NCBI GenBank assembly: GCA_035289425.1
Contig: DATDXC010000038.1
Location: 732 to 64,731 of the forward strand
Origin: Candidatus Nanoarchaeia archaeon
GTDB lineage: Archaea; Nanobdellota; Nanobdellia; Woesearchaeales; DATDXC01
Length of the DNA stretch: 64,000 bases
Reading direction: 5' to 3'
Shown here: positions 1-64,000 of the stretch, piece by piece
How positions within the stretch are numbered: the stretch's first letter is position 1
Layout of the letters: each line of letters begins with the position of its first letter
Position numbers and translations under genes: made by a program
The notes under the pieces: model-generated
Seen by the model: the letters and a program-made list of their open reading frames with translations, nothing else
Database searches by the model: none
What the model was told of the DNA's origin: nothing

Positions 1-465
1 AACCTACAGATCATTCACCATCTCATCGAGGAAAGGAACATTCCGGGAGTGTATGTAACCCTGAATAAGCCCTTTAAAAGCATGATTGCTGTATTCAAGA
101 AAGAAAACATAGATGCAGACATGGTCATATTCATAGACGCAGTTACTAAGACAGTTGGCGGAGAGCTGCAGAAGACTGACAAATGTCTGTACATCGGATC
201 TCCAGAGAACTTAAGTGATGTGTCCATAGCCATGGAGCAGGCTGTTATGGCCCTCCCTTCAAAAGAACGCTTTGTCTTCTTTGACAGCCTCTCCACCTTA
301 TTGATGTTCAATGATGTAACCACGGTTGCAAAATTTATCCACTTTCTTGCAGGGAAGATGAGGGTATGGGGTGTCGAGGGTGTCATAGTGTCATTGCGCA
401 AGGAAAAGGATAAGGCGCTGATTGATGAACTGACTCAGTTTTGCGACGCAATACTGGATTTTTGA
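1..465 (+). CDS. KaiC/RecA-superfamily ATPase-fold protein (FlaH-like), 5' end outside window
   Basis: Frame 1 stays open from position 1 to the ATG at 49, so the gene starts upstream of the window. The visible C-terminal half of a RecA/KaiC-like fold has a Walker-B-like hhhhDS (FVFFDS). No Walker A is visible inside the window. Confidence 0.45.
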   Translation, partial: NLQIIHHLIEERNIPGVYVTLNKPFKSMIAVFKKENIDADMVIFIDAVTKTVGGELQKTDKCLYIGSPENLSDVSIAMEQAVMALPSKERFVFFDSLSTLLMFNDVTTVAKFIHFLAGKMRVWGVEGVIVSLRKEKDKALIDELTQFCDAILDF

Positions 466-468
466 GGT

Positions 469-915
469 GTGAACATGAACGGAAAAACATTGACCATTTT
501 ATTATCAGTCGCCTTTGGGGTTGCAGCAATATTCAAGATGGTTCCTGATTTGGAGGTTGCAATTGGCTTTCTCACTATCTCCTTTGGCATTTTGGCTATT
601 ATCTGGACAGCTATGTCAGTGGGCGCTTTGTCTAAAGGCTCATCATTGCGGAAGCATACGGTGTATTTCCTCATCTCTCTGATATCCATCTTGTTGTTCT
701 CGATCTGGCATACCCTCTCGAAGATTCTTGGCTGGCGCCAGACCATAGTGGAAGCATGGATGTATCCTGGCTACCTGTTCCTTGCAGCCTCTTTCATAAT
801 CTTCGTATTTACCGCATACCAGGTGCTTCAGATGGGTCACCAATTTGGTTTTTCTGGCCAGGCACGGAAAATACAGAAAGTAATGGCATCAAAATCCAAA
901 AAGGCCGCCCAGTAG
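469..915 (+). CDS. small polytopic membrane protein, unknown function
   Basis: 148 aa with about four hydrophobic TM-length segments. Starts 4 nt after the upstream stop (operon-like). Converges on and slightly overlaps the platform gene on the other strand. Confidence 0.4.
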   Translation: MNMNGKTLTILLSVAFGVAAIFKMVPDLEVAIGFLTISFGILAIIWTAMSVGALSKGSSLRKHTVYFLISLISILLFSIWHTLSKILGWRQTIVEAWMYPGYLFLAASFIIFVFTAYQVLQMGHQFGFSGQARKIQKVMASKSKKAAQ

Positions 916-1863
916 ATTCTTCATAAGGTACCTTGATGCAAAAAAGATAGCAAGGCTGATTGCAATCAGAACGGGGAGAAATTTCAATCCCTCTCTTTCT
1001 TTGCCCTTTGAAATTGAGCCTAGAATCAGTGACCCCAGAACACATGAAGTTATCAGGAAAATGACTGCAAACCTAATGACGAAGTCGACTGAGATTGCGA
1101 CTTCGGTAAAAGTCAGCGGCAGGCTCGCCTGGGCTGTTTCAGGAATGTCTATGCCTGCAATGTTTTCAGTCAGGACCTCCACCAGGAATGAACTGAGTCC
1201 AAAGAGTGCTGGCGCACCCACTGCAATGGCAACGAAAATAAAGATAACATACATCATGGCATTTGCCTTGATCCGTTCATCGACTAGCATTTCCTGACGC
1301 AGGTTGCGGGCTGTCTGCTCCAATAACGCCGCAAGCTGGCCACCTGCCCTTAAACCAGATACTATGAGGGACATGGTCTTTGCCAGCCGTTCAGACTTGA
1401 TCCGTGTTGACATATTCATTAGGGCAACACCCGTGTCCTTGCCCGTGGTAATCTCCTTTCCCACTTGGTTTATTTCATCCTGAAAAGGCCCGAATTCTGG
1501 CCGGGCTGCCAATAACAGCGCCTTGTCTGTGGTAAATCCTGCCCTCAGGTTGGAAGCCATCAGCTGGAGCACATCAGGCAAAATACTTTCGACAAATTTT
1601 GATTTTGCATCTGATCTGAGCACCAAAATAAAATAGGTGAGAAGCTGCAGCATCAGGAAATAGGAAAGGAAAGCAACAATGAGCTGTATCCTGAACCAAG
1701 CACTGGTGAAAAAGGCAAGCACAGCGGCGAGCAGTAGGCTACATACCAGTATGAACCCCATGAATCGCAAAGGGTTCACTTTTACATGGGAATACCTCAG
1801 CAGATTGACATAATCTTGCTTGACTTTCTGCGGATAGAATCGGGATAAGAAATGGTATAGCAT
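889..1863 (-). CDS. type IV pilus assembly platform membrane protein, TadC/FlaJ/EpdJ-like
   Basis: 324 aa. Cytoplasmic T2SS-F-like helical domain (...LLEQTARNLRQEMLVDERIKANAMMYV...) followed by TM helices. Directly downstream of a paralogue and of the GspE/FlaI ATPase in one minus-strand operon. Confidence 0.65.
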   Translation of the reverse strand: MLYHFLSRFYPQKVKQDYVNLLRYSHVKVNPLRFMGFILVCSLLLAAVLAFFTSAWFRIQLIVAFLSYFLMLQLLTYFILVLRSDAKSKFVESILPDVLQLMASNLRAGFTTDKALLLAARPEFGPFQDEINQVGKEITTGKDTGVALMNMSTRIKSERLAKTMSLIVSGLRAGGQLAALLEQTARNLRQEMLVDERIKANAMMYVIFIFVAIAVGAPALFGLSSFLVEVLTENIAGIDIPETAQASLPLTFTEVAISVDFVIRFAVIFLITSCVLGSLILGSISKGKEREGLKFLPVLIAISLAIFFASRYLMKNLLGGLFGF

Positions 1864-1864
1864 C

Positions 1865-2755
1865 CTAATCTCCCAACAGGTTGGGCCTCCTTGATTTTAT
1901 AATGCCTATGAACATGAGCTGGAAAAAGAACACCATCCCATACAGGCCCCAGAATATCAGTTTAGTTGCCCCAGGCGACAAGGCGAGGAATGAAGAAAGT
2001 ATAATCAGAAATGTCATGCCCAGCGAAGGAGCAATGACGACTGCGAGCATGTAGAACATGGCAAGCGGATTGAGCTGGCTTCCGTACCGCTGAATCTGCA
2101 GCACCTGTTCTTCAGCTAAAAGATTTAGAATCTCTCCAATAACTCCGGTCATGTCAGATCCTGACTTAATGCCGTTGATCAGTTGCCAGACAGCTCTCCT
2201 GAAAAAAACCGAGGGATTGACCGCTGCCACGTCTTCCAAGGTTTCAATCTGCGGTTTTCCCGCATTAATCTCCCGGACTACCTTGGACATCTCAATAGAA
2301 ATCTCGCCATACTCTTCTTTGGAAATGTTGACCAAACTTTCAAACAACGGCACACCTGAGTTCAGTTGAATCAATAGATTCTGAAGCGCCGGCAGAATGT
2401 TTTGCTCTATGCTCTTGATGCGTCTGCTTGCATGTATCTTGGGATAATAGAGCTGCTGCATGAATACAAAGAGAGCAAATACCAAGGGAATAAACAATCC
2501 GATCAGAATGAAATTTTCCACACCCGCAATCAGGAGCAGGATATTCAGCAGGAATGCGAAAAATATGTAGAATAGGACAGTTGCCGTGTAACAGAGGCTT
2601 AGGTATTCCTTCGGCGTAAACTGGAATTTTGCCTGGCGCAGATTCACCTTGAGAAACGGAAACAGGTTTTGGGATCTTTCAGCAGCGCCTAGAAAAAAAG
2701 GAGAGCCCTTCTCCAATACTTGCACGGGAACCAATGAATAGGGCATGCGAAACAT
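1865..2755 (-). CDS. type IV pilus assembly platform membrane protein, TadB/FlaJ/EpdK-like
   Basis: 296 aa paralogue of the adjacent gene (T2SS-F-like domain + TMs). Two ~300-aa platform proteins plus one ATPase is the Tad/Epd arrangement. Confidence 0.6.
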   Translation of the reverse strand: MFRMPYSLVPVQVLEKGSPFFLGAAERSQNLFPFLKVNLRQAKFQFTPKEYLSLCYTATVLFYIFFAFLLNILLLIAGVENFILIGLFIPLVFALFVFMQQLYYPKIHASRRIKSIEQNILPALQNLLIQLNSGVPLFESLVNISKEEYGEISIEMSKVVREINAGKPQIETLEDVAAVNPSVFFRRAVWQLINGIKSGSDMTGVIGEILNLLAEEQVLQIQRYGSQLNPLAMFYMLAVVIAPSLGMTFLIILSSFLALSPGATKLIFWGLYGMVFFFQLMFIGIIKSRRPNLLGD

Positions 2756-2759
2756 TTCA

Positions 2760-4262
2760 TCAACCTATCAGTTTTTTGGGATCTACGTTTTTCGTTACCC
2801 CTTTTACAATGAAGTCATTGTCGAGATAATATTGGGAGAGAATGCTTCCTACCTCATTCAGCTTTCTCAAGTTGTGTTTTACCAGATAGCTCAGAATTGA
2901 TTTTTTTGTTGCAAGATCCTTGTTTATTTCAGCCTGACTTAAACCAGTATGCCTGCTAAGGTCTTCAAATAGCCTGACTGGGGGGGCATGCGGCACCATA
3001 GTGTCATTTGAAGGCTTCCATCGGTATATAATATTCCCTTTACAAGAAACTTTGCCTCCATCTTCAGTAGTGATAAACTCTCCGAGCTGATATACCCGCC
3101 TTATGCCCCTTCTTCGCTCCCGAAACATTACTACGTTTAGATTAACTGCCCCTAAAAGATTTGCAGGAACGTCAATGGGTGGATTAGTGAGCCGCTGAAT
3201 GGTTTCATTTGTGGAATCGGCGTGGATAGTGGCATAGACGCTGTGGCCGGTGTGCATTGCTTCGAAGAGGACCTCTGCTTCTCTTTTTCTCCTGATCTCT
3301 CCTAAGATTATCTTGTCGGGCCTCATTCTCAACGAATTTATGAGCAGATCAAGCATGGTAACTTCTCCCTTGCCTTCTGGATTAGCCTGTCTGGTTGTCA
3401 ATGGACACCAGTATAAAAATTTTGGAAGCTGGAGCTCTCTGGTATCTTCGATGCTTATGATGCGCTGGTTTGGTGGCATGAATGGTGTACACACATTCAA
3501 GAATGATGTCTTTCCTGAACCAGTGCCTCCGCTTATAAGGACATTCATCTCATACTGTATCGCTAACCATATAAGTGCAAATATGTTAATGTCACCGGTC
3601 TTATTATTGATAAAGTCAGTTACCGTCCATGGGTCCCTGGCAAATTTTCTGATGGTAATGGTGTGGCCCTTGTTTGATATGGGATATAAGACTGCATTTG
3701 CCCTGTCTCCGGTAATGAGGTGGGCATCCAGCAATGGGTTAAGGGTCGTTACCTGCCTGCCAACCCTTCGCGCGATCATATTTGCGAAATTTTGAATCCT
3801 ATCTTCTGATTCCATAGTCAGATCGGTGAGGAGCCAGCCATACTTCTTATGATAGACTCGTATAGGTTCTGTCGCTGAGTTTATGATGATCTCTTCGAGC
3901 TCACCATCATTGAGAAGGAATTCCATGGTGCCAAAGCCCAGCATGTCATGCACTAGATGCCCGATGAGGAATTGGGCAGTCGATGGCTTGATGCTCGGTA
4001 CTTTGCTCTTAAAGAGTTCGGCTGCTTTCAGCCTGAATTTTTCCTTGAGACTGTCCATAACTTTAGGATCCAATATCTCCGCAGCACTCACCTTTACTTC
4101 AGTGATGAGGCTGTCCCTGACTGCATTAGTTAATGCTTTGGTAGGTGGAGTTATAGCAGGCACAACTACCTTATACCTCATCTGTTTGTCTTCATCAGCC
4201 TGGATATGCACCTGGGCCTGGACGCCATCAGCTTCTATGTTGTATGTCTCTAGTTCTCGCAT
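2760..4262 (-). CDS. type IV filament assembly ATPase (FlaI/TadA/GspE family, EpdL-like)
   Basis: 500 aa. Walker A GGTGSGKTSFLN, Asp-box RIISIEDTRELQL, Walker B DKIILGEIR, His-box ATIHADS. An N-terminal domain is present. Confidence 0.9.
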   Translation of the reverse strand: MRELETYNIEADGVQAQVHIQADEDKQMRYKVVVPAITPPTKALTNAVRDSLITEVKVSAAEILDPKVMDSLKEKFRLKAAELFKSKVPSIKPSTAQFLIGHLVHDMLGFGTMEFLLNDGELEEIIINSATEPIRVYHKKYGWLLTDLTMESEDRIQNFANMIARRVGRQVTTLNPLLDAHLITGDRANAVLYPISNKGHTITIRKFARDPWTVTDFINNKTGDINIFALIWLAIQYEMNVLISGGTGSGKTSFLNVCTPFMPPNQRIISIEDTRELQLPKFLYWCPLTTRQANPEGKGEVTMLDLLINSLRMRPDKIILGEIRRKREAEVLFEAMHTGHSVYATIHADSTNETIQRLTNPPIDVPANLLGAVNLNVVMFRERRRGIRRVYQLGEFITTEDGGKVSCKGNIIYRWKPSNDTMVPHAPPVRLFEDLSRHTGLSQAEINKDLATKKSILSYLVKHNLRKLNEVGSILSQYYLDNDFIVKGVTKNVDPKKLIG

Positions 4263-5269
4263 TTTCCTATCTCTATTTCCCCGATAATGGGATAATTTAT
4301 TTTGACAAGGTTTTGTTCTTCAAGAATCGATGCCCATTCTTCTATCACTTTCTTATCCACTTCGAAATATTTTGACAAGGCAGAAAGCTTTACATACCCT
4401 TTCTGCTGCACTATTTTACAGAGCACATCTAGTTCGGTCTCGTTACCACTGAGGGGGATCTTCAGCTGCTTTGGCAATTCGTGCAGCGCCACAATCTTTG
4501 GCCTCATAACCTTCTTTGTTTGTTCCTGGGGCATAGGTTTCTGAGTCGTTGACTTTGGTTTTCTTCCCAAACTGGTAAAAGATACAATCATGCCTAAAAT
4601 CGAAACAATGATTGCGATTGCTTGTTTTATGATAACCGAAATTATAAAAACCAGGAGGGATATTATCAACAAAGCAAGCATAACCTGCTTCTTTGTTATA
4701 TGCTTCTTTTCTCTCGTTGTTTCAGATTTTGAGGGTCTGAAGCCAACGAGGGACATCAACGCGACTATACCGAAAAGCACTGCTCCGGTTGTATTTTTAA
4801 TATATAATGAATATCCTAATAGGGCTATAGAGATACAAAGGAGGAAGAGAGAAATTTTCTTTTTTGGTAGTTGTCGTATCTGAGGTTTGTGTGATATAAC
4901 CACTTTTTTATGCTTGAGCCTTCCCAGCAATGTTATAACATACAATAAGGTGCCTGCTCCCATCCCTAACCAGCTCTGGTAAAAAAAGGCAACGCTAAAT
5001 ATGAGTATGGCGGCTAAAGCTATCAAAGCAGTTGGTAACGGGTGGACTTTCTTTTTACGGCGTTTGCTATGGCGGTGGAGCTTGTGCCAAAGGAACAAGC
5101 CATCCAGGATGATTATGCCTAATACCCCATAGATGAGGGTTGTTGTTGATAATGGTATTTCAAAATACCTGATTAGGAATACGGCTGCCGTACCAAGAGC
5201 AAGGACGAGTACCAGCGGGACAATTACTTTTTTCTTGGACTGCGGACTAGTTTTTTTCCCCACCCTCAT
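4250..5269 (-). CDS. polytopic membrane protein with C-terminal winged-helix-like domain (candidate pilus-locus component)
   Basis: Overlaps the start of the ATPase gene by 13 nt (operon). Multiple TM helices separated by K/R-rich loops. C-terminal ~60 aa (ELDVLCKIVQQKGYVKLSALSKYFEVDKKVIEEWASILEEQNLVKINY) look like a wH/HTH fold. Start placed at the internal ATG (MRVGKK...); the upstream in-frame ATG at 5422 is the alternative. Confidence 0.45.
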   Translation of the reverse strand: MRVGKKTSPQSKKKVIVPLVLVLALGTAAVFLIRYFEIPLSTTTLIYGVLGIIILDGLFLWHKLHRHSKRRKKKVHPLPTALIALAAILIFSVAFFYQSWLGMGAGTLLYVITLLGRLKHKKVVISHKPQIRQLPKKKISLFLLCISIALLGYSLYIKNTTGAVLFGIVALMSLVGFRPSKSETTREKKHITKKQVMLALLIISLLVFIISVIIKQAIAIIVSILGMIVSFTSLGRKPKSTTQKPMPQEQTKKVMRPKIVALHELPKQLKIPLSGNETELDVLCKIVQQKGYVKLSALSKYFEVDKKVIEEWASILEEQNLVKINYPIIGEIEIGKCEN

Positions 5270-5603
5270 GCATATACTATGCAGGAGGCATTTTTTAAAG
5301 ATGTGTATTAATCTTTTAATAGTGACTTCTTCAGATGAAAATGGGGGGCCCGTAGAAATCTTCTCGGCTACGCCTTGGTTAGTGTCAGGTTTGGCTTCGA
5401 TGTTTATGGCCATTACCCACATACTGAGAAAATTTCATTTTCTGGTACTTCACTCACTGCGTTCGGAAGTTTCCCTGACGGAGCCTCCCCTTTGTCGGTT
5501 TTACCTCATAATGGAAGAGCCTCACCGATTGACACCAACTTTAGGATTTCTACGGGCCAAAATATGATTAAATTTAAATATGACAGTTTCCCCATTGTAA
5601 AAA
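5270..5603. promoter_or_regulatory. divergent intergenic promoter region of the pilus locus
   Basis: 334-nt non-coding spacer between divergently oriented genes. A TTTAAATA TATA-like box lies ~30 nt upstream of the pilin ATG at 5604. Confidence 0.35.
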
Positions 5604-6014
5604 ATGGAAAAAAGAGGTCAGATTAGTCTTGAGTATATGCTTATTGTGGGGATGGCAACACTCATTGCCGGTTTTCTTCTGGTGATGTCCCATTATTATT
5701 CCCGCCAGGTTGAAGATGTAATCAACACCAACCAACTGGATAGAATAGTGAAGGAAGTGGTGGATACTTCTGAGTCTATGTATTATTTTGGAGAGCCTTC
5801 GAAGACAACGCTTAAAGTGTACATTCCCACTGGGGTAAATTCGGTTACGATAAACAGTCAGCAGCTTACCTTCAATGTCAAGACCCAGAGCGGCGATACT
5901 GATATTTTCTATTCCTCTTCTGTTCCACTGCAAGGAGACTTAGCCATCACACCTGGTTTTCATTTTGTTACCATTGAGGCGAAGGGGGGGTATGTGTGGA
6001 TAAACAGCACCTAA
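5604..6014 (+). CDS. minor pilin-like protein with class III signal peptide (EppA-type, Gln+1)
   Basis: N-terminus MEKRG|QISLEYMLIVGMATLIAGFLLV: K/R-G cleavage site, Q at +1, E at +5, aromatic at +6, then a hydrophobic helix. 136 aa. First gene of the overlapping operon. Confidence 0.7.
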   Translation: MEKRGQISLEYMLIVGMATLIAGFLLVMSHYYSRQVEDVINTNQLDRIVKEVVDTSESMYYFGEPSKTTLKVYIPTGVNSVTINSQQLTFNVKTQSGDTDIFYSSSVPLQGDLAITPGFHFVTIEAKGGYVWINST

Positions 6015-6388
6015 GGGCACAGGGTGCCATGGAATTTATGGTTCTGGCAGGAATACTTCTGCTGCTGTTTGCAATCATCATGGGGATTTTTGGCTCCCAG
6101 GCCTCTGATACCAACAAGCAGAAGATACTGCTGCGGGCAGAGGATGTGGTAGTCAAGATCCAGAAAGAAGTTCATCTGGCAGCGCGGGTCTTAGATGGGT
6201 ATTCCCGGGAGTTTACGCTTCCACAGCGGATAGTCAATAAGGAATATACACTCACTATCCAAGGGGACGAGATTGTGCTTCATGTGATGGATGATGATTT
6301 TTGGCGGACCATCCCTCCAGTAGTCGGCAATTTTACTTTAGGCACTAACACAATCAGGAAAGCAAATGGAATCATTTACCTCAACTAA
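5996..6388 (+). CDS. minor pilin-like protein with class III signal peptide
   Basis: N-terminus ...RA|QGAMEFMVLAGILLLLFAIIMG (Q+1, E+5, F+6). Overlaps the upstream gene by 19 nt. Confidence 0.65.
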   Translation: MDKQHLRAQGAMEFMVLAGILLLLFAIIMGIFGSQASDTNKQKILLRAEDVVVKIQKEVHLAARVLDGYSREFTLPQRIVNKEYTLTIQGDEIVLHVMDDDFWRTIPPVVGNFTLGTNTIRKANGIIYLN

Positions 6389-6869
6389 GGCTCAGGTATG
6401 GAGCATAGACTTTTTTGTAGCGATTGTTATCTTAGTAGGAGCTCTCTTCATATTCTACCAACAGGGTTTGTTTGAACTCAACAGACAACAGCAAGACATC
6501 AATGATTTGGTCTTGGATGCTAAGGTTGTCTCAAACTATTTAGTTTCTGCTGGATATCCAGCCAACTGGACTGAAAGCAATGTCAGCCTCATCGGGCTTA
6601 CTGATGGCAGCCTTGCATTGGACGAAACAAAGATAGATAGCTTCGCTGCGTTGGCGGCTGCCGATTATACCACCAGCAAACATCTGTTGTCGACATCCCA
6701 CAACTTTGAAGTTTTTTTTGAGGACCGAACCAATGCGACTTTGACCATACATGGCGTATCCCGCATTGGCGCAGACTACAGCGCTGCGGATCCTGATAAT
6801 GTCATCAGAATTGTCCGCTTCGTGTCCTATAATTCAGAGATAATAAAAATGGTGCTGTACGTATGGTAA
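6366..6869 (+). CDS. minor pilin-like protein (class III-like N-terminus)
   Basis: N-terminus ...TKA|QVWSIDFFVAIVILVGALFIFY (Q+1, acidic residue at +6). 167 aa. Overlaps neighbours on both sides. Confidence 0.55.
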   Translation: MESFTSTKAQVWSIDFFVAIVILVGALFIFYQQGLFELNRQQQDINDLVLDAKVVSNYLVSAGYPANWTESNVSLIGLTDGSLALDETKIDSFAALAAADYTTSKHLLSTSHNFEVFFEDRTNATLTIHGVSRIGADYSAADPDNVIRIVRFVSYNSEIIKMVLYVW

Positions 6870-9800
6870 GAAAAGGATTCTTCTACAGTTTGGATGCATT
6901 GATCGCAGTTATGCTCATATTGGCAGTCTTGGTATTGATACCCGTGTTTTACATCAACAAGGAAGAGGCCACCAATCCGGTCTATTATTCTTCAGATATA
7001 ATCCAGCTTTTGTCTACCCTGACTCTTGTAGAGATCAACAACAGCGATGTTCAGACACTGCTCAACACCAGCAACATCACCAACTATAACCGGAGCATCA
7101 TTGAGCAGGTGCTCCGTTTTCAGGTGGCGGGTGATGAATATAGGGCACAAAAACTGCTAAACCTCACTATTGAAGGTCTTACTCCTCGTCAGTTCACTAT
7201 CGGGGTATACATTGAAGGATACTCTGATCCGTTGTTTGTATCCTCTAATAACAGCGTGCATCAGCTGATCTCTTCCAAACAGATGATCTCAGGTATAGAG
7301 AAAGACAGGGCTGTGGAAGGGCTCACTTCCCGGGTATTCCTTTCCGGCATAAATGAGATGACCTCATCGGTATACATCTACTTTGGAGGATACATCGGAG
7401 AGGGAAACATAACCAGGATACTGCAGCTTCCATCCGGAATTAATGATGTTACCTCAGGATATTTGGAACTTGATGCAAGCGCTAATTTCACCCTATTCCT
7501 TAATGGAGAATATGCGGGATATTTTGGGGTGAGCGCCACCAACGCATCAAACCTTTCCGCTGACCATTGGGATATGGAGGCATCTTACCTTTTGAACCTG
7601 CATTCGGGTGCCAATACCGTTGAGCTTTTCTTCAATGATACTTCCCATGGTTATATCGGTGGTGGGTATATCAGGTTTACCTATGCATCAACCGAGCTTG
7701 ATCTTTATAATGATGCGGGGGAATCCACTTATTGGTTTCCAGGTATTGAAGGAATAATAAATGTATATGACTCATTTTATGTGCCTGGCACTTTACATGG
7801 GGCTGAGATATTCCTCCATCTCTTATCCAATGCTCCGGTTTTCCTTTCTGTGGGTAATTCTACTATTGTGGAAATCAATGCGTCTGCTTCAAGCCAGCAG
7901 ATACTGCTCAACTCCACCTATATCAGTTCTTTGTTAGATTTTACTTCCTTAGGTATGCGGACTGTTCCGCTTCGTCTCGGGATACGAAACGTCAGTTTCA
8001 CTCTAGGGGGCAAATCAGATGCTGTTCTTACCACAGACCGCACTGGTTCCATGAACGCCTGCGATGTTGAAATCAGCTGCTCAACTCCAGGCATCTGCGA
8101 TTCGACTGCTACGTGCCATGAGCGCAGGGATAAGGTAGCCCAAAGCTCTGATCGAACATTCATCAATGAGATGCTTTCGGTTGAGGGAAATACTGTAGGA
8201 CTGATTGGTTATGGCATGCGGTCAAACCCTGTCTGTTCCTTTACGTACCTCACTGATGAAAATAACACCTTACAGCAGCACATTGATGATTATTATGGAG
8301 AATGGTGCGGTTACACATGTATATCGTGCGGCATTGTGTCTGCAGCTGAGCTCTTAGTAGAGAACAAGATGCTGCACGGCAGCAACCAAAAGACTGCTGA
8401 GGATCAGACTGAATATCATGTCGGGGACAGCGGTCCTGTATCAGTAACAGAAAATTTGGACCTCACTGTAAATCATTCTGCTTTTGTAAAAGCTCAGCTC
8501 AATGTGTTTGCACGCAGCATTGATACAGAAAACAACTACAAGGATTGTGTATTTTTCAATGACCATTACCTTGGCAGACTGTGCGAATCTAATGATGATG
8601 GCAGCACCGGATGGCACACTTGCAGTTATCCTATTTTGGAGGAGTGGCTTCCGTCCTCAGGCGCAGTTTCCGGATTATGGAGCATCTCTTCCCAGGCAGA
8701 GTTCCAACAATGCAGTCTTTCTGATATAGATGTAAATAGTGTACCAGGAAGCGCTCAGCTCAACCTTGAGGGTGCCTGGATGGACAGTGATTATACAAAA
8801 CGGCGGAAATTAACTTTTGATAATAGTGCGCAGAGTGAAATCCTTGAAGGCTTCCCGGTTATTATTTCATTGGATAACAGCAGGGTTGATTATAGCCAAA
8901 CTCAGAATCAAGGACAGGACCTTCGCTTCACAAATAGTGCCGGCATGCTGTTGCCTTACGAAATTGAGAAATGGAATGAATCAGGCATATCTTCAGTATG
9001 GGTCAAGGTTCCTTCTATTGCCGGATCTTCCAATGCAGACTACGTATGGATGTATTATGGAAATCCTGCTGCAGCAGATAATCAAAGCAGTTCTGTCTGG
9101 GGCGACTATGCCGCAGTATGGCATATGGCATCAAATCAGGATTCTTCTCCTAATAATAATGACCTGAGCTGTACGAACTGTCCTGCAGCGACTGGCAGCT
9201 CATATTGGTATGATGGCAGCAATGACCGTCACTTGGTCGCAAATTCAAACCTGATAAATACAGGTGGTCCCTGGGACAATAAAACCATTGAGATATTATT
9301 CAAGGCAGATACCATAGGCTCAGGCGCCAGTAAGGATATACTCTATGAGCAAGGAAGCAGCACCAAGGGATTAAACCTATATGTAACTGGCACTTCCCTT
9401 TACGTAGGTGGGTGGAATAGGGATTCTAGCCAGAGCAATTGGGATGGGACTTGGTTGAGTGCTGGCATCAATACCGGAACCTGGTATTATGCTGTATTGG
9501 GGCTACAGGATGGGGATAATTCCGCATGCGCTGACTGCCTCAAAGGGTTCCTGAATGGACAGGAATTCTCATCTGGTGACGGAAGGAGATTATACAGCAA
9601 CACCGGAAATATTCAGATAGGTTTTGGAGACACGCGTATGCATTCTGGGACTAGTGGAGAGGACGATTATGATGGTTTTATTGATGAACTTCGTCTGACC
9701 AATAAAGCATTGTCTGCTGATTGGATCAAAGCCCAATACCTTTCATTAACTGATTCTTTTATCTCCTATGGTGATGAAGAAGTTGAGGCAGGCATATCAC

Positions 9801-11722
9801 AAAGTTATGTCCCTACTGGTTTACTATTGTCTCCGGTGTTTGATTCAGGAGGATCAGCCACATGGGGCACTATTACCTGGACTGAAAGTGTGCCTCCTGG
9901 AACAGACATAGTCATAGAGATTAGGACAGGCAATAGTGCATCGCCTGATGCAACCTGGGATAATTATGGCTGGGGTGACTCAGTTTATACCTCTTCTGGC
10001 ATTGTAGCCCAAGCACCAGGCAGGTATATCCAATGGAGGGCAAATATGAGCACTACTGACGGTAATGTAACTCCTCTATTGCAGGATGTGAGCATAAGCT
10101 ATTCTGTCGAGCAGACTGGTACCAACAATATAACCTTAACAGGCGCAAACATCTACGATTGCTTCGGAACCTCAGGAGAGCAGGATGATTGGGATTTCAA
10201 GAATGTGCAGCTCGTTGCATGGGAGTGGCCTGTTGACATACAGAAATCCAATCACTTTTTAGCTGGACCAGTGACCTTGGGAGAGAGTTCTCTATCATAT
10301 ACTACTTCATTCAATCCGGGTGTTATGCCTGAATTTATGAAATCTGGTGTGCTTACCTTTGATGCATTGGGTTCTGCTCCAAATTATTATGACTGTGTAT
10401 TCGTCAACAATAATTATATCGGCCGGATGGACGAGCAGAGATACTATGAAGGAAATCTGTGGAATAATGTCAGTTTTGATGTCCCCTTATACGCATTGAA
10501 TGATTCTACTGTCGATATTCGCATCACTTCAGGAACAGTTGATGGATGCCAGCTTACTTCAGGCACTAATGATGGCTGGCAGTTCCAGAATCTGAATTTT
10601 ACACTGCGATGGAGCAATACTACCTATACTTATGACCGGTATATGTCAATGTTGGTTATGAGTGATGGACAGGCAAACACTAAGATAGGCCATCGGAGCA
10701 GCTATGACTCTGCTAATGCCGATAATGAGGCAGTACAAAAAGCCTGCCGGGCCTTTGAGGATTATGGTATCAGGATTTATTCAGTGGCATTTGGCAGCGG
10801 GGCTGAAACTGGAACCATGCAGAGCATTGCATGCTGTGATGACTGCAGCCATGCCTACAACGCAAACAATGCAGAGGAGCTCACCTCGATTTATAGTACG
10901 ATAGCTAATAACATCATTGAGCTCCAGTTTGAGGAACAGGCTGCAAATATAACCGGTAATATAAGTACCATTCTTTATACCGATTCCTATATCTCCTTGG
11001 ACTACACTCCAGAAGGGGTGTCCTCTCAGTATGGGAGGCTGCCTGTCACCTTGGAAAGCGATCCATTTGGAAACAGTATAAGCGCGGCTGATTTTGAGGT
11101 GCCCCCCGGCACTGTAGTGTATGACGCCAAGTTAACTTCCTACTCTGGCCAGCGATGGACTGACCGAGCTGCCATCAAGAATGAAACCACACCTTGGAAT
11201 TATTTCTACAATCTTTCACATTATGGACTCCAATATTCTTTATTAGGAGATCCGTACACACTCAATGTGCCCATTAGTTATGTCAGCTCAGGGAATAACA
11301 GCGTTTATGTTTCTACCGCGCAAGGGCCTGGCAACATTTCAATTGGTTCTCCAGACAATAGAGTGATATATACATTAGGTATCGATCTGCAGATCAATTA
11401 TACGGGCGTGTTCGGCAGCGCTGATGGGTGCTCATGGACAGTAACTTTTGATGATGGGAGCCAAACAACGGTACCTATACCCGAGACCTATACCGGTTCC
11501 AAGACCTGTATCTTCACCAATACATCCAATTGCAATATTGATCATAACACCGATGCGATTGACAATGCTGTCTGTCATCTCTTCTCCCAGCTTGACTTTG
11601 ATGATGATGGCATGCTCTTCGTCAAATTCGGATCTGGAGATATAGGGGTAGAATCGTTCTCCATCGGGAAGATACCGTTCATGTGGGGACCAACTATCTT
11701 TGAGGTGAGGGTGTGGAAATGA
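6863..11722 (+). CDS. giant pilin-anchored adhesin: TadG/PilY1-like protein with split vWA domain, DUF2341-like and LamG/ConA-like domains
   Basis: 1619 aa. N-terminus MVRKG|FFYSLDALIAVMLILAVLVLIPV is prepilin-like (F+1, D+6). The N-terminal half of a vWA domain sits near aa 385-510 (DAVLTTDRTGSM MIDAS motif ... GYTCISCG). A DUF2341-like segment sits near aa 640-740 (KLTFDN...GFPV...DLRF...LPYEIEKW...VWVKVP...YVWMYYGN). A LamG/concanavalin-like jellyroll sits near aa 760-970. The C-terminal half of the vWA domain sits near aa 1265-1360 (SMLVMSDGQAN...GIRIYSVAFGSG...). At least ~35 N-x-S/T sequons and many Cys. Confidence 0.85.
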   Translation: MVRKGFFYSLDALIAVMLILAVLVLIPVFYINKEEATNPVYYSSDIIQLLSTLTLVEINNSDVQTLLNTSNITNYNRSIIEQVLRFQVAGDEYRAQKLLNLTIEGLTPRQFTIGVYIEGYSDPLFVSSNNSVHQLISSKQMISGIEKDRAVEGLTSRVFLSGINEMTSSVYIYFGGYIGEGNITRILQLPSGINDVTSGYLELDASANFTLFLNGEYAGYFGVSATNASNLSADHWDMEASYLLNLHSGANTVELFFNDTSHGYIGGGYIRFTYASTELDLYNDAGESTYWFPGIEGIINVYDSFYVPGTLHGAEIFLHLLSNAPVFLSVGNSTIVEINASASSQQILLNSTYISSLLDFTSLGMRTVPLRLGIRNVSFTLGGKSDAVLTTDRTGSMNACDVEISCSTPGICDSTATCHERRDKVAQSSDRTFINEMLSVEGNTVGLIGYGMRSNPVCSFTYLTDENNTLQQHIDDYYGEWCGYTCISCGIVSAAELLVENKMLHGSNQKTAEDQTEYHVGDSGPVSVTENLDLTVNHSAFVKAQLNVFARSIDTENNYKDCVFFNDHYLGRLCESNDDGSTGWHTCSYPILEEWLPSSGAVSGLWSISSQAEFQQCSLSDIDVNSVPGSAQLNLEGAWMDSDYTKRRKLTFDNSAQSEILEGFPVIISLDNSRVDYSQTQNQGQDLRFTNSAGMLLPYEIEKWNESGISSVWVKVPSIAGSSNADYVWMYYGNPAAADNQSSSVWGDYAAVWHMASNQDSSPNNNDLSCTNCPAATGSSYWYDGSNDRHLVANSNLINTGGPWDNKTIEILFKADTIGSGASKDILYEQGSSTKGLNLYVTGTSLYVGGWNRDSSQSNWDGTWLSAGINTGTWYYAVLGLQDGDNSACADCLKGFLNGQEFSSGDGRRLYSNTGNIQIGFGDTRMHSGTSGEDDYDGFIDELRLTNKALSADWIKAQYLSLTDSFISYGDEEVEAGISQSYVPTGLLLSPVFDSGGSATWGTITWTESVPPGTDIVIEIRTGNSASPDATWDNYGWGDSVYTSSGIVAQAPGRYIQWRANMSTTDGNVTPLLQDVSISYSVEQTGTNNITLTGANIYDCFGTSGEQDDWDFKNVQLVAWEWPVDIQKSNHFLAGPVTLGESSLSYTTSFNPGVMPEFMKSGVLTFDALGSAPNYYDCVFVNNNYIGRMDEQRYYEGNLWNNVSFDVPLYALNDSTVDIRITSGTVDGCQLTSGTNDGWQFQNLNFTLRWSNTTYTYDRYMSMLVMSDGQANTKIGHRSSYDSANADNEAVQKACRAFEDYGIRIYSVAFGSGAETGTMQSIACCDDCSHAYNANNAEELTSIYSTIANNIIELQFEEQAANITGNISTILYTDSYISLDYTPEGVSSQYGRLPVTLESDPFGNSISAADFEVPPGTVVYDAKLTSYSGQRWTDRAAIKNETTPWNYFYNLSHYGLQYSLLGDPYTLNVPISYVSSGNNSVYVSTAQGPGNISIGSPDNRVIYTLGIDLQINYTGVFGSADGCSWTVTFDDGSQTTVPIPETYTGSKTCIFTNTSNCNIDHNTDAIDNAVCHLFSQLDFDDDGMLFVKFGSGDIGVESFSIGKIPFMWGPTIFEVRVWK

Positions 11723-12681
11723 ACAAGAAGGGCATGTACTTCACTATATTGACCATTGGATTCCTGCTTATATTTATCTTTGTTTTCGTCATTCCCGGCT
11801 ACAGCAGGCTTGGTGAGAAGATGGCAGTGACTGAAATGCGAGTTGATTCCATGAATGATTTTATTAAGGATCTGCAGCGCGATCTTGAGCGAGGCTTGTA
11901 CATCTCTTCTTTTCGTTCCATAATGGCCATGGAGCAAAGGGTCATTAACACTGGTACTTTCTTGAATGACAGCGAGCACAGCTTTAAGGAAGCCTTGCTC
12001 AATGGAACAGTTGAAGGCATAAATTCAAGCCTTATGGTCGCATCCAAGTTCACAAGCTGGATTGAGAATGTGCAGTCTGAAGCTTCCAAGCTCAATATTG
12101 AAGCTGGTGTGGAGCTGCATGAGGTAAGGGCGTATCAAATAGAGCCATGGAAAGTTTCGGTATGGGTAAATCTTAGCATCAATGTTTCTGATTCAACCGG
12201 CATTGCCTCATGGGAGAGGGAAGAGATTATTGAAACTCAGGTAAAGATAGCAGAATTTGAAGATCCATTGTATGTGGTGTACAGCTTAGGCCGAATCACT
12301 AATATAATAAATATCACACCCTATGGAGACAATTACACCTACAAACAGGGGGACACCTGGTATGTGGATAACTTCATGGACCATATCAATGATTCCTACT
12401 ACACATTTAACCCGGATGCTCCCAGTTTTCTTATGAGATTTGAAAGCAATCTTTCAGGGTCTTCATGCTGCGGCATTGAAAGTCTGGTTAACCTAAAGGA
12501 GCTGGAAAGCGTTGGCTTTTCAGGTTCAGAAATACATACCCAGAGCAGTCTGGTTGACCATTATTATTGGGTAGGTATGACTAATGGCGAATACCGCATT
12601 AATCTCACCCCCTCCTGGGTTAAGCTTGATGGGGATCATCTAAGCACTTATGATGTTGTCGGACTGTCATATCCTGAGTAG
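11713..12681 (+). CDS. minor pilin-like protein (prepilin-like N-terminus), 322 aa
   Basis: N-terminus ...NKKG|MYFTILTIGFLLIFIFVFV. Overlaps the giant gene by 10 nt. Last gene of the minor-pilin operon. Confidence 0.6.
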   Translation: MEMNKKGMYFTILTIGFLLIFIFVFVIPGYSRLGEKMAVTEMRVDSMNDFIKDLQRDLERGLYISSFRSIMAMEQRVINTGTFLNDSEHSFKEALLNGTVEGINSSLMVASKFTSWIENVQSEASKLNIEAGVELHEVRAYQIEPWKVSVWVNLSINVSDSTGIASWEREEIIETQVKIAEFEDPLYVVYSLGRITNIINITPYGDNYTYKQGDTWYVDNFMDHINDSYYTFNPDAPSFLMRFESNLSGSSCCGIESLVNLKELESVGFSGSEIHTQSSLVDHYYWVGMTNGEYRINLTPSWVKLDGDHLSTYDVVGLSYPE

Positions 12682-12846
12682 GGCTCTGTAGAAAATCTAG
12701 CTATAGCTCGAGTTAGCAGCTTCAAACCTTGGAAGACATAATCGGGAAACTGACATATCCCCGACCGGGACTACTCCCTTGTCAGTTCGTTATTTGATTA
12801 AATTAGGTTTGACCCAAGGCTGCTAACCTACATTTTCTACAGAGCC
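12682..12846. mobile_element. MITE-like element (165 bp) with 15-bp terminal inverted repeats and 9-bp target-site duplication
   Basis: TIRs are GGCTCTGTAGAAAAT (12682-12696) and ATTTTCTACAGAGCC (12832-12846). Extended imperfect arms of 39 and 28 nt share GTTAGCAGC. Flanking direct repeats CCTGAGTAG lie at 12673-12681 and 12847-12855; the left copy contains the TAG stop of the upstream gene. No ORF inside. Confidence 0.55.
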
Positions 12847-12855
12847 CCTGAGTAG

Positions 12856-12953
12856 ACAAAATAGTATACTAGTATATAAAACCAAAAGATTTAAATAGGT
12901 GCTCTGCCAGTGACCATTTACATATAATTCAGTCCATTAAACGAGGTGAAAAA
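12856..12953 (+). promoter_or_regulatory. major pilin promoter/leader region
   Basis: AT-rich with a TATACTAGTATA perfect palindrome (12865-12876) and several TATA-like boxes (TATATAAAA, TTTAAATA, TACATATAAT). GAGGTGA ribosome-binding site 6 nt upstream of the ATG. Confidence 0.4.
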
Positions 12954-13421
12954 ATGGCAAGGAAAGGACAAGCAGCCATGGAATTTTTGATGACCTATGG
13001 TTGGGCTATCTTGGTTGTCTTGGTAGCTATTGGTGCACTGGCATATTTCGGAGTATTGAATCCGGATACATTCTTGCCTGAGAAGTGCGTCATTAGTTCA
13101 GGAAGCGGTCTGTTCTGCGATAAGTTCAGCGTGTCTTCTGGTACCAGTATACAGCTGAAGGTATCCAACTCACTCGCTGAGGCAGTTACGCTAGAAGCAA
13201 GCGGTTCATCAATCTCACAGGGAGCAAATAGTTGCACCTTAGCTGCAGATACTGCAGTTACCGCAGACAACTCTTCAACGCTCACATTCAGCGGTGGAGG
13301 AACCTGTGCAACATTGACTGCAAGTGGCGCTAAAATCAAGGGAGACATCACCCTGGTCTTTACTGATTCAGATGGATTCTCCAAGACCACAACCGGAAGC
13401 TTGGTTGCGAAAGCACCATAA
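12954..13421 (+). CDS. major type IV pilin, class III signal peptide (EppA-type)
   Basis: MARKG|QAAMEFLMTYGWAILVVLVAIGALAYFGV is a textbook archaeal class III signal peptide (KG|Q, E+5, F+6). 155 aa. Ser/Thr/Gly-rich C-terminal domain with N-x-S/T sequons. Own promoter and strong ribosome-binding site; oligo-T tract after the stop. Confidence 0.8.
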   Translation: MARKGQAAMEFLMTYGWAILVVLVAIGALAYFGVLNPDTFLPEKCVISSGSGLFCDKFSVSSGTSIQLKVSNSLAEAVTLEASGSSISQGANSCTLAADTAVTADNSSTLTFSGGGTCATLTASGAKIKGDITLVFTDSDGFSKTTTGSLVAKAP

Positions 13422-13446
13422 ATTTATTTTTTTTACTTTTTTTAAA
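13422..13446 (+). terminator. oligo-T tract (archaeal-type terminator) after major pilin gene
   Basis: ATTTATTTTTTTTACTTTTTTTAAA immediately 3' of the pilin stop codon. Confidence 0.4.
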
Positions 13447-13653
13447 ATGAAACTGAGAAGACGGACGATCGGCGACTTATACCTTGCTGCTTCTATATTA
13501 TTCATTTTCTTGTCTTTTGTGTATTCGGGGGCTTTTGAAAGATATGACTTTGCTTTTGCTTTCTTAGTCATCGGACTATTGGTGGCTTTGTTTGGAGCAA
13601 TTACTAAGAGAAAACTTATTCAGCAGGAACATTCCAGGAAACGAAAGAAATAG
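13447..13653 (+). CDS. small two-TM membrane protein, hypothetical
   Basis: 68 aa (MKLRRRTIGDLYLAASILFIFLSFVYSGAFERYDFAFAFLVIGLLVALFGAITKRK...). Two hydrophobic helices and a basic C-terminus. The ORF-track version (13324) overlaps the pilin gene; the internal ATG is used here. Confidence 0.3.
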   Translation: MKLRRRTIGDLYLAASILFIFLSFVYSGAFERYDFAFAFLVIGLLVALFGAITKRKLIQQEHSRKRKK

Positions 13654-14736
13654 CTATTTGATATATCCTTTCTTATAGAGCAGTTCAGCATTCAATATGC
13701 CGCCACCTGCTGCACCCCTCACTGTGTTGTGGGATAATCCGACGAACCTTATGTCAAAGATGTTGCAGGGCCTTAGCCTGCCGACTGTGACAGCCATTGC
13801 CTTATCGTTGTTCCTGTCCAGTTTGGTCTGAGGCCGGTTGTCCTCTTCCTCATAGATTATAGGCTGCTGAGGGGAAAAGGGGAGGTCTAACTCCTGCGGC
13901 ACTGATTTAAATTCTTTCCAAATTCTTTTTATTTCATCTACTGTTGGAATGTTGCCCTTGAAGTTGACGCTTACGCATGCCATGTGACCATCGGTAACTG
14001 GAACCCTATTGCAATGGGCAGAAATTGTTATTGTATCATTGTTCTTGATCCTGCCCTTCTCTATTCTGCCCAATATCTTTAGGGGCTCTTTCTCTGATTT
14101 TTCTTCCTCGCCGCCTATATAAGGAATCACATTATCTATTATTTCAGGCATGGTGTCAAAAGTTTTTCCTGCTCCTGAGATGGCCTGCATGGTGGTTATG
14201 ATCATCTTGTCTATTGCGTATCCTGCTTTGAGCAGGGCGTAGATTGGCGTTAGGTAACTTTGCACCGAACAATTTGGCTTAACTGCAACAAATCCTTTCT
14301 CCCACCCATGTGCTTTCTGCTGCTCAGGGATTATATTGATATGTTCATGGTTTATTTCAGGAATCAACATAGGGACATTATCGGTCCACCTATGGGCAGA
14401 ATTGTTCGAAACAACCGGAATGCCTGCTGCGGCATATTGGTTTTCGATATCTCTAATCTCATCTTTTTCCATCTCAACTGCCGAGAATACAAAGCTTACC
14501 TCATTTGCTTCTTCAACTTTAGATACATCGTGGACTATTAAGTTCTCTATACTTCTTGGAATCGGTGTTTGCATTGCCCATCTTCCTGCCAGTGCTTCCT
14601 TATAGGATTTACCAGCTGATTTGGGAGACGCAGCTACATAAGAAACTTCAAACCAAGGATGGTTTTCCAATAGCCTGATGTAATTCTGGCCAACCATGCC
14701 GGTTGCTCCTAGTACGCCTACTTTTAGCTTTGACAT
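13654..14736 (-). CDS. asd: aspartate-semialdehyde dehydrogenase
   Basis: N-terminus MSKLKVGVLGATGMVGQ (NAD-binding). Length and conservation match the Asd family. Start placed at the internal ATG; the longer ORF to 14802 adds an atypical 22-aa extension. Confidence 0.85.
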   Translation of the reverse strand: MSKLKVGVLGATGMVGQNYIRLLENHPWFEVSYVAASPKSAGKSYKEALAGRWAMQTPIPRSIENLIVHDVSKVEEANEVSFVFSAVEMEKDEIRDIENQYAAAGIPVVSNNSAHRWTDNVPMLIPEINHEHINIIPEQQKAHGWEKGFVAVKPNCSVQSYLTPIYALLKAGYAIDKMIITTMQAISGAGKTFDTMPEIIDNVIPYIGGEEEKSEKEPLKILGRIEKGRIKNNDTITISAHCNRVPVTDGHMACVSVNFKGNIPTVDEIKRIWKEFKSVPQELDLPFSPQQPIIYEEEDNRPQTKLDRNNDKAMAVTVGRLRPCNIFDIRFVGLSHNTVRGAAGGGILNAELLYKKGYIK

Positions 14737-14964
14737 TTTGACATCCAAATATTTGTGTTTATTTTCCGGAATCAATAGTTTACGCTTTTTGCCTCCCAGC
14801 AAAATGCTGGGTTTGCGCTGTAAATCGCAAAGACCAAAAAATTCTCTGAGAGAATTTTTTGATTATATTGGTTTGGCGTAACAATCTATTTTAATTACAC
14901 CTCACATTTAAGTTAAGAACAAAATGTTTGTTTATAAAGATATTGTTAAGATGGTAACAACACC

Positions 14965-16170
14965 CTAGAAAAAGCGGGGTATACCATTTTTTAGAATATC
15001 ATCTAAGTTTGCTTGGGTAAGAGGTTTTCCCTGGACTGCTAGGGCACCACCTGCATTAATTGCAATCAAAAGTTCTTTAGGTGTGGAAACTCTTCTTGTG
15101 ATTAATCGGACAATTCCGGTTGCTAATGATTTGTCTCCAGTTCCGACACTTGCTCCGCCCTCTTCCACATCAAACGAGGGTACGATGGAAGTTGTATATG
15201 TCCAATCATGATTACTGCCCCCACTTACTTGGCTAAGGTCAGACAAATTATTATTATCCCACGTAAATGCAGTGCTCCCGGCAGGCCCATTCTTAAAAAT
15301 TACTATGCCTGGTCCACTTTCAGCATAGCCCAATTGCACAGCCATCCGTTCAAAGGGCATTCTTCCTGTTAAATGATATGCTTCTTTTGCGCTTGGTGCA
15401 AATATATCGATAGATCTTCCAAGGTAAGGCCCCCAATAGCCATCAAGTCCTATGTTCCTCATCCTTTTTAGGTCTCCTCCTGTATCAAGAACTGTTAAGG
15501 TTTTACGTCTCTTAAACTCTTCAAACAGAACCCGTATACCTGTGCCTGATCTCAAGCACATCGAACGTGCAATGTTCAGATAGTAAAATGTTGCTGCCTG
15601 AATCTGGCAGGGATCTGCGGCTCCCATATAATCAGGTGCATATGCATTGTTAGCAACACCAGGCGAGTGAATAAAACTTCTCTCCAAATCACCTGATTCT
15701 GTCTTTCTCACAACCGCAACAGTTCTTGCTGTTCCTCCCTTTAATGGGAAGCATCCTGACATGTCTATGCCTGCTGCTTCGCCGCTTTCTATCAGATACT
15801 TTGCAGAAGTATCATATTCTCCACCATCGGTTCCCAGCGCAAAGAAACCGCCTGTGCTCGGCAGCCCTAACTGGCGCGCATAGCCAGCAACGAACAGCAA
15901 AGCATTCAACCCGCCACCTGGATTTCTCTCAACATACATCCCTTTGATGCCATTGGGATCTTCTCTAAACAAACCAGATCCGGCCATCTGGTTTGTGGAC
16001 CTTTCAAAGATCTCTGCATCATCAGTTTCATTTAAGCCCCCCTCATCTACCGGAAAGCCAGGCACTTTTTCCCTAATTTGAGCATAGGCAACTCCTGGTT
16101 TTGCGTGATAGACCTGGTCATCAACCGCTAAGCCGACCGCTGCCAGCGATATTGGTTTCTTTGTTGACAT
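14965..16170 (-). CDS. PfkB/ribokinase-family carbohydrate kinase (diverged, N-terminal extension)
   Basis: GG-motif region NPGGGLNALLFVAGYARQLG...ALGTDGGE. C-terminal anion-hole-like VGTGDKSLATG. 401 aa. Confidence 0.55.
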   Translation of the reverse strand: MSTKKPISLAAVGLAVDDQVYHAKPGVAYAQIREKVPGFPVDEGGLNETDDAEIFERSTNQMAGSGLFREDPNGIKGMYVERNPGGGLNALLFVAGYARQLGLPSTGGFFALGTDGGEYDTSAKYLIESGEAAGIDMSGCFPLKGGTARTVAVVRKTESGDLERSFIHSPGVANNAYAPDYMGAADPCQIQAATFYYLNIARSMCLRSGTGIRVLFEEFKRRKTLTVLDTGGDLKRMRNIGLDGYWGPYLGRSIDIFAPSAKEAYHLTGRMPFERMAVQLGYAESGPGIVIFKNGPAGSTAFTWDNNNLSDLSQVSGGSNHDWTYTTSIVPSFDVEEGGASVGTGDKSLATGIVRLITRRVSTPKELLIAINAGGALAVQGKPLTQANLDDILKNGIPRFF

Positions 16171-16172
16171 TT

Positions 16173-17468
16173 TTATCTCCCCATGTTTGCCCTTGCGGCT
16201 TTCAATGCTTGCGTTGTCAAGTGATATTTTGTCAGGAGCCTGCTGTATTCCACCTCTCTTGGGAATGGTTCTGTTCCGGCCACATACCGGAATGCTTGCT
16301 CTGCGACTTCAGTAAAGTGCGCGAAGTGATTGGTGAAGTGTAGCTCTGGAATAATGACTTCATAGCCGTTTCTATTTGTAACATACGCTCCAATACTTGC
16401 ACCTGTAATACCCCTCCTTGTCAATGTTCCCACCTGTGTGGAAAGTGCTTTCATAAAATCAGTACTACTTTCACCATTGGTGGGTTTTACATATATCCTT
16501 TGATGCTTATCCTGTGGTCCTTTTTCAACAATAATGGTTGCTTTGGATTCTAGGGTAGTTGAGTAGTGTTCGTCATCCTCGCCTTGCAGATTCCAGACGA
16601 CTTCGATACCGACCCAGTGTCCATCAAGCTTATAGACAAATGACCCATTGGTCATGACCGGTAATGATCCCCTCAAACCATATGACCTCCCTTTTGTCAT
16701 AGCCATCAGGTTTGAAGCAGGAACTTCTGTGGCCCATCTTCTGGCATATTGTTCCACAAGAGCAATATCTTCTGGAGCGATTGCTGAATTGGGTCTGACC
16801 ATCATGTTGGCCATGTCAACCAAATGGGCAGTTACATCTACGATACCTTCGCCTTGCCATCCTACATCAAAATATTCCAATGGCCTCACAATGCCTTGGT
16901 GGGATTTATCAAGAATATGAATGCTTTTTTTCGTCAGGGCAGGGTGTTCTGGATTTCCAGTTGTTAACTCTCCGAACAATTCAGCATTCTGCATCAGGCA
17001 CATCTGAACAATGGTACCTAACTCATGCCGTTCTGTCATGATGTCCTGAAGGATAGTGCCTCTGTGGGTGGCTCTGTCCAGTAGTTCTTGTACTTCGTCT
17101 GTTCTTTCTGGTTCGATGACCCACGGTTTATCTGCTAGGATCAGGCGATATCCGGTTCCTGCAGTGTGCGCGAGCACGTCAAGCTTACTATGATTCGGAG
17201 ATGCTAGTACCAGAATATCTCCCCTTGACTTTAACATATCTTCGAGCGGAAAACTTGATGGGTGTCTTTGGAATTTGTACCCTAATGCTTCTGCGCCGCT
17301 GTTAGCTACTTTTGTATCGAAGGCCGTGAGCGGATTACTTTCGCTATGGTACACATGAACAGTTGGATCAATCGTCAATCCAGGAATATCATCGAATCTC
17401 TTCCCGAAGAGAAAGGCAGCATGCTGGTGCACTGGATCAAATACGTCAATCTTTAGGTTTGTTGGCAT
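16173..17468 (-). CDS. Gfo/Idh/MocA-related protein (C-terminal alpha/beta domain-like; N-terminal Rossmann degenerate)
   Basis: ILADKPWVIEPER resembles the EKP motif region. Translationally coupled to the downstream bona fide Gfo/Idh/MocA gene (16-nt overlap). Confidence 0.4.
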   Translation of the reverse strand: MPTNLKIDVFDPVHQHAAFLFGKRFDDIPGLTIDPTVHVYHSESNPLTAFDTKVANSGAEALGYKFQRHPSSFPLEDMLKSRGDILVLASPNHSKLDVLAHTAGTGYRLILADKPWVIEPERTDEVQELLDRATHRGTILQDIMTERHELGTIVQMCLMQNAELFGELTTGNPEHPALTKKSIHILDKSHQGIVRPLEYFDVGWQGEGIVDVTAHLVDMANMMVRPNSAIAPEDIALVEQYARRWATEVPASNLMAMTKGRSYGLRGSLPVMTNGSFVYKLDGHWVGIEVVWNLQGEDDEHYSTTLESKATIIVEKGPQDKHQRIYVKPTNGESSTDFMKALSTQVGTLTRRGITGASIGAYVTNRNGYEVIIPELHFTNHFAHFTEVAEQAFRYVAGTEPFPREVEYSRLLTKYHLTTQALKAARANMGR

Positions 17469-18622
17469 TTTTTATCTCCCCCATGAACTCTTAAGTCCCT
17501 CACATACCCTGGGCCTGGTCTATATGTTCTATCGATAGGTAGTGTAACTGGTCGTCCAAGTTCGCATGATTGGTACAAAGCCAATATAAGTTCTAATGTT
17601 CGAGTCGCATCATCTGGGCTTACAGCTAATTTATTGGAACCTTGAATATGTCTGACTATATTCTGAATTTGAGTCCTATGGGCCATAAGCGGAATAATGT
17701 TGGGATCAGAAGCACTGCTTACACTCTCATATTGTGGATCAGTATATGGAGCATTATCTCGCAGCTGCCAAACTTCCTGTTTAAGATTACCTCCTGCTAA
17801 TATTATCTCCCCTTCAGTTCCCTTCACTATAACCTGTTCCTTATAACCCTCTCTTGATTTCAAATGTGTGGCTGCAAAAATGGTTCCTGTTGCCCCATTT
17901 TCAAATCCTACGGAGGCATACGCATGGTCTTCAGTTTGAATAGAGTGATAGATACGACGTGCTTCTCCAAAAATCTCTCTGACCTCACCACCCAGATGCC
18001 TAAGCAAATCAATGAAATGGATTCCTTGGTTCATCGCAGCGCCACCACCATCATACTGCAATGTTCCTCTCCAGTTTTCTTTATAATATTTAGGATCTCT
18101 CCACCAGGGAACCAGCGCATGTACTTCAGTAAGGTCCCCTAGTTTTCCGTCTTGAATAGCTTGCCTTGTCCTTTGTACACTCGGTTCAAATCTTTTCTGG
18201 GAGACTGGTGCCAGAACAACTCCTTGTGTAAGACAAGCATCAGTCAAATAATCAGCAGCCTTTAAAGTAACTTCAAGCGGTTTATCCATTATCATATGCT
18301 TGCCAGCTTCTGCTGCCCTTACACCATATGATGCATGCTCTCCTGAAGGAGTTACGATGATTACTGCGTTAATATCGTCTCTTGCTAAGAATTCATCAAG
18401 CTCAGTTGTAAAAGTGATATCGCTTGGTAACTCTACACCTTTTTCAGTACCTAATCGTTGCCTGAACTGTTGAAATCTTTCATCGCCACCTCGGTGATTG
18501 AAGTATCCGACAATGTGGGCTCCCTCAACTGGAGGCATGCCTTCCTGGCCTATGATCGCAACTGTATGCATAACTGCAGCATTTCCTAAGCCAATGATTC
18601 CGATTCCGAGGTCTGGCAGCAT
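17453..18622 (-). CDS. Gfo/Idh/MocA-family NAD(P)-dependent oxidoreductase
   Basis: Rossmann GIGIIGLGNAAVMH. MDKPLE (EKP motif). C-terminal alpha/beta domain. Confidence 0.8.
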   Translation of the reverse strand: MLPDLGIGIIGLGNAAVMHTVAIIGQEGMPPVEGAHIVGYFNHRGGDERFQQFRQRLGTEKGVELPSDITFTTELDEFLARDDINAVIIVTPSGEHASYGVRAAEAGKHMIMDKPLEVTLKAADYLTDACLTQGVVLAPVSQKRFEPSVQRTRQAIQDGKLGDLTEVHALVPWWRDPKYYKENWRGTLQYDGGGAAMNQGIHFIDLLRHLGGEVREIFGEARRIYHSIQTEDHAYASVGFENGATGTIFAATHLKSREGYKEQVIVKGTEGEIILAGGNLKQEVWQLRDNAPYTDPQYESVSSASDPNIIPLMAHRTQIQNIVRHIQGSNKLAVSPDDATRTLELILALYQSCELGRPVTLPIDRTYRPGPGYVRDLRVHGGDKKCQQT

Positions 18623-18630
18623 TTACTTTT

Positions 18631-19632
18631 CTAACCTCTTACAAGTCTAAATCCTTTTTGCTCTAAGAAGTCGCTTGCGATTACAACTTTGTTGTCGTCC
18701 AGAGTTTTAGTCGCTCTTCTTATGGCACGATTTAGGAAGAGGTCTCCTGGATCATAACTTTCACCTGAAGACTCCAGTACAAAGAGACCATTTTTACCCG
18801 CACGTACAGCATGCCAATGTCCTGGTGGAATAGTATAATTTTCTCCTAATACCATCGGTACAGTAACTATCTCCCCTGGCCTAAATACCCTTGGTATTAT
18901 CTCTCTTTCTGCTGCTGGAACTGATGCCCAAACACTGTCAGACAAATTGAAATCAACCGCCCGTTCGTCTTTCCTGCCTAGACTTACACCTATATAGTTA
19001 CCATCTCCATGCCAAACAGTAAAGGTCTCTCCTTTTCCAGCGATGACTTCTCCACCATATTTTGCAGCGAAACTTCTGATACTCTCAAGAGTCCTTTCTG
19101 ATGTGCCTCTTTTTGGAACATAATATGCAAACTGAGATGTATCAAATTCTCCTCTCTTGTCTGCCGGTCCAAAATCAGGATTAAGCTGTTCAATAGGTGT
19201 AAGATACTTTAAGAATCTTGGTCTTGCTCTTGTTACTGCTTCCCTGTAAAGCACAACAATAGGATCATGTTCATGAAACGGCAAATATTGTCCAATTTCA
19301 GCACCTTCTTTTGCAGCTGTCCAGCTAAGGGCTTTACTTCCATAACCGGAAGATTTAATCGCCGGAGCAGTATTGGTAGCAGGTAAAATTATTGTGGGAG
19401 CTTGATTAGTTATTACCATCAGCTCAAGTCCTTGATCATCTATTGTAGTCTGATCTAGCGACCGTGGATCTCCAGTAAATGTATCTCCTACATTAAACTT
19501 CGGGTTTGTTAGACTAAAATCTGCTACTTCCATGTATCTTGGTCCTCGAACAGCTGCGTATGTAGGTAAAACTTTAGCCATTATCGCGTGTGATGCATCT
19601 TGTACTCTAAACAATGTTTCGTTTGTTAACAT
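18631..19632 (-). CDS. cupin-fold protein, possible sugar isomerase
   Basis: C-terminal cupin motif PPGHWHAVRAGKNGLFVLESSG. Sits inside a sugar-catabolic operon. Confidence 0.35.
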   Translation of the reverse strand: MLTNETLFRVQDASHAIMAKVLPTYAAVRGPRYMEVADFSLTNPKFNVGDTFTGDPRSLDQTTIDDQGLELMVITNQAPTIILPATNTAPAIKSSGYGSKALSWTAAKEGAEIGQYLPFHEHDPIVVLYREAVTRARPRFLKYLTPIEQLNPDFGPADKRGEFDTSQFAYYVPKRGTSERTLESIRSFAAKYGGEVIAGKGETFTVWHGDGNYIGVSLGRKDERAVDFNLSDSVWASVPAAEREIIPRVFRPGEIVTVPMVLGENYTIPPGHWHAVRAGKNGLFVLESSGESYDPGDLFLNRAIRRATKTLDDNKVVIASDFLEQKGFRLVRG

Positions 19633-19638
19633 TTTTCA

Positions 19639-21231
19639 TTACCTCGCCTTTGCTGCAGCCGCAGCTTCAAATTGTTTGTAAGCTTCAAACATCCCCTGGT
19701 AGACTGCATGTCTTGCTGAATTTGGTGTAAATGTTTTTGATACAGTCTCAAATGGAGATAACACCTCATTCCATGGAGTTGGTTGATCCTCATTGAGATA
19801 GGCATGCCTTGCCCTTAAAGCTGCTCCTAATGTAGCAGAATCAGAAACATCTCTTCGGTAGACTTCTTTTCCAGTAATATCCGCAATCGTCTGCACAAGC
19901 CCATCATTGTCTGAGGCTCCTGCTGTGACAAATAACCTCTTTGGCTCGATACCCATAGCTTCTAATTTTGCCATCATTGAGAATATTTTATACTCCACCA
20001 TCGCTTTAATGTTGTACATATCTCCATTTTCAAATCCAGGCGAACGGTCAGTTAATGGTTTGGAAGTTTTTGGTGCTATTTCAGCTTCATGCCAATACAC
20101 TGCCATCTTTTTCGGATCTGGATTTGTGTCAAGAAGATATTGTGAGACAGCTGCCCAATCCATTCCAAACTCTTTTGCAATCTTTTCTCTTACTGTTGAT
20201 CCATTCTTCCAACATGCTAAGTACATATTATGGTTAAACTCTTTTGGGTCTCCGAACACGCAAGTGCCACCAGAGTAATCCCATTTTTTGCTGGCACCCA
20301 TAGATCCAAAAACAGTGTCGCTGGTTCCTAAGCTGATACCTATATCTCCATCGCCGGTCAATACAACTCCGACTAATGAATTTGGGTTGTCTCCTGAGAA
20401 TGGAGCTACTGAAGCATCTAGACCAAATCTATTAACTATGTAGTTTGATGTTGCACCGCTCAACTGATCAGCTGCACCAATGTTAGGTAGCCTTATTAGT
20501 AGATTAGTTGCAGTTGCTCTTGTCAATATCTTTGACCAGGCTCTTCTGTCAACATTCATCAGCATCATGCCGCCAGCATCTCCCGGATCAACCTTTGCCT
20601 GACCTGTCAACAGTCCATAATGAAATGATGAAACAAGGTGAACTTCCTTAGTATCATGCCATGCATTACCATACATTTGCTCGAATTTTCTGATTTGAGG
20701 ACCGGTAAGCCTTTCAAATGCTCCGCCACCTGTCAAATCAACAATTCGGAGAGATCCGCCAACAGCTTCGATGATCTCTTCCATCTGGCTTGTTGTTGAA
20801 GAGTCTTTCCATACAGCTGCAGTATATCTTGAGTCGCCTCGAATAGTATCAGTTCTGGTAAAAGCAAATCTATCAATGAGCTGACCCGTAAGCGGTTGAG
20901 ATGGGTCTAATGAATTGACTATTGTCGATATGGGCATCCTTAAAAGAACAGATCCATGCTGTTGTCCAGAACCGGAAACAGCCGCAATGTTTTTTCTCAT
21001 TTCTTTAGGAATGCCTGTCAGAATATGGTCCAGACCCATTGTCCACACTACTGGCGAGCCCAGAACAACATTACCCTCAAGCTCCCAGAAACCATCTTTA
21101 AGAATATATCCCGGAGGTTGGATATCATCATACTTAACAGATTCTCTATGCACGACATTTTTTCCATCGATGACAACAGCAGTAGTTGACTGAGAACTTC
21201 CTTCGATCCCTAAAAATAGTTTTTCTTCCAT
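19639..21231 (-). CDS. FGGY-family carbohydrate kinase (xylulo-/ribulokinase-like)
   Basis: N-terminal actin-fold motif FLGIEGSSQSTTAVVIDG. C-terminal FVTAGASDNDGLVQTIADITG. Start set at the ATG at 21231, which has a GGTGA ribosome-binding site 5 nt upstream; the ORF-track start is at 21312. Confidence 0.8.
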   Translation of the reverse strand: MEEKLFLGIEGSSQSTTAVVIDGKNVVHRESVKYDDIQPPGYILKDGFWELEGNVVLGSPVVWTMGLDHILTGIPKEMRKNIAAVSGSGQQHGSVLLRMPISTIVNSLDPSQPLTGQLIDRFAFTRTDTIRGDSRYTAAVWKDSSTTSQMEEIIEAVGGSLRIVDLTGGGAFERLTGPQIRKFEQMYGNAWHDTKEVHLVSSFHYGLLTGQAKVDPGDAGGMMLMNVDRRAWSKILTRATATNLLIRLPNIGAADQLSGATSNYIVNRFGLDASVAPFSGDNPNSLVGVVLTGDGDIGISLGTSDTVFGSMGASKKWDYSGGTCVFGDPKEFNHNMYLACWKNGSTVREKIAKEFGMDWAAVSQYLLDTNPDPKKMAVYWHEAEIAPKTSKPLTDRSPGFENGDMYNIKAMVEYKIFSMMAKLEAMGIEPKRLFVTAGASDNDGLVQTIADITGKEVYRRDVSDSATLGAALRARHAYLNEDQPTPWNEVLSPFETVSKTFTPNSARHAVYQGMFEAYKQFEAAAAAKAR

Positions 21232-21435
21232 CTTTTTCACCTTATTCCTTTCAAATAATTTATGATGCTCACCGCCATACGGATGCGACCAATACGGCAG
21301 TAATACATTCATCGTTGATCATGAGTTTTTATATTTCTATGATTAACTATTTTTCAAAACTCTTTTTTAAAATCCCCTGAAAAAATTATACCTTAAAGTT
21401 GGTTTATTATTTATAAATATTTGTATTTGACTGAC

Positions 21436-21469
21436 GTCAAATGTGTCCCAAAGTGGTGACAAAAAATAG
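21436..21469. repeat. copy A of conserved ~30-nt palindromic motif (TGM/TrmB-operator-like)
   Basis: GTCAAATGTGTCCCAAAGTGGTGACAAAAAATAG aligns with the copies at 29425 and 31024. An adjacent TGACGTCA palindrome is also present. Confidence 0.5.
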
Positions 21470-21983
21470 ACATTTTGACAACACGAGAAAAAATAAAAAA
21501 GTTAGCCTACTTTATTCAATCTGTTTCTTTTTAGCCAAGTGAAGATAATTGTTTTTTGAGACAATAGATTTGCCTGTTTTCTGTTCAATTTCTTTTCTTG
21601 TATTTTCAGCTATTGCGCCAGTCTTTTGGATAACCTTTTAGCTCATAGCATGCTTTTACCCTGTCTTGAGCTATCTCTGGATTTTCTATTTCCTGAATGC
21701 GCTCATAGCCGACCTTTGCTAACTATCTTTTAAATGGTTCTGCTTTTTTAGAAGGAATCGATTGAACAATCCCGAATATAGATTCAGTATTTGCACAGTC
21801 CGTTGGCCTCATTTTACCATCTTGAGCTTCTAATTTCAACTGTACACAATTTGTGGACAGTTCAACTCCATGTTCCAATTCCCTACTTTTAAGCATATTC
21901 CAGTAATTTCTTGAATAATAAAAAAGGGAAAAACAAGCGAAAAGTTTATATATGTTTGATTATTTCAAACATATGTTTGGAAA

Positions 21984-22571
21984 ATGCAAACAATAATCAA
22001 GCCTGGAATATTGAAGATTCTAAGGATATTCTATAGCAATGGGAATAAGCCTGTGCATTTAAGGGAAATTGCCAGATCTTCCCATATGAATGAAAGCACT
22101 GCTTCAATGCATCTGAACTCGTTGGTAAAAAAAGGAATTTTAAAGGCAGCTGTTGAAGGTAATCTGAAAAAGTTTTATATCAGCAAAGACTTTACTCCTG
22201 TAATCTTACCTTTGTTTGATTATGAAAGGCTTGAAAATCTTCCATTGTTAAGGAAAAATGCAATAAAAATCTATCTTAAATCTCTTGAAACCAAGCCTCT
22301 GCTTGCTGTTGTTTTTGGCTCAACAGCAAAGGGAAATTTTAAAAATGATTCTGATATTGATATATTGGAAGTCAGCAACAGCAAAGATAACAGATCTAAA
22401 AGGGTTGTAGAGGCACAAACAGGAGTTCATATGCAGGTGTTCAGAATTGGTGAAAAACAATTTATAGAAGAGCTGAAATTAAAAAAAGATAATGTGGTGC
22501 AGTCGGCTTTAAATACTGGTTTTCCTGTTTTTAACCAGAAATACTATTATGAGGTAATCTACAATGAATGA
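21984..22571 (+). CDS. minimal nucleotidyltransferase (MNT) with N-terminal wHTH; HEPN/MNT TA module component
   Basis: Pol-beta-type nucleotidyltransferase motif AVVFGSTAKGNFKNDSDIDIL. N-terminal winged-helix region. 8-nt overlap with the HEPN gene. Confidence 0.75.
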   Translation: MQTIIKPGILKILRIFYSNGNKPVHLREIARSSHMNESTASMHLNSLVKKGILKAAVEGNLKKFYISKDFTPVILPLFDYERLENLPLLRKNAIKIYLKSLETKPLLAVVFGSTAKGNFKNDSDIDILEVSNSKDNRSKRVVEAQTGVHMQVFRIGEKQFIEELKLKKDNVVQSALNTGFPVFNQKYYYEVIYNE

Positions 22572-23082
22572 AAAACAATTAAAGGAGTTATTGGAAAACC
22601 CGCAGCTTGTTGGTGAGAAGATTGATTTTTACATAAAGAATAAAATATTGTTTAAACAGGAATTTGATGAAGCTGAGATGAAAGGCCATATACAAAAGGC
22701 AGAGCATAATGCAAGCTTTATACAGGATACTTTAAAGCAGAATTATACTGATTGGGCAATTGTTGGCTGTTATTATGCAAGTTACCATATTGCTCTGGCA
22801 TTGCTTCTCAAGAAAGGGTTTTCATCAAAAAACCATGATGCAACTCTTTGCGTATTGATAAAATATTATTATGGGAAAGAGTTAACTAAGGATGATATTG
22901 AGCTTATCAATCGCATATATCTCGATAACAATGATATCTTATTTTATGTCCAGTCAAAACAGGAACGTGAGAAAGCATCATACTCAAGCCAGATTGTTTT
23001 TGACAAGAAGCTTGTAAATGAACTAAGGCTTAAGACGCTCCTTTTTGTAAACAAAGGCAAAGATATTATTGATAAAAATTGA
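22564..23082 (+). CDS. HEPN-domain protein (HEPN/MNT module partner)
   Basis: 172 aa, all-helical. HEPN-like core KAEHNASFIQDTLKQ...AIVGCYYASYHIALALLLKKG. Translationally coupled to the MNT gene. Confidence 0.7.
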   Translation: MNEKQLKELLENPQLVGEKIDFYIKNKILFKQEFDEAEMKGHIQKAEHNASFIQDTLKQNYTDWAIVGCYYASYHIALALLLKKGFSSKNHDATLCVLIKYYYGKELTKDDIELINRIYLDNNDILFYVQSKQEREKASYSSQIVFDKKLVNELRLKTLLFVNKGKDIIDKN

Positions 23083-23471
23083 AACAACAAAATTCCATTT
23101 GTTTGTAACAAATGGTTTGACAGCAAAATAATATGCCGTTGGGATTTTGTTGTGTTCAAAAACCACATCAATGGAATCATTGAAAATCAAGGATTTTCAA
23201 TGTGCTCAGAAATCGCTTGCGATTTCCAACATTTCAGTGTCAAAAACCATCGCATATGTTTGTACTAACCACAACATGCCACCCATCTCTGATGTGTGGT
23301 TTTTGACATTAAGATTAAGGAAATAGCACCATATTAGATTATTGTTTTTTAAATTAAAAAGGAAAAAAATAAAAAAATTGTATTTGTTTAGCTGATTTTT
23401 GACTTTTTTCTTTGATTTGTATTGTCCAGCACAATAAAGTATAAATACTTGTTAGCTACATTGTAGCTAAC

Positions 23472-23609
23472 ATGAAGGAGACAAATATTCGTTTGACTGG
23501 TTTTGAGATGCTTGAGAAGCGGGTCAATAAAAGCGGTAACAGTGGTCGCGTTTATGTGCCAGTGGAATGGATTGGAAAACGCGTTAAGGTAGTCCTTCTT
23601 GAACAATGA
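23472..23609 (+). CDS. small transposase-associated protein, DUF2080/AbrB-MazE-like (45 aa)
   Basis: MKETNIRLTGFEMLEKRVNKSGNSGRVYVPVEWIGKRVKVVLLEQ. The sGNSgrvyvPvewiGk swapped-hairpin signature resembles archaeal transposon-encoded DUF2080 proteins. Its stop overlaps the transposase start (ATGA). A perfect 10+1+10 palindrome ends 1 nt before its ATG. Not in the ORF track (below 60 aa). Confidence 0.5.
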   Translation: MKETNIRLTGFEMLEKRVNKSGNSGRVYVPVEWIGKRVKVVLLEQ

Positions 23610-24925
23610 AACTCTATTGTGACAAACAGGAATTGAAGAAGAAGTCGAAAGACGAGCTTGTCGACAATCTTTATGATTCTCTTGTTGAGATTGATAAGCT
23701 CAAGCGTGAACTTCGCAAATACAAGAACCCTAACACTCCTCCGAGTGCTCATCCTTTTCTTAAGCCTGCTGTTCGGCCTGTGCGGCGGCACAGGCGCGGT
23801 GCCCCGAAGGGGCATCCTGGCACGACGAGACCGTGGCTGGTGCCGCATGAAGTGCGGCACATTCTTGGTAAAGAATGCCCTAATTGCCACAGTAAGTATG
23901 TTGGCGTGATTGGCCAGAAACATCAGCAACAAGAGGAGATGCCTCCTGAGATTCGTCCGCAGACTGTGGATGTTGTGCGTGATGTTTGCAAGTGCAACAA
24001 GTGCGGCCTCAAGTTTCTTGCCCGTGATGGCATGACTCCATTGCAGGGCAGATTTGGCATAAACCTCATAGTTCTTGTTATCTTCCTCAAGTTCATCGTA
24101 AGAGGTGTGTTGAGGAAGACCTCGAGCTTTCTTGATGCAAGCTTCGATTTGAAGCTTGCGCCTGCAAGCGTGCAGGCAATTATCGAGAGGGCGGCTAAGG
24201 CAGGAGAAGCGGAATACTCGGCATTGAAGTCGAAGATCAAGACAGCAAAGCTCTTGTACATCGATGAAACGAGCTTTCGCGTTCTTGGCCTGAACTGGTG
24301 GGTCTGGGCCTTCCGCTCTGACACTGACCTGCTGCTTGTGATTCGGAACAGCAGAAGTAGCAAGGTCCTCGAAGAGATTTTAGGCAAGGACTACACTGGC
24401 ACGATAGTGTGCGACTGTTGGCGCGCATACGACTTCCTCAGCAACGCAACTTTACAGCGTTGCTGGGCGCATTTACTACGCAAATCCGCAGAACTCGAAA
24501 GCGTCGCAGGAAGACACTTCCACAAAAAGCTCAGTAAGCTTTTTGACAGGATACTTAATTTCAATAGCAAGGAAAGAACAGAACAACAGCGAGGACATAA
24601 GTACCTGCAAATGACTGCTGAATTACAAAAAGTAATCTCGTACTACTCGCGCTATGAAGAATGCCAAGCAGTCGTCAAGTACATTGATTTTCATATAGAG
24701 AGCTGGTTCACCTGCATCAAAATCTTGGGAGTGCAGCCAACAAACAACTACGCAGAACAAGCAATCAGAGAAACAGTCTTGGTGCGAAAGATAATCGGAG
24801 CGTTCCGCTCCGAAAAAGGAACCAAGACCTACGAAACACTCGCATCACTCATTGCCACATGGCAAATCCAGAAAAAAGAAATAAAAACCGAGTTTAACCG
24901 AATGCTAAGTACAAACCTCTGCTAA
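23606..24925 (+). CDS. IS66-family transposase (TnpC-like DDE)
   Basis: N-terminal coiled coil. Zn-finger CPNCHS...CKCNKCG. DDE-region motifs LLYIDETSFRVLG, GTIVCDCWRAYDF and LQRCWAHLLRK match IS66 TnpC hallmarks. Confidence 0.85.
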   Translation: MKLYCDKQELKKKSKDELVDNLYDSLVEIDKLKRELRKYKNPNTPPSAHPFLKPAVRPVRRHRRGAPKGHPGTTRPWLVPHEVRHILGKECPNCHSKYVGVIGQKHQQQEEMPPEIRPQTVDVVRDVCKCNKCGLKFLARDGMTPLQGRFGINLIVLVIFLKFIVRGVLRKTSSFLDASFDLKLAPASVQAIIERAAKAGEAEYSALKSKIKTAKLLYIDETSFRVLGLNWWVWAFRSDTDLLLVIRNSRSSKVLEEILGKDYTGTIVCDCWRAYDFLSNATLQRCWAHLLRKSAELESVAGRHFHKKLSKLFDRILNFNSKERTEQQRGHKYLQMTAELQKVISYYSRYEECQAVVKYIDFHIESWFTCIKILGVQPTNNYAEQAIRETVLVRKIIGAFRSEKGTKTYETLASLIATWQIQKKEIKTEFNRMLSTNLC

Positions 24926-24949
24926 AAGAGCTAAACAAATACAAAAAAT

Positions 24950-26026
24950 TTATTTACCCATGATGTGATCTAAAATTTCAACTTCTAACTGCTCGTAATC
25001 CCTTTTCCTTTTGAGTTCTTCTGCATTTTTCCAATTAAATGTTCTTACTTTGTCAACTAATGTTAAAAAGATTTGTCTGCTGTGCAGTAAGTGTTTTGTT
25101 GCAATATCTGCTGGTTGTGTTCGCATAGCTTTAACATCTAGCCCGACCATCTCACCATTTCTTCCATAACCATTCTGTTCAAGGACATGCACCTGATTGA
25201 AAGCTCTTCTAATATCCACAGATCCAAATGTTTTGTCCTGATCATATTTCGGTCCATTTTGATCATTTAAGTGAACTGTCCAAAGCTTATTGCATGCTAA
25301 TGCAAACCCCATTTCATCAGATGGGTCTAAACCTGCTAGTATAGCATGGGCACTTTCAATATTAACACCTACTCTAGATTGGTCCTTTGTCATGAATGCC
25401 AAGGCTACCGCATGTCCTGTTGTAGGAATGTAAGCTTGATCCATCGGCTCATTTGGTTTTGGTTCAACAGCAATACGAATGTTTGGATCATAATCTAGCA
25501 TTACATTAATAGCATTTACCAAGTATTCAACAGAACGTCCAGGATCTTTTGCTTCTCTAATATATGTTCCTTCCCGTGCTAGCCATAATACGATAAGATC
25601 TGTTCCAAGATTATTGGCGACATCTATAGCGCATTTTGACCTATCTATAGCATATTGGCGGCATGCAGGGTTGTTAGATGTATAAGCTCCATCAATTGTT
25701 CTGTTATCTTCCCATAAACGTGGCGCAACAAATTCTGCCACCAATGATTCACCATCAAGCATGCTTTTGACTTCTCTTGCTTTTTTTCCAACTGCAGATA
25801 ATGACTTATCCATAATGCCAGGCACTGCGTCATCATCATGAAACTGCACTCCTGCAAAACCAAGAGTCCTGTACATTGCAACTTTTTTTGCAAATGTTAT
25901 TTCACCTCTAACTGCTGGCCCAAATGGATCTGCTCCTGGATGAATATTCCATGGCCCAAATGTGAACCTATATTCTGTCTTCCCCTCTTTATTGACATAT
26001 TGTGATGTTGGTTGTATTATTGCCAT
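24950..26026 (-). CDS. xylose isomerase-like TIM-barrel protein (class I XylA-like)
   Basis: N-terminus FTFGPWNIHPGADPFGPAVR...FHDDDAVPG parallels class I XylA (FTFGLWTVG..DPFG..TFHDDDL). EPKPNEP signature present. Confidence 0.7.
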   Translation of the reverse strand: MAIIQPTSQYVNKEGKTEYRFTFGPWNIHPGADPFGPAVRGEITFAKKVAMYRTLGFAGVQFHDDDAVPGIMDKSLSAVGKKAREVKSMLDGESLVAEFVAPRLWEDNRTIDGAYTSNNPACRQYAIDRSKCAIDVANNLGTDLIVLWLAREGTYIREAKDPGRSVEYLVNAINVMLDYDPNIRIAVEPKPNEPMDQAYIPTTGHAVALAFMTKDQSRVGVNIESAHAILAGLDPSDEMGFALACNKLWTVHLNDQNGPKYDQDKTFGSVDIRRAFNQVHVLEQNGYGRNGEMVGLDVKAMRTQPADIATKHLLHSRQIFLTLVDKVRTFNWKNAEELKRKRDYEQLEVEILDHIMGK

Positions 26027-26084
26027 TTTTTGTCCCCCTGCCTGTTTTTATTGCTTTTAATTTAAAAAAATAAAATAAAAAAAT

Positions 26085-27707
26085 TTATTTAGCTACTACT
26101 GCTGGAACAAAATATCCACCAGGTACTGCGCCTGTATCTCTTTCAAATGGTTTGTTCTGGAACAAAATCTCTTTACCAACCATCTTTCTATACGCAGATG
26201 CAACACTTAGCGGAATAGCTCTATAATCAAGCGGCATTTCATTTGCTTCTCTCATGTAAGCAGATAATCTTGCTTGACCAACGTCTAAAATGCTTTGGTC
26301 TGGTGCCAAGAAACCATTTGTAATTTCTCTGTCTTCAATCTTAATCAGATTGGCAGCGATTGCATGCGCTCTGTTTATCCTATTGAATGCTTCAACAACA
26401 TTTTCAAGAGGATCGTCTCTTACTGCAAACAGATCAGGTTCATAGACGATTTTTTGGTGCAGTCCTGCTTTTCTTTCATGATAGCTGCTTACAACTAAGT
26501 CTGATTCATGCACCATACCTGGCAATAAATCAGGATCTCCATTTCCAACAAATGCATCATTTGGATGCCTGTGGAACAATCTGCCTGTGTAATTAGCTAT
26601 AACTGTGTCAGCTTCCTTAGTTTCATATCCCATTCCTTTTAACATCCTAACGTCGTCTAAGAATTGCGTAGTTAAACCGGCGTTTATGCTTGTTTCAGTT
26701 GCATGAGCAACAATTTGGGCTGTTTTTGTATATACGTGCGCGTCTTCAATGTTTATTCCCATTGAGCCAGCAAACTGAGAGAATCTTTTTACACTTTCTG
26801 CAACTATTTCTTCCATTCCCCCTCCTTTCATCGCTGCTGCTACATTTTCTTTTATTCTGGAATAAACAAGGTTTTCAGCATCTTGACATACCCTTAAAGA
26901 TGATTCAACACCATCCTCTGTCATAAATATTGCCGGATCTCCAGGCTTAAATTCAAGCGCTATCTTCCTACCTGTCAGCATCATCATATCTGCATAGTAC
27001 TCTACCAACATCTGCCTTCTTGGATTTGCCTGGTCAAATGTATATTGTCCGTCCTGACCCAGCCAATCAACCTGAAATGCTGTGTTATCCTGAGCACACC
27101 AGAAGAATCCCTGCAATTTTCTCAAATAGGCTAATTCTTGTACCTGTGTATAAGGGGAGGTTACACCACCAAACTTGAACGGTGTTTCTGTGAATAAGTT
27201 CGCGAATTCAGATCCTACTTTCATATGGTGTTGAGCCAATGTGTATAGTGCGGCCTCTCTGTTTGTAGGTCCCATTTCTCCTTGTGTATGGAATGACATT
27301 GATGAAACACCGATCATTCCACAGAATTCAATTGTTTGTTCTAAAGTTAGTTTTTCGTTAGGAGCCAGTACATGCGGGCTAAATCGAGTTCCCATCCCAC
27401 CAGCTAGATACCATGCACCAACGCTCATTGCAAGACCAGCTGAACCGATCGCTGCTCTTGCTTCTTCAAACAATGGCGTAGCATATCTTTCTGTATTCAA
27501 ATCAACTTTTTCAGCTGGCGCTGCTCTTACCCAAGGTAATGATCCTTTAAAAAAATCTGCATTTATCTCTGCTTCAAGGCTTGCCATCCTTGTCTCTACA
27601 AACTTTAGTGATTTAGTATAATATCTAGGAGTAAATCCTCCCTCTTCTCGCATTATGCTAAACAGTGCACCCTTCAATTGTGGTATTCCCATTTTCTTTT
27701 CCTCCAT
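26085..27707 (-). CDS. unusually long (540 aa) xylose-isomerase-like TIM-barrel sugar isomerase/epimerase, specificity unknown
   Basis: LEFKPGDP (compare EPKPxEP). GINIEDAHVYTKTAQIVAHATETSINAGL parallels XylA LNIEANHATLAGHSFHHE. About 100 aa longer than class II XylA. Confidence 0.5.
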   Translation of the reverse strand: MEEKKMGIPQLKGALFSIMREEGGFTPRYYTKSLKFVETRMASLEAEINADFFKGSLPWVRAAPAEKVDLNTERYATPLFEEARAAIGSAGLAMSVGAWYLAGGMGTRFSPHVLAPNEKLTLEQTIEFCGMIGVSSMSFHTQGEMGPTNREAALYTLAQHHMKVGSEFANLFTETPFKFGGVTSPYTQVQELAYLRKLQGFFWCAQDNTAFQVDWLGQDGQYTFDQANPRRQMLVEYYADMMMLTGRKIALEFKPGDPAIFMTEDGVESSLRVCQDAENLVYSRIKENVAAAMKGGGMEEIVAESVKRFSQFAGSMGINIEDAHVYTKTAQIVAHATETSINAGLTTQFLDDVRMLKGMGYETKEADTVIANYTGRLFHRHPNDAFVGNGDPDLLPGMVHESDLVVSSYHERKAGLHQKIVYEPDLFAVRDDPLENVVEAFNRINRAHAIAANLIKIEDREITNGFLAPDQSILDVGQARLSAYMREANEMPLDYRAIPLSVASAYRKMVGKEILFQNKPFERDTGAVPGGYFVPAVVAK

Positions 27708-27757
27708 GTTTTGTTTTTTTATTGTTCGCTTCTATTTTCTTAAAATAAAAAATTAAT

Positions 27758-29287
27758 TTATCTGCTTATGGCCCTCAATAACTCTAGCCTTTCTGCAAAC
27801 TGTTCAGATTTTGTATCCGCTTTGACTACATGATGTGGTATGCCCCACATGTTTGCAAGTGCAGTCAGGTATTCCATCCTGAGCGCTGTGGAAAGTGTCG
27901 GATGATGTGTCTCTCCGGCAAGAGCAGCGCATTCCAGGGCAGTTTCAAGGTCAGCTTTGTATCTTACCAGTCCTCTTGCTGTTGGTAAATTGGGCAAGGG
28001 GGGAGTCTCAATAATCTCCGCATCCGATGTCATAAGATTATAGCCTGATGGTGTCATAAACAATGAGGTGATGGTGCAGTCGCCTGGAGCAAAGTCAAAC
28101 ACCGTCCTCACGGGGTTTCCGCTCTGGCCGATATCCAATGGATGAATCTCTAATCGTGGCTTGGCAGCAGCAAGTGCAGGGTTGCTTTCAATCATGTGCG
28201 CGAAAAGCACAGCTTTATTTGTGAAATCGAAGACATATGGCTCAGAAAATGATGATGTTCCGTGTAGTCCTTGTCCCATGATCGAGTGTGCGGCTCCTAA
28301 AGTTGCAGCCATGACATCTCCTTCTGCTCCGTAGCCCCATCCATCCCTCATCAACTCTTGTGCTGCCATCCCCGGGAGCTGTGTCATCGGTCTAAGGTTA
28401 CCGAAATAAGAAGTCCATGCTGTTGCCTTCATGGTCCCCAACAATTCTGCAAGAACCAGATACTGACCTGCTGCGTAGAGAAGGCTGTCATGGTCCTTGC
28501 CAGTTTTTCCGAGTTCTGGAACCGATTCATAACGCCCCAGCCACTGTTGAGCCATTTCTCTGAGTGAATCTTTGCTTAATTTGTGAATCTCTGCATCAAT
28601 AAGGTTGGGGCCAAGATCATCATTAACTCTCACTCCTGTAATTCTTTGTAATTCAGCAATGTCTGCATCAGTACCTCTGACACCGGACATCTTCCCGCCA
28701 ATTCGCAGAATCTCCTGACCTCTGAGCGTGGTTACTGCTGCAGCAACTCTGCCATACATCTCAAATTTTCGCAGGAACGCGTCTGAGGCGTAATGGCCCG
28801 AAACCACATTCTGTCGGATTCCCGCCCTCACTAATGTATGAGCTCCTTCCATGAATCCGTGGGGTGTCTGATTGGTATTCATATAATTCATATCGAGGGT
28901 GGCTGGCATTGATTCATTCATAGAAGTAATGAGGTGGATATAGGGAACCGTCAAACTTCGGTATGCCTCCAAGTGCATTCCACCGGGAGAAAACGTATGG
29001 AACCAAGCTGCTAATCCTATGCAGTCCGGATCCTTTGTCTCAGCAACAACTCTTTGAGCGTCTGCAGGGGACTTTACGGTGCCTCCGTACTTGACCTTGA
29101 AGGGCATGCGTTCGTCAAGATTGCCTGCCACTTGTTGAGTGTTCCTGTCAACTTGAGCCAATGTTTCCGCACTGTACAAAGTCTGGGTGTTGCTTACTAA
29201 CAGCACATGCTGAGGATGATCCTTTTCAGGAATACCTGAACCGCCTCGATAGAAAAACTTTTGTTGCATCTTTAAACGCCTCCACAC
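27758..29287 (-). CDS. araA: L-arabinose isomerase
   Basis: Multiple blocks align with E. coli AraA: FHTFSPGGM (LHTFSP), LDMNYMNTNQTPHGFMEG (MDFMNLNQTAHGGREFG), QLPGMAAQELMRDGWGYGAEGDVMAATL ([29 protein letters not shown]), HGTSSFSEPYVFDF. Confidence 0.85.
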   Translation of the reverse strand: MWRRLKMQQKFFYRGGSGIPEKDHPQHVLLVSNTQTLYSAETLAQVDRNTQQVAGNLDERMPFKVKYGGTVKSPADAQRVVAETKDPDCIGLAAWFHTFSPGGMHLEAYRSLTVPYIHLITSMNESMPATLDMNYMNTNQTPHGFMEGAHTLVRAGIRQNVVSGHYASDAFLRKFEMYGRVAAAVTTLRGQEILRIGGKMSGVRGTDADIAELQRITGVRVNDDLGPNLIDAEIHKLSKDSLREMAQQWLGRYESVPELGKTGKDHDSLLYAAGQYLVLAELLGTMKATAWTSYFGNLRPMTQLPGMAAQELMRDGWGYGAEGDVMAATLGAAHSIMGQGLHGTSSFSEPYVFDFTNKAVLFAHMIESNPALAAAKPRLEIHPLDIGQSGNPVRTVFDFAPGDCTITSLFMTPSGYNLMTSDAEIIETPPLPNLPTARGLVRYKADLETALECAALAGETHHPTLSTALRMEYLTALANMWGIPHHVVKADTKSEQFAERLELLRAISR

Positions 29288-29424
29288 TTCATTCCTTTCA
29301 GTGAGAATAAGTCCTTAGGATGTTGCCTATTGGTTGGTGCCGTTCTGAAGACCCCCAATGTTAAATAACAGATTTATCCGTAATTTCTATAAGGTTTATA
29401 AAGTTTTGTATTGTACCGTCGAGA

Positions 29425-29455
29425 GAAATGTCACAAGGTGGTGACAAAAAATAGG
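29425..29455. repeat. copy B of conserved palindromic motif: TGTCAC-N6-GTGACA + A7
   Basis: GAAATGTCACAAGGTGGTGACAAAAAATAGG. Perfect inverted half-sites at 29429-29434 and 29441-29446. Lies ~140 nt upstream of the araA start. Confidence 0.55.
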
Positions 29456-29459
29456 AGGG

Positions 29460-30197
29460 TTATTTCAATAATCTTTTCATAACTTCTTCTTTAACTTGTT
29501 CATAACCAGGCAAAAAAGATACTAATTCCTTTAGATCTCTTTCATAAGTTTGTTTTGAAGGCATCTTAATATTCTTTAGGTTGCCATTTTCCTCTTTAAG
29601 CTTAGCGGCCAATAATTTCTTGTCTAATTCCACGCCTTTACTTAGAAGAATCCAGACATCATATAAATCTCTTGCCTGCGCTCTAGTAATCAATGCCCTT
29701 ATTTTTTCTGTCAAAATCTCCTTTTCATCAAGAGCAACAAGTGTAAATGGAGGAACATCTGAAAAAATCTGCGGAATTACTTTAGCAACTTTGTTACTCA
29801 CTTTTCCCTTATTAAAATCTATTTTTAGGGTGTTTGATGAATGGGGATCTCCTTTAAATAAAGGCCCTTCAAATCTTGCCTCTATCCGTAGATTCCCCTG
29901 ATATTCTTTTTCGGAATATATTTTGTAATTGATGTTCAATAATGAAAAGTCTTTAAGGCACTTATGGATGCTATCTTTAACTTCGATTAGAGCCAGGCTT
30001 GTGCTGAAATCCAAATCTTCAGATGCCCTCTCAAGATTATAACATATCCTTAGGCAGGTTCCACCTTTAAATACGAATTTATCTGCAAATTTGGACAAGG
30101 CATTAAGAAATATGAACTGCAAATATTCTTTTTCTTCATAATAAAGGTTTGTTTTTCTTCTATTTTTAACTTCATCTAATTCATCTGTCGATATCAT
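29460..30197 (-). CDS. AbiEii-family nucleotidyltransferase toxin (type IV TA / abortive infection)
   Basis: FKGGTCLRICYNLERASEDLDFS matches the AbiEii/DUF1814 signature (GGTAL...R.SEDLDF). 245 aa. Confidence 0.8.
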   Translation of the reverse strand: MISTDELDEVKNRRKTNLYYEEKEYLQFIFLNALSKFADKFVFKGGTCLRICYNLERASEDLDFSTSLALIEVKDSIHKCLKDFSLLNINYKIYSEKEYQGNLRIEARFEGPLFKGDPHSSNTLKIDFNKGKVSNKVAKVIPQIFSDVPPFTLVALDEKEILTEKIRALITRAQARDLYDVWILLSKGVELDKKLLAAKLKEENGNLKNIKMPSKQTYERDLKELVSFLPGYEQVKEEVMKRLLK

Positions 30198-30903
30198 CGT
30201 TAATATCCAAGAGCCATTCCTTATTTAAATTATTCCTTTTGTCAAGAGAAGGATCTAATCGCTCATAACCCCTGCCTATATTCTTTCTAATTCTTTCTAT
30301 TACGTTTCCTTTATATTTTAAATACTCTAATATAAATCCAAGCCTTCTGAGCACCGCTTTGCTCTCCACTTTGAGCGCATAGTCACAAAGCGTATCCAAT
30401 TCTATCTCATTCAAAGAAGTTTCAATGCAGTTAATAATCTCCCGTATGCCACCCGCATATTTAGGGAATAATAATGAGTCAACTAATGCCTTTTCCTTAT
30501 CTGCTATGATTATAGCTCCTGATTTTTTGTATCCAAAGAACCTTTTCCGAGAAATTGTTATATATTTGAAGTTTTTTATTCTTTTTCTAAACCTGGTGGT
30601 AGCATAATACGCTGTTTTAGGCAGTTGGTCTGTGAATTTGTAGTAACTCAAAGCTGACCAAAAACTCAAGTATGAAGGCCAGTTTAGATATGAGCCAATC
30701 TCCAATTCATTTGCGCCTTTAAGGGAATAAAGACCGGCTTTTATAGTTTGAATTGCATTTTTCTTTTTTAATGCCTTTATTAGGTTATATGCCTTACCTT
30801 TTTTAATGTTTAAGAGCAGCATCAAATCTTGGGTCTTAAAAATAGCCAAATTGTTTTTCTTAAATGTTTCATACGCTTTTGACTCTAGCTTGCTTAATTG
30901 CAT
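30181..30903 (-). CDS. AbiEi-family antitoxin/transcriptional regulator
   Basis: N-terminal wHTH with the AbiEi hallmark (...IFKTQDLMLLLNIKKGKAYNLIKALKKKNAIQTIKAGLYSL). 17-nt overlap with the AbiEii gene. Confidence 0.7.
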   Translation of the reverse strand: MQLSKLESKAYETFKKNNLAIFKTQDLMLLLNIKKGKAYNLIKALKKKNAIQTIKAGLYSLKGANELEIGSYLNWPSYLSFWSALSYYKFTDQLPKTAYYATTRFRKRIKNFKYITISRKRFFGYKKSGAIIIADKEKALVDSLLFPKYAGGIREIINCIETSLNEIELDTLCDYALKVESKAVLRRLGFILEYLKYKGNVIERIRKNIGRGYERLDPSLDKRNNLNKEWLLDINDDIDR

Positions 30904-31023
30904 TTTTCTTTTGTTTTAGTACTATTTTTACTAATAATGAAGATAATTACTATATAAACTTTTTGGTTTTAGAAGAAAAGACAAAGCTACGAACGAAGTG
31001 AGCACGTTTTTGTTTTAGACTTA

Positions 31024-31053
31024 GAAATGTCATACGGTGGCGACAAAAAAGTG
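31024..31053. repeat. copy C of conserved palindromic motif (TGTCAT-N6-GCGACA + A7)
   Basis: GAAATGTCATACGGTGGCGACAAAAAAGTG. ~120 nt upstream of the AbiEi start and just 3' of the SDR gene. Confidence 0.5.
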
Positions 31054-31093
31054 ATTGTGGAACAGTAAACGAGTTTGTGCCAGAACAAGAATT

Positions 31094-31969
31094 TTATGTA
31101 TGAGGCCCCATCTGTCTTCCGCGCTCTACGCCTTTGCGGTAAAGGCCAGAAAGGTTCATGCCGTTTTCGAAACCACCAACTCCAATGGTAACTCCGGTAA
31201 TCGCTCGGGCCATCTTTGAAGCAGCAAAGACTGCAACATCGGCTATTTCCTCTGGTTCCATCATCCGGCCCCAGACTCCTGCCGTATTTTCAAGAACTTC
31301 TCTCAATTCAGGTCTGTCTTTGAGCATCTTGTTAACAAATGGTGTTCTTACTCTTCCAGGGGCAATGCCTACGAATCGCACATTGTCAGGTGCATAGTCG
31401 ATAGCGCAGCTTTGGATAAGACCATCGACAAAATGTTTTGTAGCATCATATATAGCCCTGTCTTCCATACCAATAGTAGATGCAGTTGAGGATGTGTACA
31501 GTTGCACTCCGCCACCGTGTCCTATCATCAATGGGGTAACAATCTGAGTTCCATACAGGACTCCCATGGAATTCACGCCAACAATCTTTTTTGCTGTTTC
31601 GGCATCCACTTCATGGATCTTCAAAGGTTTTTGCGGGATACCTGCATTGTGGATCATAACATCAATACCACCACATTCTCTGTCAATTTGATTTAGTATT
31701 CTCGCATAAGAAGACGCATCTGTCACATCACATGCAGCATACTGTGGGCGATGGCTGCCACCTTCTAAAAATTGTGCTGTCCTCTCTGCCTCAGTTTCGT
31801 TTGAGTCGAGAATATGTACTATGCTACCATACTCTACAAATCTTTGGGCCATGGCCCGGCCGATGCCGCTTGCAGCTCCGGTGATGACCACATTCCTGTC
31901 AGCAATGCCGAACTCTTCTCCAACTACTAACCATCTTTGTTGTATGGTCAAATGAGGTAGGTTAAACAT
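31094..31969 (-). CDS. short-chain dehydrogenase/reductase (SDR)
   Basis: VVITGAASGIGRAMA Rossmann motif. Sequence typical of classical SDRs. Confidence 0.8.
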   Translation of the reverse strand: MFNLPHLTIQQRWLVVGEEFGIADRNVVITGAASGIGRAMAQRFVEYGSIVHILDSNETEAERTAQFLEGGSHRPQYAACDVTDASSYARILNQIDRECGGIDVMIHNAGIPQKPLKIHEVDAETAKKIVGVNSMGVLYGTQIVTPLMIGHGGGVQLYTSSTASTIGMEDRAIYDATKHFVDGLIQSCAIDYAPDNVRFVGIAPGRVRTPFVNKMLKDRPELREVLENTAGVWGRMMEPEEIADVAVFAASKMARAITGVTIGVGGFENGMNLSGLYRKGVERGRQMGPHT

Positions 31970-32023
31970 AATAGTGGGGATTGTTCTTTCCTTTTTAAGT
32001 TTTTTTAATTTGAGTACTCGAAA

Positions 32024-33601
32024 ATGGTCATATTTAAAAATACAGCCTCATTTGTAGGGAAGATGGCTGCCAACTTCATGGAATATGCTCGCATGGCGAA
32101 TCCTGCAGATAATGTAGCTATTGCAATCGCAACGATCCCCGCAGGCACTCATCTTACCTATCAAGGGGATCAGTTACTCATTTCTGACAGAGTTCTTCAA
32201 GGATTCAAGTTTGCAGTTCATGCCATTCCTCATGGCGAGTTGGTCCGTTTGTATGGTGAGCCAACTGCAATTGCACGAGAGGATATCAATCCAGGAGAGG
32301 GTGTCGAAAGCAGATTATCAGACCAACTTCCCATAGTTCGTGACCAAATAGCAGAAGACCATACCCAATCAAAGCCAGACTATTTTCCGCCTGAGATGGT
32401 TAGCTGTTTCCAGGGAATACGTAGAAGTAATAATCGGATTGGAACCCGAAACTATATTGCTATTATTCCTACCGATCCTTGTCCAGGGGTGGTTGGCCAC
32501 CATATTGAAGATTATTTTCGGAGAGCGCAACTACCCGCTGGAGTAGATGGGGTAGTGTATATCCCCTTTGGCGAAGGCTGCGGCGCAAGCCCGAAACGGG
32601 TTGAGGTTTCTCGCCGTGCTTTTAACAACTATGCAGATCATCCTAATGTCGGGGCAGCCATATTCCTGGAAAATGGCTGTGGACATCTGCCCTTTGCTGA
32701 GTATAGGCCTGTCTTTGAAAATGAGTACAGCCAAAAATCTGGAAAGCCAATCGCCTGGTTAAGTTTTCAGGGCAATGGATGCAATGTTGCCAAAACAAGG
32801 GATGTGGGCATTGATATGATCAGTGGAATCCTTGATAAGGTTGCCAGTGTTAGGAGGTCAGCGGTCTCTACTTCTGAGTTAGTGGTTGGAACCAAATGCG
32901 GCGGATCAGACGGACTTTCAGGCATAGCGGGAAATTTGGCCATCGGCTATTTGAGTGACTTGATTGTTCGTAGTGGTGGCAGCGTCATCCTTACTGAAGC
33001 GCCTGAAATGATGGGGGCTGCTCATTTGTTGGCTCGAAGAGCACGGAATAAAGATGTAGCTGATGCAGTGTATGCCATGGTGGATGCCTATGAAGCTTTA
33101 GCCACTGCCCGAGGAGAATCATGTGGTTCAAACCCTTCTCGCGGCAATAGGGCTGGTGGCTTAGCAAACATTGTAATGAAATCACTGGGAGCGACAATAA
33201 AAGCGGGCACCACCCGCGTAGAGGACTGTGTTGATTGGGGAGAATCAATCGGGCGCAAAGGCTTGACCTTAATGCAGGGTCCTGGTGACGATATAGAAAG
33301 CATGACTGGAGAGGTTGCGAGCGGCGCAAATGTCATTGTATTCAATACCGGAAGGGGGACTGCTACCGGCAACCCTATTGTTCCTGTTATTAAATTAGTC
33401 AACACTCGATCACGATACCCTGATGCGGATTTTTTTGATTGGGCTGCTGATGGGTTGTTGTATGGTGGCCAAAGTGCTGATCAGGTAGCGCAAGAACTAT
33501 TGGATCTGGTAATTGAAGTGAGCAGCGGAAAAAGAGTTCAGGCTGAAATTCATGGAGCGCGGGAAGTGGAGATATGGGGAGACTATGGTGTTTCACTTTA
33601 A
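32024..33601 (+). CDS. UxaA/GarD-family sugar-acid dehydratase (altronate/galactarate dehydratase-like)
   Basis: GTKCGGSDGLSGIAGNLAIGYLSDLIVRSGGSVILTEAPEMMGAAHLL aligns with E. coli UxaA GLECGGSDGLSGITANPMLGRFSDYVIANGGTTVLTEVPEMFGAEQLL. N-terminal SAF-like domain. Confidence 0.8.
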   Translation: MVIFKNTASFVGKMAANFMEYARMANPADNVAIAIATIPAGTHLTYQGDQLLISDRVLQGFKFAVHAIPHGELVRLYGEPTAIAREDINPGEGVESRLSDQLPIVRDQIAEDHTQSKPDYFPPEMVSCFQGIRRSNNRIGTRNYIAIIPTDPCPGVVGHHIEDYFRRAQLPAGVDGVVYIPFGEGCGASPKRVEVSRRAFNNYADHPNVGAAIFLENGCGHLPFAEYRPVFENEYSQKSGKPIAWLSFQGNGCNVAKTRDVGIDMISGILDKVASVRRSAVSTSELVVGTKCGGSDGLSGIAGNLAIGYLSDLIVRSGGSVILTEAPEMMGAAHLLARRARNKDVADAVYAMVDAYEALATARGESCGSNPSRGNRAGGLANIVMKSLGATIKAGTTRVEDCVDWGESIGRKGLTLMQGPGDDIESMTGEVASGANVIVFNTGRGTATGNPIVPVIKLVNTRSRYPDADFFDWAADGLLYGGQSADQVAQELLDLVIEVSSGKRVQAEIHGAREVEIWGDYGVSL

Positions 33602-33640
33602 GAAACATTTAAAATATGAATATGATTCTCGTGGCTCATC

Positions 33641-34537
33641 ATGAGTCAAAATCTAAGCGACAATGTTGGCGGAAGAGGAGCACTTTACACCGGACTGGAA
33701 AATAAAGTTGTTCTTGTTACTGGTGGAACTAGGGGAATAGGTGCTGAGATTGTCAGGCAGTTTGCATATCAAGGTTCTTATGTTGCATTCTTAGGCAGGA
33801 ATAAAGAGAGGGCCAAAGCCTTGTTGGAGGAGCTACGTTCTGTTCAACATATACCCGTGTATGCTCAAGTGGATTTGCTTGTTGAACTGTCAACAGTAGA
33901 GGGGATTTCCTTTGTTACCGAGTACGCAAGAACTGCGACAGGAACTTCACACATCGATGTATTAGTAAACTGTGCTGGTGCAAATGACAATGTTGGCATC
34001 GGTGCAGGTCTTGCACAAATTATGCGTTCTCTTGGGCGGAACTTGGGCCAGTACCTACATGTTACTTCTTTATGTTGGAATTATCTTAAGGCTGCTCCTG
34101 TTGAATCTATTGAGAGTGTTGAGTTACGGGGAAATGTCATTAACATTGGTTCTAAGACTGGAGATGTCGGTCAAAAAGGTTCATGGGGGTATTCTGCTTC
34201 TAAAGGAGGAATTACTGCATTCACCTTCACTGCAGCTAGAGAAGGTCTTCCAGTTGGTATCCGTGTCAACCAGGTCAATCCTTCGGAAGTGGATGGAGAC
34301 CATTATCGTGAATGGGCAGATGGAGCATTTCCTGGTAAGGCGGAAGCAACTATAGCCAGCATTGGAAGGGGAATTCCTTTAGGGGGACGGATGACAACTG
34401 AAGCAGAGATAGCATATACTGTTTTATTCTTAGCATCAAATAGGTTATCATCTGCAACTACAGGCCAGATTATCCGCCCTAATGGTGGGCATCCTCAACT
34501 GAATGAGCATGGGTCTAATCCTCATGTGGCGAGATAA
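33641..34537 (+). CDS. short-chain dehydrogenase/reductase (SDR)
   Basis: VVLVTGGTRGIGAEIVRQFA Rossmann motif. YSASKGG active-site region. Confidence 0.8.
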   Translation: MSQNLSDNVGGRGALYTGLENKVVLVTGGTRGIGAEIVRQFAYQGSYVAFLGRNKERAKALLEELRSVQHIPVYAQVDLLVELSTVEGISFVTEYARTATGTSHIDVLVNCAGANDNVGIGAGLAQIMRSLGRNLGQYLHVTSLCWNYLKAAPVESIESVELRGNVINIGSKTGDVGQKGSWGYSASKGGITAFTFTAAREGLPVGIRVNQVNPSEVDGDHYREWADGAFPGKAEATIASIGRGIPLGGRMTTEAEIAYTVLFLASNRLSSATTGQIIRPNGGHPQLNEHGSNPHVAR

Positions 34538-35410
34538 ATGCCAGCAATCGATGCCCATGTCCATCTGATTGATTTAAACAGAAGTCCTGGTGATTATTCA
34601 TGGGCCCAAGGCATGCCTGCTGTCTGGAAAGAATTTCTGATTTCTCAGTTGAGGCAGGAATTACAGGAAACTGATATAAATGGAATTGTTCTTGTCCAGG
34701 CTAGACAAACTCTTGAAGAAACTGACTGGTTGTTGGGAATTGCAAGACAAAATCCAGATATGGTAAGGGGAGTTGTAGCTTGGTTTGATTTAAAGAGCCC
34801 CACTGTTGAGAGAGATATCGAGGCAAGGGTAGGCCCACAATTGGTTGGCGCACGACACATACTGCAGGCTGAACATTCAGAATATATGGCACATCCTGAT
34901 TTCGATAGAGGTTTGGATGTTTTGGCTGACCATACATTGGCATATGATATTTTAGTAACCCAAGATCAGTTGTTTGCTGCAGTTGGCATGGTTAAGGCTC
35001 ATCCTCATCTTACCTTTGTGCTGGATCATTTGGGAAAACCGTCGCTGAGAAATCATGCTAATGGCAGTGGACCAAGGGAAACTCAATACAATTACTGGAG
35101 GGAAGCGATTCAGGCTTTGGCTGATTGTGGAAATGTTTATTGTAAAGTCTCTGCTGGCGCATTAGAAGCTGATCCTCATGGATGGCAAGCAGATGAGATT
35201 ATGAGGTACATTGCTTTTGCTTGCACAACTTTTGGTAATTCTCGGATTGTATTTGGCACCAATGCTCCGGTGGTTAGGGATGCTTATACTGAAAATGCCT
35301 CGTGGCAATGGTACGATTTGGTAAAACGTCACTTGTTTGACGCACCTGCTAGATTAGAAGCGATGATGCACCACAATGCTGTTGCAGCGTACAGACTCAA
35401 TCATCGCTAG
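34538..35410 (+). CDS. amidohydrolase-2 family hydrolase (sugar lactonase-like)
   Basis: IDAHVHLIDLNR metal-binding HxH at the N-terminus. Length and conserved His/Asp pattern match PF04909-type lactonases. The ATG overlaps the upstream stop. Confidence 0.7.
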   Translation: MPAIDAHVHLIDLNRSPGDYSWAQGMPAVWKEFLISQLRQELQETDINGIVLVQARQTLEETDWLLGIARQNPDMVRGVVAWFDLKSPTVERDIEARVGPQLVGARHILQAEHSEYMAHPDFDRGLDVLADHTLAYDILVTQDQLFAAVGMVKAHPHLTFVLDHLGKPSLRNHANGSGPRETQYNYWREAIQALADCGNVYCKVSAGALEADPHGWQADEIMRYIAFACTTFGNSRIVFGTNAPVVRDAYTENASWQWYDLVKRHLFDAPARLEAMMHHNAVAAYRLNHR

Positions 35411-35695
35411 GTCCTCAATCTGCCAACATTGATATGGTTTTCTTATTGCGAGCGCCATGCTACTCTCTGCTGAAAAATATGGGAAAGCACTGTTTATGGA
35501 GATAAAGTATATAAACAAGATAGCCTGTACCTGTGTCATGCAAGTAAAAAAAGGGGAAATAATTCTTGATAATGAATTAAATACTTGGATAGATTGGTGA
35601 TAGATTTTATTAAAATTCTGGAGAAATACACTTAGTATGTAATCATATCAGGGTATATCTCCATCCTTTTTGGAAGGACTCGGACGACAGAAGAC

Positions 35696-36061
35696 GTGGA
35701 TCTCTATATAAAACCAATGTCGTTCGAGCAATTTTCTAGGCTTTATGAAAATCTAACATCACATGGGTATTGGTGTTTAAATGCAGAGGACCCTAAGGAG
35801 GTTTTTTCTTACTTTATTACTAAAATAGCTGTTAGATTTGCAAAAAAAGGTAGAGCTATCCCAAATTTTGAAGTTAAGTTCCCCAAAAAACCTCTTGATG
35901 AGGCATCCTTTCGGGATACCATCACTGTTACAGTTGGCGGTCACAAGCTTATCATTTCTTCCTTAGGGGGGCAGGTAGCATTCAAGAGGTATTATTTAGG
36001 GTCTGATAAAGAATGGTCCTCTCAACAGAAGGACTTCATCGATTCTTTGGTAAAAAATTAG
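35696..36061 (+). CDS. hypothetical protein
   Basis: 121-aa ORF with a TATA-like box (CTCTATATAAAACC) immediately upstream. No recognisable motifs. Confidence 0.35.
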   Translation: MDLYIKPMSFEQFSRLYENLTSHGYWCLNAEDPKEVFSYFITKIAVRFAKKGRAIPNFEVKFPKKPLDEASFRDTITVTVGGHKLIISSLGGQVAFKRYYLGSDKEWSSQQKDFIDSLVKN

Positions 36062-36098
36062 ACAAATCTTTATAAACAATAAAGCATTTTTCTCAGCC

Positions 36099-37361
36099 AT
36101 GATTACCTGCAATGTTGGATTAATCGGACTCGGAACAATCGGTTCAGGGGTAGTTAAGATACTTCAGAAGAATGCAGATTTGTTAGGTAAGCGGACTGGA
36201 GTCAAAGTAGTTCTAAAGAAAGCATGTGATCTTAGGGTAGAAGAAGGCAAGAAACTGGGTCTCAGGGACGAGCAACTAACCAATAATTTTGATGATTTGG
36301 TAAATGATCCGGATATTCATGTCATTATCGAACTTATAGGCGGTTACAGTCCCGCAAAGGAATTTATTCTCAAAGCGCTGCAGCACCAGAAGCATGTAGT
36401 TACTGCAAACAAGGCGGTTATAGCAAAATATGGGAAGGAGATATTTGCCGAAGCGCAAAGGAATAATGTAGAGATTGCTTTCGAGGCTGCGGTGGGCGGC
36501 TGCATCCCCATCATCAAGACCATCAGGGAGAGCTATGCTGCCGACACTATCCAAAGTATTTATGGGATCTTAAATGGAACCACTAATTATATCCTTACTC
36601 AAATGGGAGAGGGCAAGAATTATGCTGATGCGCTTAAGGCTGCGCAGAAACTCGGTTTTGCTGAAGCTGACCCCAGTTTTGATGTTGAAGGCAAGGACGC
36701 GGCACAGAAATTGATCATCCTTGCACGCCTCGCATTCAACGCAGATATAAGCGAAGACATATTAACCGAGGGTATTACGCATATAACAAAACAGGATCTT
36801 AAGAATGCGCAGGATTTGGGATACTGCATTAAGTTATTGGGCATAACCAAAAAAGAGAATAATTCAATTGAGATACGAGTTCATCCTACGATGATACCGG
36901 TGCATCATGAGCTGGCATCTGTCCGGGATGAGCTTAATGCAATCTACTTGATCTCAGAGAACACGACCAAATCAATGCTCTATGGAAAGGGAGCAGGACA
37001 GCTGCCAACTGCTACGGTAGTCATCGGGGATGTTGTTGACATTGCCAAAGGGAAGAAGGAGGTCTTATATCAAGAAAAAGTTCCTATTAAGGACCTCAGC
37101 ACCATCCAGTCTCGCTATTATTTGAGGTTCACTGTTGTTGACAGACCGGGTGTGCTTGCCCAGCTTTCCAAGATATTGGGAGACAACCGCATCAGCATTT
37201 CTGGGGTGCAGCAGAAGGAAGTAGACAAGGCAACTGTTCCGGTAGTCATAATCACCCACCAAGCTGTCGAAGCAGACATCAAGAAAGGCATTCAGGAAAT
37301 CGATGCTTTGGAGATTGTCAAGGAGAAGACTGCAGTAATCAGGATTGAAGATATTCAATGA
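36099..37361 (+). CDS. hom: homoserine dehydrogenase
   Basis: NAD-binding VGLIGLGTIGSGVV. Catalytic domain. C-terminal ACT domain (YYLRFTVVDRPGVLAQLSKILGD). Confidence 0.85.
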   Translation: MITCNVGLIGLGTIGSGVVKILQKNADLLGKRTGVKVVLKKACDLRVEEGKKLGLRDEQLTNNFDDLVNDPDIHVIIELIGGYSPAKEFILKALQHQKHVVTANKAVIAKYGKEIFAEAQRNNVEIAFEAAVGGCIPIIKTIRESYAADTIQSIYGILNGTTNYILTQMGEGKNYADALKAAQKLGFAEADPSFDVEGKDAAQKLIILARLAFNADISEDILTEGITHITKQDLKNAQDLGYCIKLLGITKKENNSIEIRVHPTMIPVHHELASVRDELNAIYLISENTTKSMLYGKGAGQLPTATVVIGDVVDIAKGKKEVLYQEKVPIKDLSTIQSRYYLRFTVVDRPGVLAQLSKILGDNRISISGVQQKEVDKATVPVVIITHQAVEADIKKGIQEIDALEIVKEKTAVIRIEDIQ

Positions 37362-37391
37362 ACTAGTCCCTTTCTCTTAACAAACTCAGAT

Positions 37392-38717
37392 TCATTTTCC
37401 GAAGAATTCATCATGCAATATATTTATGACCTTTTCACGTTGCGCTTCACTGACGATGAAACTGATGTTTATCTCAGAAGCTCCCTGTGATATCATCTCT
37501 ATGCTGATGCCGTTCTTTCCTATAGTGGAAAATATCTTTCCGGCGATGCCGGCAGTATGTTTCATGCCTTCCCCGACTAGGCAGATGAGCGCTTTACCGT
37601 TTGAAACTTTCACATCTGCAAATTTTGAACATTCCTTGATGATCTTGTCCAGATCTTTTTCCTGATTCACAGTCAGGGAAACCGATACCTCCGAGGTGGA
37701 TATCATGTCAACGCTCTTTCGGTATTTCGCAAACACTTCAAACAGCTTGGCTAGGAAACCATGCGCTTCAAGCATCCGCAGGGAGTTTACTGTTACCAAG
37801 ATTATATCCTTCTTGCAGGCAATGGCTTTTACTGCTCCTTTTGTCTGGGTCGCTTCTTTAACTACGGTGGTACCTTTATTATCCGGCTCGTAGGTGTTTA
37901 ATACCTTAACCGGGATGTTCTTTTCCACTGCCGGAAGTATGGTCTTTGGGTGAAGCACCTTTGCTCCGAAAAAGGCCAGTTCCGATGCTTCATTGAAACT
38001 TATCTCTGGAATGGTCCTGGCATGGGGGACAATACGGGGATCAGTTGTCATGACACCATTTACATCGGTCCATATTTGGATCTCATCAGCATCTACTGCT
38101 GCGCCGATTATGGCTGCAGTATAATCAGAGCCCCCTCTTCCAAGGGTAGTTATTGTACCTGCCTTATTCTTGGCAATGAATCCAGTAATGATCGGCACTG
38201 ACCTTTTCCCTTCCAATCTTTTTTTTATCAGCGGATATGCTTCTTCCAAAGGTTCTGCATTGCCATGGTCATCATTGGTTATCAAGCCAATGTCGTATGC
38301 GTCGTATGCTTCTGCTTTTATACCTAGCTTGTTAAAGGCAGCAGCTACAATCCGCGCAGACATCCGCTCTCCAAAACTCTGGATCTGGTCCATAAGTGCT
38401 GGAGTTATCTCCTTGATTTTCCCAATTTCTTCAACTATTGCAGAATATTCCTGTAGAAGCGCATCAACCATGGATACATCCAGCTTCAAATCGTTCAAGG
38501 TCGAATGGTGCCTTTCTGCAATCTCCTTCAGATTTTTTCTGAATTCTTTTCCTTCTCTGGCTGCATTTGCCGTATCAATCAATAAATCAGTAATGCCGCC
38601 AAGGGCCGATACTACTATAATCGGCTTCTGAGAAAGCCTTGATTTCACAATGGAAGCTACGTTAGAAATCCGCTCAGCATTTTTGACTGAGCTCCCGCCA
38701 AACTTCATCACTATCAT
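37392..38717 (-). CDS. lysC: aspartate kinase
   Basis: MIVMKFGGSSV amino-acid-kinase N-terminus. Two C-terminal ACT domains. 441 aa. Confidence 0.9.
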   Translation of the reverse strand: MIVMKFGGSSVKNAERISNVASIVKSRLSQKPIIVVSALGGITDLLIDTANAAREGKEFRKNLKEIAERHHSTLNDLKLDVSMVDALLQEYSAIVEEIGKIKEITPALMDQIQSFGERMSARIVAAAFNKLGIKAEAYDAYDIGLITNDDHGNAEPLEEAYPLIKKRLEGKRSVPIITGFIAKNKAGTITTLGRGGSDYTAAIIGAAVDADEIQIWTDVNGVMTTDPRIVPHARTIPEISFNEASELAFFGAKVLHPKTILPAVEKNIPVKVLNTYEPDNKGTTVVKEATQTKGAVKAIACKKDIILVTVNSLRMLEAHGFLAKLFEVFAKYRKSVDMISTSEVSVSLTVNQEKDLDKIIKECSKFADVKVSNGKALICLVGEGMKHTAGIAGKIFSTIGKNGISIEMISQGASEINISFIVSEAQREKVINILHDEFFGK

Positions 38718-38772
38718 TTTACGCTTTGTAGAGGGGAGCCATTTAAAAACATATTGTTATGGGGGTAACAAA

Positions 38773-39111
38773 TCAGAAACCATCGAAGCCAATCTTCCTC
38801 AATCCGTCTTTTATTTTATCGATAATCGTTTGTTGATCCTTCTTGCTGGACATATTGACACATTTTATTATCAATTCCTGTAGTTCATCATTTTGTAAGA
38901 ATTTGACCTTAAACCCATCGGTTATGAAATAGAATCGGCAATTCTTATATCTTATCTCTTTTATGATAACACCGCCCACGGATCCGATCTCTTTGCCTTT
39001 TTTTGGATTCTCTTCCAGAGTTAATAGCAATTTGAGAACCTCTACTGACTCTCCCCTGAAGACCTTGTTAATCTTTTCCTCCAGGGCGGAGGTTATAATT
39101 ACTTTTGCCAT
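38773..39111 (-). CDS. RelE/ParE-family toxin-like protein with C-terminal extension
   Basis: ENPKKGKEIGSVGGVIIKEIRYKNCRFYFITDGFKVKFL fits the RelE/ParE core (enP..Gk..g...l.elR.g.yRiiY.id...v.il). Start set at the internal ATG (MAKVII); 13-nt overlap with the upstream small gene. Confidence 0.45.
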   Translation of the reverse strand: MAKVIITSALEEKINKVFRGESVEVLKLLLTLEENPKKGKEIGSVGGVIIKEIRYKNCRFYFITDGFKVKFLQNDELQELIIKCVNMSSKKDQQTIIDKIKDGLRKIGFDGF

Positions 39112-39302
39112 CTCTTTTGGGCTTTCCTGAGCGCATCTCTTATCGGAATACAACCTGTTGTGTCCATGAGCAATTCTTGGATCTGCCTTTGACAGAAACT
39201 GTCATACATCTTTCTTAAGATGTCCGTGTAGGTCTCTCCTTTAGTTCCAAATTCCTTTATTTTATCCCTAATCTCTTTCGAAATTGATATTGTTGTGTTC
39301 AT
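39099..39302 (-). CDS. ribbon-helix-helix-like antitoxin candidate
   Basis: 67 aa. N-terminal beta-strand TISISKEI followed by helix RDKIKEFGTKGETYTDILRKMYD (RHH/CopG-like). Immediately upstream of and overlapping the RelE-like gene. Confidence 0.35.
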   Translation of the reverse strand: MNTTISISKEIRDKIKEFGTKGETYTDILRKMYDSFCQRQIQELLMDTTGCIPIRDALRKAQKRWQK

Positions 39303-39376
39303 TTTTACCTCTTATACCTATTATATCTTATTATAATTACATATAATTCTTATAATCTTTATATATCTTACGTTTT

Positions 39377-40099
39377 TTAGGCATTATTCCAGAGGATATG
39401 GAAAAATTTCTTGTATGATTTTGCTGCCAGTTCTTCTTCGATTAAAAAACCGAATGGCTTGTCTAAATAAATAATTATTCCGACCCTATTGCCGCATATA
39501 ACCGTTTCTGTCAGTTCTTCGAAATATTTTTTTGTAACCCTTATTTCTGTCAATTTCAGCTTTTTTAGCTCGTTGCCCCACCAGGCCAATGATGCGTGAA
39601 AAAGAAGCTTGGCTTTAATCTTTTTATTGATTCTCTTCTTGTGGAATCCTTCCCAGAAATAAGTTCCTAATAATTCATCGCTTTTTTGGGCACCACCATA
39701 ACCAAAATATTCTTTTGAATTTGTTTCTAACATCAAATTTAACAATTCTTTTACCCCTCTTGCCCCCTGAAAAATGATTGCTTTTGGCTTTTCTTTGGCC
39801 AGTACTCTTTTTGCTTCTAATTCTGGCAATATCTTTTCTAATCGCGATTTTTTTTCATCTAAAAAATTTAATAACAATTTTGGTTCAATTGCCTGATATT
39901 GCTTGATTCGGCCTTCCATCACATACGTAATCAGACCCTTATTAGCTAATGAATGGAAGGCTCTATGCACTACTGCATTCTGCAGTCCTGATTTTTCAAC
40001 TACCTTACCTGCTGTTGAGGAGCCTAATTCTAATAACGTTATGAATACTTTTATTTCTGCTCCTGTTAAGCCTATATCTTCCAGTATTGATGTGTCCAT
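39377..40099 (-). CDS. TrmB-family transcriptional regulator (sugar-responsive type)
   Basis: N-terminal wHTH GLTGAEIKVFITLLELGSSTAGKVVEKSGLQNAVVHRAFHSLANKGLI matches the TrmB DNA-binding domain. C-terminal sensor-like domain. Confidence 0.7.
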   Translation of the reverse strand: MDTSILEDIGLTGAEIKVFITLLELGSSTAGKVVEKSGLQNAVVHRAFHSLANKGLITYVMEGRIKQYQAIEPKLLLNFLDEKKSRLEKILPELEAKRVLAKEKPKAIIFQGARGVKELLNLMLETNSKEYFGYGGAQKSDELLGTYFWEGFHKKRINKKIKAKLLFHASLAWWGNELKKLKLTEIRVTKKYFEELTETVICGNRVGIIIYLDKPFGFLIEEELAAKSYKKFFHILWNNA

Positions 40100-40475
40100 A
40101 TAGTATATTTATATGTGTGCATATTTAAATTTTTCTGTTAGTAGTCACAATTGTGGTTATAAATATTAATATAGTTGCATGTTGTTACTGTTTAATAATC
40201 AAAAATGAGGGTCAAAATGAGATATATTCAAAGATACATTGGATGTTGGGCAGGAATTGATGGTTCCCGGAAGGGCGAGGGCAATCCTTTTCCTTTCATA
40301 GTCCATACTGTTCCAGTTAAAAGGGCCAGTTCAATGAGTGATGCTCGTTCTATGGAGGAGATGATCAATGAGGGAGATGTTGATGGTTTAAAATTTGTTT
40401 CATATCAATTTGGCTCCAGTGAAAAAGTTCCATTTTCAAATCTGCATAGAAATTATGCGTACAGGAGATGATAAA

Positions 40476-41111
40476 ATGAAAAATGCATTAAAGAAGATGG
40501 TTATGGGTGCGGTTCTGCTTGGAGCGTTATATGCCAAGCCTTCGCCTGCACAAAAAAATGTCGTGAACCTGGATGCTGGCTACAATGCTTTGGAAGCGTT
40601 GATAACACAGAATAAAGACATACGGACAAGAGCTTGGGTAGATGTCGGATTAAGCGTTTACGATGTAAGGTTAGGGTACCACGGGATGCATGAAGCAGAT
40701 AATCTGGATGATAATACCTACTTTGGGAAACATATGGTAACTTTAGGTAAGAAAGGAGCAGGGACAAGTTTTGTAGGTATAGTAAAAGCCACAAAGGATG
40801 GTTCAATTGACGAGAAAGTTGGACTAAGGAACACCAGTTTGGTAAAATCGATGAGCGGGTACGGGAGAATCGACGCTACAGCAAATGATGATGCAGCAAG
40901 CGTCCTGGTATTTTATGGAAGACCGGTTGGTAAAGGCCTAACAGTCGAACTAACACATGAAGCAACACAACCTTATCATGATAGAATGAGCCATTATACT
41001 GAATTACAATTAAACAAAGATATTACAAAATGGCTTTCAGCTGTTGGAAGAATAGAAATATATGACTTTAAAGACACAAAGGTTATGGCTGGGTTTGCTA
41101 TCCATAAATAA
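40476..41111 (+). CDS. secreted protein with Sec signal peptide, unknown function
   Basis: MKNALKKMVMGAVLLGALYAKPSPAQ is a signal peptide. AGGAG ribosome-binding site 8 nt upstream. The ORF-track start at 40395 lacks a ribosome-binding site and adds a non-signal N-terminus. Confidence 0.45.
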   Translation: MKNALKKMVMGAVLLGALYAKPSPAQKNVVNLDAGYNALEALITQNKDIRTRAWVDVGLSVYDVRLGYHGMHEADNLDDNTYFGKHMVTLGKKGAGTSFVGIVKATKDGSIDEKVGLRNTSLVKSMSGYGRIDATANDDAASVLVFYGRPVGKGLTVELTHEATQPYHDRMSHYTELQLNKDITKWLSAVGRIEIYDFKDTKVMAGFAIHK

Positions 41112-41122
41112 ATTATATCAAA

Positions 41123-41491
41123 ATGAAATGCAAAAAATGTAAGGAAGAGTTTGAAGATGGCGATCTTGTAGCTGTAGGGCTTGCATTAAAAGGAAGGGGA
41201 AGCAAATCTCTTAAACCAGTTAGGCCGGCTAGGGTTTTTCATGATATGCCCTCTGTAGTGAGAATTAACCAAATGATTATCCATACCCGTGGTTTGCCTG
41301 AAGATTGCAGGATGTTAACTTATGGTTATTTTGAACAAGGAATCTATTATCATGGAAATGTATACTCTACATATTCCATAGATAGGCGAAGTGGGGTATT
41401 GGCTGTAGGCTTGAATCCCACTTCTAATGGATTACGGGTTGAAGGAGACATCAGTTATTTGGTTAGCGAGAAACCATTATATAGACCTTGA
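41123..41491 (+). CDS. hypothetical protein with N-terminal CxxC
   Basis: 122-aa ORF starting MKCKKCK. No further recognisable motifs. Confidence 0.3.
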   Translation: MKCKKCKEEFEDGDLVAVGLALKGRGSKSLKPVRPARVFHDMPSVVRINQMIIHTRGLPEDCRMLTYGYFEQGIYYHGNVYSTYSIDRRSGVLAVGLNPTSNGLRVEGDISYLVSEKPLYRP

Positions 41492-41527
41492 TGAATACGC
41501 GGTTGAGTTAGAAAATATTTTTTATTT

Positions 41528-43144
41528 TTATACTTTCTCAAACATCTCAATGACCTTTTCTTTTCCTAATGTCAGGATAAAACCAGCCAGTTTGGGCCCT
41601 TTTTCCTTGTTGATCAGGACTTTGTACCCAGCCTGGAAGAATTCTTTGGCAGAGATGCCAAGCTTTTTGATAATCTCTTCATAAAATGCATTGAATAATT
41701 CATCCTCCTTCCAATCTTTTTGCTTAAGGATGTCCACTACCTTATGCAGAGCTTCTTTCTGCAGTTCAGTAAGCTGTAAGTCTGGTGGCACATCAGTCTG
41801 AATGACAATCTTGTCATTTTCTGATCCATATTTCTCAACCCATACTTTCGCTTTCTGGATCCTTTCCATTATCTCTGCATGCAAATCTCTGTTGTAATGG
41901 CCTGTTTTCTTCAGGCTTTTTACCCTATCTGCTTCTTCTGAAAAAACCTGGGCTAGAAGTGTCGCATGCGAAAGCGTGATAGGGACTGGCTTATCTTTGT
42001 TTGGAACTGATATCTCATATAATCTTTTCATATGCTTCAGTTCTTTTTCATTCTCTATTGTTTCGATTCCATGAAATATCCTTGCATGCGCATCAAAATC
42101 ATCGTATAGCTTAGAAAGCTCTGTCCAGGAGAAACTCCGGGTCATCATCAGCCTTTTGTTGTAGAAGAATCTCAAGAGCTCTGGAGAGGCAACTTCCAGC
42201 CATTCATGGGGGTATACCACATTACCCAAGGATGCAGACATCTTCTTGTTGTCTATCATGATGTGTTCATAAAATATCGGTTCAGGCGCCGGATACTTCA
42301 GTATCTTTTCAACAATCTCGGCATTTATCCAGAAAGCTGATCCAGGGACCTGGTATTCCTTGCCTGCGCCTTCTGCCACAATGCCCCAATGCTTCCAACC
42401 AAGGGCCCATTCTGATTTCCACATAAGCTTTCCATTGCCTTTCAAAGGATCATTTTCCCCCCTATGTTCGCAGCCCTTTGCGGTGCTGGTCTCAAAATTA
42501 TAATCCTTGCAGGTGTAGAGCACTTTTCCACCCACCATGTCTGTTACTTGCGTAGTGGCAATCTTGCCGCAATTATCGCATATGGGCTTCCAGGGGAACC
42601 ATGTCTGCAATTTCTCTTCTCTGTATTTATCCTGGATCTTGATGATGAAATCTTTGTGTTCAATTATCGCCTTAATCTCATTTTTCAGGGAACCCTTCTT
42701 GTATTCCTCCCTCATTGAGAATTTTTCCATCTTTGCCGGCACAAACTGGTCAACAACCTCAAAGTATTTTGCCTTAAAATGCTCGGCATAACTCTTATGG
42801 CAGTCATCTGGATCTGGCACATCAGTTACCGGCATCCCTAAATACTTTTCAAATGAGTGATGGATTCCCTTAGGCACTTTCCTGAATGGGTCCATATCTT
42901 CTGCGACCCAAATCAGTTTAGATTTCACACCAGCATCCTGCAATGCCTGAAATACCGAAGAACCCCTGATGGTATCAGACAGCCTGCCTATATGGAGAAC
43001 CCCTGAGAGGGATGCCGATGTTTTTACCGTGAAAAGCTTTGGCTTCGCTATTTTGTCATCGGTATAGTAAAATTTATCTCTATTGATTATCTTATTCGCC
43101 AGCTGGTCTGCCCAGAACAGGTCTTCTGATTTGTTCTCTTCCAT
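41528..43144 (-). CDS. lysK: lysine--tRNA ligase, class I (archaeal type)
   Basis: HIGH-like SGVLHIGRLSDTIRG. KMSKS variant KMSASLGN. Rossmann catalytic domain plus C-terminal anticodon-binding region. 538 aa. Confidence 0.85.
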   Translation of the reverse strand: MEENKSEDLFWADQLANKIINRDKFYYTDDKIAKPKLFTVKTSASLSGVLHIGRLSDTIRGSSVFQALQDAGVKSKLIWVAEDMDPFRKVPKGIHHSFEKYLGMPVTDVPDPDDCHKSYAEHFKAKYFEVVDQFVPAKMEKFSMREEYKKGSLKNEIKAIIEHKDFIIKIQDKYREEKLQTWFPWKPICDNCGKIATTQVTDMVGGKVLYTCKDYNFETSTAKGCEHRGENDPLKGNGKLMWKSEWALGWKHWGIVAEGAGKEYQVPGSAFWINAEIVEKILKYPAPEPIFYEHIMIDNKKMSASLGNVVYPHEWLEVASPELLRFFYNKRLMMTRSFSWTELSKLYDDFDAHARIFHGIETIENEKELKHMKRLYEISVPNKDKPVPITLSHATLLAQVFSEEADRVKSLKKTGHYNRDLHAEIMERIQKAKVWVEKYGSENDKIVIQTDVPPDLQLTELQKEALHKVVDILKQKDWKEDELFNAFYEEIIKKLGISAKEFFQAGYKVLINKEKGPKLAGFILTLGKEKVIEMFEKV

Positions 43145-43256
43145 CGGCCCTCTATGGTCTGGGTCGTTATATAAAGATTTCTAATAAATTTAGATGATAC
43201 GACTGAGCCAATAATCTTATAAAACATACCCCCTTCTTTTAGTCTGGGGGAATGAA

Positions 43257-44270
43257 ATGCTCATTGGAGATCATTTAAGTGAGATTACTGGATTGGAGGA
43301 CGTCGTAGATGGCACTCGCGTTATTTCAAGGGAGTCTGTTGGATTCATACCTGTAGGAGAGTTCTTTTTTTGGTTATTGCGAAATCGCGCACCTAATTTG
43401 AGAGTCAATGCGGTAGAACGAACGTTTAGGAGGAGAATACGGAGAGCCTATGATGCCGCATCGCATCTGGTTGAACATCCCCAATATGACCATCAGCGGT
43501 GCTCTTCCGCATCCGTTCTTGCCCATTTGCATCTTTATTTACCTGCAGCAGATTGGGAATCTATTTTACCAGAAGGCAAGAAATCATTGGATTCAGCTAT
43601 CAGATATCTCGAGATGGATCCCGATGCCAAATTGGATCTTTTGGCAACATTTGACCCTAGATTGAGGGACCATTTTAGTGCTGGGCAAAGGGAAAATATA
43701 TTGTTACAAAAAGGAAGGGTACTGTATGAATTAGGCAGATTTGACGAAGCTCAACCTGTCCTCATAGAATTTAGAAATCATGTTCTAAATCATCTTGATG
43801 CAGGAATGATGTTATTTGACATTGCATTAAAGAGATATGTTGCTACTGCACAATCGGAAGAGTATGCTGATTCTGTTGCTCAGCAATTAGCGGAATCCGC
43901 TGTTTTTGAAGCGGGGGTAACTGCTAAGCTATTGCCACGATATAACACTAAAAACCCGGTTGACCTTATTTACTCAGCACTCCAGAATCATATAGCCAGG
44001 TGTGAGAAAAAAAAATCCTACCAATCCGCTTTGGATTTGACGATTCTTGCTCAGAGGCTGCCTCTTAGTGCAACAGCGGCAATTGAAAATAAAGTTATGA
44101 TGGCGCTTTTGCATGAAAAAATGGGCCATCATCAGGATTTTGTAGAACTGTGTGCAAGAACTGCAGATCAATATCCAGTAGCTGGGATGAAAATTGCTGA
44201 ACTTTTAGAGATTCATGGCGAACATAATTTAGCACTAAAGTACTATCCAGGTATCCAGCACCGACGATAA
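43257..44270 (+). CDS. hypothetical helical (TPR-like) protein
   Basis: 337-aa ORF, Arg/Leu/Ala-rich. No catalytic motifs recognised. Confidence 0.35.
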   Translation: MLIGDHLSEITGLEDVVDGTRVISRESVGFIPVGEFFFWLLRNRAPNLRVNAVERTFRRRIRRAYDAASHLVEHPQYDHQRCSSASVLAHLHLYLPAADWESILPEGKKSLDSAIRYLEMDPDAKLDLLATFDPRLRDHFSAGQRENILLQKGRVLYELGRFDEAQPVLIEFRNHVLNHLDAGMMLFDIALKRYVATAQSEEYADSVAQQLAESAVFEAGVTAKLLPRYNTKNPVDLIYSALQNHIARCEKKKSYQSALDLTILAQRLPLSATAAIENKVMMALLHEKMGHHQDFVELCARTADQYPVAGMKIAELLEIHGEHNLALKYYPGIQHRR

Positions 44271-44519
44271 TCTAATTCCCTAATCCGACGATAACCTTTG
44301 AACTTTCAATACCTAAAAGACAAGCCCAATCATATTTCCCGTTTTCAATTTATTAGCCTATCTTAATATACAAATTTGTACACTAGTTTACCAAAAACGT
44401 AACATTTAAATATAAGTTACTGCATGAAATAGCCTTCCGATAGAAACTAAAGAAAGTGTCTATGGTGAGGCAACTATCTCTTGCGAATATAGTGACCTCA
44501 GAAACTAAGAGGTGAAAAC

Positions 44520-45539
44520 ATGCAATTCAACGAATCAGACCAGATCGGTCACGCGAACATAAAGGTGATTGGGGTAGGAGGTTCCGGCAATAATATGGTC
44601 AGCTGGCTCTATAAGAAGGGAATCAAAGGAGCTGAGATCATAGCCTGTAATACTGATCAACAGCATCTGGACATAACAGAAGCTGATACTAAATTCCTCA
44701 TCGGCAGAAGCCTTACTAGAGGACTAGGATGCGGGGGCTTCCCTGCAAAGGGTTCAGAGGCAGCCAGAGAGACTGCAAGCGAGATCAAAGAAGTCCTTAG
44801 AGGGTCAGACATGGTCTTTGTATGCGCTGGAATGGGCGGCGGCACAGGAACAGGCGCTGCACCGGTTGTAGCTCAGATTGCTCGTGAACATGGAGCAATA
44901 GTCATATCAACAGTTACCATGCCATTCAAGATAGAGCGGGCAAGAGTCGATCGCGCAGAATTTGGATTGCAGCAGCTTCGCCAGGTTTCTGATACAGTCA
45001 TTGTCATAGATAATAACCGATTGGTCAACATAGCAGGAAATCTGCCAGTACAGCAGGCTTTTGCTGTGGCAAATGAGCTTATTGCAACCATGATCAGAGG
45101 CATTGTAGAAACTATTTCAGTGCCCAGCTTGGTCAACCTCGATTTTGCTGATGTCAGAGCCATAATGAAAGGAGGAGGCGTAGCTGCCATTGGTGTGGGC
45201 GTTTCAGATACTGCTAACAGAGTCCAGGAAGCTGCAAAGGGAGCATTGTCAAATCCGCTTCTGGACATAAGCTACAAAGGAGCAGAAGGAGCCCTCATCC
45301 ACATAGAAGGGGGCCCTGACATGACGCTTGATGAGGTCGCTGGAATAGGTGAATTGGTCACTGAGACAATGGACCCTGATGCAAACGTCATCTGGGGAGC
45401 CCGCGTAAACGACAGCATGAGAGGAAAAATCTGCGTCATGACTATCATAACTGGAGTAAAGTCTCCATGGATCCTGGGCAAACAACAGAGTTCAGTGAGG
45501 AACACTGTAAGCCCTGAACTGGGCATAGACCTGGTATAG
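44520..45539 (+). CDS. ftsZ: cell division GTPase FtsZ
   Basis: [10 protein letters not shown] (GGGTG[ST]G-type tubulin signature). NTDQQHL. GTPase and C-terminal domains. GAGGTGA ribosome-binding site. Confidence 0.9.
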
Positions 45540-45547
45540 GTGAGATT

Positions 45548-46264
45548 ATGGATATCGTACAAAAGATGGTCAACAACATCGTTGAGAATGAGTTAACGCC
45601 ACCCAAGCAGGACCTCAATAAATTCCAGAAGATAGTCCCTTCACTCATGAAGAAAGGCCTGGCAAATCTTGACCTGTCCATGTTCAGCCCCGAGATAAAG
45701 CATGCCTTGCTTATAGTTTTGGGAGAGGAATATGAGCGTAAAGGAAACCTCAATGATGCGGTTAAATCATTTGTACTTGCCGGCGCCAAAGACAAGCTGC
45801 GCCAGGTTGGAAATGACTATGAATCAATTGCGCAGTATGAAAACTGCATTGAGGTCTATCGGCTGGGAGAGGATCATGATTCCTTGCTTCGCCTGGGCAA
45901 AAAGATGCTTGAGGAAGGACGAATCGGCCATGCAATCAAGTCTTTCATTGCGATAGGAGATGTAGCTCGGTTGAAGGAGATTGGTGACCAGTGCGTCAGC
46001 AAGTTCAAATTCGACTATGCATTTGAGATCTTTTCGAGCATAAAGGACAAGGAACGATTCATTGAGCTTGGAAGCAAATGCATAGAACAAAAGGAGTATG
46101 CGTATGCCCTCAAAGCATTTGAGCTGGCAGCCTCGCCGGAACACCTGAATCAGTTAGGGGATACCTGCTTACGAGAGGAACAAATCTCCAAAGCGCTTGA
46201 AGCATACAGCCTCGCAGGAAACACAATGATGTCAGACTTCATCAAACAAAATTTTTCGGAGTGA
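45548..46264 (+). CDS. repeat protein (approx. 33-aa A-x-K-x-F...G repeats), co-transcribed with ftsZ
   Basis: At least three tandem units (AVKSFVLAGAKDKLRQVGNDYESIAQY / AIKSFIAIGDVARLKEIGDQCVSKFKF / ALKAFELAASPEHLNQLGDTCLREEQI). Starts 9 nt after the ftsZ stop. Confidence 0.45.
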   Translation: MDIVQKMVNNIVENELTPPKQDLNKFQKIVPSLMKKGLANLDLSMFSPEIKHALLIVLGEEYERKGNLNDAVKSFVLAGAKDKLRQVGNDYESIAQYENCIEVYRLGEDHDSLLRLGKKMLEEGRIGHAIKSFIAIGDVARLKEIGDQCVSKFKFDYAFEIFSSIKDKERFIELGSKCIEQKEYAYALKAFELAASPEHLNQLGDTCLREEQISKALEAYSLAGNTMMSDFIKQNFSE

Positions 46265-46268
46265 GACT

Positions 46269-46583
46269 ATGGACACTATTATGAGTAATATGAATAATGA
46301 GATGTTTGAGAAAAAAATTGAACTTTTGTTGGAGATGCAGAATAAGCATATGATGGATGGGTTTGCCAAGATACAGGCAGCGCTGCAGGTAATCGCAAGC
46401 CAAGTTGCACATCGTCCAGCACCAGCGCAGGCTCCATCGGTTAGGGTAGAACCAGCCAGGGCTGAGCCAGAGAAACAAGCAGTTCTCAAGACAGAAGAGC
46501 CGGTATCAAGACCGAGATATGGTGACTACACGCCTGAAGAAGTGTCGGTTTCAAAGTTTTTCTATTTCGGGAACAAGAAGTGA
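46269..46583 (+). CDS. hypothetical coiled-coil/Pro-Ala-rich protein
   Basis: 104-aa ORF directly after the repeat protein. Predicted helix followed by a PAPAQAP low-complexity segment. Confidence 0.3.
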   Translation: MDTIMSNMNNEMFEKKIELLLEMQNKHMMDGFAKIQAALQVIASQVAHRPAPAQAPSVRVEPARAEPEKQAVLKTEEPVSRPRYGDYTPEEVSVSKFFYFGNKK

Positions 46584-46587
46584 GACC

Positions 46588-46896
46588 ATGTTTTTTTCAA
46601 AAAAATATCTGTGTTCGAAGTGCCATCGGAAGGTGCTGCAGATACGCTATTCGCATGATGGATTGCAGCAGGTCTGCAACAGTTGCTATACGCCACTACC
46701 TTTGAAGAATGAGCCTAAGCCAATTCTGAAACCATCGCGGGTAAAATTAATCTGCACTAACTGCAGGTATCATTTTTCCTTTAGGATTGGATCGCATGCT
46801 CGCCTCATGTGCCCTTACTGTGGAAGGGACAACCTCATCAAGGATAACACCACTGCAGATAGACTGCTTGCAGAAGTAGCTAGAATGCCGGCTTAA
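46588..46896 (+). CDS. double zinc-ribbon protein
   Basis: Two CxxC...CxxC units (CSKCHRK...CNSC; CTNCRY...CPYCG). Start at the ATG 5 nt after the upstream stop. Confidence 0.35.
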   Translation: MFFSKKYLCSKCHRKVLQIRYSHDGLQQVCNSCYTPLPLKNEPKPILKPSRVKLICTNCRYHFSFRIGSHARLMCPYCGRDNLIKDNTTADRLLAEVARMPA

Positions 46897-48088
46897 TTAT
46901 TTTTCTTATTCTTTCTGCTGCAACCTTACATTCTGCTATCGAAGGAACTAAGGCAAATCTCACAAAATTCTCTCCGGGGTTAATTCCACCGACCTGCTTC
47001 GATATCCAAGCGCCAGGGGTTGTGACGAGCGCAATATCCTTAGCCAGCAATCTTTTCGCAAATTCTGCTCCATTTATTCTTTTTGGCGTTTTCTGCCAGA
47101 TATACAATGTTGCAGAAGGTTTAGAATCCTCCATACCTGCATCAATTAATGCTTGGCTAATTATATCTCTTTTTTTCTTATAGGAAGCCCTGAATTCCTC
47201 CACATGCTTCTCATCCAACAATGCAGCAGCTGCGGCATCCTGGATGAATGTGGGTGTTCCAGAGTCTATATTGGTCTTCACTTTCTTGAAAATATCAACT
47301 ATCCTTTCATCTCCTGCCAACCAACCAACTCTGTAGGTAGTCATGGCTGACCGTTTGGACATGCTTTGGACCACAAACACATTTTCCTTGGTAATCTCGA
47401 GTATTGAGACTGGTTTCTCATCAAAGTAGATCTCTGAATAGCATTCATCTGACCCTATGATGATCTCATTGTCCCTGCCAAAATCAACAATCTCCCTTAA
47501 TTTTTCTTTGGGGATTGTCGCTCCGGTTGGATTATTGGGATAGTTAATCCACATCAGCTTTGATTTTTTTAAGATATCTTTTGGGATCTTTTCCAGGTCA
47601 GGCAAAAAGCCATTCTCTTTCAACAATGGATAATGGAATGAATGGCCTTCAGCAAACAAAGTGCCTCTTTCATACGGAGGATAGCCTGGATTAGGCATTA
47701 TCACATAATCGCCAGGGTTGATAATTCCCTCATGGAAATTGAAAACTCCTTCTTTGGCTCCAATGGTTGAGGTTATTTCTTTTTCAGGGTCTAGCGTAAC
47801 ATTAAATCGTTCTTTGGTCCATTTGGCAATTGTATTTCTAAATTCAGGGTCTCCAATATAGCTGGGATAGCCTGCATCTTTTCTCTTGTCAATTGCGCGC
47901 TTACAGTAGTTCCTAATGTTTCCCGGGGTTGGATCCTTCGGGTCACCGACACCAAAATCAATGGGAGTGATGCCTGCTTTCTTTAATTTTGCAACTTCGT
48001 TGTCAACATCTGCAAATGCATAGCTGCCGATGCTTTTTACCCTATTGCTTGCTTCAATTTTCATGATATCCATGTTGAGGCAAGACAT
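46880..48088 (-). CDS. class I/II PLP aminotransferase, LL-diaminopimelate aminotransferase (DapL)-like
   Basis: IDFGVGDPKDPTP resembles the DapL LGIGDxxxPxP region. Aminotransferase fold with a NPTG-type PLP site (INYPNNPTGAT). Sits in a lysine-biosynthesis context. Confidence 0.6.
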   Translation of the reverse strand: MSCLNMDIMKIEASNRVKSIGSYAFADVDNEVAKLKKAGITPIDFGVGDPKDPTPGNIRNYCKRAIDKRKDAGYPSYIGDPEFRNTIAKWTKERFNVTLDPEKEITSTIGAKEGVFNFHEGIINPGDYVIMPNPGYPPYERGTLFAEGHSFHYPLLKENGFLPDLEKIPKDILKKSKLMWINYPNNPTGATIPKEKLREIVDFGRDNEIIIGSDECYSEIYFDEKPVSILEITKENVFVVQSMSKRSAMTTYRVGWLAGDERIVDIFKKVKTNIDSGTPTFIQDAAAAALLDEKHVEEFRASYKKKRDIISQALIDAGMEDSKPSATLYIWQKTPKRINGAEFAKRLLAKDIALVTTPGAWISKQVGGINPGENFVRFALVPSIAECKVAAERIRKIIKPAF

Positions 48089-48148
48089 TTATAAATCTTT
48101 TTATGCATTTTCGCAAGCTATAAATAATCAGGTACGTTTCATTATTCT

Positions 48149-49105
48149 ATGGAGCTGCTGTTCAACAAAGTCTTTTTGGAGCACGAAACAGGCAATCACC
48201 CTGAAAATCGGCATCGATTTGATAATCTCACTCTTACAAACTCTAAACTTTTAGATGGGGAACCTTATTTAGAACTGATCTATTCAAAAGAGTATCAAAA
48301 GATTATACGCCAAGCTTGTATTTCTTCAATTCCCTTAGATCCTGATACTTTAACCTCTCCTGGCAGTTATAGGGCAGCGTGTGCTGCAGTAGGGGCTGTG
48401 GTTCAGGCATCTAAAGAAAACAATTTTGCCTTGGTCAGGCCTCCGGGACATCATGCGAATGCAACAAAACCTATGGGATTCTGCCTGTTCAATAATGCTG
48501 CCCTGGCAGTTAAAAACTTAGTCAATAAAGGAAAAAAAGTCTTTATTGTTGACTTTGACTGCCACTATGGAAATGGCACTGCAGACATTTTCTATGATTC
48601 AGATAGAGTGTTGTATTTCTCTACTCATCAGTTTCCTTTTTATCCCGGCAATGGATCTGTCCAGGAGATTGGAGCTGGTGAAGGAAAAGGATTCAACATA
48701 CCTATGCCATTACCTGCTGGCGCTGGTGATGATGTGTATCTAAAGGCGCTTGATTGTTTTGTAACTATTGCCACAGACCAATTCAAACCAGATTATGTAT
48801 GCGTAAGTGCTGGTTTTGATTCGCATCAAAATGATCCATTGGGAGAGCTGCAATTCAGCATCCATGCGTATCACCAGACCGGTATACTGCTCCGGAAAAA
48901 TTTTCAAAACGTGTTTGCGGTGCTGGAAGGGGGCTATAATCCAGAATGGCTTGCAAAGTCAGTCAATGCTTTCTTAAGCGGGATTAATGGAAAAACTCTG
49001 CAATCAAGTGAATCTGCAACTAAGAGCGGAAAATTAGTTGCTGAAGAATTTGAATCGAATTTTAGAACCTTAAAAGACAATCTGGAAGAGTACTGGAAAT
49101 TTTAG
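48149..49105 (+). CDS. histone deacetylase/acetoin-utilisation (AcuC) family deacetylase
   Basis: VRPPGHHA. FCLFNNAALAV. DFDCHYGNGT zinc-site motifs. Confidence 0.8.
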   Translation: MELLFNKVFLEHETGNHPENRHRFDNLTLTNSKLLDGEPYLELIYSKEYQKIIRQACISSIPLDPDTLTSPGSYRAACAAVGAVVQASKENNFALVRPPGHHANATKPMGFCLFNNAALAVKNLVNKGKKVFIVDFDCHYGNGTADIFYDSDRVLYFSTHQFPFYPGNGSVQEIGAGEGKGFNIPMPLPAGAGDDVYLKALDCFVTIATDQFKPDYVCVSAGFDSHQNDPLGELQFSIHAYHQTGILLRKNFQNVFAVLEGGYNPEWLAKSVNAFLSGINGKTLQSSESATKSGKLVAEEFESNFRTLKDNLEEYWKF

Positions 49106-50379
49106 AAATAGGCAGTGTAACAATGTGATTCATGCAGTTCTGAGCGAGCTTTTTCTGCAATGCGCTTAACTGCAATCAAATAGGATGCTTTTTGGAGATC
49201 TGTGTTAAACTTTCTTGCTGTTTGCAGCACTGCTGATATGCTTTTGTACATGATATCTCTCAATTTTGAATTAACTTCTATCTTAGTCCAGTGCTCTTTT
49301 TTTAGATTCTGCAGCCACTCAAAATAGGAGACTGTAACGCCGCCTGCATTTGCCAGTATATCAGGAATAATCACAACACCTTTTTTCTTAAGGATCACAG
49401 ATGCCTCGGCTGTCACCGGACCATTGGCCATCTCCAGAATCATTTTTGCTTTAATCCTTTCAGCGTTCTGGCGATGGATAACATCTTCTAAAGCTGAAGG
49501 TACCAGAATGTCACAGGGCAATTCTAGCAGTTCCTCATTAGTTATATTCATTGCACCAGGAAAGTCCAGCACTGAGCCATTGTGTTCCTTGTGCTTCATT
49601 ACCTTGGGGATATCAAGACCTTTATGATTAACAATCGCACCTTGAGAATCAGATACTGCAATGACCTTGCCTCCTGTTTCGTAGATGAATTTAGCAAGAG
49701 TGCCTCCTACATTTCCCATTCCCTGGACTGCAACGATTTTGTTAGGAAGTTTTCCAAGTCCAGGGGCATAATCTTCCTGGAGAATCTTTTCAAGGACAAA
49801 AAAACCACCTTTGGCTGTTGCTTCTTCCCTTCCTTCAGAACCACCCTTATCCAATGGTTTTCCGGTTACAATCGCTAATTCTGTCCTTCTGCTGCACCGG
49901 TTGTATTCCTCTACCATCCACTGCATGATCTTAGCGTTTGTGTATACATCCGGGGCAGGAATGTCAATTGCAGGGCCAATCAAGGGACCGATGCGTTGTA
50001 TGAATCCTTTGGTCATCCGTTCTAATTCTTTTTCTGACAGGTCTTTGGGGTTGCAGACAACGCCTCCTTTTGCTCCTCCAAAAGGGATGTCAACTACAGC
50101 GCATTTAATCGTCATCCAGGCAGCCAATGCCCGGATCTCATCCAAATTAACCTGCCAGTGATACCTTATGCCGCCTTTAAATGGCCCTCTCATGTGATTA
50201 TGCTGCACTCGGTACCCCACAAAATTCCTTACCGAACCATCATCCATCTCCACAGGGAAATTTACGTGCAGCTCGCGATGGGTAGTGAGCAATACCTCTT
50301 TGATCCATGGCTCAATTTTTAGAGTGTCTGCTGCCTCACTGATAAACTTCTTAGCATCTTCGAATGGATTAGGAGTCAT
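49102..50379 (-). CDS. gdhA: glutamate dehydrogenase
   Basis: Glu/Leu/Phe/Val dehydrogenase motifs (GGAKGGV; NAD(P) Rossmann GMGNVGG). Start set at MTPNPFE (ATG at 50379), because the ORF-track start at 50466 would abut the divergent ispH gene. Confidence 0.85.
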   Translation of the reverse strand: MTPNPFEDAKKFISEAADTLKIEPWIKEVLLTTHRELHVNFPVEMDDGSVRNFVGYRVQHNHMRGPFKGGIRYHWQVNLDEIRALAAWMTIKCAVVDIPFGGAKGGVVCNPKDLSEKELERMTKGFIQRIGPLIGPAIDIPAPDVYTNAKIMQWMVEEYNRCSRRTELAIVTGKPLDKGGSEGREEATAKGGFFVLEKILQEDYAPGLGKLPNKIVAVQGMGNVGGTLAKFIYETGGKVIAVSDSQGAIVNHKGLDIPKVMKHKEHNGSVLDFPGAMNITNEELLELPCDILVPSALEDVIHRQNAERIKAKMILEMANGPVTAEASVILKKKGVVIIPDILANAGGVTVSYFEWLQNLKKEHWTKIEVNSKLRDIMYKSISAVLQTARKFNTDLQKASYLIAVKRIAEKARSELHESHCYTAYF

Positions 50380-50467
50380 TTTCTTGGTTTGGTTGAAATC
50401 CTTTTTATACCTTTTGATTGGTGCTTTAACAAAATCTTTAAAAGAATGCGGTTGTTCCTTACGCACT

Positions 50468-51397
50468 ATGGTTCAAAAGATTATTTTAGCTAAGCCTAGA
50501 GGGTTTTGCGCTGGTGTGGATAGAGCTGTGCAGATTGTGGACAAGGCTTTGGCATTGTATGGACCACCCTTATATGTGAGGCACCACATTGTGCACAACA
50601 TCCATGTGGTTAAATCTTTTGAAAAGAAAGGGGTTATCTTTGTGGAAGACATTACTCAAATCCCCTTAGGATGCAAAGTGATCCTGAGCGCTCACGGCAC
50701 AGATCCTAAGATATTTAGACAGGCCCAAGAAAAGGGGTTGCAGATTATCGATGCAGTCTGCCCACTGGTAATTAAGGTTCATGAGCAGGCTATACAATTC
50801 CATACAAAAGGATACTCTATCATTCTGGTTGGGCATGCTGGTCATCAGGAAGTGATTGGCACTATGGGCAATGCGCCAATGCAGCTAGTCGAAAAAGTCG
50901 AGGATGTCAAAAACTTAACCATCCAAAGCGACAAGATTGCGGTCTTGACACAGACAACCTTATCAATTGATGAGACAAAGGATATACTGAAAAAGATTAA
51001 AGAAAGATATCCCAAAGTTCACTTACCGGGCCAGTCAGACATCTGCTATGCCACTACCAACAGACAAAGAGCAGTAAAAGAAATCGCTAAAAAATGTGAT
51101 GTTGTTTTGGTCATAGGTTCAGAGACGAGCTCTAACTCGAACAGATTGGTTCAGACCGCAGAAACAGCAGGAGCAAAATCTTATTTGGTTGATGATTACT
51201 CATCTGTTAAGGATGAATGGCTAAAGAACTGTTCAGTTTTAGGCATAACTTCTGGTGCTTCTGCGCCGGAATCTTTAGTGCAGGAGATAATTACCCAAAT
51301 ACAGGAGAGATATCCTGCTGCAAAGACAGAGATTTTTGAAAAGACCAAAGAGAATTATGTATTCCCCCTGCCAGCAGAGCTTACTCAACAAAGATAA
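50468..51397 (+). CDS. ispH: 4-hydroxy-3-methylbut-2-enyl diphosphate reductase (IspH/LytB) homologue
   Basis: [44 protein letters not shown] aligns residue-by-residue with E. coli IspH ([42 protein letters not shown]). The three Cys ligand regions are present. The ORF-track start at 50285 is discounted because it overlaps gdh. Confidence 0.85.
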   Translation: [309 protein letters not shown]

Positions 51398-51965
51398 GGT
51401 CATTCAGCCAGTCTTTCTTCATGTAGCCTCGTTCCATATTGACCATCGGAAGATAGTTATGGAACAACCGTATCTGTTCGCTCAGCCGCATCGTCGATAC
51501 CTCTTCTATTGAGTTTTTTCCATGATTCTTCCTGAGACTGGGTATGACATCCCGGTTAAAGTGCTCCACAATATTCTCGCTGCTTCTTCCTTCTAAAATG
51601 AGGGCTAATGCGACGTGACCTTCTATCTCACCCAAAAAGCTTTCGTATATATACCTTCCATAGGTCAGCTTAACCATCTTTTCTTCTTTAATCTCCTTGA
51701 TCATCTGCTCACGGGTAATCCCTAAGCGGAACTTGATGAGATATAGCTGCCTTGCGCCAAACCTTCCGGTGCCTTTTGACCCCATATTCACGTTCGTATA
51801 ATATGATATGAGCCCCTCTTCCTCCAACCTATTCCTTTTTCTGCTCACCGTTCGGATAGGGACCCTGCTGTTTTTACCAATCTTGTTATCACTGCTTCTT
51901 GGATCCTTGATCAATTCAGTTATTATTTTTTTTTCTTGCGCATCCAATGACCTCATATGCATCAC
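51381..51965 (-). CDS. Lrp/AsnC-like HTH transcriptional regulator (atypical C-terminus)
   Basis: LDAQEKKIITELIKDPRSSDNKIGKNSRVPIRTVSRKRNRLEEEGLI is an AsnC-type HTH. Confidence 0.5.
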   Translation of the reverse strand: MMHMRSLDAQEKKIITELIKDPRSSDNKIGKNSRVPIRTVSRKRNRLEEEGLISYYTNVNMGSKGTGRFGARQLYLIKFRLGITREQMIKEIKEEKMVKLTYGRYIYESFLGEIEGHVALALILEGRSSENIVEHFNRDVIPSLRKNHGKNSIEEVSTMRLSEQIRLFHNYLPMVNMERGYMKKDWLNDLIFVE

Positions 51966-52073
51966 CTTTATGGCTTAAAATAGGTCATTACATATAAATT
52001 TTTCTATAATTCAGGACATATATCCTAAAAAAGATATATAAACAAATCATTATTATAATCTAAACGACCGAAA

Positions 52074-54350
52074 ATGTCTTTGGATAACATAAAAGCAGCA
52101 CAGGATAAACGGAAGTGGTTTGAAGACTTTATTACCGGCGACAAGCTGAAGGTGACGTCCTATTCAGGGCCTGTCAAAGACCCCTGGGATGATGTGTCAT
52201 GCGCATGTGCACAGCTAACCAAGCCGCCTATCGATGTTCATAAGGAACCGGTAAATCTTAGGCAGACATTTGGGGGGCGATATTCTGAGCCAATTTCCGT
52301 TGACCTACCAGTTATGATCTCTGGCATGAGCTATGGATCCCTTTCCATGAATTCAAAGCTTGCCATCCATCGGGCACTCAATACCTTAGCTACCAAACAC
52401 AATCTCAAATTATTATACAACACTGGTGAAGGTGGTGTATTGCCGCATGAAATCTCTGACAGGAAGTATTACCTTATGACCCAGGTTGCTTCCGGCAGGT
52501 TCAATGTCACTCAAAAGAATTTATTGAATGTGGATGCCATTGAGATAAAGATCGGGCAGGGGGCCAAGCCAGGCATCGGCGGACAGCTGCCTGCTGAGAA
52601 AGTGACGAAGGAAATTGCCGCACTGAGAAGGATTCCTCAGGGAGTGCCTGCGTATTCGCCTGCTAGGCATATCGATATAGTTGGTCCAGAGGATCTTTTT
52701 GCCAAGATACAGGAATTAAGAGTAGTCACTGGCGGAAAAATTCCTATCGGAGTTAAAATTGCCGCTACAGACGCTTATCATGATGCTATCATTGCATCAC
52801 GGATAGCTGATTTTGTTACAGTCGATGGAATGTCTGCAGGCACTGGCGCTTCTCCTGAAATTGCACAAGCATATATGGGAATCCAGACCATGCCTGCCAT
52901 TGTGGAAGCTCGGAGGGGCGTAGATGCCATGGCCTCACAGCTGTTTCAACATCTACGGAGGATGGATCGGACTGTTGACTATGAGGAAGTCACGCTTATT
53001 GCGGCAGGGGGCATTACAAAGCCAACTGATATCTACACTGCACTTTGCTTAGGGGCAAATATGGTTGCCATAGGAACAGCCATAGAGCTTGGTTTAGGAT
53101 GCATCAGCTGCTTCAGCTGCCATACTGGCAAGTGCCCTGAAAACATAACAGCAAACTTGCCTCGGACAAAGGAGAGGGGATATATGGATTTGGAAGAGGC
53201 ATCAAACAGGATAGTTGCGTATTTCCTTAAGATAAAGGAAGCACTGGAATTATTGTATGCTGCAAATGGCCATTTCAAGGGAAACAGTAGTACCATAACT
53301 GAATTACGGACGACTAATTCATCAATACATGCCACTACAGGCATACCCATGCCTGGCATCAATGTGGTAGAGCATTTAACCAATGCTTTGGATCATGGTG
53401 GATGCGGCATCGCTGCAATAATCCCTTCTCCCCGGAAACTTAAAGCAATCAGAGATGGTATAGAAGAGCCTCTGCCCGTCAGCTCGCTTATAATCCAAAT
53501 GCTGGAAGCACAGCAGGTCAGGGGCCCTGATTCAGCAGGATTTGCATTTTATAGGAAGAAATCTGATAGCTATAAGCTCAAGCTAAGGTTAATGAACTCT
53601 GATCTTGCAGCTGTTGAGGGCATCCTGAAGAGGCATTGCAATAGCACGCTTCATTTGACTGATAAGACGCCATCGGTGTATGAATTGGGTTATAGGATTG
53701 TGGAGTATTCAGTCGAAAGCAATGCTGATACAGTTTCAGCGGCATTAGATGAGTTGAGTAAAATATCTCATTTGACACTTATCAGCCATGGAAATCATGT
53801 TGATGTTATAAAAGATATTGGCACTGTTGAGAATGTGGTGCATTTGCATGATGTGAGGTCTGAGAAAGACATCTTATTTGGATTAGGCCATGTCAGGACT
53901 GCAACCATGAGCGTCGTAAATCCGGTAACTGCCCATCCTTTTTGCACTTCATCAATACCTGATGCGACTGTGGTGCATAATGGGGAAGTGACCAATGCTC
54001 CCCTATTGAAGAGACGCCTGCAGGTTATGGGGTTTCCTTTCTTTGCGCCCACTGATTCAGAGGTCATTGCTGCTTTTGTGGGAGAGAAGCTCAGCAGGGG
54101 ATTTTCACTAGAACAGGCATGCAAAGATTTTGTGGCTAAAGGAGACGGTCCTTATTCATTTTTGTTGGCAACACCTGAGGGTATTGCTTTTGTGAAGGAT
54201 GATTTTGGATTAAGGCCTGCTATGGTGGGGTATAACCCTAAGGATGAATTCTTTGCCGTGGCAACTGACATTGCAGCTTTGAATAGTGTTGGCGCAACTG
54301 AAGACCGGGATCTCCCTGGAAAAGGTATTGTGAGGGTGTTTCCTGCATGA
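52074..54350 (+). CDS. glutamate synthase, fused FMN-binding (central) domain + class-II glutamine amidotransferase domain
   Basis: FMN domain (ISGMSYGSLS..., GEGGVLPHE, IEIKIGQGAKPGIGGQLP). C-terminal Ntn GATase-2 (HGGCGIAAI ... GLGHVRTATMS). Confidence 0.8.
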   Translation: MSLDNIKAAQDKRKWFEDFITGDKLKVTSYSGPVKDPWDDVSCACAQLTKPPIDVHKEPVNLRQTFGGRYSEPISVDLPVMISGMSYGSLSMNSKLAIHRALNTLATKHNLKLLYNTGEGGVLPHEISDRKYYLMTQVASGRFNVTQKNLLNVDAIEIKIGQGAKPGIGGQLPAEKVTKEIAALRRIPQGVPAYSPARHIDIVGPEDLFAKIQELRVVTGGKIPIGVKIAATDAYHDAIIASRIADFVTVDGMSAGTGASPEIAQAYMGIQTMPAIVEARRGVDAMASQLFQHLRRMDRTVDYEEVTLIAAGGITKPTDIYTALCLGANMVAIGTAIELGLGCISCFSCHTGKCPENITANLPRTKERGYMDLEEASNRIVAYFLKIKEALELLYAANGHFKGNSSTITELRTTNSSIHATTGIPMPGINVVEHLTNALDHGGCGIAAIIPSPRKLKAIRDGIEEPLPVSSLIIQMLEAQQVRGPDSAGFAFYRKKSDSYKLKLRLMNSDLAAVEGILKRHCNSTLHLTDKTPSVYELGYRIVEYSVESNADTVSAALDELSKISHLTLISHGNHVDVIKDIGTVENVVHLHDVRSEKDILFGLGHVRTATMSVVNPVTAHPFCTSSIPDATVVHNGEVTNAPLLKRRLQVMGFPFFAPTDSEVIAAFVGEKLSRGFSLEQACKDFVAKGDGPYSFLLATPEGIAFVKDDFGLRPAMVGYNPKDEFFAVATDIAALNSVGATEDRDLPGKGIVRVFPA

Positions 54351-55267
54351 CTGAAGCTGCGTTAGATCTAAATGAGATAAGGGACATGAATGGTGTGACG
54401 GAGACACCTTCCAAATTCCAAGAAGCGTTTTTGGCAATCAAGGAAAAGACTGAAAAGCAGTTTGGCGTGAAGCTGCATGATGGAATGCGGCGCATCTCCC
54501 GTGACATGTATCATTCAGTCACTCCTAAGACTCCTTTTATGCTGCAGTTCATTGTTGCCGAGATCATCGATGCTTTGGGCCAGAACAATGAGAAATTAAG
54601 CATCAAAAATCCATTAGGGGTTTATAATCTATGCGCTGGCATCGGAAGATCGTACACCTTAGGCAAGGGATGGACGCTGGGACGAGTAGTTACGGAAGGA
54701 GATGTCGGATCATTTTACGGAAGCCATTCTGCTGATGTAGACATGGTTCATCATGTGCATGGGTGCGCAGGCAGAAGCTTCATGAACAATGCATTACAAG
54801 GAATGGGCATTGTAGATGGCGTTGCTGATGAAGGAGCAGGCCAGGTGAATCATGGTGCATCAATACTGATCAAAGGCAAGGCTGGTGCTCGCCTTGGATG
54901 GGGCCAACGTGCTGGTAACATAGTCACTTTGAAGAACATCCCATTGAATGCGGGGCTTTTCATGGCTGGCGGTTCTATAATCACTTTAGGTGACGAAGTT
55001 GATGAGGAATTAGGGCCTGATATGCAGGAGGGGACTATTTATGTTCCGTATGCCCATGATCATATTTGTGGAAAGGGAGCCGCATGCAAGAAAATTGAAG
55101 AGATTGATTATGCGCGGATTAAAGATGCTCTGAAACCTTTTGAACAGGAGCTTAACATAATTGGGCTTACGGAATTTAATCAGAATACTACTTTTTTAAC
55201 AGTTGATGGCAAGGCTTTGGACTTTTCAAAGTTTTATAAGATACTCCCTGAGAGGTTTAAAATTTAA
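54347..55267 (+). CDS. glutamate synthase GXGXG (alpha-subunit C-terminal) domain protein
   Basis: Repeated GxGxG beta-helix (GRSFMNNALQGMGIVDGVADEGAGQVNHGASILIKGKAGARLGWGQRAGNIV). Overlaps the upstream gene by 4 nt. Confidence 0.8.
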   Translation: MTEAALDLNEIRDMNGVTETPSKFQEAFLAIKEKTEKQFGVKLHDGMRRISRDMYHSVTPKTPFMLQFIVAEIIDALGQNNEKLSIKNPLGVYNLCAGIGRSYTLGKGWTLGRVVTEGDVGSFYGSHSADVDMVHHVHGCAGRSFMNNALQGMGIVDGVADEGAGQVNHGASILIKGKAGARLGWGQRAGNIVTLKNIPLNAGLFMAGGSIITLGDEVDEELGPDMQEGTIYVPYAHDHICGKGAACKKIEEIDYARIKDALKPFEQELNIIGLTEFNQNTTFLTVDGKALDFSKFYKILPERFKI

Positions 55268-56049
55268 TTATGGAACAATCGGGCATATGTTTCTGACAGC
55301 CATTCTGCCTGATGGGATGCTTCAATTCTTAGGTTATACTTTTGGAGAGCATTTTGAGCCCCTTTATAAACACCCATCATCGCTGCGATTGTTTTTGTTA
55401 TGTTTACCACATCACTAAAAACCTGTTCACCTTCAGGTCCTAAGTCAATGTCCAATGAAGGTAGTGCAAGTTCAATCCCTTTACCAAGTGCCATAACTCC
55501 CAATACATACCTTGCGGTTGCACCGATTGGACTATCTGTGGACAACAAACCTTCTGTACTGAACCCAAACATCTGAGGAATGATCTTTTCTGCTTTTTTT
55601 ATTCTTTCATTATACTCCCTATCCTTCTTCCTCGGCCATACTGCTCCAAAGAACCTGGAAAAGTATGTAAATCGATGCTCCCATTTTTCTTCCCACAGTT
55701 TCTGCATAAATTCCCTTGTATATCCTGGACTTTCATCTTCGAAAAATGGATTGATTCTATAATGATCAATCTCTTCCCTCATTGCTCTATCTAAATTAGT
55801 CCCCTTTTCAATAGTCTTCTCAAGATTTCTTAAGGTGGCAACCAATGGCTGACGCTGCCCGTATAAATTTTTGAAAATGGTGTAAAGCCATTTCGCATTT
55901 GTATACGTCAACTGCCTTTTTTTGAACTTTTCAACAGCACGGATCCCACCCCTCACCAATCCCACCAATCCTGCAGCGATGGTGGTGGAAATCACATACG
56001 CTTTTAGTTGCTCTAAATCCCCCCAGTACCATATGCTATACCTTGCCAT
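55264..56049 (-). CDS. hypothetical protein (possibly 3' part of a frameshifted gene)
   Basis: 261-aa ORF. Overlaps the upstream ORF by 37 nt in a different frame. Confidence 0.35.
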   Translation of the reverse strand: MARYSIWYWGDLEQLKAYVISTTIAAGLVGLVRGGIRAVEKFKKRQLTYTNAKWLYTIFKNLYGQRQPLVATLRNLEKTIEKGTNLDRAMREEIDHYRINPFFEDESPGYTREFMQKLWEEKWEHRFTYFSRFFGAVWPRKKDREYNERIKKAEKIIPQMFGFSTEGLLSTDSPIGATARYVLGVMALGKGIELALPSLDIDLGPEGEQVFSDVVNITKTIAAMMGVYKGAQNALQKYNLRIEASHQAEWLSETYARLFHN

Positions 56050-56402
56050 ACCATTCCCATGATGGCGCTATACCCTGCTGCAGGTTCGAGAGGGTTATCA
56101 CTTGCTATGACTCCTTCAGTCCTGAAGCCCTCTGCTGAATCAAAAATCTTACTGATATCCCGTACCTCTGCATTGTATCTTTTATTTTTTCTGTGGGGAA
56201 TAAGCGGCTTAAATGAGGTCCATTGTTCTTCATATAAATCAAGTACATGTTCTAAAAATACAACGGGATTGCTGGCCATAGCTTCAGCCACTAATGGATG
56301 GTCTTGGTATTCAGCTATAACTTCTCTTTGTTTCCTTTTTAGTACATTGAACTTTAATTTTTCTTTTTGTAGTTTCCGTAATCTGCTTACAAGAGTGGCC
56401 AT
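56013..56402 (-). CDS. hypothetical protein (possibly 5' part of a frameshifted gene)
   Basis: 129-aa ORF. Its last 12 codons are read from the same DNA as the first codons of the downstream ORF. Confidence 0.3.
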   Translation of the reverse strand: MATLVSRLRKLQKEKLKFNVLKRKQREVIAEYQDHPLVAEAMASNPVVFLEHVLDLYEEQWTSFKPLIPHRKNKRYNAEVRDISKIFDSAEGFRTEGVIASDNPLEPAAGYSAIMGMVWQGIAYGTGGI

Positions 56403-56481
56403 CCTAATTGAGAAGCAATATAACTTTAATAATCTTTCTTTCTAATAATCACTCTACAGTTATGACAGAATTCAGATCAAC

Positions 56482-57726
56482 CTACTTCAGCTTATTAAAA
56501 TCCAACGTAGCAAAATAATCTTCCACTGTTTCTGCTCTCCTGATTAGCTGCAAGGACCCATTTTCTCTCAGCAGGATTTCTGATGACCTTAGCTTGCCAT
56601 TGTAGTTGAAGCCCATCGCATGCCCATGTGCCCCTGTGTTGTGGATTAGCATAAGATCTCCTATTTCGATTACAGGCAGTTTTCGGTCTATTGCAAACTT
56701 GTCGTTGTTTTCGCACAATGAGCCAGTAACGTCATAGACATGAATCGGCTTTTTGTCTTCTTTTCCCAATACGGTGATATGGTGATATGCACCATACATA
56801 GCAGGTCGCATTAGATTTGCCATATTAGCATCTACGCCGACATAATCTTTGTATGTATGCTTCATATGGATTACTTTTGTGACTAACCAGCCATAGGGTC
56901 CTGTTATGACTCTGCCGCATTCCATGAATATCTTTAGGGGAGCTAAGTTATTCTTTTCAATAAGGCTTTGGTACAGTTTTTGTATTCCTTTGGCTATCTT
57001 TTCATAGGAAACTGGCCTTTCTTCTGGCTTGTACGGGATGCCAATGCCCCCTCCCAAGTTTACAAATTCCAACTTTATTCCTATTTCTTTGTTTATTTCT
57101 ACCGCTAACTCAAAGAGCATCTTAGCGGTTTCTATGAAATACTCTTCCTTAAGCTCGTTAGATACAACCATGGTGTGTAGCCCGAATCTTGTCACACCTT
57201 TCTGCTTGCAAATTTTGTATGCTTCTATCAGCTGCTTCCTGGTCAAACCATACTTAGCTTCTTTTGGGTCACCTATGATTACATTCCCCTTTCTTGCTGG
57301 GCCTGGATTGTATCTAAAGCTGATCAAATCAGGCAAGCCTGCATTTTTTTCCAGGAATTCAATATGGGAAATGTCGTCAAGGTTGATGATTGATCCCAGC
57401 TCTTTGGCTTTTACATATTCTTTTGCTGGTGTATCATTGGAAGAAAACATGATATTCTCTCCTCTGATGCCTACTTTCTCTGATAATATGAGTTCAGGCA
57501 ATGAACTGCAATCTGTACCAAAGCCTTCTTCCTTGAGAATCTTCAGGATGTATGGATTAGGTAATCCTTTTACTGCAAAGAATTCCTTGAATCCAGGTAA
57601 GATAGAGAATGCTTTCTTGAATCGCCTGGCGTTTTCTCTAATCTGAGCTTCATCGTAAAGATGAAACGGTGTCGGAAATTTCTTCAATGCTTCCCTTACG
57701 GCTTTTGTCGGAATGTTTAGGTTCAT
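56482..57726 (-). CDS. lysA: diaminopimelate decarboxylase (Orn/DAP/Arg decarboxylase fold)
   Basis: PLP-lysine motif FFAVKGLPNP. Gly-rich VNLGGGIGIPY. Fold III decarboxylase length. Lysine-pathway neighbours. Confidence 0.75.
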   Translation of the reverse strand: MNLNIPTKAVREALKKFPTPFHLYDEAQIRENARRFKKAFSILPGFKEFFAVKGLPNPYILKILKEEGFGTDCSSLPELILSEKVGIRGENIMFSSNDTPAKEYVKAKELGSIINLDDISHIEFLEKNAGLPDLISFRYNPGPARKGNVIIGDPKEAKYGLTRKQLIEAYKICKQKGVTRFGLHTMVVSNELKEEYFIETAKMLFELAVEINKEIGIKLEFVNLGGGIGIPYKPEERPVSYEKIAKGIQKLYQSLIEKNNLAPLKIFMECGRVITGPYGWLVTKVIHMKHTYKDYVGVDANMANLMRPAMYGAYHHITVLGKEDKKPIHVYDVTGSLCENNDKFAIDRKLPVIEIGDLMLIHNTGAHGHAMGFNYNGKLRSSEILLRENGSLQLIRRAETVEDYFATLDFNKLK

Positions 57727-57772
57727 TTTTTAAATCAATATCATCAAAAATTTCTCTCCAAGAAATTTTTGG

Positions 57773-57964
57773 TTACTGCTGGGATGCCTGTTTCCCATTT
57801 ATGCCCCAATTCTTCTTGTCAATATCATAAATTATTACTGTTGTCTGGTCTTTGGGGACTCCTTGCTTTTCGAACACTTTTGTTATATCCTTGATTATCT
57901 CTGCTTTCTGGTCATCTGATCTTCCTGACCACATCTTGATTTCTACCACTGGCATAGCAATCAC
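57773..57964 (-). CDS. 4-oxalocrotonate tautomerase-family protein
   Basis: 63 aa. N-terminal MPVVEIKMW (Pro1 tautomerase signature). Confidence 0.7.
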   Translation of the reverse strand: MIAMPVVEIKMWSGRSDDQKAEIIKDITKVFEKQGVPKDQTTVIIYDIDKKNWGINGKQASQQ

Positions 57965-58000
57965 CTCGTTAACTTACGGATGGATTCTTTATAAATTTTC

Positions 58001-58879
58001 CTACAGAAATTTCAGGTCTTTCAAAACCTGCTTTAGTTTAGCCTTATGGGCAGGTTCCATTTCACACATCGGCAGCCGGTAGACTTCCTTGCACATGCCT
58101 TTCATGGCTAACGCTGCTTTTATGGGGATAGGATTTGTTTCTATGAATTCCACTTCAAACAATGGCGCCAATTCAGCGTTTAGCTTTTCTGCTTCTTCCA
58201 TATCCCCCTCTAAAGCTGCTTTAACCATCGCTGACATCCTGTCTGGAACTATGTTAGCTGCAACTGAGATAACTCCCTGGCCGCCATTTTTGATCACTTC
58301 CAATGTGATTCCATCATCACCGGACAGCACTGAGAATCCTTCTGGCCTTTGCGCAAGGACATCTTTTATCTGGTTCATGTCCCCTGAAGCTTCCTTGACT
58401 GCAACGATATTCTTGCAGTCATTCGCCAGCTTCATCAATGTATCAGTGTTAACATTTACACCGGTCCTGCCCTTGATATTGTAGACTATGCAGGGAAAGT
58501 CTACCGCATCAGCTATGGCTTTGAAATGCAGATACAACCCTTTCTGCGTTGGCTTGTTATAGTAAGGATTCACCAGCAGGCAGCCGTCAGCGCCTGCTTC
58601 CTCTGCGTGCTTCGTCAGCCTAATAGCTTCTGCAGTTGCATTTGAGCCGGTCCCTGCTATGACCGGCACTCTTTTATTGACCTGCTTGATTGTAAGCTCA
58701 ATGACCCGGTCATGTTCATCATGATCCAATGTAGGAGATTCTCCGGTAGTCCCGCACGGTACAATCCCCGAAACATTGTTTTTTATATTGAAGTCTATCA
58801 ATCTCTTCAAAGCTGGTTCGTCAATGCTCCCATCATTATTGAATGGGGTAATTATTGCTGTGTAAACTCCTCCAACCAT
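58001..58879 (-). CDS. dapA: 4-hydroxy-tetrahydrodipicolinate synthase
   Basis: PCGTTGESPTL. Length 292 aa. Typical DapA/NAL family motifs. Confidence 0.85.
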   Translation of the reverse strand: MVGGVYTAIITPFNNDGSIDEPALKRLIDFNIKNNVSGIVPCGTTGESPTLDHDEHDRVIELTIKQVNKRVPVIAGTGSNATAEAIRLTKHAEEAGADGCLLVNPYYNKPTQKGLYLHFKAIADAVDFPCIVYNIKGRTGVNVNTDTLMKLANDCKNIVAVKEASGDMNQIKDVLAQRPEGFSVLSGDDGITLEVIKNGGQGVISVAANIVPDRMSAMVKAALEGDMEEAEKLNAELAPLFEVEFIETNPIPIKAALAMKGMCKEVYRLPMCEMEPAHKAKLKQVLKDLKFL

Positions 58880-58883
58880 GGTA

Positions 58884-59588
58884 TCACCCGATTACGTCTT
58901 TCATTAAATCTTCTATGGTAAAGAACCCATTCTTGTCAACTATCCACTCAGCGGCGATGACTGCACCTTCTGCAAATCCCTCGCGGTTTTTAGCCTCATG
59001 CTCAAGCTTGATCCTGTCTGCACCTGACTCAAAGGTGACGGTATGTGTGCCAGGGACCTCTCCTTCTCTGATGCTCTTGATATCAACATCATCTATCCTG
59101 CCTATATGTTTTTTTATGATCTCTGCAATCTTCTTTGCAGTCCCCGAAGGAGCATCTTTTTTATGAATGTGGTGGATCTCGGTCATTGCAACACCGTACG
59201 CATCAACGTTTTTCATCAGTTTTGAAATATGTTTTATCGATTCGAAAAATATATTGACACCTATCGAAAAGTTAGGGGAGTAGATAAATCCGATGTCGTT
59301 CTGCTCCACTATCCTCTTTACTTCAGCCATCTGGTCGTACCATCCGGTAGTTCCTACCACAATATCTTTCTTCAGTTCTGCTATTTTCTTAATGTTCGAT
59401 ACTGCAACTTCCGGTGCGGTGAATTCTATGCATACATCCACATCTTCCAATGCCTCTCTGGAAATCTCCTTGTGGGTTGCATCCGGAGCAGCAGGGTCTA
59501 TCTTGACTGTTACGGTGAGACCTCTCTCTACCGCAACCTTCTCAATTGTATGGCCCATCTTACCATAGCCTATTATTGCAATGTCCAT
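58884..59588 (-). CDS. dapB: 4-hydroxy-tetrahydrodipicolinate reductase
   Basis: MDIAIIGYGKMGHTI Rossmann N-terminus. DapB-length 234 aa. Immediately downstream of dapA. Confidence 0.8.
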   Translation of the reverse strand: MDIAIIGYGKMGHTIEKVAVERGLTVTVKIDPAAPDATHKEISREALEDVDVCIEFTAPEVAVSNIKKIAELKKDIVVGTTGWYDQMAEVKRIVEQNDIGFIYSPNFSIGVNIFFESIKHISKLMKNVDAYGVAMTEIHHIHKKDAPSGTAKKIAEIIKKHIGRIDDVDIKSIREGEVPGTHTVTFESGADRIKLEHEAKNREGFAEGAVIAAEWIVDKNGFFTIEDLMKDVIG

Positions 59589-59811
59589 ATACCTAAACCA
59601 AAAGGCTTATATATTATTTAAACGTTCTGTTCATATAGTAACAAATTGTAAAAATAGAGATTTGACAAACTTTTGGTGTAAAAACAACAATCTCAACAAA
59701 ATTTCCGTAGAACGGAAATTTTGGGATTTGGCGTCATGACTTGTCCAATCAGCTTTTTGTCGGGAGACAAAAAGCGCAGTCTATTGGATTACAACAAAAA
59801 ATGGAATTTAA

Positions 59812-60465
59812 ATGGTAACCGTTAGCCATCTTGTAAAACATTTTATCCAGGGAAGACCTTTTTTGCAGGAAGCATTAGGCAATAAGCTCATCAGTTATGG
59901 GAATCTTGCAGAGCAGATGAAGGCTGGCATAGAGAAAGACCTGGACAAACAGGTCAAGCATTCTGCGATTGTGATGGCTTTGCGCAGGTATTCTGATGAA
60001 CTTGAGGATGAGCAGAGCAGAGTGAAGCCTTTTAACTATAAGTCTGAGATAATCATGAAGACTAATATCTGCGATATCTGCGTACTGCGAAAGCCAGGCC
60101 TGCTTACCAAGCTGAAATCTCTGTATGAAATGGTTGATTTCGACAAAGGGGATACGTTGAACATAATATTGGGCAATTTCGAAGTTAGCATAGTAACGAA
60201 CGAGAAATACAAGGACAAGGTCTTGCAGTTTTTGAAATCAGAGAAAATACTGAATAAGGAAAGCAACTTGGTTGCGTTGACTATGCGCTTCTCTGATGAT
60301 TTTATCCATACACCCGGTGTGGTCTTTTCAGTCATACGCAAGCTGGCTTGGGAGAATATCAACCTGTTTGAGATTGTGTCAACACTTTCTGAGCTGACAC
60401 TCATCTTGAAGAAGGATGATGCGATCCGGGCGTATGATACCCTGCAGAAGCTGATGGAGAGTTAA
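59812..60465 (+). CDS. hypothetical protein, possible ACT-like regulatory domain protein
   Basis: 217-aa ORF, divergent from dapB. Weak resemblance to ACT-type ligand-binding folds; no catalytic motifs. Confidence 0.3.
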   Translation: MVTVSHLVKHFIQGRPFLQEALGNKLISYGNLAEQMKAGIEKDLDKQVKHSAIVMALRRYSDELEDEQSRVKPFNYKSEIIMKTNICDICVLRKPGLLTKLKSLYEMVDFDKGDTLNIILGNFEVSIVTNEKYKDKVLQFLKSEKILNKESNLVALTMRFSDDFIHTPGVVFSVIRKLAWENINLFEIVSTLSELTLILKKDDAIRAYDTLQKLMES

Positions 60466-60467
60466 TA

Positions 60468-60944
60468 TTAATATAAAGGAATTTTTAGTGCTTTTTTTTC
60501 AAGTCCACTTGGGAACGGAACAGGCCCCAATCCATTATTTCTTCTATACTGACCGTAAACTCTTCGTAGGTATCCTGTAAGGTTTCTTTGGGCAAAACTT
60601 TCTCTGACAACGGTTTCTGTCGGCACCAAGCATGCATCATCCAAAGTTGCAGTGCTTCCCTTCCTTCCGATATAAGAAATAGTTTCTGAACGAATCAGAT
60701 AAAAATCTATCCCTTCAAATAACGCCCCTTTACCGGATAAAACAGGAAACTTTGCCATATCCACATGCATTATTGCAGCATAAGCCCTTATCTTTGACTC
60801 TCCCAATGCATCTTGTTGTCCTGTTTCATACATGGAGACAGCACTTTGCGTAGCTCTAATTTGTGTTGCAATCTTAGTTTGAGATATTCTTCTTCCCTTT
60901 CTCAATCCCCGCAGATGTTTGTAAAGGGGCAGTTCTGTTGTCAT
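60468..60944 (-). CDS. XRE-family helix-turn-helix protein
   Basis: Cro/C1-type HTH ISQTKIATQIRATQSAVSMYETG near the N-terminus. 158 aa. Confidence 0.55.
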   Translation of the reverse strand: MTTELPLYKHLRGLRKGRRISQTKIATQIRATQSAVSMYETGQQDALGESKIRAYAAIMHVDMAKFPVLSGKGALFEGIDFYLIRSETISYIGRKGSTATLDDACLVPTETVVRESFAQRNLTGYLRRVYGQYRRNNGLGPVPFPSGLEKKALKIPLY

Positions 60945-60989
60945 TAATAAGTAGAGAAATATAACTCATTTATAAGCTTAACTAAAAAA

Positions 60990-61064
60990 CGGGCCCAACG
61001 AGATTCGAACTCGCGGCATCTTGCTTAAGAGGCAAGCGCTCTAACCAGGCTGAGCTATGGGCCC
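60990..61064 (-). tRNA. tRNA-Lys (anticodon CUU)
   Basis: The reverse complement folds as a cloverleaf: 7-bp acceptor GGGCCCA/TGGGCCC, D-arm GCTC...GAGC, anticodon stem CTTGC/GCAAG with loop CTCTTAA, T-loop TTCGAAT. No encoded CCA. Oligo-T follows on the coding strand. Confidence 0.9.
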
Positions 61065-61102
61065 ATCAGAAGGCAGTTTTACGTTTTGTTTTATAAAACT
61101 TA

Positions 61103-61441
61103 TCACACCATCTTCAATTTTCCCGTTACCTTGTCAATCTTTTCCTCTTTGTCGGGACCAATACCTAAACAGGTTACGGTTCCTGGCTCAACTACGGTAT
61201 GACCGGCATCGGTAATCAGGGAAGTAACTAAGCCAGCATCTTCTGCATGCTGCTTGTACCTGAGCAGTTCCTCCTCATCCTCAACTTTAAGCACAATCTT
61301 CTTCTGGCCTTCTGAATGCCATCTAGAAACATCGTCCTTGTGGGATTTTATCATTGCCCCTACTGAAGCGTGCGCCACCTGCGCAGCCATCTTTCCTTTG
61401 GGGAGCTTAAGATCATGCCTTACTAAGATAACCTGTTTCAT
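61103..61441 (-). CDS. pth2: peptidyl-tRNA hydrolase, archaeal/eukaryotic PTH2 type
   Basis: 112 aa. MKQVILVRHDLKLPKGKMAAQVAHASVGA...LITDAGHTVVEPGTVTCLGIGP matches the PTH2 family. Confidence 0.85.
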   Translation of the reverse strand: MKQVILVRHDLKLPKGKMAAQVAHASVGAMIKSHKDDVSRWHSEGQKKIVLKVEDEEELLRYKQHAEDAGLVTSLITDAGHTVVEPGTVTCLGIGPDKEEKIDKVTGKLKMV

Positions 61442-61508
61442 AAAACGTCCTTTTTTCCCTGTTTATTTAAACTTTACCAAAACATATTTATAGTACTCAG
61501 GTTGAGGA

Positions 61509-63155
61509 TTGGATATGGCCATGCCGGGTTTTGAGCGGAGAATTTCTGAGTATGAACAGCTGGCTGAAGCGTTGGAGCAAAAAAGATTTACTGCTCTTGA
61601 GGAACTCCGCGTGAGGAATTTCGCTACTGACTCAATTAAAGCTGTTATCGGGGAGGAACTCCATCTTGTTGAGGACATTCGATTAGAGGTTAAGCAATTA
61701 TACAGAGTTCTCGAAGCTCGCATTACCGAGCGTTCACACCGGGATCTGGATTCTCCTGCTATGCTGCATTTGAGCACTTACTTGTTGGCATTGCGGGATT
61801 TGCTCAGGCAGCTTAGGGATGTACTGCGTTCTGAACTCGTATTGCTTACTCATGGGCACATAGGGTATTTCTGGGAGCTTTTACCTAATGAGGAAACTAT
61901 CAGGAAGGCGATCATCAGCAAAGTGGCAAGCAAAGAATACGCAATCCGCAAACATGGACTTGAAATAGGACATGAACAAAGAATGCTGAATGTCATAACA
62001 CGCTACCGGGCGCCACTCTCTTTTGCAGTTGCCTTCCTATTAATCCTGTTCTCATCGACCAATTCGCTTGGTCAAAATGAGTACATAACAAGAAGTGGAG
62101 ATACTTTGTCTGGCCTGGGCAGGAAGTTTAATGTAGCCTATGAGCTAATAGCTCGAGAAAACAATCTTGATCCCCAAGGTATTTTACCGACCGGTATAGT
62201 ATTAAAGATACCCAAAGCTGGCGATAAGCCACCTATCCAGCGGACTAAGGCATGGTATGAGGTACATAAGGGAGATACCTTATACGGAATTGCCCAACGA
62301 TTTAGCATGACTGTCGATGAATTGAAGCAGATTAACAGTATTCGAGGAGATACTATCTTAGTTGGACAGAGGATTTACGTATTGGTTGCCGAACCTGTTG
62401 CACAAGCTGCTCCACCGCAGCCTCCTGTTCGGCAAGGCAATCCAGCTAAGCTACAGTTTCATTCGGTTGCGAAGGGAGACACCTTTAACAGCATAGCCTC
62501 CCATTATGGTATACCTCCCCAGCTTTTAGCTTCATTAAATCCAGGCATAACTGATTATACAAATCTCCTCTTGTTTACACGGATAAAAGTGCCAGATATC
62601 GGTGAACGGCCTCAGGTTGATGCATTCACCTGGCCGGGAGTTGATCGGATACATCTGACTGGAGGATGGCATGTAGCTGGTTCAAATGGTTCCATCAGGA
62701 ATATCCTCTATCATCTGTCTGATTCAGTATCATCAACCAATGGGCCAGGTGGAGAGCAGGAATTCTTCTTAGCAAACAACCCAAAAAGTTCTCATTATTT
62801 CATCTACATGGATGGAGAGGTTGTGCAGATCGTGAAGGAAAATATGGTGGCGAACCACTGCGCTGGCCATAATAGGGGCTCTATCGGCATTGAATGCGAA
62901 GGGAGGCTGACTGATGCTGAGGGAGGCGAGGTAACTTTAACGCCTATCCAGAGAAAAAAACTGGAAGAGTTGATTGCATACCTCCAGCAGAAGTATGGTG
63001 TGGATCCAAGCAATATCCTGCCCCATCACCATTTCAATAAAAATAAGGCGTGTCCTGGAAAGGCGAACATCCAATTAGTCAGTTCTGACCTTGACCAAAT
63101 GTATCCCCGTAGACTTCTTTATCCTCAGATAGCTAAAAATGTACCTTTTCAGTAG
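61509..63155 (+). CDS. membrane-anchored LysM x3 + N-acetylmuramoyl-L-alanine amidase (amidase_2/PGRP) domain protein
   Basis: N-terminal ~160-aa helical/coiled-coil region, then one TM (PLSFAVAFLLILFSS), then three LysM motifs (YITRSGDTLSGLG..., YEVHKGDTLYGIAQ..., HSVAKGDTFNSIAS...), then an amidase_2 domain (HCAGHNRGSIGIECEG ... HHHFNKNKACPG). Confidence 0.8.
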   Translation: MDMAMPGFERRISEYEQLAEALEQKRFTALEELRVRNFATDSIKAVIGEELHLVEDIRLEVKQLYRVLEARITERSHRDLDSPAMLHLSTYLLALRDLLRQLRDVLRSELVLLTHGHIGYFWELLPNEETIRKAIISKVASKEYAIRKHGLEIGHEQRMLNVITRYRAPLSFAVAFLLILFSSTNSLGQNEYITRSGDTLSGLGRKFNVAYELIARENNLDPQGILPTGIVLKIPKAGDKPPIQRTKAWYEVHKGDTLYGIAQRFSMTVDELKQINSIRGDTILVGQRIYVLVAEPVAQAAPPQPPVRQGNPAKLQFHSVAKGDTFNSIASHYGIPPQLLASLNPGITDYTNLLLFTRIKVPDIGERPQVDAFTWPGVDRIHLTGGWHVAGSNGSIRNILYHLSDSVSSTNGPGGEQEFFLANNPKSSHYFIYMDGEVVQIVKENMVANHCAGHNRGSIGIECEGRLTDAEGGEVTLTPIQRKKLEELIAYLQQKYGVDPSNILPHHHFNKNKACPGKANIQLVSSDLDQMYPRRLLYPQIAKNVPFQ

Positions 63156-63377
63156 TAAAAAATAGAAACATTTATATACTAGATATGTGCTACTATATGG
63201 TAGTAAAGAGATATTCTCTTTGCCCAGGTTAATAATCCCCCTCTTTGATTTTTCTCCTGGGCTTTTTTCTTCTATACACTGTTTCTTGTTAATGTGCGCC
63301 ATTGTTGTTGATTAAGTCCGCCTATACCTTGTCTGATTCAAGTAAGTTATTTAAATGAAGCCATTTTCTTCCATAGC

Positions 63378-64000
63378 ATGATCAAAGCGATTCTTTTCGA
63401 CTTGGACAACACTCTCATCGATTTCATGAAGATGAAGAAACTAAGTTGTGAGGCTGCAATCGACTCTATGATCGATGCAGGTCTTCACGTGAAGAAGGAT
63501 GCTGCTCTTAAGATCCTTTTTGAGTTGTATGACGAGCATGGTATGGAAGATCCCAAGATATTCCAGAAATTTCTGATCAAGGTAATCGGCAAGGTCGATT
63601 ACCGGATCTTAGCTTACGGGGTTGTAGCATATCGGAAGATGCGGACTGGGTTTTTGGAACCATACCCCCATACCCAATATACCCTTCTCCAGCTGAAGGG
63701 CAAAGGACTGAAGTTAGGCATTGTTACGGATGCGCCAAGGCTCAAGGCATGGTTACGTCTCGCTTCGATGAAGATAGCTGACTTCTTTGACGTTGTTGTT
63801 ACTTATGAGGATACTGGTAGACTAAAGCCCCATAGGCTGCCTTTTATGGCTGCACTTAAGAAACTGAATGTCCAGCCAGAAGAGTGCCTGATGGTAGGGG
63901 ACATGCCTCAGCGGGACATCAAAGGGGCACAAGAGCTTGGAATCAAGACCTGCTTTGCACGATATGGGAATACCCGCGGCCAGGAAACCGAAGCTGATAT
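63378..64000 (+). CDS. HAD-superfamily hydrolase, 3' end outside window
   Basis: MIKAILFDLDNTLID (DxDxT motif I). GIVTDAPR. VGDMPQRDIKGAQELG (motif IV). Open to the end of the window. Confidence 0.65.
   Translation, partial: MIKAILFDLDNTLIDFMKMKKLSCEAAIDSMIDAGLHVKKDAALKILFELYDEHGMEDPKIFQKFLIKVIGKVDYRILAYGVVAYRKMRTGFLEPYPHTQYTLLQLKGKGLKLGIVTDAPRLKAWLRLASMKIADFFDVVVTYEDTGRLKPHRLPFMAALKKLNVQPEECLMVGDMPQRDIKGAQELGIKTCFARYGNTRGQETEAD

Follow-up and report, generated by a model that had tools for sequence, protein, structure and literature searches.

A pilin-like archaeal protein with a predicted split vWA domain and a variable insertion site in a type IV pilus operon

The stretch of DNA analysed here (64 000 nt of a Candidatus Nanoarchaeia archaeon, in the following called the window) contains a pilus locus with a giant gene encoding a protein of 1619 aa (Table 1). 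The gene is conserved as part of a pilus operon that also includes an ATPase, two platform genes and minor pilins, the two platform genes being the hallmark of archaeal TFF 'system 1' (bioRxiv 10.64898/2026.04.22.720090). The gene order is common to three related loci (L001–L003), and the minor-pilin-like genes and the 322-aa gene are present in 51–76 of 83 related loci. The stop of the 167-aa gene overlaps the start of the giant gene, whose own stop is overlapped by the start of the 322-aa gene; the latter is the tightest-linked partner (76/83 loci), and homologs of 316–321 aa are found downstream in L001 and L002. At the position of the candidate major pilin L002 has one or two genes of ~152 aa, and at the position of the 390-aa membrane protein, for which neither Pfam nor NCBIfam gave a confident family, L001–L003 carry a gene of 288–301 aa. 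The match of the 130-aa protein, whose ORF overlaps the neighbouring genes, to DUF7266 (E 9e-6) is below the cutoff (25.9 versus 27.6 bits), and no NCBIfam model matches the 1619-aa protein or its partner genes. A second paralog of the giant gene was not found in the window by tblastn. A scan for sigma-70 promoters and terminators stayed at background level, the sigma-70 model being uninformative for an archaeon.

Table 1. Features of the pilus locus and of the giant protein (positions in the window; a slash marks the end of the leader)
Feature	Position	Strand	Evidence
Two platform (TadC/FlaJ-like) genes	889..2755	-	Pfam T2SSF in both ORFs
Pilus assembly ATPase	2760..4262	-	Pfam T2SSE, E 1.2e-33
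Multi-pass membrane protein, 390 aa, between ATPase and pilin operon	4250..5422	-	~7 hydrophobic segments; 29/83 loci
Minor pilin, 136 aa (MEKRG/QISLEY...)	5604..6014	+	Pfam Class_IIIsignal (PF04021), E 2.3e-6; 61/83 loci
Minor pilin-like protein, 130 aa	5996..6388	+	weak sub-threshold DUF7266; 51/83 loci
Minor pilin-like protein, 167 aa	6366..6869	+	weak DUF7287 match; 62/83 loci
Giant protein, candidate modular pilin-like vWA adhesin, 1619 aa	6863..11722	+	ORF list, translation
Class-III-like signal (MVRKG/F...) and hydrophobic helix, aa 1-30	6863..6952	+	sequence, family spacing, P0020 model
N-terminal scaffold, small helical bundle then beta-sandwich domains, aa 31-382	6953..8008	+	alignment, P0020 model
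vWA N-half (beta1 to alpha3), aa 383-504	8009..8374	+	MIDAS columns, Mfa5 profile match, AF2
X1, first ~100-aa beta domain copy (DCVF at aa 561), aa 505-612	8375..8698	+	hhalign, AF2
DUF2341, aa 684-742	8912..9088	+	PF10102, E 1.7e-12
LamG/concanavalin-A-like jelly roll, aa 806-956	9278..9730	+	PF13385, E 4.1e-7
Beta-rich module without family match, aa 966-1085	9758..10117	+	AF2 strands
X2, second beta domain copy (DCVF at aa 1177) with extensions, aa 1086-1258	10118..10636	+	hhalign, AF2
vWA C-half (beta4 to alpha6), aa 1259-1355, with MIDAS D1268	10637..10927	+	
C-terminal beta-rich domain, aa 1372-1619	10976..11719	+	alignment, P0020 model
322-aa protein, basic leader and hydrophobic N-terminus (MEMNKKG/MYFT...)	11713..12681	+	translation; 76/83 loci
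Candidate major pilin, 155 aa (MARKG/QAAMEFLMTYGW...)	12954..13421	+	translation; 43/83 loci

Translation and neighbouring genes bear out an earlier note on this DNA, which had placed a 1619-aa ORF within a minor-pilin operon. The product begins with MVRKGFFYSLDALIAV and its reading frame is free of interruptions. Characteristic motifs are located at aa 392 (DRTGSM), 483 (GYTCISCG) and 1262 (SMLVMSDGQAN), and the DCVF motif occurs twice, at aa 561 and 1177. The same note had claimed at least ~35 N-glycosylation sequons and many cysteines; we counted 27 cysteines and 35 N-x-S/T sequons, compared to 21.8 ± 4.0 in composition-preserving shuffles, of which only 3 out of 5000 reached at least 35. 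Given the unusual length of the ORF and the lack of a Pfam match in its N-terminal vWA half, one might think of an artefact, i.e. an assembly chimera or fused genes with vWA-like pieces from different proteins; nothing else speaks for it. A chimera or fusion is ruled out by an identical 1619-aa protein on an independent ENA contig (P0001), by three full-length relatives (46–55% identity, 100% coverage) from NCBI, ENA and JGI, and by 99 relatives that share the insert site. As the frame is also intact and the vWA halves assemble in the AF2 model, we regard the probability of an artefact as negligible.

The two vWA-like pieces had been proposed to be complementary, and domain searches and a structure prediction had been suggested as checks. 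Pfam indeed found VWA, DUF2341 and Laminin_G_3. For VWA the match in the query covers only aa 1263–1345, equivalent to profile positions 107–173 of 174 and thus the C-terminal part, and its score is just under the cutoff (23.1 versus 23.8 bits); the N-half of the query has no Pfam match. This N-half is, however, homologous to the N-half of the Pfam-positive contiguous vWA domain in shorter relatives. Homologs of ~900 aa contain a contiguous Pfam VWA match above cutoff across the junction (e.g. P0082, where aa 484–624 correspond to profile positions 34–173), and short homologs align contiguously to query aa 1–500 and 1255/1282–1619. In P0031, VWA_2 profile positions 4–92 are followed by a MAM domain and then by VWA profile positions 100–173; together with P0087 it shows complementary vWA half-matches flanking foreign domains. 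A phmmer search of PDB sequences with the whole protein returned nothing and the family profile was needed for matches: with it, the N-half matches the Mfa5 vWF sequence (E 8e-9) and the C-half matches 4rck. In the AF2 model of the query both halves reach pLDDT values >90 and assemble into one vWA fold, in which strands and helices follow the Rossmann-type order beta1-alpha1-beta2-beta3-alpha2-alpha3-beta4-alpha4-beta5-alpha5-beta6-alpha6. The halves are also the best-conserved parts of the protein (64–72% identity to P0002–P0004). Judged by homology and model, the two pieces are thus predicted to be halves of a single Rossmann-type domain, and the proposed complementarity is upheld by the insert-free relatives and by P0031.

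The MIDAS motif D-x-S/T-x-S...T...D, a putative metal site, is complete across the two halves: D392, T394 and S396, followed by a Cys-rich arm (aa 397–421), and T485 within GYTCISCG lie in the N-half, and D1268 in the C-half. D392, S396, T485 and D1268 are invariant in 63/63 aligned sequences, while the second MIDAS residue (position 394) is Ser in 45 and Thr in 18 of them. C486 and C489, adjoining the MIDAS Thr, are invariant in the aligned relatives.

According to alignment and model, the chain leaves the vWA fold after alpha3 (~aa 504) and returns to it at beta4 (~aa 1259). In the AF2 model of the insert-free homolog P0020, alpha3 (aa 488–501) and beta4 (aa 508–515) are separated by 6 residues, whereas their query counterparts are found at aa 487–503 and 1260–1267. 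The insert measures from ~aa 505 to 1258, in agreement with the ~750 aa estimated before, and consists of two copies of a beta domain, X1 and X2, with DUF2341, LamG and an additional beta module between them. The DUF2341 and LamG modules, likewise anticipated between the vWA halves, both score above their Pfam gathering cutoffs (PF10102, 48.1 versus 23.4 bits; Laminin_G_3, PF13385, 30.7 versus 27.6 bits). Foldseek matches of the LamG region include the lectin module of Streptococcus sanguinis PilC and lectin domains of trans-sialidases. The third module (aa 966–1085) has no Pfam match and low to moderate pLDDT in the AF2 model, and is 45–53% conserved in P0002–P0004; overall, the cargo region is modelled with low confidence (pLDDT 35–85). 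The DCVFxNxxYxGR repeat described earlier turned out to be part of a genuine duplication, in which a beta domain of ~100 aa occurs twice. The repeat is invisible to self-BLAST, which gave no internal repeat, and is revealed only by profile-profile comparison (hhalign of aa 508–612 versus aa 1127–1224: probability 98.9%, E 1.4e-17). In the AF2 model X1 is all-beta (pLDDT ~85–97) and X2 has pLDDT values >90. X1 was found in 21/65 aligned relatives and X2 in 34–40/65, including relatives with inserts of ~195 aa. X2 shows only a weak resemblance to parts of the conserved N-domain (probability 52%) and C-domain (40%), and we draw no claim from this.

Relatives of the giant protein are encoded in at least 523 species genomes, nearly all of them labelled DPANN; the named matches of the relatives search are all archaeal except P0069, which is labelled Chloroflexi. 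Across 99 relatives the same alpha3-beta4 loop holds inserts of 26 to 1820 aa, forming a series from no insert over X2 alone and X1 plus X2 (e.g. P0008) to X1, cargo and X2. P0005 carries a different cargo between X1 and X2, and the cargo types among the relatives comprise ConA-like hydrolase-type, MAM, Reelin-B plus CBM4_9 and LamG modules. The largest relative cited here, P0083, has 2667 aa, and the only DUF2341-carrying match of the relatives search outside the scaffold family, P0100, matches the insert alone. Because of the range of inserts that it holds, the loop looks like a swappable display site. Neither this archaeal family nor its variable insertion site appears to have been described.

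The scaffold around the insert comprises four conserved parts: a basic leader with a hydrophobic helix, a helical/beta-sandwich region, the vWA domain with its complete MIDAS, and a C-terminal beta domain. The N-terminal scaffold aligns in 99/99 relatives and the C-terminal domain in all of them. In the P0020 model the former is represented by helices (36–103) and strands (112–369) with pLDDT ~85–95, and the latter, a beta module of ~245 aa, by strands 652–900 (pLDDT ~85–93). Among PDB structures, P0020 matches the modular pilin PilB best (E 3.7e-13); next come PitA, Mfa5 and SpaC, which are tip adhesins of pili.

Does the protein enter the filament? Its N-terminus reads MVRKG/FFYSLDALIAVMLILAVLVLIPVF, i.e. 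the leader is short and basic, ends in [KR]-[GA] and precedes a hydrophobic helix of ~20 residues. In 74 of the 84 relatives with a recognisable S-x-D/E core motif, the [KR][GA] leader end is followed by an acidic residue exactly 6 positions on, and a helix of 29 residues (2–30) is predicted in the AF2 model of P0020, continuing into a helical bundle and not into a classical pilin head. We infer that the leader would be cut by a class III signal peptidase (PibD/FlaK/EppA) and the protein built into the pilus. Alternatively, it could be a surface adhesin or a component of the pilus base, held by an uncleaved N-terminal signal anchor and co-expressed with the pilus but located outside the filament. 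This would agree with the missing match to Pfam Class_IIIsignal (PF04021) or any other pilin N-terminal model (E <= 1; NCBIfam none either), with the position of the acidic residue, which is +6 in this family but +5 in the neighbouring pilin and in bacterial pilins, and with a size that is large for a filament subunit, above all in P0083. Also, the Pfam scan of ORFs in the pilus locus and directly next to it revealed no gene for a prepilin peptidase, and a count of hydrophobic segments in the ORFs without Pfam scan (23.6–63.2 kb and four elsewhere) gave no convincing multi-pass candidate. Makarova et al. (PMC4858521) cite the hypothesis that TadG of bacteria anchors the pilus in the membrane, which can be counted on the same side. 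However, an ordinary signal anchor does not need the rigid spacing seen in 74/84 relatives, the giant gene is translationally coupled and tightly syntenic with minor pilins, and experiments have placed bulky modular pilins, PilB for example, on the pilus (PMC8179133). We therefore consider a signal anchor unlikely: leader spacing, helix and the minor-pilin, ATPase and platform neighbours favour the prepilin-like N-terminus over an ordinary signal anchor, a distinction that the earlier note had left to be checked.

Taken together, the giant protein is probably a modular minor pilin of a type IV pilus of the Epd-like ('system 1') kind in a DPANN-type archaeon, where it would most likely act as the tip adhesin. 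The N-terminal helix would seat the protein at the pilus tip, alongside the three small minor pilins and the 322-aa partner, an arrangement modelled on the tip complexes of S. sanguinis PilB/PilC and the predicted CpaL-CpaJ-CpaK complex of Caulobacter crescentus. Canonical vWA domains have their alpha3-beta4 loop on the side that faces away from the MIDAS. Judging by topology only, the cargo would hang from the 'bottom' of the vWA domain on a hairpin stalk of X1 and X2 and leave the MIDAS face free, so that two binding activities are predicted: metal-dependent binding of an acidic ligand at the MIDAS and lectin-type glycan binding by the cargo. Such a protein might serve attachment to surfaces or host cells, with its specificity tuned by cargo exchange.

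The vWA scaffold might also act mainly as a primer of pilus assembly or as a mechanosensor (cf. PilY1 and the proposal for CpaL), the inserts being the sole adhesive part or serving shielding or S-layer passage. The strong conservation of the vWA halves fits such a role, as do the invariant C486 and C489, which recall the force-sensitive disulfide discussed for PilY1 (PMC12607857), and the existence of insert-free members, according to which the core function does not require cargo. Yet priming or force sensing would be compatible with adhesion as well, the intact, invariant MIDAS is a classical ligand-binding site and the closest structural relatives are adhesins; a scaffold of this kind seems quite improbable to us. 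Extending the tip adhesin reading, the alpha3-beta4 loop may be a DPANN-wide cargo-display site at which exchanged lectin/CBM modules on the X1/X2 stalk set the glycan recognised, a conjecture that we put forward with considerable doubt. If true, the choice of host cell or surface glycan by an episymbiont would be set by module exchange. Integrin I-domains transmit conformational change through the face from which the cargo would hang; pulling on bound cargo could therefore also couple allosterically to the MIDAS or to pilus dynamics.

DPANN archaea are mostly obligate episymbionts, and to our knowledge it is largely unknown how they find and hold their hosts. The giant protein family is a concrete candidate for this step; with an invariant MIDAS and a loop that accepts diverse lectin-type modules it is a candidate determinant of host or surface specificity that can be read from sequence. 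With this family, the 'modular pilin' principle of bacteria would also apply to archaea. Tad pili probably descend from archaeal Epd-like pili, which makes the parallel with the predicted split vWA domain of CpaL notable. For protein engineering, a vWA loop tolerating 26 to 1820 residues represents a natural permissive site for domain insertion.

Among known systems, the locus resembles Methanococcus-type (Epd) loci with their ATPase, two platform genes and many minor pilins, in which large DUF2341 proteins (arCOG03508) are predicted tip adhesins (PMC4858521). The DUF2341 cargo shared with these proteins is the basis of the adhesin argument. The same survey mentions vWA only for cytoplasmic regulators (ArnB type) and bacterial TadG; a vWA scaffold or a split domain, as in the giant protein, is not described there. 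PilY1/PilC of bacterial type IVa pili is likewise a tip-associated adhesin/mechanosensor with a possible N-terminal vWA domain and modular N-terminal variation, but PilY1 is no pilin, and its defining feature is a C-terminal beta-propeller, for which the giant protein has no Pfam match. RrgA, GBS104, SpaC, PitA and Mfa5, the vWA tip adhesins of sortase and type V pili, belong to unrelated assembly systems; in these, short arms flank the MIDAS on the top face, in contrast to the multi-domain alpha3-beta4 insert described here, and in RrgA-type proteins the vWA domain is itself nested in an Ig-like domain.

The closest parallels are bacterial. The earlier note had set the fusion of a vWA domain to a pilin anchor against PilY1/TadG; the domain order is as described, but the contrast to bacteria is overstated because in S. 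sanguinis a vWA module is grafted onto a pilin, PilB (PMC8179133). The principle as such is already known: the giant protein would work like PilB and CpaL/TadG, which are modular pilins of bacteria. PilB and PilC, modular minor pilins of S. sanguinis (PDB 7b7p/7ba2 and 7oa7/7oa8; PMC8179133, PMC9934059), carry one module each, C-terminal to a classical pilin head, whereas the giant protein joins vWA and lectin modules in one chain, the lectin being nested inside the vWA domain. The signal types also differ (archaeal class III versus IPR012902 in PilB/PilC), and the PilB paper, whose survey of modular pilins is presented as one of bacteria, has 0 occurrences of archaea in its text (PMC8179133). 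CpaL is a TadG-like minor pilin-like protein of the C. crescentus Tad pilus (PMC12607857). Since the giant protein has no match to the N-terminal Tad (PF13400) or TadE (PF07811) domains of Pfam, we liken it to CpaL/TadG rather than filing it as a member, CpaL being compared by description. CpaL is bacterial and has ~630 aa; its vWA domain is split early (residues 148–203 and 384–626) by one beta-rich domain of ~180 aa (PMC12607857). The 1619-aa archaeal protein, by comparison, is split in the alpha3-beta4 loop by ~750 aa with five modules, and has large extra N- and C-terminal beta domains.

The two vWA pieces of the giant protein, which is encoded by an uninterrupted ORF at 6863..11722 (+) (1619 aa, from the ORF listing and translation of the window) and begins with MVRKGFFYSLDALIAV, are halves of a single domain, as three independent lines of evidence (homologs, conservation and structure) show. 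All sequence features named in the earlier note were recovered at their places in the translation, and the DUF2341 and LamG-like modules that it had put between the two pieces correspond to Pfam matches there (see table). The protein contains 27 cysteines and 35 N-x-S/T sequons; shuffled sequences have 21.8 +/- 4.0 sequons and reach 35 or more in 3 of 5000 cases, so the enrichment is modest but real.

Features of the pilus locus (nucleotide positions in the window) and of the giant protein (aa positions)
Feature	Position	Assignment	Remark
DUF7504 gene	49-465	KaiC/RecA-like	beyond/beside pilus machinery
390-aa protein	4250-5422 (-)		~7 hydrophobic segments, very Lys/Arg-rich loops; between ATPase and pilin operon
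ORF, 136 aa	5604-6014	Pfam Class_IIIsignal pilin	1st of five
ORF	5996-6388	weak sub-threshold DUF7266-like match	2nd of five
ORF, 167 aa	6366-6869	weak sub-threshold DUF7287-like match	3rd of five
ORF, 322 aa	11713-12681	basic leader and hydrophobic N-terminus, similar to pilin's	5th of five
ORF, 155 aa	12954-13421	candidate major pilin	after the five-ORF group
DRTGSM	aa 392
GYTCISCG	aa 483
X1	aa 505-612	all-beta, high-confidence prediction	first element of insert
DCVF	aa 561 and aa 1177
DUF2341	aa 684-742	Pfam, E 1.7e-12
Laminin_G_3	aa 806-956	Pfam, E 4e-7
X2	aa 1086-1258	all-beta, high-confidence prediction	last element of insert
SMLVMSDGQAN	aa 1262
VWA	aa 1263-1345	Pfam, 0.7 bit under gathering score	profile positions 107-173 only (last 40%)

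The N-terminal vWA piece has no Pfam match of its own. A search of ~5.8 billion proteins returned 101 matches, 99 of which share a conserved N-terminal region of ~500 aa and a C-terminal one of ~360 aa. Relatives of ~900 aa align to residues 1-500 and 1255/1282-1619 of the query with the subject unbroken, and a single contiguous Pfam VWA match spans the junction (e.g. aa 484-624 of the short relative P0082, profile positions 34-173). Longer relatives carry complementary half-matches on either side of foreign domains, e.g. VWA_2 4-92, MAM and VWA 100-173 in P0031, or VWA_2 3-89, Reelin-B, CBM_4_9 and VWA 104-173 in P0087 (profile positions). All 63 aligned sequences have the MIDAS residues D392, S396, T485 and D1268 unchanged, and likewise C486 and C489 adjoining the MIDAS Thr; position 394 is Ser in 45 and Thr in 18, including the query. 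The two halves surpass the rest of the protein in conservation, with 64-72% identity to the full-length relatives P0002-P0004 compared to 45-55% elsewhere. When the family profile was compared with PDB sequences, the N-half matched the Mfa5 vWF sequence (E 8e-9) and the C-half 4rck (E 8e-12). The AF2 model of aa 370-1400 has a mean pLDDT of 74.7, with values >90 in both vWA halves and both flanking beta domains; as the halves comprise only ~120 and ~100 residues, structural superpositions of a vWA domain need both in one fold. Thus the complementary halves proposed in the earlier note are borne out by the homologs and the MIDAS conservation, and the structure prediction for which it had called points the same way.

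After the DxTxS loop lies a Cys-rich arm (window 8051-8125, aa 397-421) with the mostly conserved C400, C406, C412 and C418, and C486-x-x-C489 directly follows the MIDAS Thr (within window 8306-8329, aa 482-489). Judging from the sequence, the cysteines beside the MIDAS could form disulfides or a second metal site; the pair is reminiscent of a force-sensitive disulfide that has been discussed in PilY1.

The insertion site can be located by comparison with the insert-free homolog P0020, whose AF2 model (pLDDT 83) joins alpha3 (aa 488-501) to beta4 (aa 508-515) by a six-residue link. In the query model these elements occupy aa 487-503 and 1260-1267, so the excursion spans aa ~505-1258. It begins with X1 and ends with X2, each carrying the DCVFxNxxYxGR motif; their likeness was missed by BLAST of the giant protein, and a profile-profile comparison (probability 98.9%, E 1.4e-17, 98 columns) confirms as homologous domains what had been read as an internal repeat. 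Between them we find a linker, DUF2341, LamG and one further beta module without family match, a region of lower model confidence because just four sequences cover it. Among the relatives the site is graded from no insert (26-63 aa) through X2 alone (~195 aa) and X1 with X2 (~300 aa, e.g. P0008) to X1, cargo and X2. The cargos differ: that of P0005-7 is 3-keto-disaccharide-hydrolase-like, P0031 has MAM, P0087 has Reelin-B with CBM4_9, and P0083 has LamG within an 1820-aa insert. A canonical vWA domain has its alpha3-beta4 loop, like its own N- and C-termini, on the side facing away from the MIDAS; from this topology, the cargo should stay clear of the metal site and leave it unoccluded. The X1/X2 pattern hydrophobic-N-G-x-x-hydrophobic-G ... 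L-x-x-G-x-N-x-I weakly recurs in the conserved N-terminal beta domain (aa 182-256; hhalign probability 52%) and C-terminally (aa ~1465-1490; 40%), and the entire scaffold may be built of repeats of one jelly-roll type.

The giant gene stands fourth in a row of five overlapping ORFs read in the same direction. A T2SSE ATPase gene and two T2SSF platform genes are transcribed divergently from this pilin operon, as is the gene of a multi-pass membrane protein; two platform genes together with many pilins are the signature of the archaeal TFF 'system 1' of methanogens and DPANN (bioRxiv 10.64898/2026.04.22.720090). The gene order is the same around P0002 and P0020, and among 83 related loci, many of which end at contig ends, the partners recur in 76 (322-aa protein), 62 (167-aa protein), 61 (136-aa pilin) and 53 (ATPase). 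The 390-aa membrane protein, whose position is taken by a gene of 288-301 aa in relatives, has no confident family in Pfam or NCBIfam and may be an uncharacterised assembly component. Locus L002 has three DUF7504-type ATPase genes (1548-3669) beside its pilus machinery, and DUF7504 genes in this position agree with the proposed regulation of archaeal pili by the KaiC family (PMC4858521).

In the genome of the closest relative (locus L001, contig CAZDZV010000004.1) one operon holds two tandem vWA-scaffold paralogs (4856-9043 and 10001-14878), of 1395 aa (VWA_2/Laminin_G_3/VWA matches) and 1625 aa (P0002), with a 316-aa partner gene between them; thus a single pilus locus can supply two adhesins that differ in their inserts. 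In the window there is one, as tblastn found no second paralog in it. Downstream of the pilus operon, window 13654-21312 (-) encodes aspartate-semialdehyde dehydrogenase, GFO/IDH/MocA-type oxidoreductases and an FGGY sugar kinase, in an order similar to that of L001 (semialdehyde dehydrogenase, GFO/IDH/MocA, FGGY), so synteny reaches past the pilus genes. Further on, adjoining ORFs at 21984-23082 for a nucleotidyltransferase (NTP_transf_2/Polbeta with N-terminal HTH) and a HEPN protein are a probable HEPN/MNT toxin-antitoxin pair.

Whether the N-terminus is that of a pilin or an ordinary signal anchor is a question on which the evidence cuts both ways. For a pilin speak the operon context, a short basic leader ending in [KR][GA], an Asp/Glu exactly six residues past the leader's Gly/Ala in 74 of 84 relatives with a recognisable S-x-D/E core motif, and the 29-residue N-terminal helix of the P0020 model. 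However, the giant protein matches no pilin family in Pfam or NCBIfam, the acidic residue lies at +6 instead of +5, and the helix of P0020 leads into a bundle of helices where a classical pilin would have its head; also, neither Pfam matches in the pilus locus and its flanks nor a transmembrane-segment screen of the other window ORFs revealed a prepilin peptidase gene. Processing and pilus incorporation are therefore what we infer.

Scanning one genome per GTDB species, we found at least 523 stretches that encode a relative; with few exceptions, the best 80 of the 523 loci bear the titles Woese-, Pace-, Nano-, Aenigmat- or Altiarchaeota. Many TPA_asm MAGs titled 'uncultured Methanosarcinales archaeon' (L006, L008, L015, L018 and others) carry this otherwise DPANN-restricted gene, their titles being probably placeholders or mis-assignments and not a true euryarchaeal occurrence. 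One relative, P0069, is labelled Chloroflexi.

Taken together, we are highly confident of the architecture, a split vWA domain with its insert, and regard a role as pilus-tip adhesin as fairly likely. The giant protein would then be a modular minor pilin at the tip of a DPANN Epd-like pilus, serve as its adhesin, and join a MIDAS site with lectin cargo shown from a permissive vWA loop. Both widely conserved and variable, the family offers a concrete candidate for how DPANN archaea recognise hosts or surfaces.

DUF2341-containing tip adhesins have been predicted in Epd-type loci by Makarova et al. 2016, who name vWA for cytoplasmic regulators and bacterial TadG only (PMC4858521). The 2026 TFF survey nowhere mentions vWA (bioRxiv 10.64898/2026.04.22.720090), and a full-text search for vWA pilins in DPANN gave one match, a CPR paper. 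Within the literature searched, the archaeal vWA-scaffold family is undescribed, as the earlier note had supposed for archaeal pili. The giant protein would work like TadG and PilY1; with neither a Tad/TadE N-terminal model nor a PilY1-type propeller found by Pfam, we claim membership in neither. The modular-pilin principle is already established in bacteria: in Streptococcus sanguinis, the pilin PilB bears a grafted MIDAS-vWA module that binds host proteins (PMC8179133), and the module of PilC is a ConA-like lectin (PMC9934059). Among PDB structures, Foldseek matches P0020 best with PilB (E 3.7e-13) and the query insert best with PilC. A vWA domain fused to a pilin anchor with nested domains, by which the protein had been set apart from bacterial adhesins, therefore does not distinguish it from what is known in bacteria, which includes CpaL of the Caulobacter crescentus Tad pilus with a predicted split early in its vWA domain (PMC12607857). 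The giant protein differs from the bacterial cases in its archaeal lineage, in the large scaffold conserved at both termini, in how big and how interchangeable its insert is, and in the insertion site, which lies between alpha3 and beta4 instead of early in the domain.

Follow-up and report, generated by a model that had tools for sequence, protein, structure and literature searches.

The window (the whole 64,000-nucleotide stretch of DNA that was analyzed) carries an archaeal type IV pilus-like locus in two halves with a divergent promoter region between them. The minus strand encodes a T2SSE ATPase and two T2SSF proteins, and the plus strand carries a pilin-like operon, whose products include a Class_IIIsignal protein scoring above its Pfam cutoff, a DUF7266 protein, and a 1619-amino-acid DUF2341/LamG/VWA protein. 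The last gene of this operon (11713–12681, plus strand) encodes a product of 320 to 322 amino acids with the pilin-like N terminus KKGMYFTILTIGFLL, and it is followed by a pilin-like gene for 155 amino acids (12954–13421, plus strand) with the class III signal-like N terminus MARKGQAAMEFLMTYGWAILVV. Given the T2SSE and T2SSF proteins, the Class_IIIsignal pilin-like gene, the DUF7266 protein, and the N terminus of the 155-amino-acid product, the original prediction's description of the locus is reasonable; its assignment of "major" and "minor" pilins is presumptive. A TATA-box-like sequence, TTTAAATA, preceded by a purine-rich stretch, lies at 12890–12897 (plus strand) and is a candidate promoter of the 155-amino-acid gene. 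A further copy of this motif stands ahead of the first pilin-like gene (about 5573–5580), and the sequence GAGGTGA is found at 12943–12949.

Sequence inspection of the interval between the operon and the 155-amino-acid gene delimited a noncoding element of 165 bp (12682–12846), in which stop codons interrupt all six frames and no ORF is present. The element is bounded by terminal inverted repeats (TIRs) that match at 15 of 15 nucleotides, namely GGCTCTGTAGAAAAT on the left (12682–12696; the A end in the family described below) and its perfect complement ATTTTCTACAGAGCC on the right (12832–12846; the B end). Directly abutting them are two copies of the 9-bp sequence CCTGAGTAG, at 12673–12681 and 12847–12855, and the final three bases of the left copy are the TAG stop of the gene at 11713–12681. 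Next to the left TIR, and on the A arm only, a subterminal side mini-hairpin, CTAGCTATAGCTCGA (12697–12711), has a GC/GC stem around TATA and includes the palindrome AGCTATAGCT (12699–12708). It is followed by the left strands of helices P2 (GTTAGCAGCT) and P3 (TCAAACCT) at 12712–12729, by an apical module at 12748–12787, in which the stem AACTGACA/TGTCAGTT surrounds the hairpin TCCCCGACCGGGA and a C-rich 3′ bulge, CTACTCCCT, and by the right strands of P3 (AGGTTTGA) and P2 (GCTGCTAAC) at 12805–12827, which a bulge of 5 to 6 nt separates. Within the inner arms, GTTAGCAGC (12712–12720) pairs with GCTGCTAAC (12819–12827), and TCAAACCT/AGGTTTGA and AACTGACA/TGTCAGTT lengthen the pairing. The right arm also holds an AT-rich, TATA-like stretch, GATTAAATTAGG. 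All of these features are given on the plus strand. Thus, the noncoding element with perfect 15-bp inverted repeats, the extended inner arms, the internal palindrome of the left arm, and the identical 9-bp direct repeats, of which the left one supplies the TAG stop, are all present as originally described.

In 40 simulated first-order-Markov windows, perfect 15-nt inverted repeats spaced 30 to 1500 bp apart occurred at a mean of 0.05 per window, and the requirement for identical 9-mers exactly abutting the TIRs adds a further chance factor of about 4e-6. Folded as RNA, the 165-bp element forms a long hairpin from either strand (−67 and −71 kcal/mol, z about −6); as single-stranded DNA it reaches −34.7 kcal/mol (z −7.6). 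The window holds a single bona fide copy; a search with the TIR pattern allowing up to three mismatches gave only chance-level matches. A transposase was likewise not detected anywhere on the window.

When the 155-amino-acid protein encoded downstream was used as a query, 10 metagenome contigs with an identical protein were retrieved. Three of them (L001, L003, and L007) carry the filled site in a form identical to the window, so that four independent assemblies, the window included, contain the insertion. Three others (L002, L006, and L010) read ...GTCATATCCTGAGTAGACAAAATAG..., with one CCTGAGTAG and no element; the empty site was thus recovered, with the exact sequence predicted earlier, in three independent metagenome contigs. 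On either side of the insertion point, L006 matches the window at 100.000% identity, for 3862 bp leftward and 2743 bp rightward. Of the remaining contigs, L004 and L005 start exactly at the right-hand repeat and L008 and L009 start inside the element, as assemblers yield when both alleles coexist or when a sequence is repeated. The 100% identity of an empty allele over 6.6 kb of flanking sequence suggests that the insertion is recent and still polymorphic, segregating in a groundwater archaeal population that, judged from the distribution of the family and the archaeal gene content, is probably DPANN/Woesearchaeota-like. At 12577, 105 bp away from the junction, lies a single-nucleotide polymorphism (A/G) whose two states each occur with both the filled and the empty site, giving all four combinations. 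The insertion polymorphism has therefore recombined in the population or has arisen repeatedly, precise excision being one such route, and insertion and precise excision are not distinguishable from these contigs. The tracts of polymorphisms clustered in L002 and L003 point to recombination in the population, which accounts equally well for the four gametes.

The consequences for the neighboring genes appear limited. Gene calling gives a 320-amino-acid upstream product for filled contigs and for empty ones, as the duplicated target regenerates the stop codon. The candidate TATA-like box, 44 bp downstream of the end of the element, is intact in both alleles, and GAGGTGA is untouched. Since both lie downstream of the insertion, the core promoter of the pilin gene is probably intact, and the effect on pilin expression would for this reason be small. 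Any element upstream of that core promoter is displaced by 174 bp in the filled allele. Insulation of the operon or a change in read-through, as originally suggested, would be a further, hypothetical consequence.

To identify further copies, we scanned species-representative genomes and metagenome contigs for the exact TIR pattern GGCTCTGTAGAAAATNTAG, which matched 53 stretches in the former and 90 in the latter. The genome matches come mostly from MAGs labeled Woesearchaeota, Nanoarchaeota, or Nanoarchaeia, with several from "uncultured Methanosarcinales"; several contigs of one MAG were often matched, and many matches lie at contig ends. Many of the metagenome matches derive from samples that also hold the pilin locus (Ga0209541, Ga0209542, and C687J35174). 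At most archaeal loci, the TIRs are paired at a distance of 150 to 170 bp. The named genomes that were compared with the window overlap it only in the MITE itself. Among the matches set aside, those of the 19-mer in bacteria (Paenibacillus, Poribacteria, Leeuwenhoekiella, and others) were attributed to chance, as each is a single TIR with no partner, and of seven 19-mer matches in viral contigs none was recognized by the family model. Two single-TIR matches inspected for an adjacent transposase (L051 and L055) adjoin host genes only and are truncated copies.

In all, 52 distinct copies of about 164 bp from DPANN MAGs and groundwater metagenomes were aligned. Their identity to the window copy is 40 to 80%, and their left TIR is near-invariant. 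Copies at least 95% identical to it occur at other loci, one insertion seen in L146 and L097 (flanked by TTTCTGATA) and a second copy in L120, and these sister copies come from the same metagenomes as the organism's contigs. After deduplication, 42 unique insertions have perfect 9-bp target-site duplications (TSDs), all of different sequence. The additional copies that had been proposed to exist thus number in the dozens, and the opposite scenario, a block with no other copies and no empty site that is conserved in pilus loci, is excluded. The target signature is symmetric and AT-rich, with AAA at −8 to −6 and TT at −3 to −2 and the mirrored AA and TTT after the TSD. Only eight of the 42 reconstructed empty sites fall inside an open frame that spans 150 codons or more. 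Around family members, 62 flanking genes read away from the element and 26 into it (p = 1.6e-4), and 17 flanking pairs are divergent as opposed to two convergent, so that the promoter side of genes is favored; this placement may merely follow from the AT-rich target preference.

A diverged and apparently older relative lies in the same locus, at 5347–5558 (plus strand). It was located by the family model and by reading the sequence by eye, measures 212 bp, and has a perfect 14-bp TIR, GGCCCGTAGAAATC. The family model flags window positions 5346–5559 with 43 bits under default filters and 17 bits with the filters off. Its flanks, AAAATGGGG and AAAATATGA, are identical at six of nine positions and, judged by eye, it resembles the family in the mini-hairpin, the P2 arms, and the apical motif. 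The relative sits in the divergent promoter region between the halves of the pilus locus and includes the start codon assigned to the gene at 4250–5413 on the minus strand.

Family members share their length of about 164 bp, the side hairpin that follows the TIR on one arm only, and a conserved apical motif, CTGACA...TCCCC-N-GGGG...CCCCC...TGTCAG; the apical module is the internal region with the highest sequence conservation. A covariance model with six explicitly defined helices, built from 24 copies, was used to align 59 matches, 52 of them distinct. In this alignment, which was fitted to the model and consists of related sequences, 93.9% of the cells form standard pairs, compared with 77% for shuffled partners and about 40% for slid partners, and the covariation score is 0.42, compared with 0.13 and about 0.05. 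With the same qualification, both-sided changes are seen in 37 of 47 pairs. Covariation is strong between the left and right strands of P2 and P3, and both pairs of the mini-hairpin stem covary (GC:28 AU:16; CG:32 UA:11 GC:4). The asymmetry of the window copy is seen family-wide.

The pairing constraint shows no preference for a strand. Apart from one conserved G·T pair, G·U and A·C combinations are equally rare (32 versus 26 among 2292 cells), the mean MFE of the two strands is −60.5 versus −60.1 kcal/mol (p = 0.51), and, of the neighboring genes that read into the element, 16 enter at the A end and 10 at the B end (p = 0.33), with no orientation bias. A search of Rfam gave no match at the gathering score, and a permissive threshold gave only noise with E > 3. 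The absence of an Rfam match, of a strand bias, and of an orientation bias together argue that the family is not a strand-specific RNA gene; the MFE of both strands, the G·U and A·C counts, and the gene orientations were all negative as tests of that possibility. Strand-symmetric pairing instead speaks for a need at the DNA level, as a hairpin or cruciform in transposition or replication, or for arm-to-arm correction; either may be what keeps the fold.

A related full-length insertion sequence (IS) with the same TIRs, which the original prediction had proposed to look for, does exist, with a length of 898 to 901 bp, 9-bp TSDs, and an IS5-family DDE transposase. The transposase has 273 to 279 amino acids. 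The copy in L119 measures 898 bp, has the perfect 9-bp TSD GTAGCTATC, and contains one ORF of 279 amino acids; that in L154 measures 900 bp with the perfect 9-bp TSD CGAGACATG, and that in L159/L161 measures 901 bp with the perfect 9-bp TSD TATTTTACG. Their left end is GGCTCTGTAGAAAAT, equal to the left TIR of our element, and their right end is GGCTCTGTAGAAAAA; compared with our element, L119 has the same left terminus and a right terminus with a difference at one position. The ORF stays open across the right TIR, its stop codon lying in the flanking DNA. Its product passes the gathering score of 23 for PF01609 (DDE_Tnp_1) with 33.5 bits, and among NCBIfam models NF033579 (transpos_IS5_2) is by far the best match (E = 4e-34; 118 bits, below the curated cutoff of 140). 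The nearest annotated relatives are haloarchaeal and methanogen proteins named "IS5 family transposase," at 24 to 28% identity, and nearly all of the 735 homologs at E ≤ 1e-10 lie on contigs of 1 to 2 kb, as expected from a collapsed multicopy IS.

The nearest full-length copies of the IS were recovered from other groundwater metagenomes; the organism's own metagenome series yields only a contig-end fragment (L152). A transposase homolog from the organism's sample series (L157/L158) was considered as the resident partner and rejected; having no TIRs and a GC content of 31.7%, it is a relic in a different organism. The arms of our element resemble the IS ends over about 19 bp and no further, so that the element shares the termini of the IS and is not a simple deletion derivative of it. 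From these shared features, the IS5-family IS of about 900 bp is likely the mobilizer that acts in trans.

In its small size (165 bp), noncoding sequence, perfect TIRs, fixed-length TSD, multicopy and mostly intergenic distribution, long hairpin, autonomous IS with matching termini and TSD, and broken metagenome assemblies, the element resembles prokaryotic MITEs. Every feature expected of a MITE was found: the size, the lack of coding sequence, the TIRs, the fixed TSD, the empty site, the multiple copies across MAGs and metagenomes, and a matching autonomous IS. It departs from them in that its body, past the terminal 19 bp or so, has no relation to the partner IS. Moreover, whereas many MITEs are simple TIR-driven hairpins, a single asymmetric fold has been retained in this family, with many compensatory changes, across deeply diverged copies. 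Woesearchaeal genomes have been reported as MITE-dense in a MITE-Tracker census (PMC11602168). We found no specific description of this MITE family in the literature searched; the family is new as described, and the kind of element is ordinary.

The ends of IS903-group elements begin with GGC, and the present ends do likewise. IS5-family elements that belong to the IS903 subgroup are 950 to 1150 bp long and have a DDE transposase and, as their hallmark, 9-bp direct repeats (PMC8431375). The partner IS agrees with them in its single DDE_Tnp_1 ORF, its terminal inverted repeats, and its 9-bp TSD, and perfect 9-bp direct repeats flank three full-length IS copies and 39 MITEs. It differs in being shorter, 898 to 901 bp against the 950 to 1150 bp of the subgroup, and its transposase has no similarity to enterobacterial IS903 detectable by tblastn: in a tblastn search of 72,556 plasmids it matched only 121 records, and the matches listed were mostly from haloarchaea, with none from Enterobacteriaceae. 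On account of the shorter length and the lack of detectable similarity to IS903, we class the partner as IS5 family only.

The bacterial ERIC/IRU and Correia/NEMIS elements are imperfect palindromes of about 100 to 170 bp that lie between genes, form hairpins with compensatory substitutions, and can affect neighboring transcripts. The present family is similar in palindrome size, in its intergenic dispersal, and in a hairpin kept by compensatory change; it differs in the domain of life, the termini, the TSD length (TA in Correia elements), and the mobilizing enzyme; it is not known to affect transcripts, and its pairing constraint is strand-symmetric. IS200/IS605-associated PATEs and REP/RAYT elements are not known to have TIRs or to make TSDs. 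They are likewise short, hairpin-forming, noncoding, and multicopy in prokaryotes, but our element has 15-bp TIRs, a 9-bp TSD, and a DDE (PF01609) rather than an HUH/Y1 partner, which excludes a PATE or REP identity.

The transposition event with a 9-bp TSD that the original prediction read from the repeats is supported by the empty site, the multicopy family, and the partner IS, which are direct observations, as are the anatomy and the covariation. We put at about 93% the probability that the sequence at 12682–12846 is a MITE, a 165-bp nonautonomous DNA transposon inserted by the trans-supplied DDE transposase of an IS5-family IS of about 900 bp, that this insertion is recent and segregating, and that it belongs to a large and old family with a retained fold. 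According to this model, the transposase would be supplied in trans by the IS with the same 15-bp termini and 9-bp duplications; we infer this mobilization from the matching ends. The 9 bp would be duplicated when the target CCTGAGTAG is cut in a staggered manner and the gaps are repaired. Since this target includes the stop codon that ends the upstream gene, that stop would be kept in the left copy and neither neighboring protein would be altered. Family members would then diverge in sequence while the TIRs, the length of about 164 bp, and the asymmetric long-hairpin fold are retained.

Several other explanations were weighed against the MITE reading. An assembly artifact, in which repeat misassembly spliced the element into the contig, might be suspected from the four contigs that are interrupted at the element or within it (L004, L005, L008, and L009) and from L146, which joins flanks belonging to two different copies. 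The same filled junctions are nevertheless present on both sides in four independent assemblies, the TSD is exactly what a true insertion predicts, and breaks at the boundaries are the expected product of coexisting filled and empty alleles; we regard an artifact as extremely improbable. Hardly any probability falls, either, to the block being a native structured regulatory RNA, or a terminator or insulator, of the pilus locus that is not mobile. Its very stable hairpin, the strong covariation among homologs, and its position between the operon and the pilin gene fit such a role, yet the block is missing from otherwise identical alleles and recurs at over 40 unrelated loci, where every copy has a distinct 9-bp TSD; moreover, Rfam has no match at either threshold, G·U and A·C are equally rare, the strands are equal in MFE, and the neighboring genes show no end preference. 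The direction of the polymorphism leaves somewhat more room for doubt. The empty alleles could be the derived ones, if the MITE was fixed earlier and is now being lost by precise excision, with the hairpin promoting slippage from one 9-bp repeat to the other. Long hairpins that lie between direct repeats are classically prone to deletion by replication slippage, and all four combinations of allele and SNP 12577 are expected from recurrent excision or recombination. Against this, the clustered tracts in L002 and L003 reflect recombination, which gives four gametes equally well, and the sister copies at least 95% identical elsewhere speak for recent transposition, so that we consider loss by excision rather unlikely.

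It is also doubtful, though conceivable, that the fold is cargo exploited by the host, such as a regulatory or insulating module close to a promoter, a promoter that faces outward, or a stabilizer of RNA, through which the insertion would alter expression of the pilin locus. The fold and apical motif are kept among copies only 40 to 80% identical, the promoter side of genes is preferred (62 away versus 26 into, p = 1.6e-4; 17 divergent versus two convergent), each of the two TTTAAATA boxes in this one pilus locus has a family member just upstream, and the right arm carries the TATA-like GATTAAATTAGG. A symmetric AT-rich target preference can, however, explain the promoter-side bias, there is neither strand nor orientation bias, and polymorphism between otherwise identical haplotypes means that the element is not required. 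We give similarly low odds to the broader proposal that the family is a mobile, structurally constrained module (an asymmetric hairpin with a stem of about 55 bp, a side mini-hairpin, and the apical motif) whose fold is required for a hairpin-dependent step of IS5-like transposition or for a promoter role in DPANN archaea. If this proposal were true, the copies that bracket the pilin-like operon (5347–5558 and 12682–12846) would rewire expression of a surface appendage, of a kind through which symbiotic archaea may make contact with their hosts.

Read as a MITE insertion, the locus represents a currently active system of an IS5-family IS and a MITE in uncultivated DPANN-type archaea, seen as a presence/absence polymorphism between otherwise identical haplotypes. 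The basic classification as a MITE is unchanged by the conservation of the hairpin fold over a large DPANN family, which is what chiefly makes the element worth attention, and the strand-symmetric conservation of an asymmetric hairpin raises the testable question of which constraints act on MITE bodies beyond their TIRs. The filled/empty polymorphism is a clean natural marker, which may serve for strain tracking and for estimating rates of transposition or excision in groundwater time series, and the two alleles would offer a natural experiment on archaeal pilin gene expression.

The insertions of the MITE family are mostly intergenic and on the promoter side of genes. Across 53 family loci, 62 flanking genes point away from the element versus 26 that point into it, and the surrounding gene pairs are divergent in 17 cases and convergent in 2. 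At 42 TSD sites, a symmetric AT-rich target signature surrounds the 9-bp TSD. The pilus locus that carries the MITE also holds a second, diverged family-like element of 212 bp (window 5347-5558), which lies in a divergent promoter region and has a perfect 14-bp TIR (GGCCCGTAGAAATC/GATTTCTACGGGCC) and flanks AAAATGGGG/AAAATATGA. The called start codon (5413) and the first ~22 codons of the minus-strand gene 4250-5413 fall within this element, and a TTTAAATA box is located ~15 bp downstream of it. Two further perfect 15-nt inverted repeats, for which 0.05 per window is expected by chance, were found in the window (22898-22912/23689-23703 and 56962-56976/57513-57527); their arms lie within coding sequence, and flanking direct repeats are absent at both.

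In the IS, the IS5-family element that shares its TIRs and 9-bp TSD with the MITE, the transposase ORF lacks its own stop codon and remains open across the right TIR, where it codes for ...FSTEP (L119:409-1248, L154:3001-3840, and L159:3001-3840). In these three copies, the stop is provided by the flanking target DNA, 1-7 codons past the IS end, and the C-terminus of the protein therefore varies by insertion site. A 302-aa homologue of the transposase (L157/L158:3001-3909) is encoded in an archaeal genome of 31.7% GC from the same sample series, between radA on one side and an S13/S4/S11/rpoD cluster on the other. No recognisable TIRs were found around this homologue, which may be a decayed or domesticated transposase copy.

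Family members also vary in size and at their ends. With the same TIRs, elements of 216-355 bp carry body insertions (L054:7594-7948, L040:1194-1493, L022:2069-2322, L049:7029-7282, L027:3090-3328, L019:6978-7200, and L047:81-298), and a 53-bp element (L082:269-321) comprises scarcely more than the two TIRs. The body of L120:8411-8574 is ~95% identical to that of the window MITE, while its termini read AGCTCTGTCCTGAAT/GGTTCTGTCCCGAAT versus GGCTCTGTAGAAAAT; both ends are altered alike, which hints at terminus swapping, arm-to-arm correction, or a different mobilising transposase. The left flank of L146:4982-5146 (TTTCTGATA) equals the right flank of L097:1-110, indicating a single insertion with TTTCTGATA as the TSD. 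The right flank of the L146 copy is that of another family copy, and its mixed flanks stem from either chimeric assembly or recombination across the repeat.

Around the MITE junction, an A/G SNP at window 12577, 105 bp away, occurs in all four combinations with the filled and empty alleles (with and without the MITE) among the window and the ten metagenome contigs encoding the identical 155-aa pilin-like protein (L001-L010). Together with clustered SNP tracts (L003 6129-6160 and 11383-11446; L002 13720-13849), these combinations suggest population recombination or recurrent precise excision.

Beside DPANN-labelled MAGs, typical family members are present in several MAGs labelled "uncultured Methanosarcinales" (L011, L013, L015, L023, L029, L036-L039, L042, and L052), reflecting either mislabelling or binning error, or an element common to DPANN archaea and their potential methanogen hosts.

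Follow-up and report, generated by a model that had tools for sequence, protein, structure and literature searches.

Arabinose-inducible promoters of Sulfolobus carry the ARA-box (AACATGTT), a short crenarchaeal element located upstream of the BRE of pentose-catabolic genes. For the DPANN archaea, which are uncultured or dependent on co-culture, almost nothing is to our knowledge described about gene regulation, and a literature search gave no relevant match. The Thermococcales glycolytic motif (TGM), TATCAC-N5-GTGATA, is bound by TrmBL1/Tgr, and its presence upstream of BRE/TATA marks activated promoters (PMC4158304). In general, TrmB-family sites located upstream of BRE/TATA correspond to activation and those lying over or downstream of the TATA box to repression, and Ptr2 of Methanocaldococcus jannaschii uses a site upstream of BRE/TATA in the recruitment of TBP/TFB (PMC4158304).

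The sequence described here is a 64-kb stretch of DNA (64,000 nucleotides, referred to throughout as the window) from a DPANN archaeon. Proteins identical to those it encodes carry the source name 'Candidatus Nanoarchaeia archaeon', and Woesearchaeota is the name given to close homologues of two of them, the TrmB-like and AbiEii proteins. The window also encodes a class I lysyl-tRNA synthetase, FtsZ and class III signal peptide pilins, and identical loci, AbiE included, are present in several metagenomes. Inspection of the sequence confirms the three copies of a short motif reported in the initial annotation, all of them on the plus strand as written: copy 1 at 21439-21469 (AAATGTGTCCCAAAGTGGTGACAAAAAATAG), copy 2 at 29426-29454 (AAATGTCACAAGGTGGTGACAAAAAATAG) and copy 3 at 31025-31053 (AAATGTCATACGGTGGCGACAAAAAAGTG). 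Their number is far above that expected from shuffled sequence. A degenerate 26-mer pattern matches copies 2 and 3 with no mismatches (0.00 expected in 100 shuffles), the 15-mer GGTGGTGACAAAAAA with up to two mismatches allowed has four matches in the window against 0.15 expected (the three copies together with a weaker two-mismatch site within the TrmB-like gene), and these three are the only sites in the 64 kb with the loose form TGTC-N10-GACA. A chance origin of the three copies is excluded. When they are aligned on TGTC...GACA the N10 spacing is identical in all three, copy 1 having two extra bases at its left. The middle copy is, as first described, a perfect TGTCAC/GTGACA palindrome with a 6-nt spacer, and it is the only copy that is; the family consensus, TGTCCC-AARGTG-GTGACA, is an imperfect dyad in which the 'spacer' is conserved as strongly as the arms. 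The similarity is not of the same extent in all pairs. Copies 1 and 2 have a 60-nt unit in common that is 78% identical and includes the TATA box TTTATAAA (repeat D1), whereas copy 3 has only 28 nt in common (repeat D3, 89% identical to copy 2).

Read in the direction of the downstream genes, the motif forms part of a promoter module consisting of a T6 run, the 17-nt box GTCACCAnYTTGGGACA, six unspecified bases, TCGTCGR, a further 13-14 bases ending in an A-rich BRE (CAAAAAG), and the TATA box TTTATAAA. The box is itself an imperfect dyad, TGTCnC...GnGACA. About 20 nt past the TATA box there is a conserved ATAATTT, the putative start region, followed by RGGGGGA, a leader of 100-125 nt, a GGAGG or GGGGG Shine-Dalgarno sequence and an ATG. 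Copy 2 is a full module (29395..29451, minus strand) at the head of an araA-like operon, with orthologous copies in three other contigs (L100, L102 and L105). Its parts are the T6 run at 29451-29446, the box GTCACCACCTTGTGACA at 29445-29429, which has two differences from the 17-nt consensus, TCGACGG at 29422-29416, the A-rich BRE at ~29409-29403 and TTTATAAA at 29402-29395. Copy 1, the full module of the FGGY-kinase operon (21410..21466, minus strand; E = 8e-17 in an nhmmer search with the full-module profile), is made up of T6 at 21466-21461, the box GTCACCACTTTGGGACA at 21460-21444, which corresponds exactly to the consensus box, ACGTCAG at 21437-21431 and a TATA box at 21417-21410.

There are several features of this arrangement that bear on its role. 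First, the parts are held in register. Six full modules (copies 1 and 2 and those of contigs L092, L094, L100 and L105) can be aligned without gaps from the T-run to the TATA box, copies 1 and 2 and those of L092 and L094 remain gapless over 77 nt, and the L102 module requires a single inserted base to align with the other six. Second, every full copy is orientated towards the operon downstream. As TTTATAAA is its own reverse complement, it is the side on which the BRE lies that decides promoter direction, and the A-rich stretch is on the box side of the TATA box (CAAAAAG followed by TATATAAA, and CCAAAAAG followed by TTTATAAA), so that the promoter should fire towards the sugar genes with the motif upstream of BRE/TATA. 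The other promoters of these loci, those of abiEi, the HTH-nucleotidyltransferase gene and the toxin-antitoxin (TA) cassette of L100, have their BRE and TATA elements arranged alike (CCGAAAAG/CCAAAAAG-TTTAWATA, 25-47 nt before the ATG). With minus-strand genes downstream and the BRE on the box side of the TATA box, the functional orientation is opposite to the one in which the motif had been written. Third, a distance of 38.5 bp separates the box centre from the TATA centre downstream of it. Taking the usual TATA centre of about -27, the box would lie at about -65 and TCGTCG at about -48.

Archaeal activators such as Ptr2, and TrmBL1/Tgr on gluconeogenic promoters, bind at such an upstream position (PMC4158304), and the best reading of the arrangement is of an element in an activator-type position upstream of BRE/TATA, not of an operator lying over the promoter. 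The fixed distance and orientation relative to BRE/TATA that characterize archaeal upstream activator sites are both found here, with an A-tract between TCGTCG and the TATA box. The fixed distance is likewise a property of Ptr2-type sites and is compatible with recruitment of TBP/TFB; the sequences themselves are unrelated and no Lrp-family gene is linked to the element here. The ARA-box is similar in being a conserved element upstream of the BRE of pentose genes and differs in sequence, length and regulator.

The two full modules of the window each precede a set of minus-strand sugar genes, in agreement with what had been proposed from their positions and with the Pfam assignments. Copy 2 would drive the araA-like operon (24950..29269), which begins with an AraA-like isomerase (27758-29269; the start at 29269 is that of a 503-aa gene call, with GGAGG 9 nt upstream), followed by a 540-aa protein (26085-27707) that belongs to no Pfam family and has no detectable relatives of known structure, and a xylose-isomerase-like TIM barrel protein (24950-26026). 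Copy 1 would drive the FGGY operon (14965..21312; Pfam, PDB), encoding an FGGY kinase (19639-21312), a 333-aa protein of no Pfam family (18631-19632) whose C-terminal part is weakly similar to cupins of the D-lyxose/D-mannose isomerase type (PDB 7nzo, E = 3e-4), a GFO/IDH/MocA protein (17453-18622), an Oxidoreduct_C protein (16173-17468) and a 401-aa protein of no assigned family (14965-16170). Sugar genes in the same window can also be without a module, as in the divergent pair (31970-32023) of altronate dehydratase and an SDR gene (31094-31969, minus strand; Pfam).

The module is found before araA-like genes in L100, L102 and L105, where the AraA proteins are 51%, 45% and 54% identical to that of the window. 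The nearest AraA relatives are 45-55% identical, the next-best being 55%, and upstream sequence is present for these three. Pairwise comparison of the four araA upstream regions gives a mean DNA identity of 0.79 for the module, against 0.49 and 0.50 for the intergenic sequence that flanks it upstream and downstream, respectively. At 45-55% protein identity, a module identity of 0.79 is not residual similarity, and the block is therefore under selection. Two further copies were recovered by scanning metagenomes. The L092 module precedes genes for a GFO/IDH/MocA protein, two xylose-isomerase-like proteins and a membrane transporter; its T-run abuts the stop codon of an FAA-hydrolase gene, and the contig shares its sample of origin with one of the contigs identical to the window. 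The L094 module has an RHH gene and a 163-aa partner upstream; downstream of it are ~190 nt and then a hairpin/T-run terminator, and a gene for a DUF4143 ATPase lies at a distance of 320 nt. Thus a sugar-type operon follows in six of the seven full copies, L094 being the exception, and the first genes after the module are non-homologous (FGGY kinase for copy 1, AraA-like for copy 2, GFO/IDH/MocA for L092). In L094 (1378-1700, minus strand) the full module is followed by ~190 nt with no convincing ORF and then by the hairpin CTGCAGAGAAGTTTGCAG and several T-runs. This stretch may encode a small RNA or be what is left of a deleted operon; blastn and tblastx comparisons of the region past the module gave no similarity to the other loci and no sugar-gene remnant.

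Random occurrence of the motif, including inside genes, had been named as a finding that would speak against a regulatory role. In ~229 kb comprising the window and the related loci, nhmmer and mismatch scans reveal no further related copies and none inside genes, the only other mismatch matches being those of L093 and L099. The metagenome scan gave nine matches, of which those in L092 and L094 are new true copies and that in L097 is copy 1 itself. The remainder were rejected: the matches of L093, where there are no long ORFs, and of L099, whose genes are bacterial, are unrelated, and those of L091 (inside a long ORF), L095 (a contig of 66% GC) and L096/L098 (neither TCGTCG nor TATA in register) were judged to be chance from their sequence context alone. 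GTDB species representatives, which do not include the source species, yielded 63 single matches to the pattern AAATG-N7-9-GTGGYGACAAAAAA, in unrelated taxa and mostly inside coding sequence, as expected of chance.

Comparison of these sequences shows that the module exists, in a set register and orientation, that it is conserved and that it is associated with sugar operons. The proposal of a sugar-regulon operator accordingly holds in that there is a cis-element tied to sugar operons here, in three distant relatives and at another sugar-type operon, and fails in that the element does not have the placement of an operator over the promoter. We suggest, with a rough probability of 0.62, that it represents a conserved promoter module of ~60 bases heading sugar-catabolic operons in a DPANN lineage of Nanoarchaeia/Woesearchaeota type, with an upstream cis-regulatory site that would define a small sugar regulon, copy 3 being a duplicate arising from insertion of AbiE. 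The motif is most likely the docking site of a putative regulator. A dimeric winged-helix regulator may bind the box, and possibly TCGTCG too, and when bound would help or gate the recruitment of TBP/TFB, such that several pentose or rare-sugar operons would be co-regulated; the T6 run probably doubles as an oligo-T terminator for whatever gene precedes. Protein binding, activation and the identity of the regulator are all inferred, and the TrmB-family protein of the window is only one candidate. Several observations count against this reading. The L094 module is not followed by a sugar gene, and the divergent SDR/altronate-dehydratase pair of the window has no module. The box is conserved as an asymmetric sequence, whereas a simple homodimer site would typically be a clean palindrome. 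Nearly all copies have a TA cassette directly upstream, for which a purely regulatory model gives no account. The module is an incremental variant of archaeal upstream regulatory sites and not a new kind of system, but it provides a concrete DNA bait (target GTCACCACYTTGGGACA) for a regulator among the few wHTH proteins of these small genomes, and a marker with which to delimit the sugar-utilisation regulon in metagenome-assembled genomes.

The initial annotation regarded the motif as very close to TGM and the TrmB-family gene as its likely partner. There is indeed a likeness, in that both sequences are inverted-repeat-like with TCAC/GTGA cores and occur in promoters of sugar-metabolism genes, and the location typical of TGM (sugar-gene promoters, upstream or downstream of BRE/TATA) is that of six of the seven full copies. 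However, in the consensus of those seven copies, TGTCCC-N6-GTGACA, the second half-site position is G where TGM has A, the spacer is of 6 nt and not 5 and is itself conserved, and the dyad symmetry is imperfect. Furthermore, the module has a second conserved box, TCGTCGR, at a fixed distance, and the hosts are Thermococcales in one case and a DPANN archaeon in the other. With half-site, spacing and symmetry all differing, the relationship to TGM is one of resemblance only.

The gene at 39377..40099 (minus strand) does encode a TrmB-family wHTH protein (PF01978), of 240 aa and 10 kb away, and it is possible, though unlikely, that the motif is its operator, in a DPANN version of TGM/TrmBL1. The half-sites are alike (TGTCAC and TATCAC), and orthologues of the gene adjoin the PEP carboxykinase (PEPCK) gene and lie near pyruvate:ferredoxin oxidoreductase (POR) genes, which suggests a role in carbon metabolism. 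Against this, the spacing is N6 where that of TGM is N5, and the protein lacks the sugar-binding domain of TrmB. PF01978 covers residues 6-74 only, residues 10-122 alone can be aligned with P. furiosus TrmB (PDB 3qph), and there is no match to an effector-domain family, so that the N-terminal wHTH joined to a C-terminal sugar-binding effector domain expected of a TGM regulator is not found in this protein, the only one nearby with a TrmB domain, and no effector-domain regulator of TrmBL1/Tgr type was found. Its phylogenetic distribution also differs from that of the module. Over the more than 100 protein clusters listed, many under the name Woesearchaeota, its identity is 60-84%; it is a widely conserved core protein, far more so than an operon whose next-best AraA is 55% identical. 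No TrmB-like homologue is present within ~10 kb of the modules of L092, L100 and L102, and there is no box in 17-21 kb around two close TrmB-like orthologues. It may be a global carbon regulator, and nothing ties it to the motif; the suggestion that it is the motif's regulator is therefore not sustained. In one relative (L117, 10001-12412) the TrmB-like gene is directly before that for PEPCK, and in another (L118) there are two TrmB-like paralogues, at 10001-10732 and 14780-15511, near POR genes.

Copy 3 differs from the other two in being partial. It consists of T6, the box GTCGCCACCGTATGACA and TTTCT (31023..31050, minus strand; nhmmer E = 0.03, core only), has neither TCGTCG nor TATA in register, and is located between the SDR and abiEi genes, 40 nt after the stop codon of the former and 125 nt before the start of the latter. 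Its box has four differences from the 17-nt consensus, one of them a derived T at box position 13 that is common to copy 2 and the other three being further substitutions; the TTTCT tail is likewise common to both. Between copies 3 and 2 there is an inserted AbiE toxin-antitoxin cassette (29460..30968, minus strand) with genes for AbiEii (29460-30197) and an AbiEi-like protein (30181-30903) and a BRE/TATA of its own (~30951-30968). The earlier description of the third copy as lying upstream of an abiEi/abiEii pair is supported by Pfam for AbiEii; AbiEi has no significant Pfam match, and its assignment is based on position, as an overlapping 240-aa partner gene conserved beside AbiEii homologues. 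The GC content of the cassette is 0.32-0.38 and that of its flanks 0.45-0.48. Orthologous loci are without the AbiE cassette and have other TA cassettes instead, and homologous AbiE cassettes, 74-77% identical, are found in unrelated contexts. As these homologous cassettes (L107-L116) have the motif at neither end, it is ruled out as part of the cassette and belongs to the host promoter. In one pair of contigs (L113/L114, ~2100-3760) an AbiE cassette that is 77% identical has tRNA-like sequence on both sides (GGATTCGAACC arms), which suggests insertion next to tRNA genes in that genome; no tRNA is present near the motif here.

Copy 3 (31023-31050) and copy 2 (29424-29451) are direct repeats of 28 nt, identical at 25 of 28 positions and 1599 nt apart, with the 1.57-kb AbiE cassette between them. 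Most simply, the T6-box of copy 2 would have been duplicated when AbiE was inserted, and copy 3 would now be decaying. The initial suggestion that the third copy is a duplicate linked to island insertion thus appears to be the best explanation, given the flanking repeats and the derived base that they have in common. An AbiE-free empty site was sought, but all of the contigs with identical neighbouring proteins also carry AbiE, and the databases have no close sister species (next-best AraA 55%).

The same direct repeats raise the question of whether the T6-box is a recombination or attachment site, or a preferred insertion point for TA and defence cassettes, with copies 2 and 3 as attL/attR or as the target duplication of a mobile AbiE cassette. 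Direct repeats bracketing an insert are what would be expected, and TA cassettes are also directly upstream of the modules of the window (AbiE, and MNT/HEPN near copy 1), L094 (RHH/PIN-like), L100 (HEPN/MNT) and L102 (MNT/HEPN), with a stop codon 0-8 nt from the T-run in four cases. Nonetheless, we consider this quite improbable. An att site would be accompanied by the element's own recombinase and recur at related elements, whereas the AbiE cassette consists of abiEi and abiEii only, with no integrase or transposase in or beside it and no terminal inverted repeats, and the AbiE cassettes elsewhere are without the motif. The repeat here is a conserved host promoter element, and its fixed TATA spacing and conservation before orthologous araA genes argue for promoter function. 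In addition, the other TA cassettes adjoin a single module copy only, the gene upstream of the L092 module is metabolic (FAA hydrolase), and scans of viral contigs with two patterns gave only unrelated tandem repeats or coding matches and no related copy. Nor is there similarity to an integron attC array: the ORFs scanned around the copies include none of an integrase family, no array is seen, and a single cassette alone has a copy on both sides.

It also seems very doubtful that the motif is a mere terminator or insulator for the upstream gene (oligo-T with a small hairpin) with no role for the operon downstream. Termination in archaea needs oligo-T only, and a run of at least five T residues shortly after a co-directional stop codon is indeed present, the T6 run being 0-8 nt past the stop codon in copy 2, L092, L094 and L100 and 40 nt past it in copy 3; in L105, where no upstream gene is co-directional, the T-run is decayed and reads ACTTTC. 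This accounts for T6 only, and not for the box. The 17-nt box, TCGTCG and the exact TATA distance are retained in L102 and L105 where the upstream gene is divergent, and the box must therefore be more than a terminator. The hairpin is not conserved either, copies 1 and 3 folding no better than shuffled sequences (z = -1.0 and -0.4), and the T-run is before the stem on the sense RNA.

A variation on the insertion theme is that the T6-box would be a dedicated capture site, at whose 5' edge AbiE, HEPN/MNT and RHH/PIN cassettes were inserted by a trans-acting recombinase, sometimes with duplication of the 28-nt site; if true, DPANN archaea would have, next to their sugar-operon promoters, a docking place for cassettes comparable to an integron. 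We regard it as highly improbable. TA and defence cassettes of different families and orientations are located immediately upstream of the modules (window 21470-21983 and 29460-30968; L094 1756-2509; L100 8901-9792; L102 8644-9565). These positions could represent a permissive intergenic spot in compact genomes, targeted capture being less likely. The TA toxins of L094 and L100 were compared and are not homologous; the HEPN-like ORF of the L100 cassette (with MNT) and the PIN-like partner of that of L094 (with RHH) are assigned from their translations only, and the L102 cassette is MNT/HEPN. There are also repeats associated with the cassettes. Paired TTTGTAATACCAACA boxes 40 nt apart, followed by CCGAAAAGTTTAAATAG, are present upstream of the TA cassettes of L100 (8790-8843) and L102 (9715-9768), related sequence precedes the RHH and PIN-like pair of L094 (~2480-2520), and in L102 the boxes immediately precede the sugar module, there being no gene behind them, an arrangement that a deleted cassette might have left. 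The paired boxes are probably a shared antitoxin operator/promoter.

Finally, the notion that the palindromic TATA box fires in the opposite direction, so that a small or antisense RNA would begin with the motif and extend into the 3' end of the neighbouring gene, is scarcely credible, since the self-complementarity of TTTATAAA, the start of the box ~23-27 nt from it on the plus strand and the folding of copy 2 into a 6-bp hairpin (z = -3.2) are outweighed by a BRE-like A-tract on the wrong side for plus-strand transcription, an absence of conservation past the A-run, a hairpin that is not a conserved feature in copies 1 and 3 and is without covariation, the lack of any relevant Rfam match in 21000-32000, and an invariant orientation relative to the sugar operon. 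The 5' leaders yielded no consensus structure. A leaderless micro-ORF was also considered and rejected, the ATG of the motif opening different frames in copies 1, 2 and 3 and being absent in L092.

The preferred reading, of a promoter module that heads sugar operons, also bears on the relationship between copies 1 and 2. In L100 and L102 the araA and FGGY genes form one uninterrupted gene string with a single module at its head. In the window this string is broken by an MNT/HEPN and IS66 block inserted between the araA and FGGY gene sets (21984..24955, plus strand), and copy 1 heads the distal part. The block is composed of genes for an HTH-nucleotidyltransferase (21984-22571) and a HEPN protein (22564-23082), both assigned by Pfam, followed by an IS66-family element (~23367-24955) that has 32-nt imperfect terminal inverted repeats (23367-23398 and 24924-24955; repeat I2) and contains a small DUF2080 ORF (23472-23609) and a transposase gene (23606-24925). 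In their unconstrained spacers, copies 1 and 2 are more alike than either is to the spacers of the orthologues, which suggests that the promoter was duplicated within the lineage of the window to give the two copies. It would be an example of a promoter module that was apparently copied to restore transcription to the distal half of an operon interrupted by mobile DNA. No second box was found at the right edge of the MNT/HEPN and IS66 insertion. Ahead of the HTH-nucleotidyltransferase gene, within the stretch from its TATA box to its start codon, there is a perfect 10-bp inverted repeat, ATATGTTTGA-N5-TCAAACATAT (21950-21974), that is probably the autoregulatory operator of this TA pair.

Follow-up and report, generated by a model that had tools for sequence, protein, structure and literature searches.

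A probable membrane-tethered peptidoglycan amidase with three LysM modules in a Woesearchaeales-type DPANN archaeon

The window analysed here, a 64-kb stretch of DNA, carries on its forward strand a gene (61515..63155) for a 546-aa bitopic membrane protein. An all-helical N-terminal domain of ~165 aa is followed by one transmembrane (TM) helix, three LysM modules and a C-terminal Amidase_2/PGRP-fold domain. With a probability of about 60%, we read this protein as a surface-tethered zinc N-acetylmuramoyl-L-alanine amidase of a Woesearchaeales-type DPANN archaeon that takes a contact-dependent part in the cleavage of bacterial walls. A preliminary description of the same DNA had proposed that an archaeon displays a murein amidase on its surface and may therefore interact with bacteria; this proposal is supported at the level of both sequence and structure. 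That the protein serves to interact with living bacteria, and not to scavenge, is a tentative preference, at slightly less than even odds.

The gene is the one called on L001 and is the same as that of NCBI HLC96454.1, an identical protein of 546 aa that starts at the ATG at 61515. Counted from an earlier TTG, the open reading frame (61509-63155, + strand) has 548 codons. The ATG is probably the true start, the TTG at 61509 lying 6 nt too far upstream. A candidate TATA-box-like element, TTTATA (61487..61492, + strand), read from the sequence and from a position survey, is found 29 nt 5' of the ATG and may act as the promoter of the gene; GAGG occurs at 61504-61507, between this element and the ATG. 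The 74-nt intergenic region also holds a separate TTTAAA box for the divergent Pth2 gene. The N-terminal 157 codons are coding, with a frame-0 codon log-likelihood of 0.143 per codon (genes of the window, 0.127-0.278), negative values in all other frames, and none of 5000 shuffled sequences staying open across this length. We considered an internal start at Met157, which would make a Sec-type secreted protein the main form. It was rejected because the 157 upstream codons are coding and because the syntenic ortholog P0128 has ~176 aa ahead of its TM helix and no internal Met nearby. A minor isoform may arise from this start.

The AlphaFold model of the protein has a mean pLDDT of 73.9. The N-terminal domain (aa 1-165, 61515..62009, + strand) is predicted to be cytoplasmic, is rich in Leu, Glu and Arg, and is delimited by coding potential and by the modelled helices, of which five long ones occupy aa 3-163 (pLDDT 55-73). 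A model made from the single sequence of this domain reached a pLDDT of 45, too poor for a fold search. A word-indexed search of 5.8 billion proteins returned no homologues, Pfam gave only noise, and the N-terminal domain of P0128 shows no detectable similarity to that of the query (z = 0.52). The domain had been called coiled-coil-like; what the models show is that it is all-helical. A cytoplasmic domain of 160-180 aa is kept in two diverged syntenic orthologs and, since it is also coding, it must have some role.

The sole hydrophobic segment of the protein is LSFAVAFLLILFSSTNSLG (aa 168-186, 62016..62072, + strand; Kyte-Doolittle maximum 1.68), in agreement with the single TM helix first described, which spans aa 168-182 in the AlphaFold model. 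Three Arg flank it on the N-terminal side and the C-terminal flank is net negative. Because the single TM helix has an Arg-rich N-terminal and an acidic C-terminal flank, the segment is predicted to be a type-II signal anchor with an N-in/C-out orientation.

The three LysM modules lie on the + strand beyond this anchor. LysM 1 (aa 188-232, 62076..62210) is matched by Pfam LysM and LysM3_LYK4_5 and is modelled with a pLDDT of 91-94. LysM 2 (aa 245-291, 62247..62387), also present in the model, is the best of the Pfam LysM stretches, and a Pro-rich linker (aa 292-311, 62388-62447) separates it from LysM 3. LysM 3 (aa 312-360, 62448..62594) is matched by Pfam LysM and LysM_RLK and has a model pLDDT of 84-86. 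Pfam (PF01476; three stretches, E = 2.1e-33, 114.4 bits against a cut-off of 20.9) and the model, in which each unit is beta-alpha-alpha-beta, agree on the number of motifs originally counted. Foldseek also matched the LysM structures 4uz2 and 4b8v.

The catalytic domain (aa 375-533, 62637..63113, + strand) is defined by Pfam, PDB matches, hhalign, Foldseek and invariant alignment columns. Amidase_2 (PF01510) scores 72.3 bits (E = 6.3e-20; gathering score, 26); the match covers profile positions 37-131 only, whereas close relatives match positions 2-131. The domain is alpha/beta in the AlphaFold model (pLDDT 81-94). Its Foldseek neighbours, at a probability of 1.00, are 7f5i, LysC/LysCS, AmpD, XlyA, PlyL, T7 lysozyme and PGRPs, with target-normalised TM values of 0.80 for 7f5i, 0.72 for 6srt, 0.69 for T7 and 0.66 for AmpD. 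Pfam and Foldseek thus agree on the amidase/PGRP fold. An hhalign comparison with PlyL has a probability of 91%; the PlyL sequence used for alignment is presumably correct, its residue numbers agreeing with the published ones.

The active site is complete. The zinc ligand H400 (codon 62712-62714, + strand, as are those that follow) aligns with T7 His17 and PlyL His29; E460 (62892-62894), in the motif SIGIE, with PlyL Glu90; H504/H505 (63024-63029) with T7 His122 and PlyL His129; K511 (63045-63047) with T7 Lys128 and PlyL Lys135; and C513 (63051-63053) with T7 Cys130 and PlyL Cys137. The query thus has a counterpart for each of the five active-site positions of PlyL and for the zinc ligands of T7, the choice between H504 and H505 as the zinc-binding residue of the His triplet turning on gap placement. 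The position of the T7 catalytic Tyr46 is Ser. Of the motifs that the preliminary description had assigned to the zinc site, HHHF and ACPG hold, but HCAGHNRG aligns with T7 "SHAKGYNHNS" and is not a zinc motif; the first ligand is instead H400 of "ILYHLSD" (H402 in the numbering from TTG). Despite this mis-assignment, careful alignment finds the zinc ligands conserved, their columns being invariant or near-invariant in relatives (alignments A1 and A2). It is very likely that the protein is an active extracytoplasmic murein amidase. The complete catalytic set of the query also contrasts with non-catalytic PGRPs, which lack the Cys.

Directly N-terminal of the Pfam amidase core is a clade-specific extension, GVDRIHLTGGWHVAG (aa 375-389, 62637..62681, + strand). 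Its motif, G-x-[DT]-R-x2-3-T-x-G-x-H-x-G, was found among 297 fetched proteins only in the query family, P0123, P0126, the P0128 family, P0129 and P0130, and its residues are invariant in alignment A2. A full-length homology search was dominated by LysM matches, its sole full-length match being a 99%-identical copy, and the amidase domain alone had no match in the word-indexed search. Relatives were collected by an exhaustive HMMER search with the amidase domain. The archaeal chromosomal relatives are 37-43% identical over the full domain including the extension, and all relatives with an informative context lie on archaeal contigs. The markers are RFC, CarS and RpoK for P0123, TFIIE and L15e for P0128, aIF-2 and ELP3 for P0129, GatD for P0137 and archaeal uS12 for P0147; the archaeal context of P0160 is weaker, its PAC2 match being under the curated cut-off. 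A scan of genome contigs (alignment A3) added two distant CPR-bacterial core matches only, and a metagenome scan found P0128 again and no other relative. In a neighbour-joining tree of the core columns the bootstrap of the five-member clade is 21-31%, so that membership rests mainly on the extension motif and no donor lineage can be named. Giant multi-Amidase_2 bacterial proteins from Agrilutibacter/Lysobacter and Bryobacteraceae, which also carry trypsin, C70 and C92 domains, were considered as a sister group; this was rejected, since they rank high through the sum of several domains and are not nearest by distance.

The contig is archaeal, not bacterial. It encodes Pth2, an archaeal class-I LysRS, a TrmB regulator and a FlaI-like ATPase, the identical NCBI protein is labelled 'Candidatus Nanoarchaeia archaeon', and a syntenic lineage with a 72%-identical Pth2 carries TFIIE-alpha and ribosomal L15e. 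Pth2, LysRS, TrmB, the NCBI label and the syntenic lineage together answer the objection, raised at the outset, that the contig might be bacterial. The contig also encodes a bacterial-type IspH. We considered this as a sign of a bacterial or chimeric contig and discarded it, because bacterial-type IspH is documented in the literature as a trait of one Woesearchaeota clade. The genome of the window itself is apparently absent from the GTDB representatives. For a DPANN archaeon the window encodes an unusually rich metabolism of sugars, sugar acids and amino acids, as compatible with a scavenger living more freely as with an obligate episymbiont. No genes for murein or pseudomurein synthesis were found among the scanned open reading frames of the window, some of which have no family match.

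The neighbours of the amidase gene are Pth2, tRNA-Lys, an HTH protein, an ACT-like protein, dapB, dapA, lysA and a HAD gene. Pth2, an archaeal peptidyl-tRNA hydrolase (61103..61441, - strand; 160 bits for the NCBIfam equivalog, whose cut-off is 126), is the divergent neighbour, and the HAD gene lies on the other side, just past the end of the window (L001 10509-11171). The order Pth2 / amidase / HAD is also present on L003, L004, L005 and L014. In a diverged Woesearchaeota lineage with the same order, Pth2 is 72%, HAD 59% and the amidase catalytic domain 37% identical, the wall-binding domain of the syntenic ortholog has been swapped, and the neighbours upstream of the three genes differ. Judged from gene order and sequence comparison, the locus is chromosomal and vertically kept. 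A catalytic domain that diverges faster and a binding domain that is swapped at a fixed locus are what one would expect of an interaction protein that evolves fast.

On our preferred reading, the protein would insert N-in/C-out through its one signal anchor, with ~165 helical residues inside the cell and ~360 residues outside. The three LysM modules, on flexible linkers of which one is Pro-rich, would grip the GlcNAc/MurNAc strands of bacterial peptidoglycan, and the Amidase_2 domain would cut the amide bond from MurNAc to the L-Ala of the stem peptide, using the His/His/Cys zinc site, Glu460 as general base and Lys511. A tethered enzyme would reach only walls, or wall fragments, in contact with the archaeal cell. 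Since it would act on contact only, attachment to a partner or prey and local breaching or thinning of its wall, as part of an episymbiotic or 'vampiristic' lifestyle, would be its most likely role, rather than that of a diffusible bacteriocin. Archaeal modular peptidoglycan hydrolases, which are prominent in Nanoarchaeota, kill bacteria (two from Halogranum tested; PMC12352652), and wall-degrading surface proteins have been proposed for Woesearchaeota and Pacearchaeota that are episymbionts or predators of bacteria (PMC8204110; PMC9723730).

Nutrient scavenging is the first alternative, and we consider it rather unlikely. The tethered protein would capture peptidoglycan debris, from necromass or shed muropeptides, by its LysM modules and strip the stem peptides close to the cell, so that amino acids and amino sugars could be imported, with no living partner. 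The domain, fold and active-site evidence fits this equally well, a tether would hold the products near the cell, and the gene sits amid housekeeping genes, not among toxin or secretion genes; the sugar, sugar-acid and amino-acid metabolism of the window suggests a heterotrophic fermenter. However, an amidase by itself frees no sugars that could be imported, and neither a muropeptide transporter nor a glycosidase adjoins the gene. The fast divergence and the binding-domain swap resemble an adjustment to individual partners more than one to a generic substrate, and published interpretations prefer antagonism or episymbiosis.

Two further readings give the cytoplasmic domain a part in signal transfer. 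In one, which we regard as improbable, the protein is a transmembrane contact device, in which engagement of bacterial peptidoglycan by the LysM and PGRP-fold ectodomain would be coupled through the TM helix to the cytoplasmic helical domain, whose size is conserved, either signalling that a bacterial host has been found or gating the amidase from within the cell. If true, it would be an archaeal analogue of PGRP-LC, and the Woesearchaeales lineage would be an episymbiont or predator of bacteria. In the other, of still slightly lower probability, it is a peptidoglycan sensor, a type-II receptor whose helical cytoplasmic domain relays a signal or is regulated inside the cell. The predicted layout parallels that of Drosophila PGRP-LC, which has a cytoplasmic N-terminal domain, one TM helix and an extracellular PGRP fold, and the coding cytoplasmic domain is retained in both diverged orthologs. 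PGRP structures are indeed among the Foldseek matches of the query, but common descent of the whole protein with PGRP-LC is unsupported. PGRP-LC is non-catalytic and has a defined cytoplasmic signalling motif, whereas the catalytic site of the query is intact and its cytoplasmic domain has no recognisable motif. Receptor PGRPs typically lack the zinc-binding Cys, and the query keeps every catalytic residue, this Cys included. The cytoplasmic domains of the orthologs are moreover unalike, match no signalling family and have no partner signalling genes nearby.

A substrate other than murein, be it the envelope of the archaeon itself, methanogen pseudomurein or chitin, is highly improbable. LysM does bind several GlcNAc-containing polymers (PMC12352652), and chitin can be one of them. 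The active site, however, is of the MurNAc-L-Ala amidase type, and the scanned open reading frames of the window showed no genes for wall synthesis. Woesearchaeota have been linked to methanogens, but pseudomurein has no lactyl-L-Ala bond, and the known lysins of pseudomurein work with PMB repeats and a cysteine peptidase. The Pfam scan, at E up to 1, found no PMB repeats and no Pei-type (PeiW/PeiP) cysteine peptidase, so nothing favours the pseudomurein-like substrate once suggested. Least probable of all is the proposed prophage-derived or viral lysin, or a recently transferred mobile gene. In its favour, Amidase_2 and LysM are a well-known combination in endolysins, the top PDB matches include phage and prophage endolysins, and ~0.5 kb upstream there are a tRNA-Lys and an XRE-type HTH gene. 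Against it, no phage structural, holin or integrase genes were seen around the amidase gene, its neighbours are housekeeping genes, its codon usage and GC are host-like, and the Pth2 / amidase / HAD order is kept in a second lineage with other upstream neighbours. An IMG/VR pattern scan found no relative, and the best phage matches are 29-35% identical with coverage of at most 72% (none reaching 80% of the domain); where their context is informative, the nearest relatives are chromosomal genes of archaea. A 165-aa cytoplasmic domain with an anchor is not an endolysin design.

Modular peptidoglycan hydrolases are known from about 5% of archaeal genomes, including LysM plus Amidase_2 proteins in Woesearchaeales (Strock et al. 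2025, PMC12352652). The LysM plus Amidase_2 entries are MBS3102811.1 from Woesearchaeales, MBI2632134.1 from Pacearchaeales and MBS3052716.1 from Aenigmatarchaeota (PMC12352652). The novelty implied in the preliminary description was thus overstated, such archaeal enzymes and the Woesearchaeales architecture being already catalogued, although the query and its ortholog are absent from the table of Strock et al. (PMC12352652). The query shares with that set an archaeal (Nanoarchaeia) genome and the combination of wall-binding and peptidoglycan-cleaving domains. Both Amidase_2 and LysM are on its domain list, and several of its entries likewise have no recognised signal peptide. Only two enzymes were tested, both Halogranum M23 (PMC12352652). 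These haloarchaeal M23 peptidases are of a secreted and often plasmid-borne kind, whereas the query is chromosomal with housekeeping synteny and is predicted to be membrane-tethered behind a 165-aa cytoplasmic domain. Three features are particular to the query: the predicted type-II anchor behind a long cytoplasmic domain, the extension motif of its clade and, at a fixed locus, faster divergence together with domain swapping.

With PlyL (1yb0), XlyA (3rdr), the Clostridium endolysins 7f5i and 6ssc, AmpD (2y28) and T7 lysozyme (1lba) the query has the fold and the zinc ligands in common (TM 0.66-0.80), and the catalytic Glu and Lys of the PlyL/AmpD type are also present. Identity to these phage and bacterial Amidase_2 enzymes is 15-30%, and the query has the additional extension at aa 375-389. 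The query, predicted to be anchored in an archaeal membrane, is part of neither a lysis cassette nor a cell-wall recycling pathway. The murein lytic-transglycosylases of Woesearchaeota and Pacearchaeota (Castelle et al. 2021, PMC8204110; Vigneron et al. 2022, PMC9723730) come from the same group of organisms and have the same proposed purpose, to bind and degrade the walls of bacteria at the DPANN cell surface. They are large extracellular proteins that cut glycan strands, whereas the query is much smaller, has another set of domains and, as an amidase, would cut the stem peptide.

The finding refines current understanding and does not overturn it, adding one more archaeal hydrolase of a catalogued type rather than a new kind of system. 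If active on bacterial walls, the protein would be a chromosomally fixed, membrane-tethered addition to the anti-bacterial wall hydrolases of archaea. Type-II anchoring would be one explanation for the roughly two thirds of catalogued archaeal hydrolases that have no recognisable signal peptide, some of which may act by contact only. The protein is also a candidate marker and reagent for DPANN lineages that are paired with bacteria rather than with archaea. With its fast divergence and swaps of binding domains, the Pth2 / amidase / HAD locus would offer a tractable case of host-interface evolution.

The preliminary description placed the amidase gene at 61509-63155. This reading frame is confirmed; it lies on the + strand and has 548 codons from a TTG. 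The start is probably 6 nt downstream: L001, another assembly of this organism, carries an identical gene starting at ATG 61515 (546 aa), and so does the NCBI entry HLC96454.1, 'LysM peptidoglycan-binding domain-containing protein [Candidatus Nanoarchaeia archaeon]'. A TTTATA element (61487-61492, +) lies 29 nt upstream of this ATG and is followed by GAGG, a spacing that matches archaeal promoter geometry with a very short leader, and on this basis we use the 546-aa numbering (adding 2 gives the residue numbers used previously). Pfam assigns LysM to three stretches (E 2.1e-33) and also identifies Amidase_2 (E 6.3e-20). The sole strongly hydrophobic segment, aa 168-186, is directly preceded by three Arg and followed by a net acidic stretch, and these flanking charges predict an N-in/C-out topology. 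The AlphaFold model (33 aligned sequences as input, mean pLDDT 73.9) contains five long helices (aa 3-163, pLDDT 55-73), a TM helix, three beta-alpha-alpha-beta LysM units (aa 188-232, 245-291 and 312-360, pLDDT up to 94) and an alpha/beta domain (aa 375-533, pLDDT 81-94).

When compared with the PDB using Foldseek, the C-terminal domain matched only Amidase_2/PGRP folds, among them the Clostridium endolysin amidases 7f5i (TM 0.80) and 6srt (0.72), AmpD, XlyA, PlyL, T7 lysozyme, and PGRPs from insects and humans. The active-site correspondences are consistent across three residue-level alignments: phmmer, query to T7 lysozyme; the clade profile against T7 and the Clostridium endolysins; and hhalign, the clade profile to PlyL (probability 91%). 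For PlyL we used what we take to be its sequence, with which the published active-site numbering is self-consistent. H400 (motif ILYHLSD) corresponds to T7 His17 and PlyL His29, H504 or H505 of the HHH triplet (the choice hangs on a one-residue gap) to His122 and His129, and K511 and C513 (both in NKACPG) to Lys128 and Cys130 in T7 and to Lys135 and Cys137 in PlyL. E460 (SIGIE) corresponds to PlyL Glu90 and has no equivalent in T7. Across relatives, all of these columns show little or no variation. The HHHF and ACPG motifs initially proposed as the zinc site align with the T7 and PlyL sites, while 'HCAGHNRG' was mis-assigned; it is a conserved family motif that aligns with T7 'SHAKGYNHNS' and contains no metal ligand. 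The position of T7 Tyr46 is Ser in the query, which points to an enzyme of the Glu-base (PlyL/AmpD) type.

We considered whether an internal Met (aa 157) and the signal-peptide-like segment that follows give a shorter secreted main product, and rejected this because the upstream codons are coding and the layout of P0128, the syntenic ortholog at locus L003, argues against it. Over the 157 upstream codons the frame-0 coding score is 0.143 per codon (0.127-0.278 for genes of the window), the other five frames all score negative, and an open frame of this length arose in 0 of 5000 shuffles. P0128 also has ~176 residues ahead of its TM helix and no Met near it. Searches of Pfam and of protein sequences detected no relatives of the N-terminal domain, which cannot be aligned with that of P0128 (Smith-Waterman z = 0.52, not significant). 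The domain is helical in the full-length model (a stand-alone model is unreliable, pLDDT 45) and may act in oligomerisation, localisation or regulation.

A bacterial origin of the contig, raised in the preliminary description as a possible objection, is contradicted by archaeal markers and by the syntenic lineage. The window encodes Pth2 (above the equivalog cut-off), an archaeal-type class-I LysRS, a FlaI-like ATPase with two FlaJ/T2SSF-like proteins, a TrmB regulator and FtsZ. In the P0128 lineage the order Pth2, amidase, HAD is shared (Pth2 72% and HAD 59% identical), TFIIE-alpha, ribosomal L15e and a Ski2-like helicase are encoded nearby, and one member of the P0128 cluster is labelled Candidatus Woesearchaeota archaeon. 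A bacterial-type IspH/LytB of the MEP isoprenoid pathway (50285-51397, +; Pfam LYTB E 8e-93, match from aa 66) was examined as an anomaly and dismissed as such; a monophyletic clade of Woesearchaeota commonly encodes the MEP pathway (Castelle et al. 2021, PMC8204110), and IspH therefore supports the archaeal assignment. Its true start is probably further downstream, because the listed GTG overlaps the GDH gene (49102-50466, -) by ~180 nt.

The amidase domain is divergent: of the 1.84 billion cluster representatives covered by an exhaustive HMMER search, only 16 reach E <= 1e-10. The nearest single-domain relatives (P0123, P0126, P0128, P0129 and P0130) are 37-43% identical across the whole domain and share with the query an extension directly before the Pfam core; the signature G-x-[DT]-R-x2-3-T-x-G-x-H-x-G is absent from all others of the 297 proteins fetched. 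All relatives with informative context are on archaeal contigs: P0123 lies near RFC, CDP-archaeol synthase and RpoK, P0128 near Pth2, TFIIE and L15e, and P0129 near aIF-2, ELP3 and HerA on a 613-kb scaffold. In the second tier, P0137 neighbours GatD, P0147 archaeal uS12, and P0160 a PAC2 protein, a weaker marker as it falls below the curated cut-off. The five-member clade also emerges from a neighbour-joining tree, with bootstrap values of 21-31% (50% without the long-branched query); with such weak support the tree names no bacterial donor.

Giant bacterial proteins were discarded as close relatives, as their high rank comes only from summing several domains. These proteins of Agrilutibacter/Lysobacter and Bryobacteraceae (P0124, P0125, P0127, P0131, P0132 and P0136; 1000-1800 aa) combine two or three Amidase_2 with trypsin-like, AvrRpt2-like C70 and C92 peptidase domains and look like multi-enzyme bacteriolytic weapons. 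Among named GTDB representative genomes, the amidase patterns gave only two CPR matches, in Peribacteria (L012) and Saccharibacteria (L013), with 33-37% identity confined to the core. Members of the CPR are likewise episymbionts.

A prophage-derived lysin, suggested at the outset, finds no support: phage endolysins are more distant (29-35% identity, coverage at most 72%), no relative turned up in a pattern scan of IMG/VR, and the GC content and codon usage of the gene fit the host. Together with the archaeal relatives and the conserved gene order, this argues for an old gene maintained chromosomally within DPANN archaea and against both a prophage lysin and recent transfer. At 60468-61065 (-), a 158-aa XRE/HTH_31 protein directly adjoins tRNA-Lys(CTT), and the pair could be an integration-site remnant, which Pth2 separates from the amidase and which is missing at L003.

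The locus is fixed and the gene evolves fast. The housekeeping proteins on either side of it are 59-72% identical in the two syntenic lineages, the amidase catalytic domain only 37%. In P0128 (L003 6113-7411), an unrelated ~80-aa stretch (aa ~197-275; no Pfam match at E 0.05), which may be an unrecognised wall-binding module, replaces the three LysM. P0123 has two LysM domains, P0129 only a short cytoplasmic tail and anchor, and the nearest relatives commonly have a hydrophobic anchor or signal at the N-terminus. This matches the modular, fast evolution described for peptidoglycan hydrolases generally (PMC12352652).

Strock et al. 2025 (PMC12352652) surveyed 3,706 archaeal genomes and reported two Halogranum M23 enzymes that kill a bacterium. 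Their S2 supplementary file has 17 occurrences of the term LysM+Amidase_2, and among its entries are MBS3102811.1 (Woesearchaeales, without signal peptide), MBI2632134.1 (Pacearchaeales) and MBS3052716.1 (Sec-type, Aenigmatarchaeota); the query and its ortholog are both absent from it. Degradation of bacterial walls by Woesearchaeota/Pacearchaeota via large lytic transglycosylases has already been proposed (Castelle et al. 2021, PMC8204110; Vigneron et al. 2022, PMC9723730). The query is therefore not a new kind of system but a further example of archaeal peptidoglycan hydrolases already catalogued, distinguished by its long cytoplasmic domain and predicted type-II anchor, the signature extension, a largely archaeal amidase subclade and its fixed, fast-evolving locus.

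Elsewhere in the window, two FlaJ/TadC-like T2SSF proteins and a FlaI/TadA-like ATPase adjoin a 1619-aa DUF2341/LamG-like/VWA protein (889-4262, -, and 6863-11722, +) and could form a surface apparatus of pilus and adhesin with a bearing on attachment between cells. A dense set for sugar and sugar-acid catabolism (14965-21312 and 24950-35410) includes L-arabinose isomerase-like, xylulokinase-like, galactarate-dehydratase-like and fuconolactonase-like proteins, Gfo/Idh/MocA oxidoreductases, SDRs and a xylose-isomerase-like TIM barrel, and is unusually rich for a DPANN archaeon. The aspartate-family and DAP-lysine pathway is near-complete (asd, homoserine dehydrogenase, aspartokinase, lysA, dapA and dapB; 13654-14802, 36099-38717 and 56482-59588). 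Murein, too, contains meso-DAP, but the window showed no mur-type ligases. An unusual glutamate-synthase-like arrangement (52074-55267, +) consists of a 758-aa protein with a GltB FMN-domain match (aa 83-390) and a C-terminal class-II glutamine amidotransferase match (572-750), followed by a separate GXGXG-domain protein (54347-55267). A low-GC patch (20000-24925; 37-38% versus ~43% elsewhere) with an IS66-family transposase (23606-24925, above the NCBIfam cut-off) and an MntA-like HTH/nucleotidyltransferase protein (21984-22571) is probably a mobile island. An AbiEii-type nucleotidyltransferase toxin gene (29460-30197, -; Pfam E 2e-30) shares a few codons with an upstream 240-aa ORF without family match (30181-30903, -), and the two look like an AbiE-type toxin-antitoxin pair (29460-30903).

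Beyond the architecture, fold, residues and context of the protein, we infer its function. As a type-II anchored ectoenzyme, it would grip peptidoglycan glycan strands with LysM repeats on flexible linkers, and its zinc amidase would strip stem peptides from MurNAc, destroying cross-linking locally. Because the enzyme would be tethered, its action would be limited to walls touching the archaeon. Such contact-limited action would also suit the harvesting of wall debris at the archaeal cell surface, the main rival. The layout also recalls PGRP-LC, and a receptor-like role is possible but disfavoured, given the intact catalytic site. A pseudomurein-like polymer as target, though conceivable, is not supported. 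Of the roles first suggested for a murein amidase, the interaction with bacterial walls is the one we favour. An enzyme acting only on contact would be suited to attaching to a bacterial partner or prey cell and breaching it.
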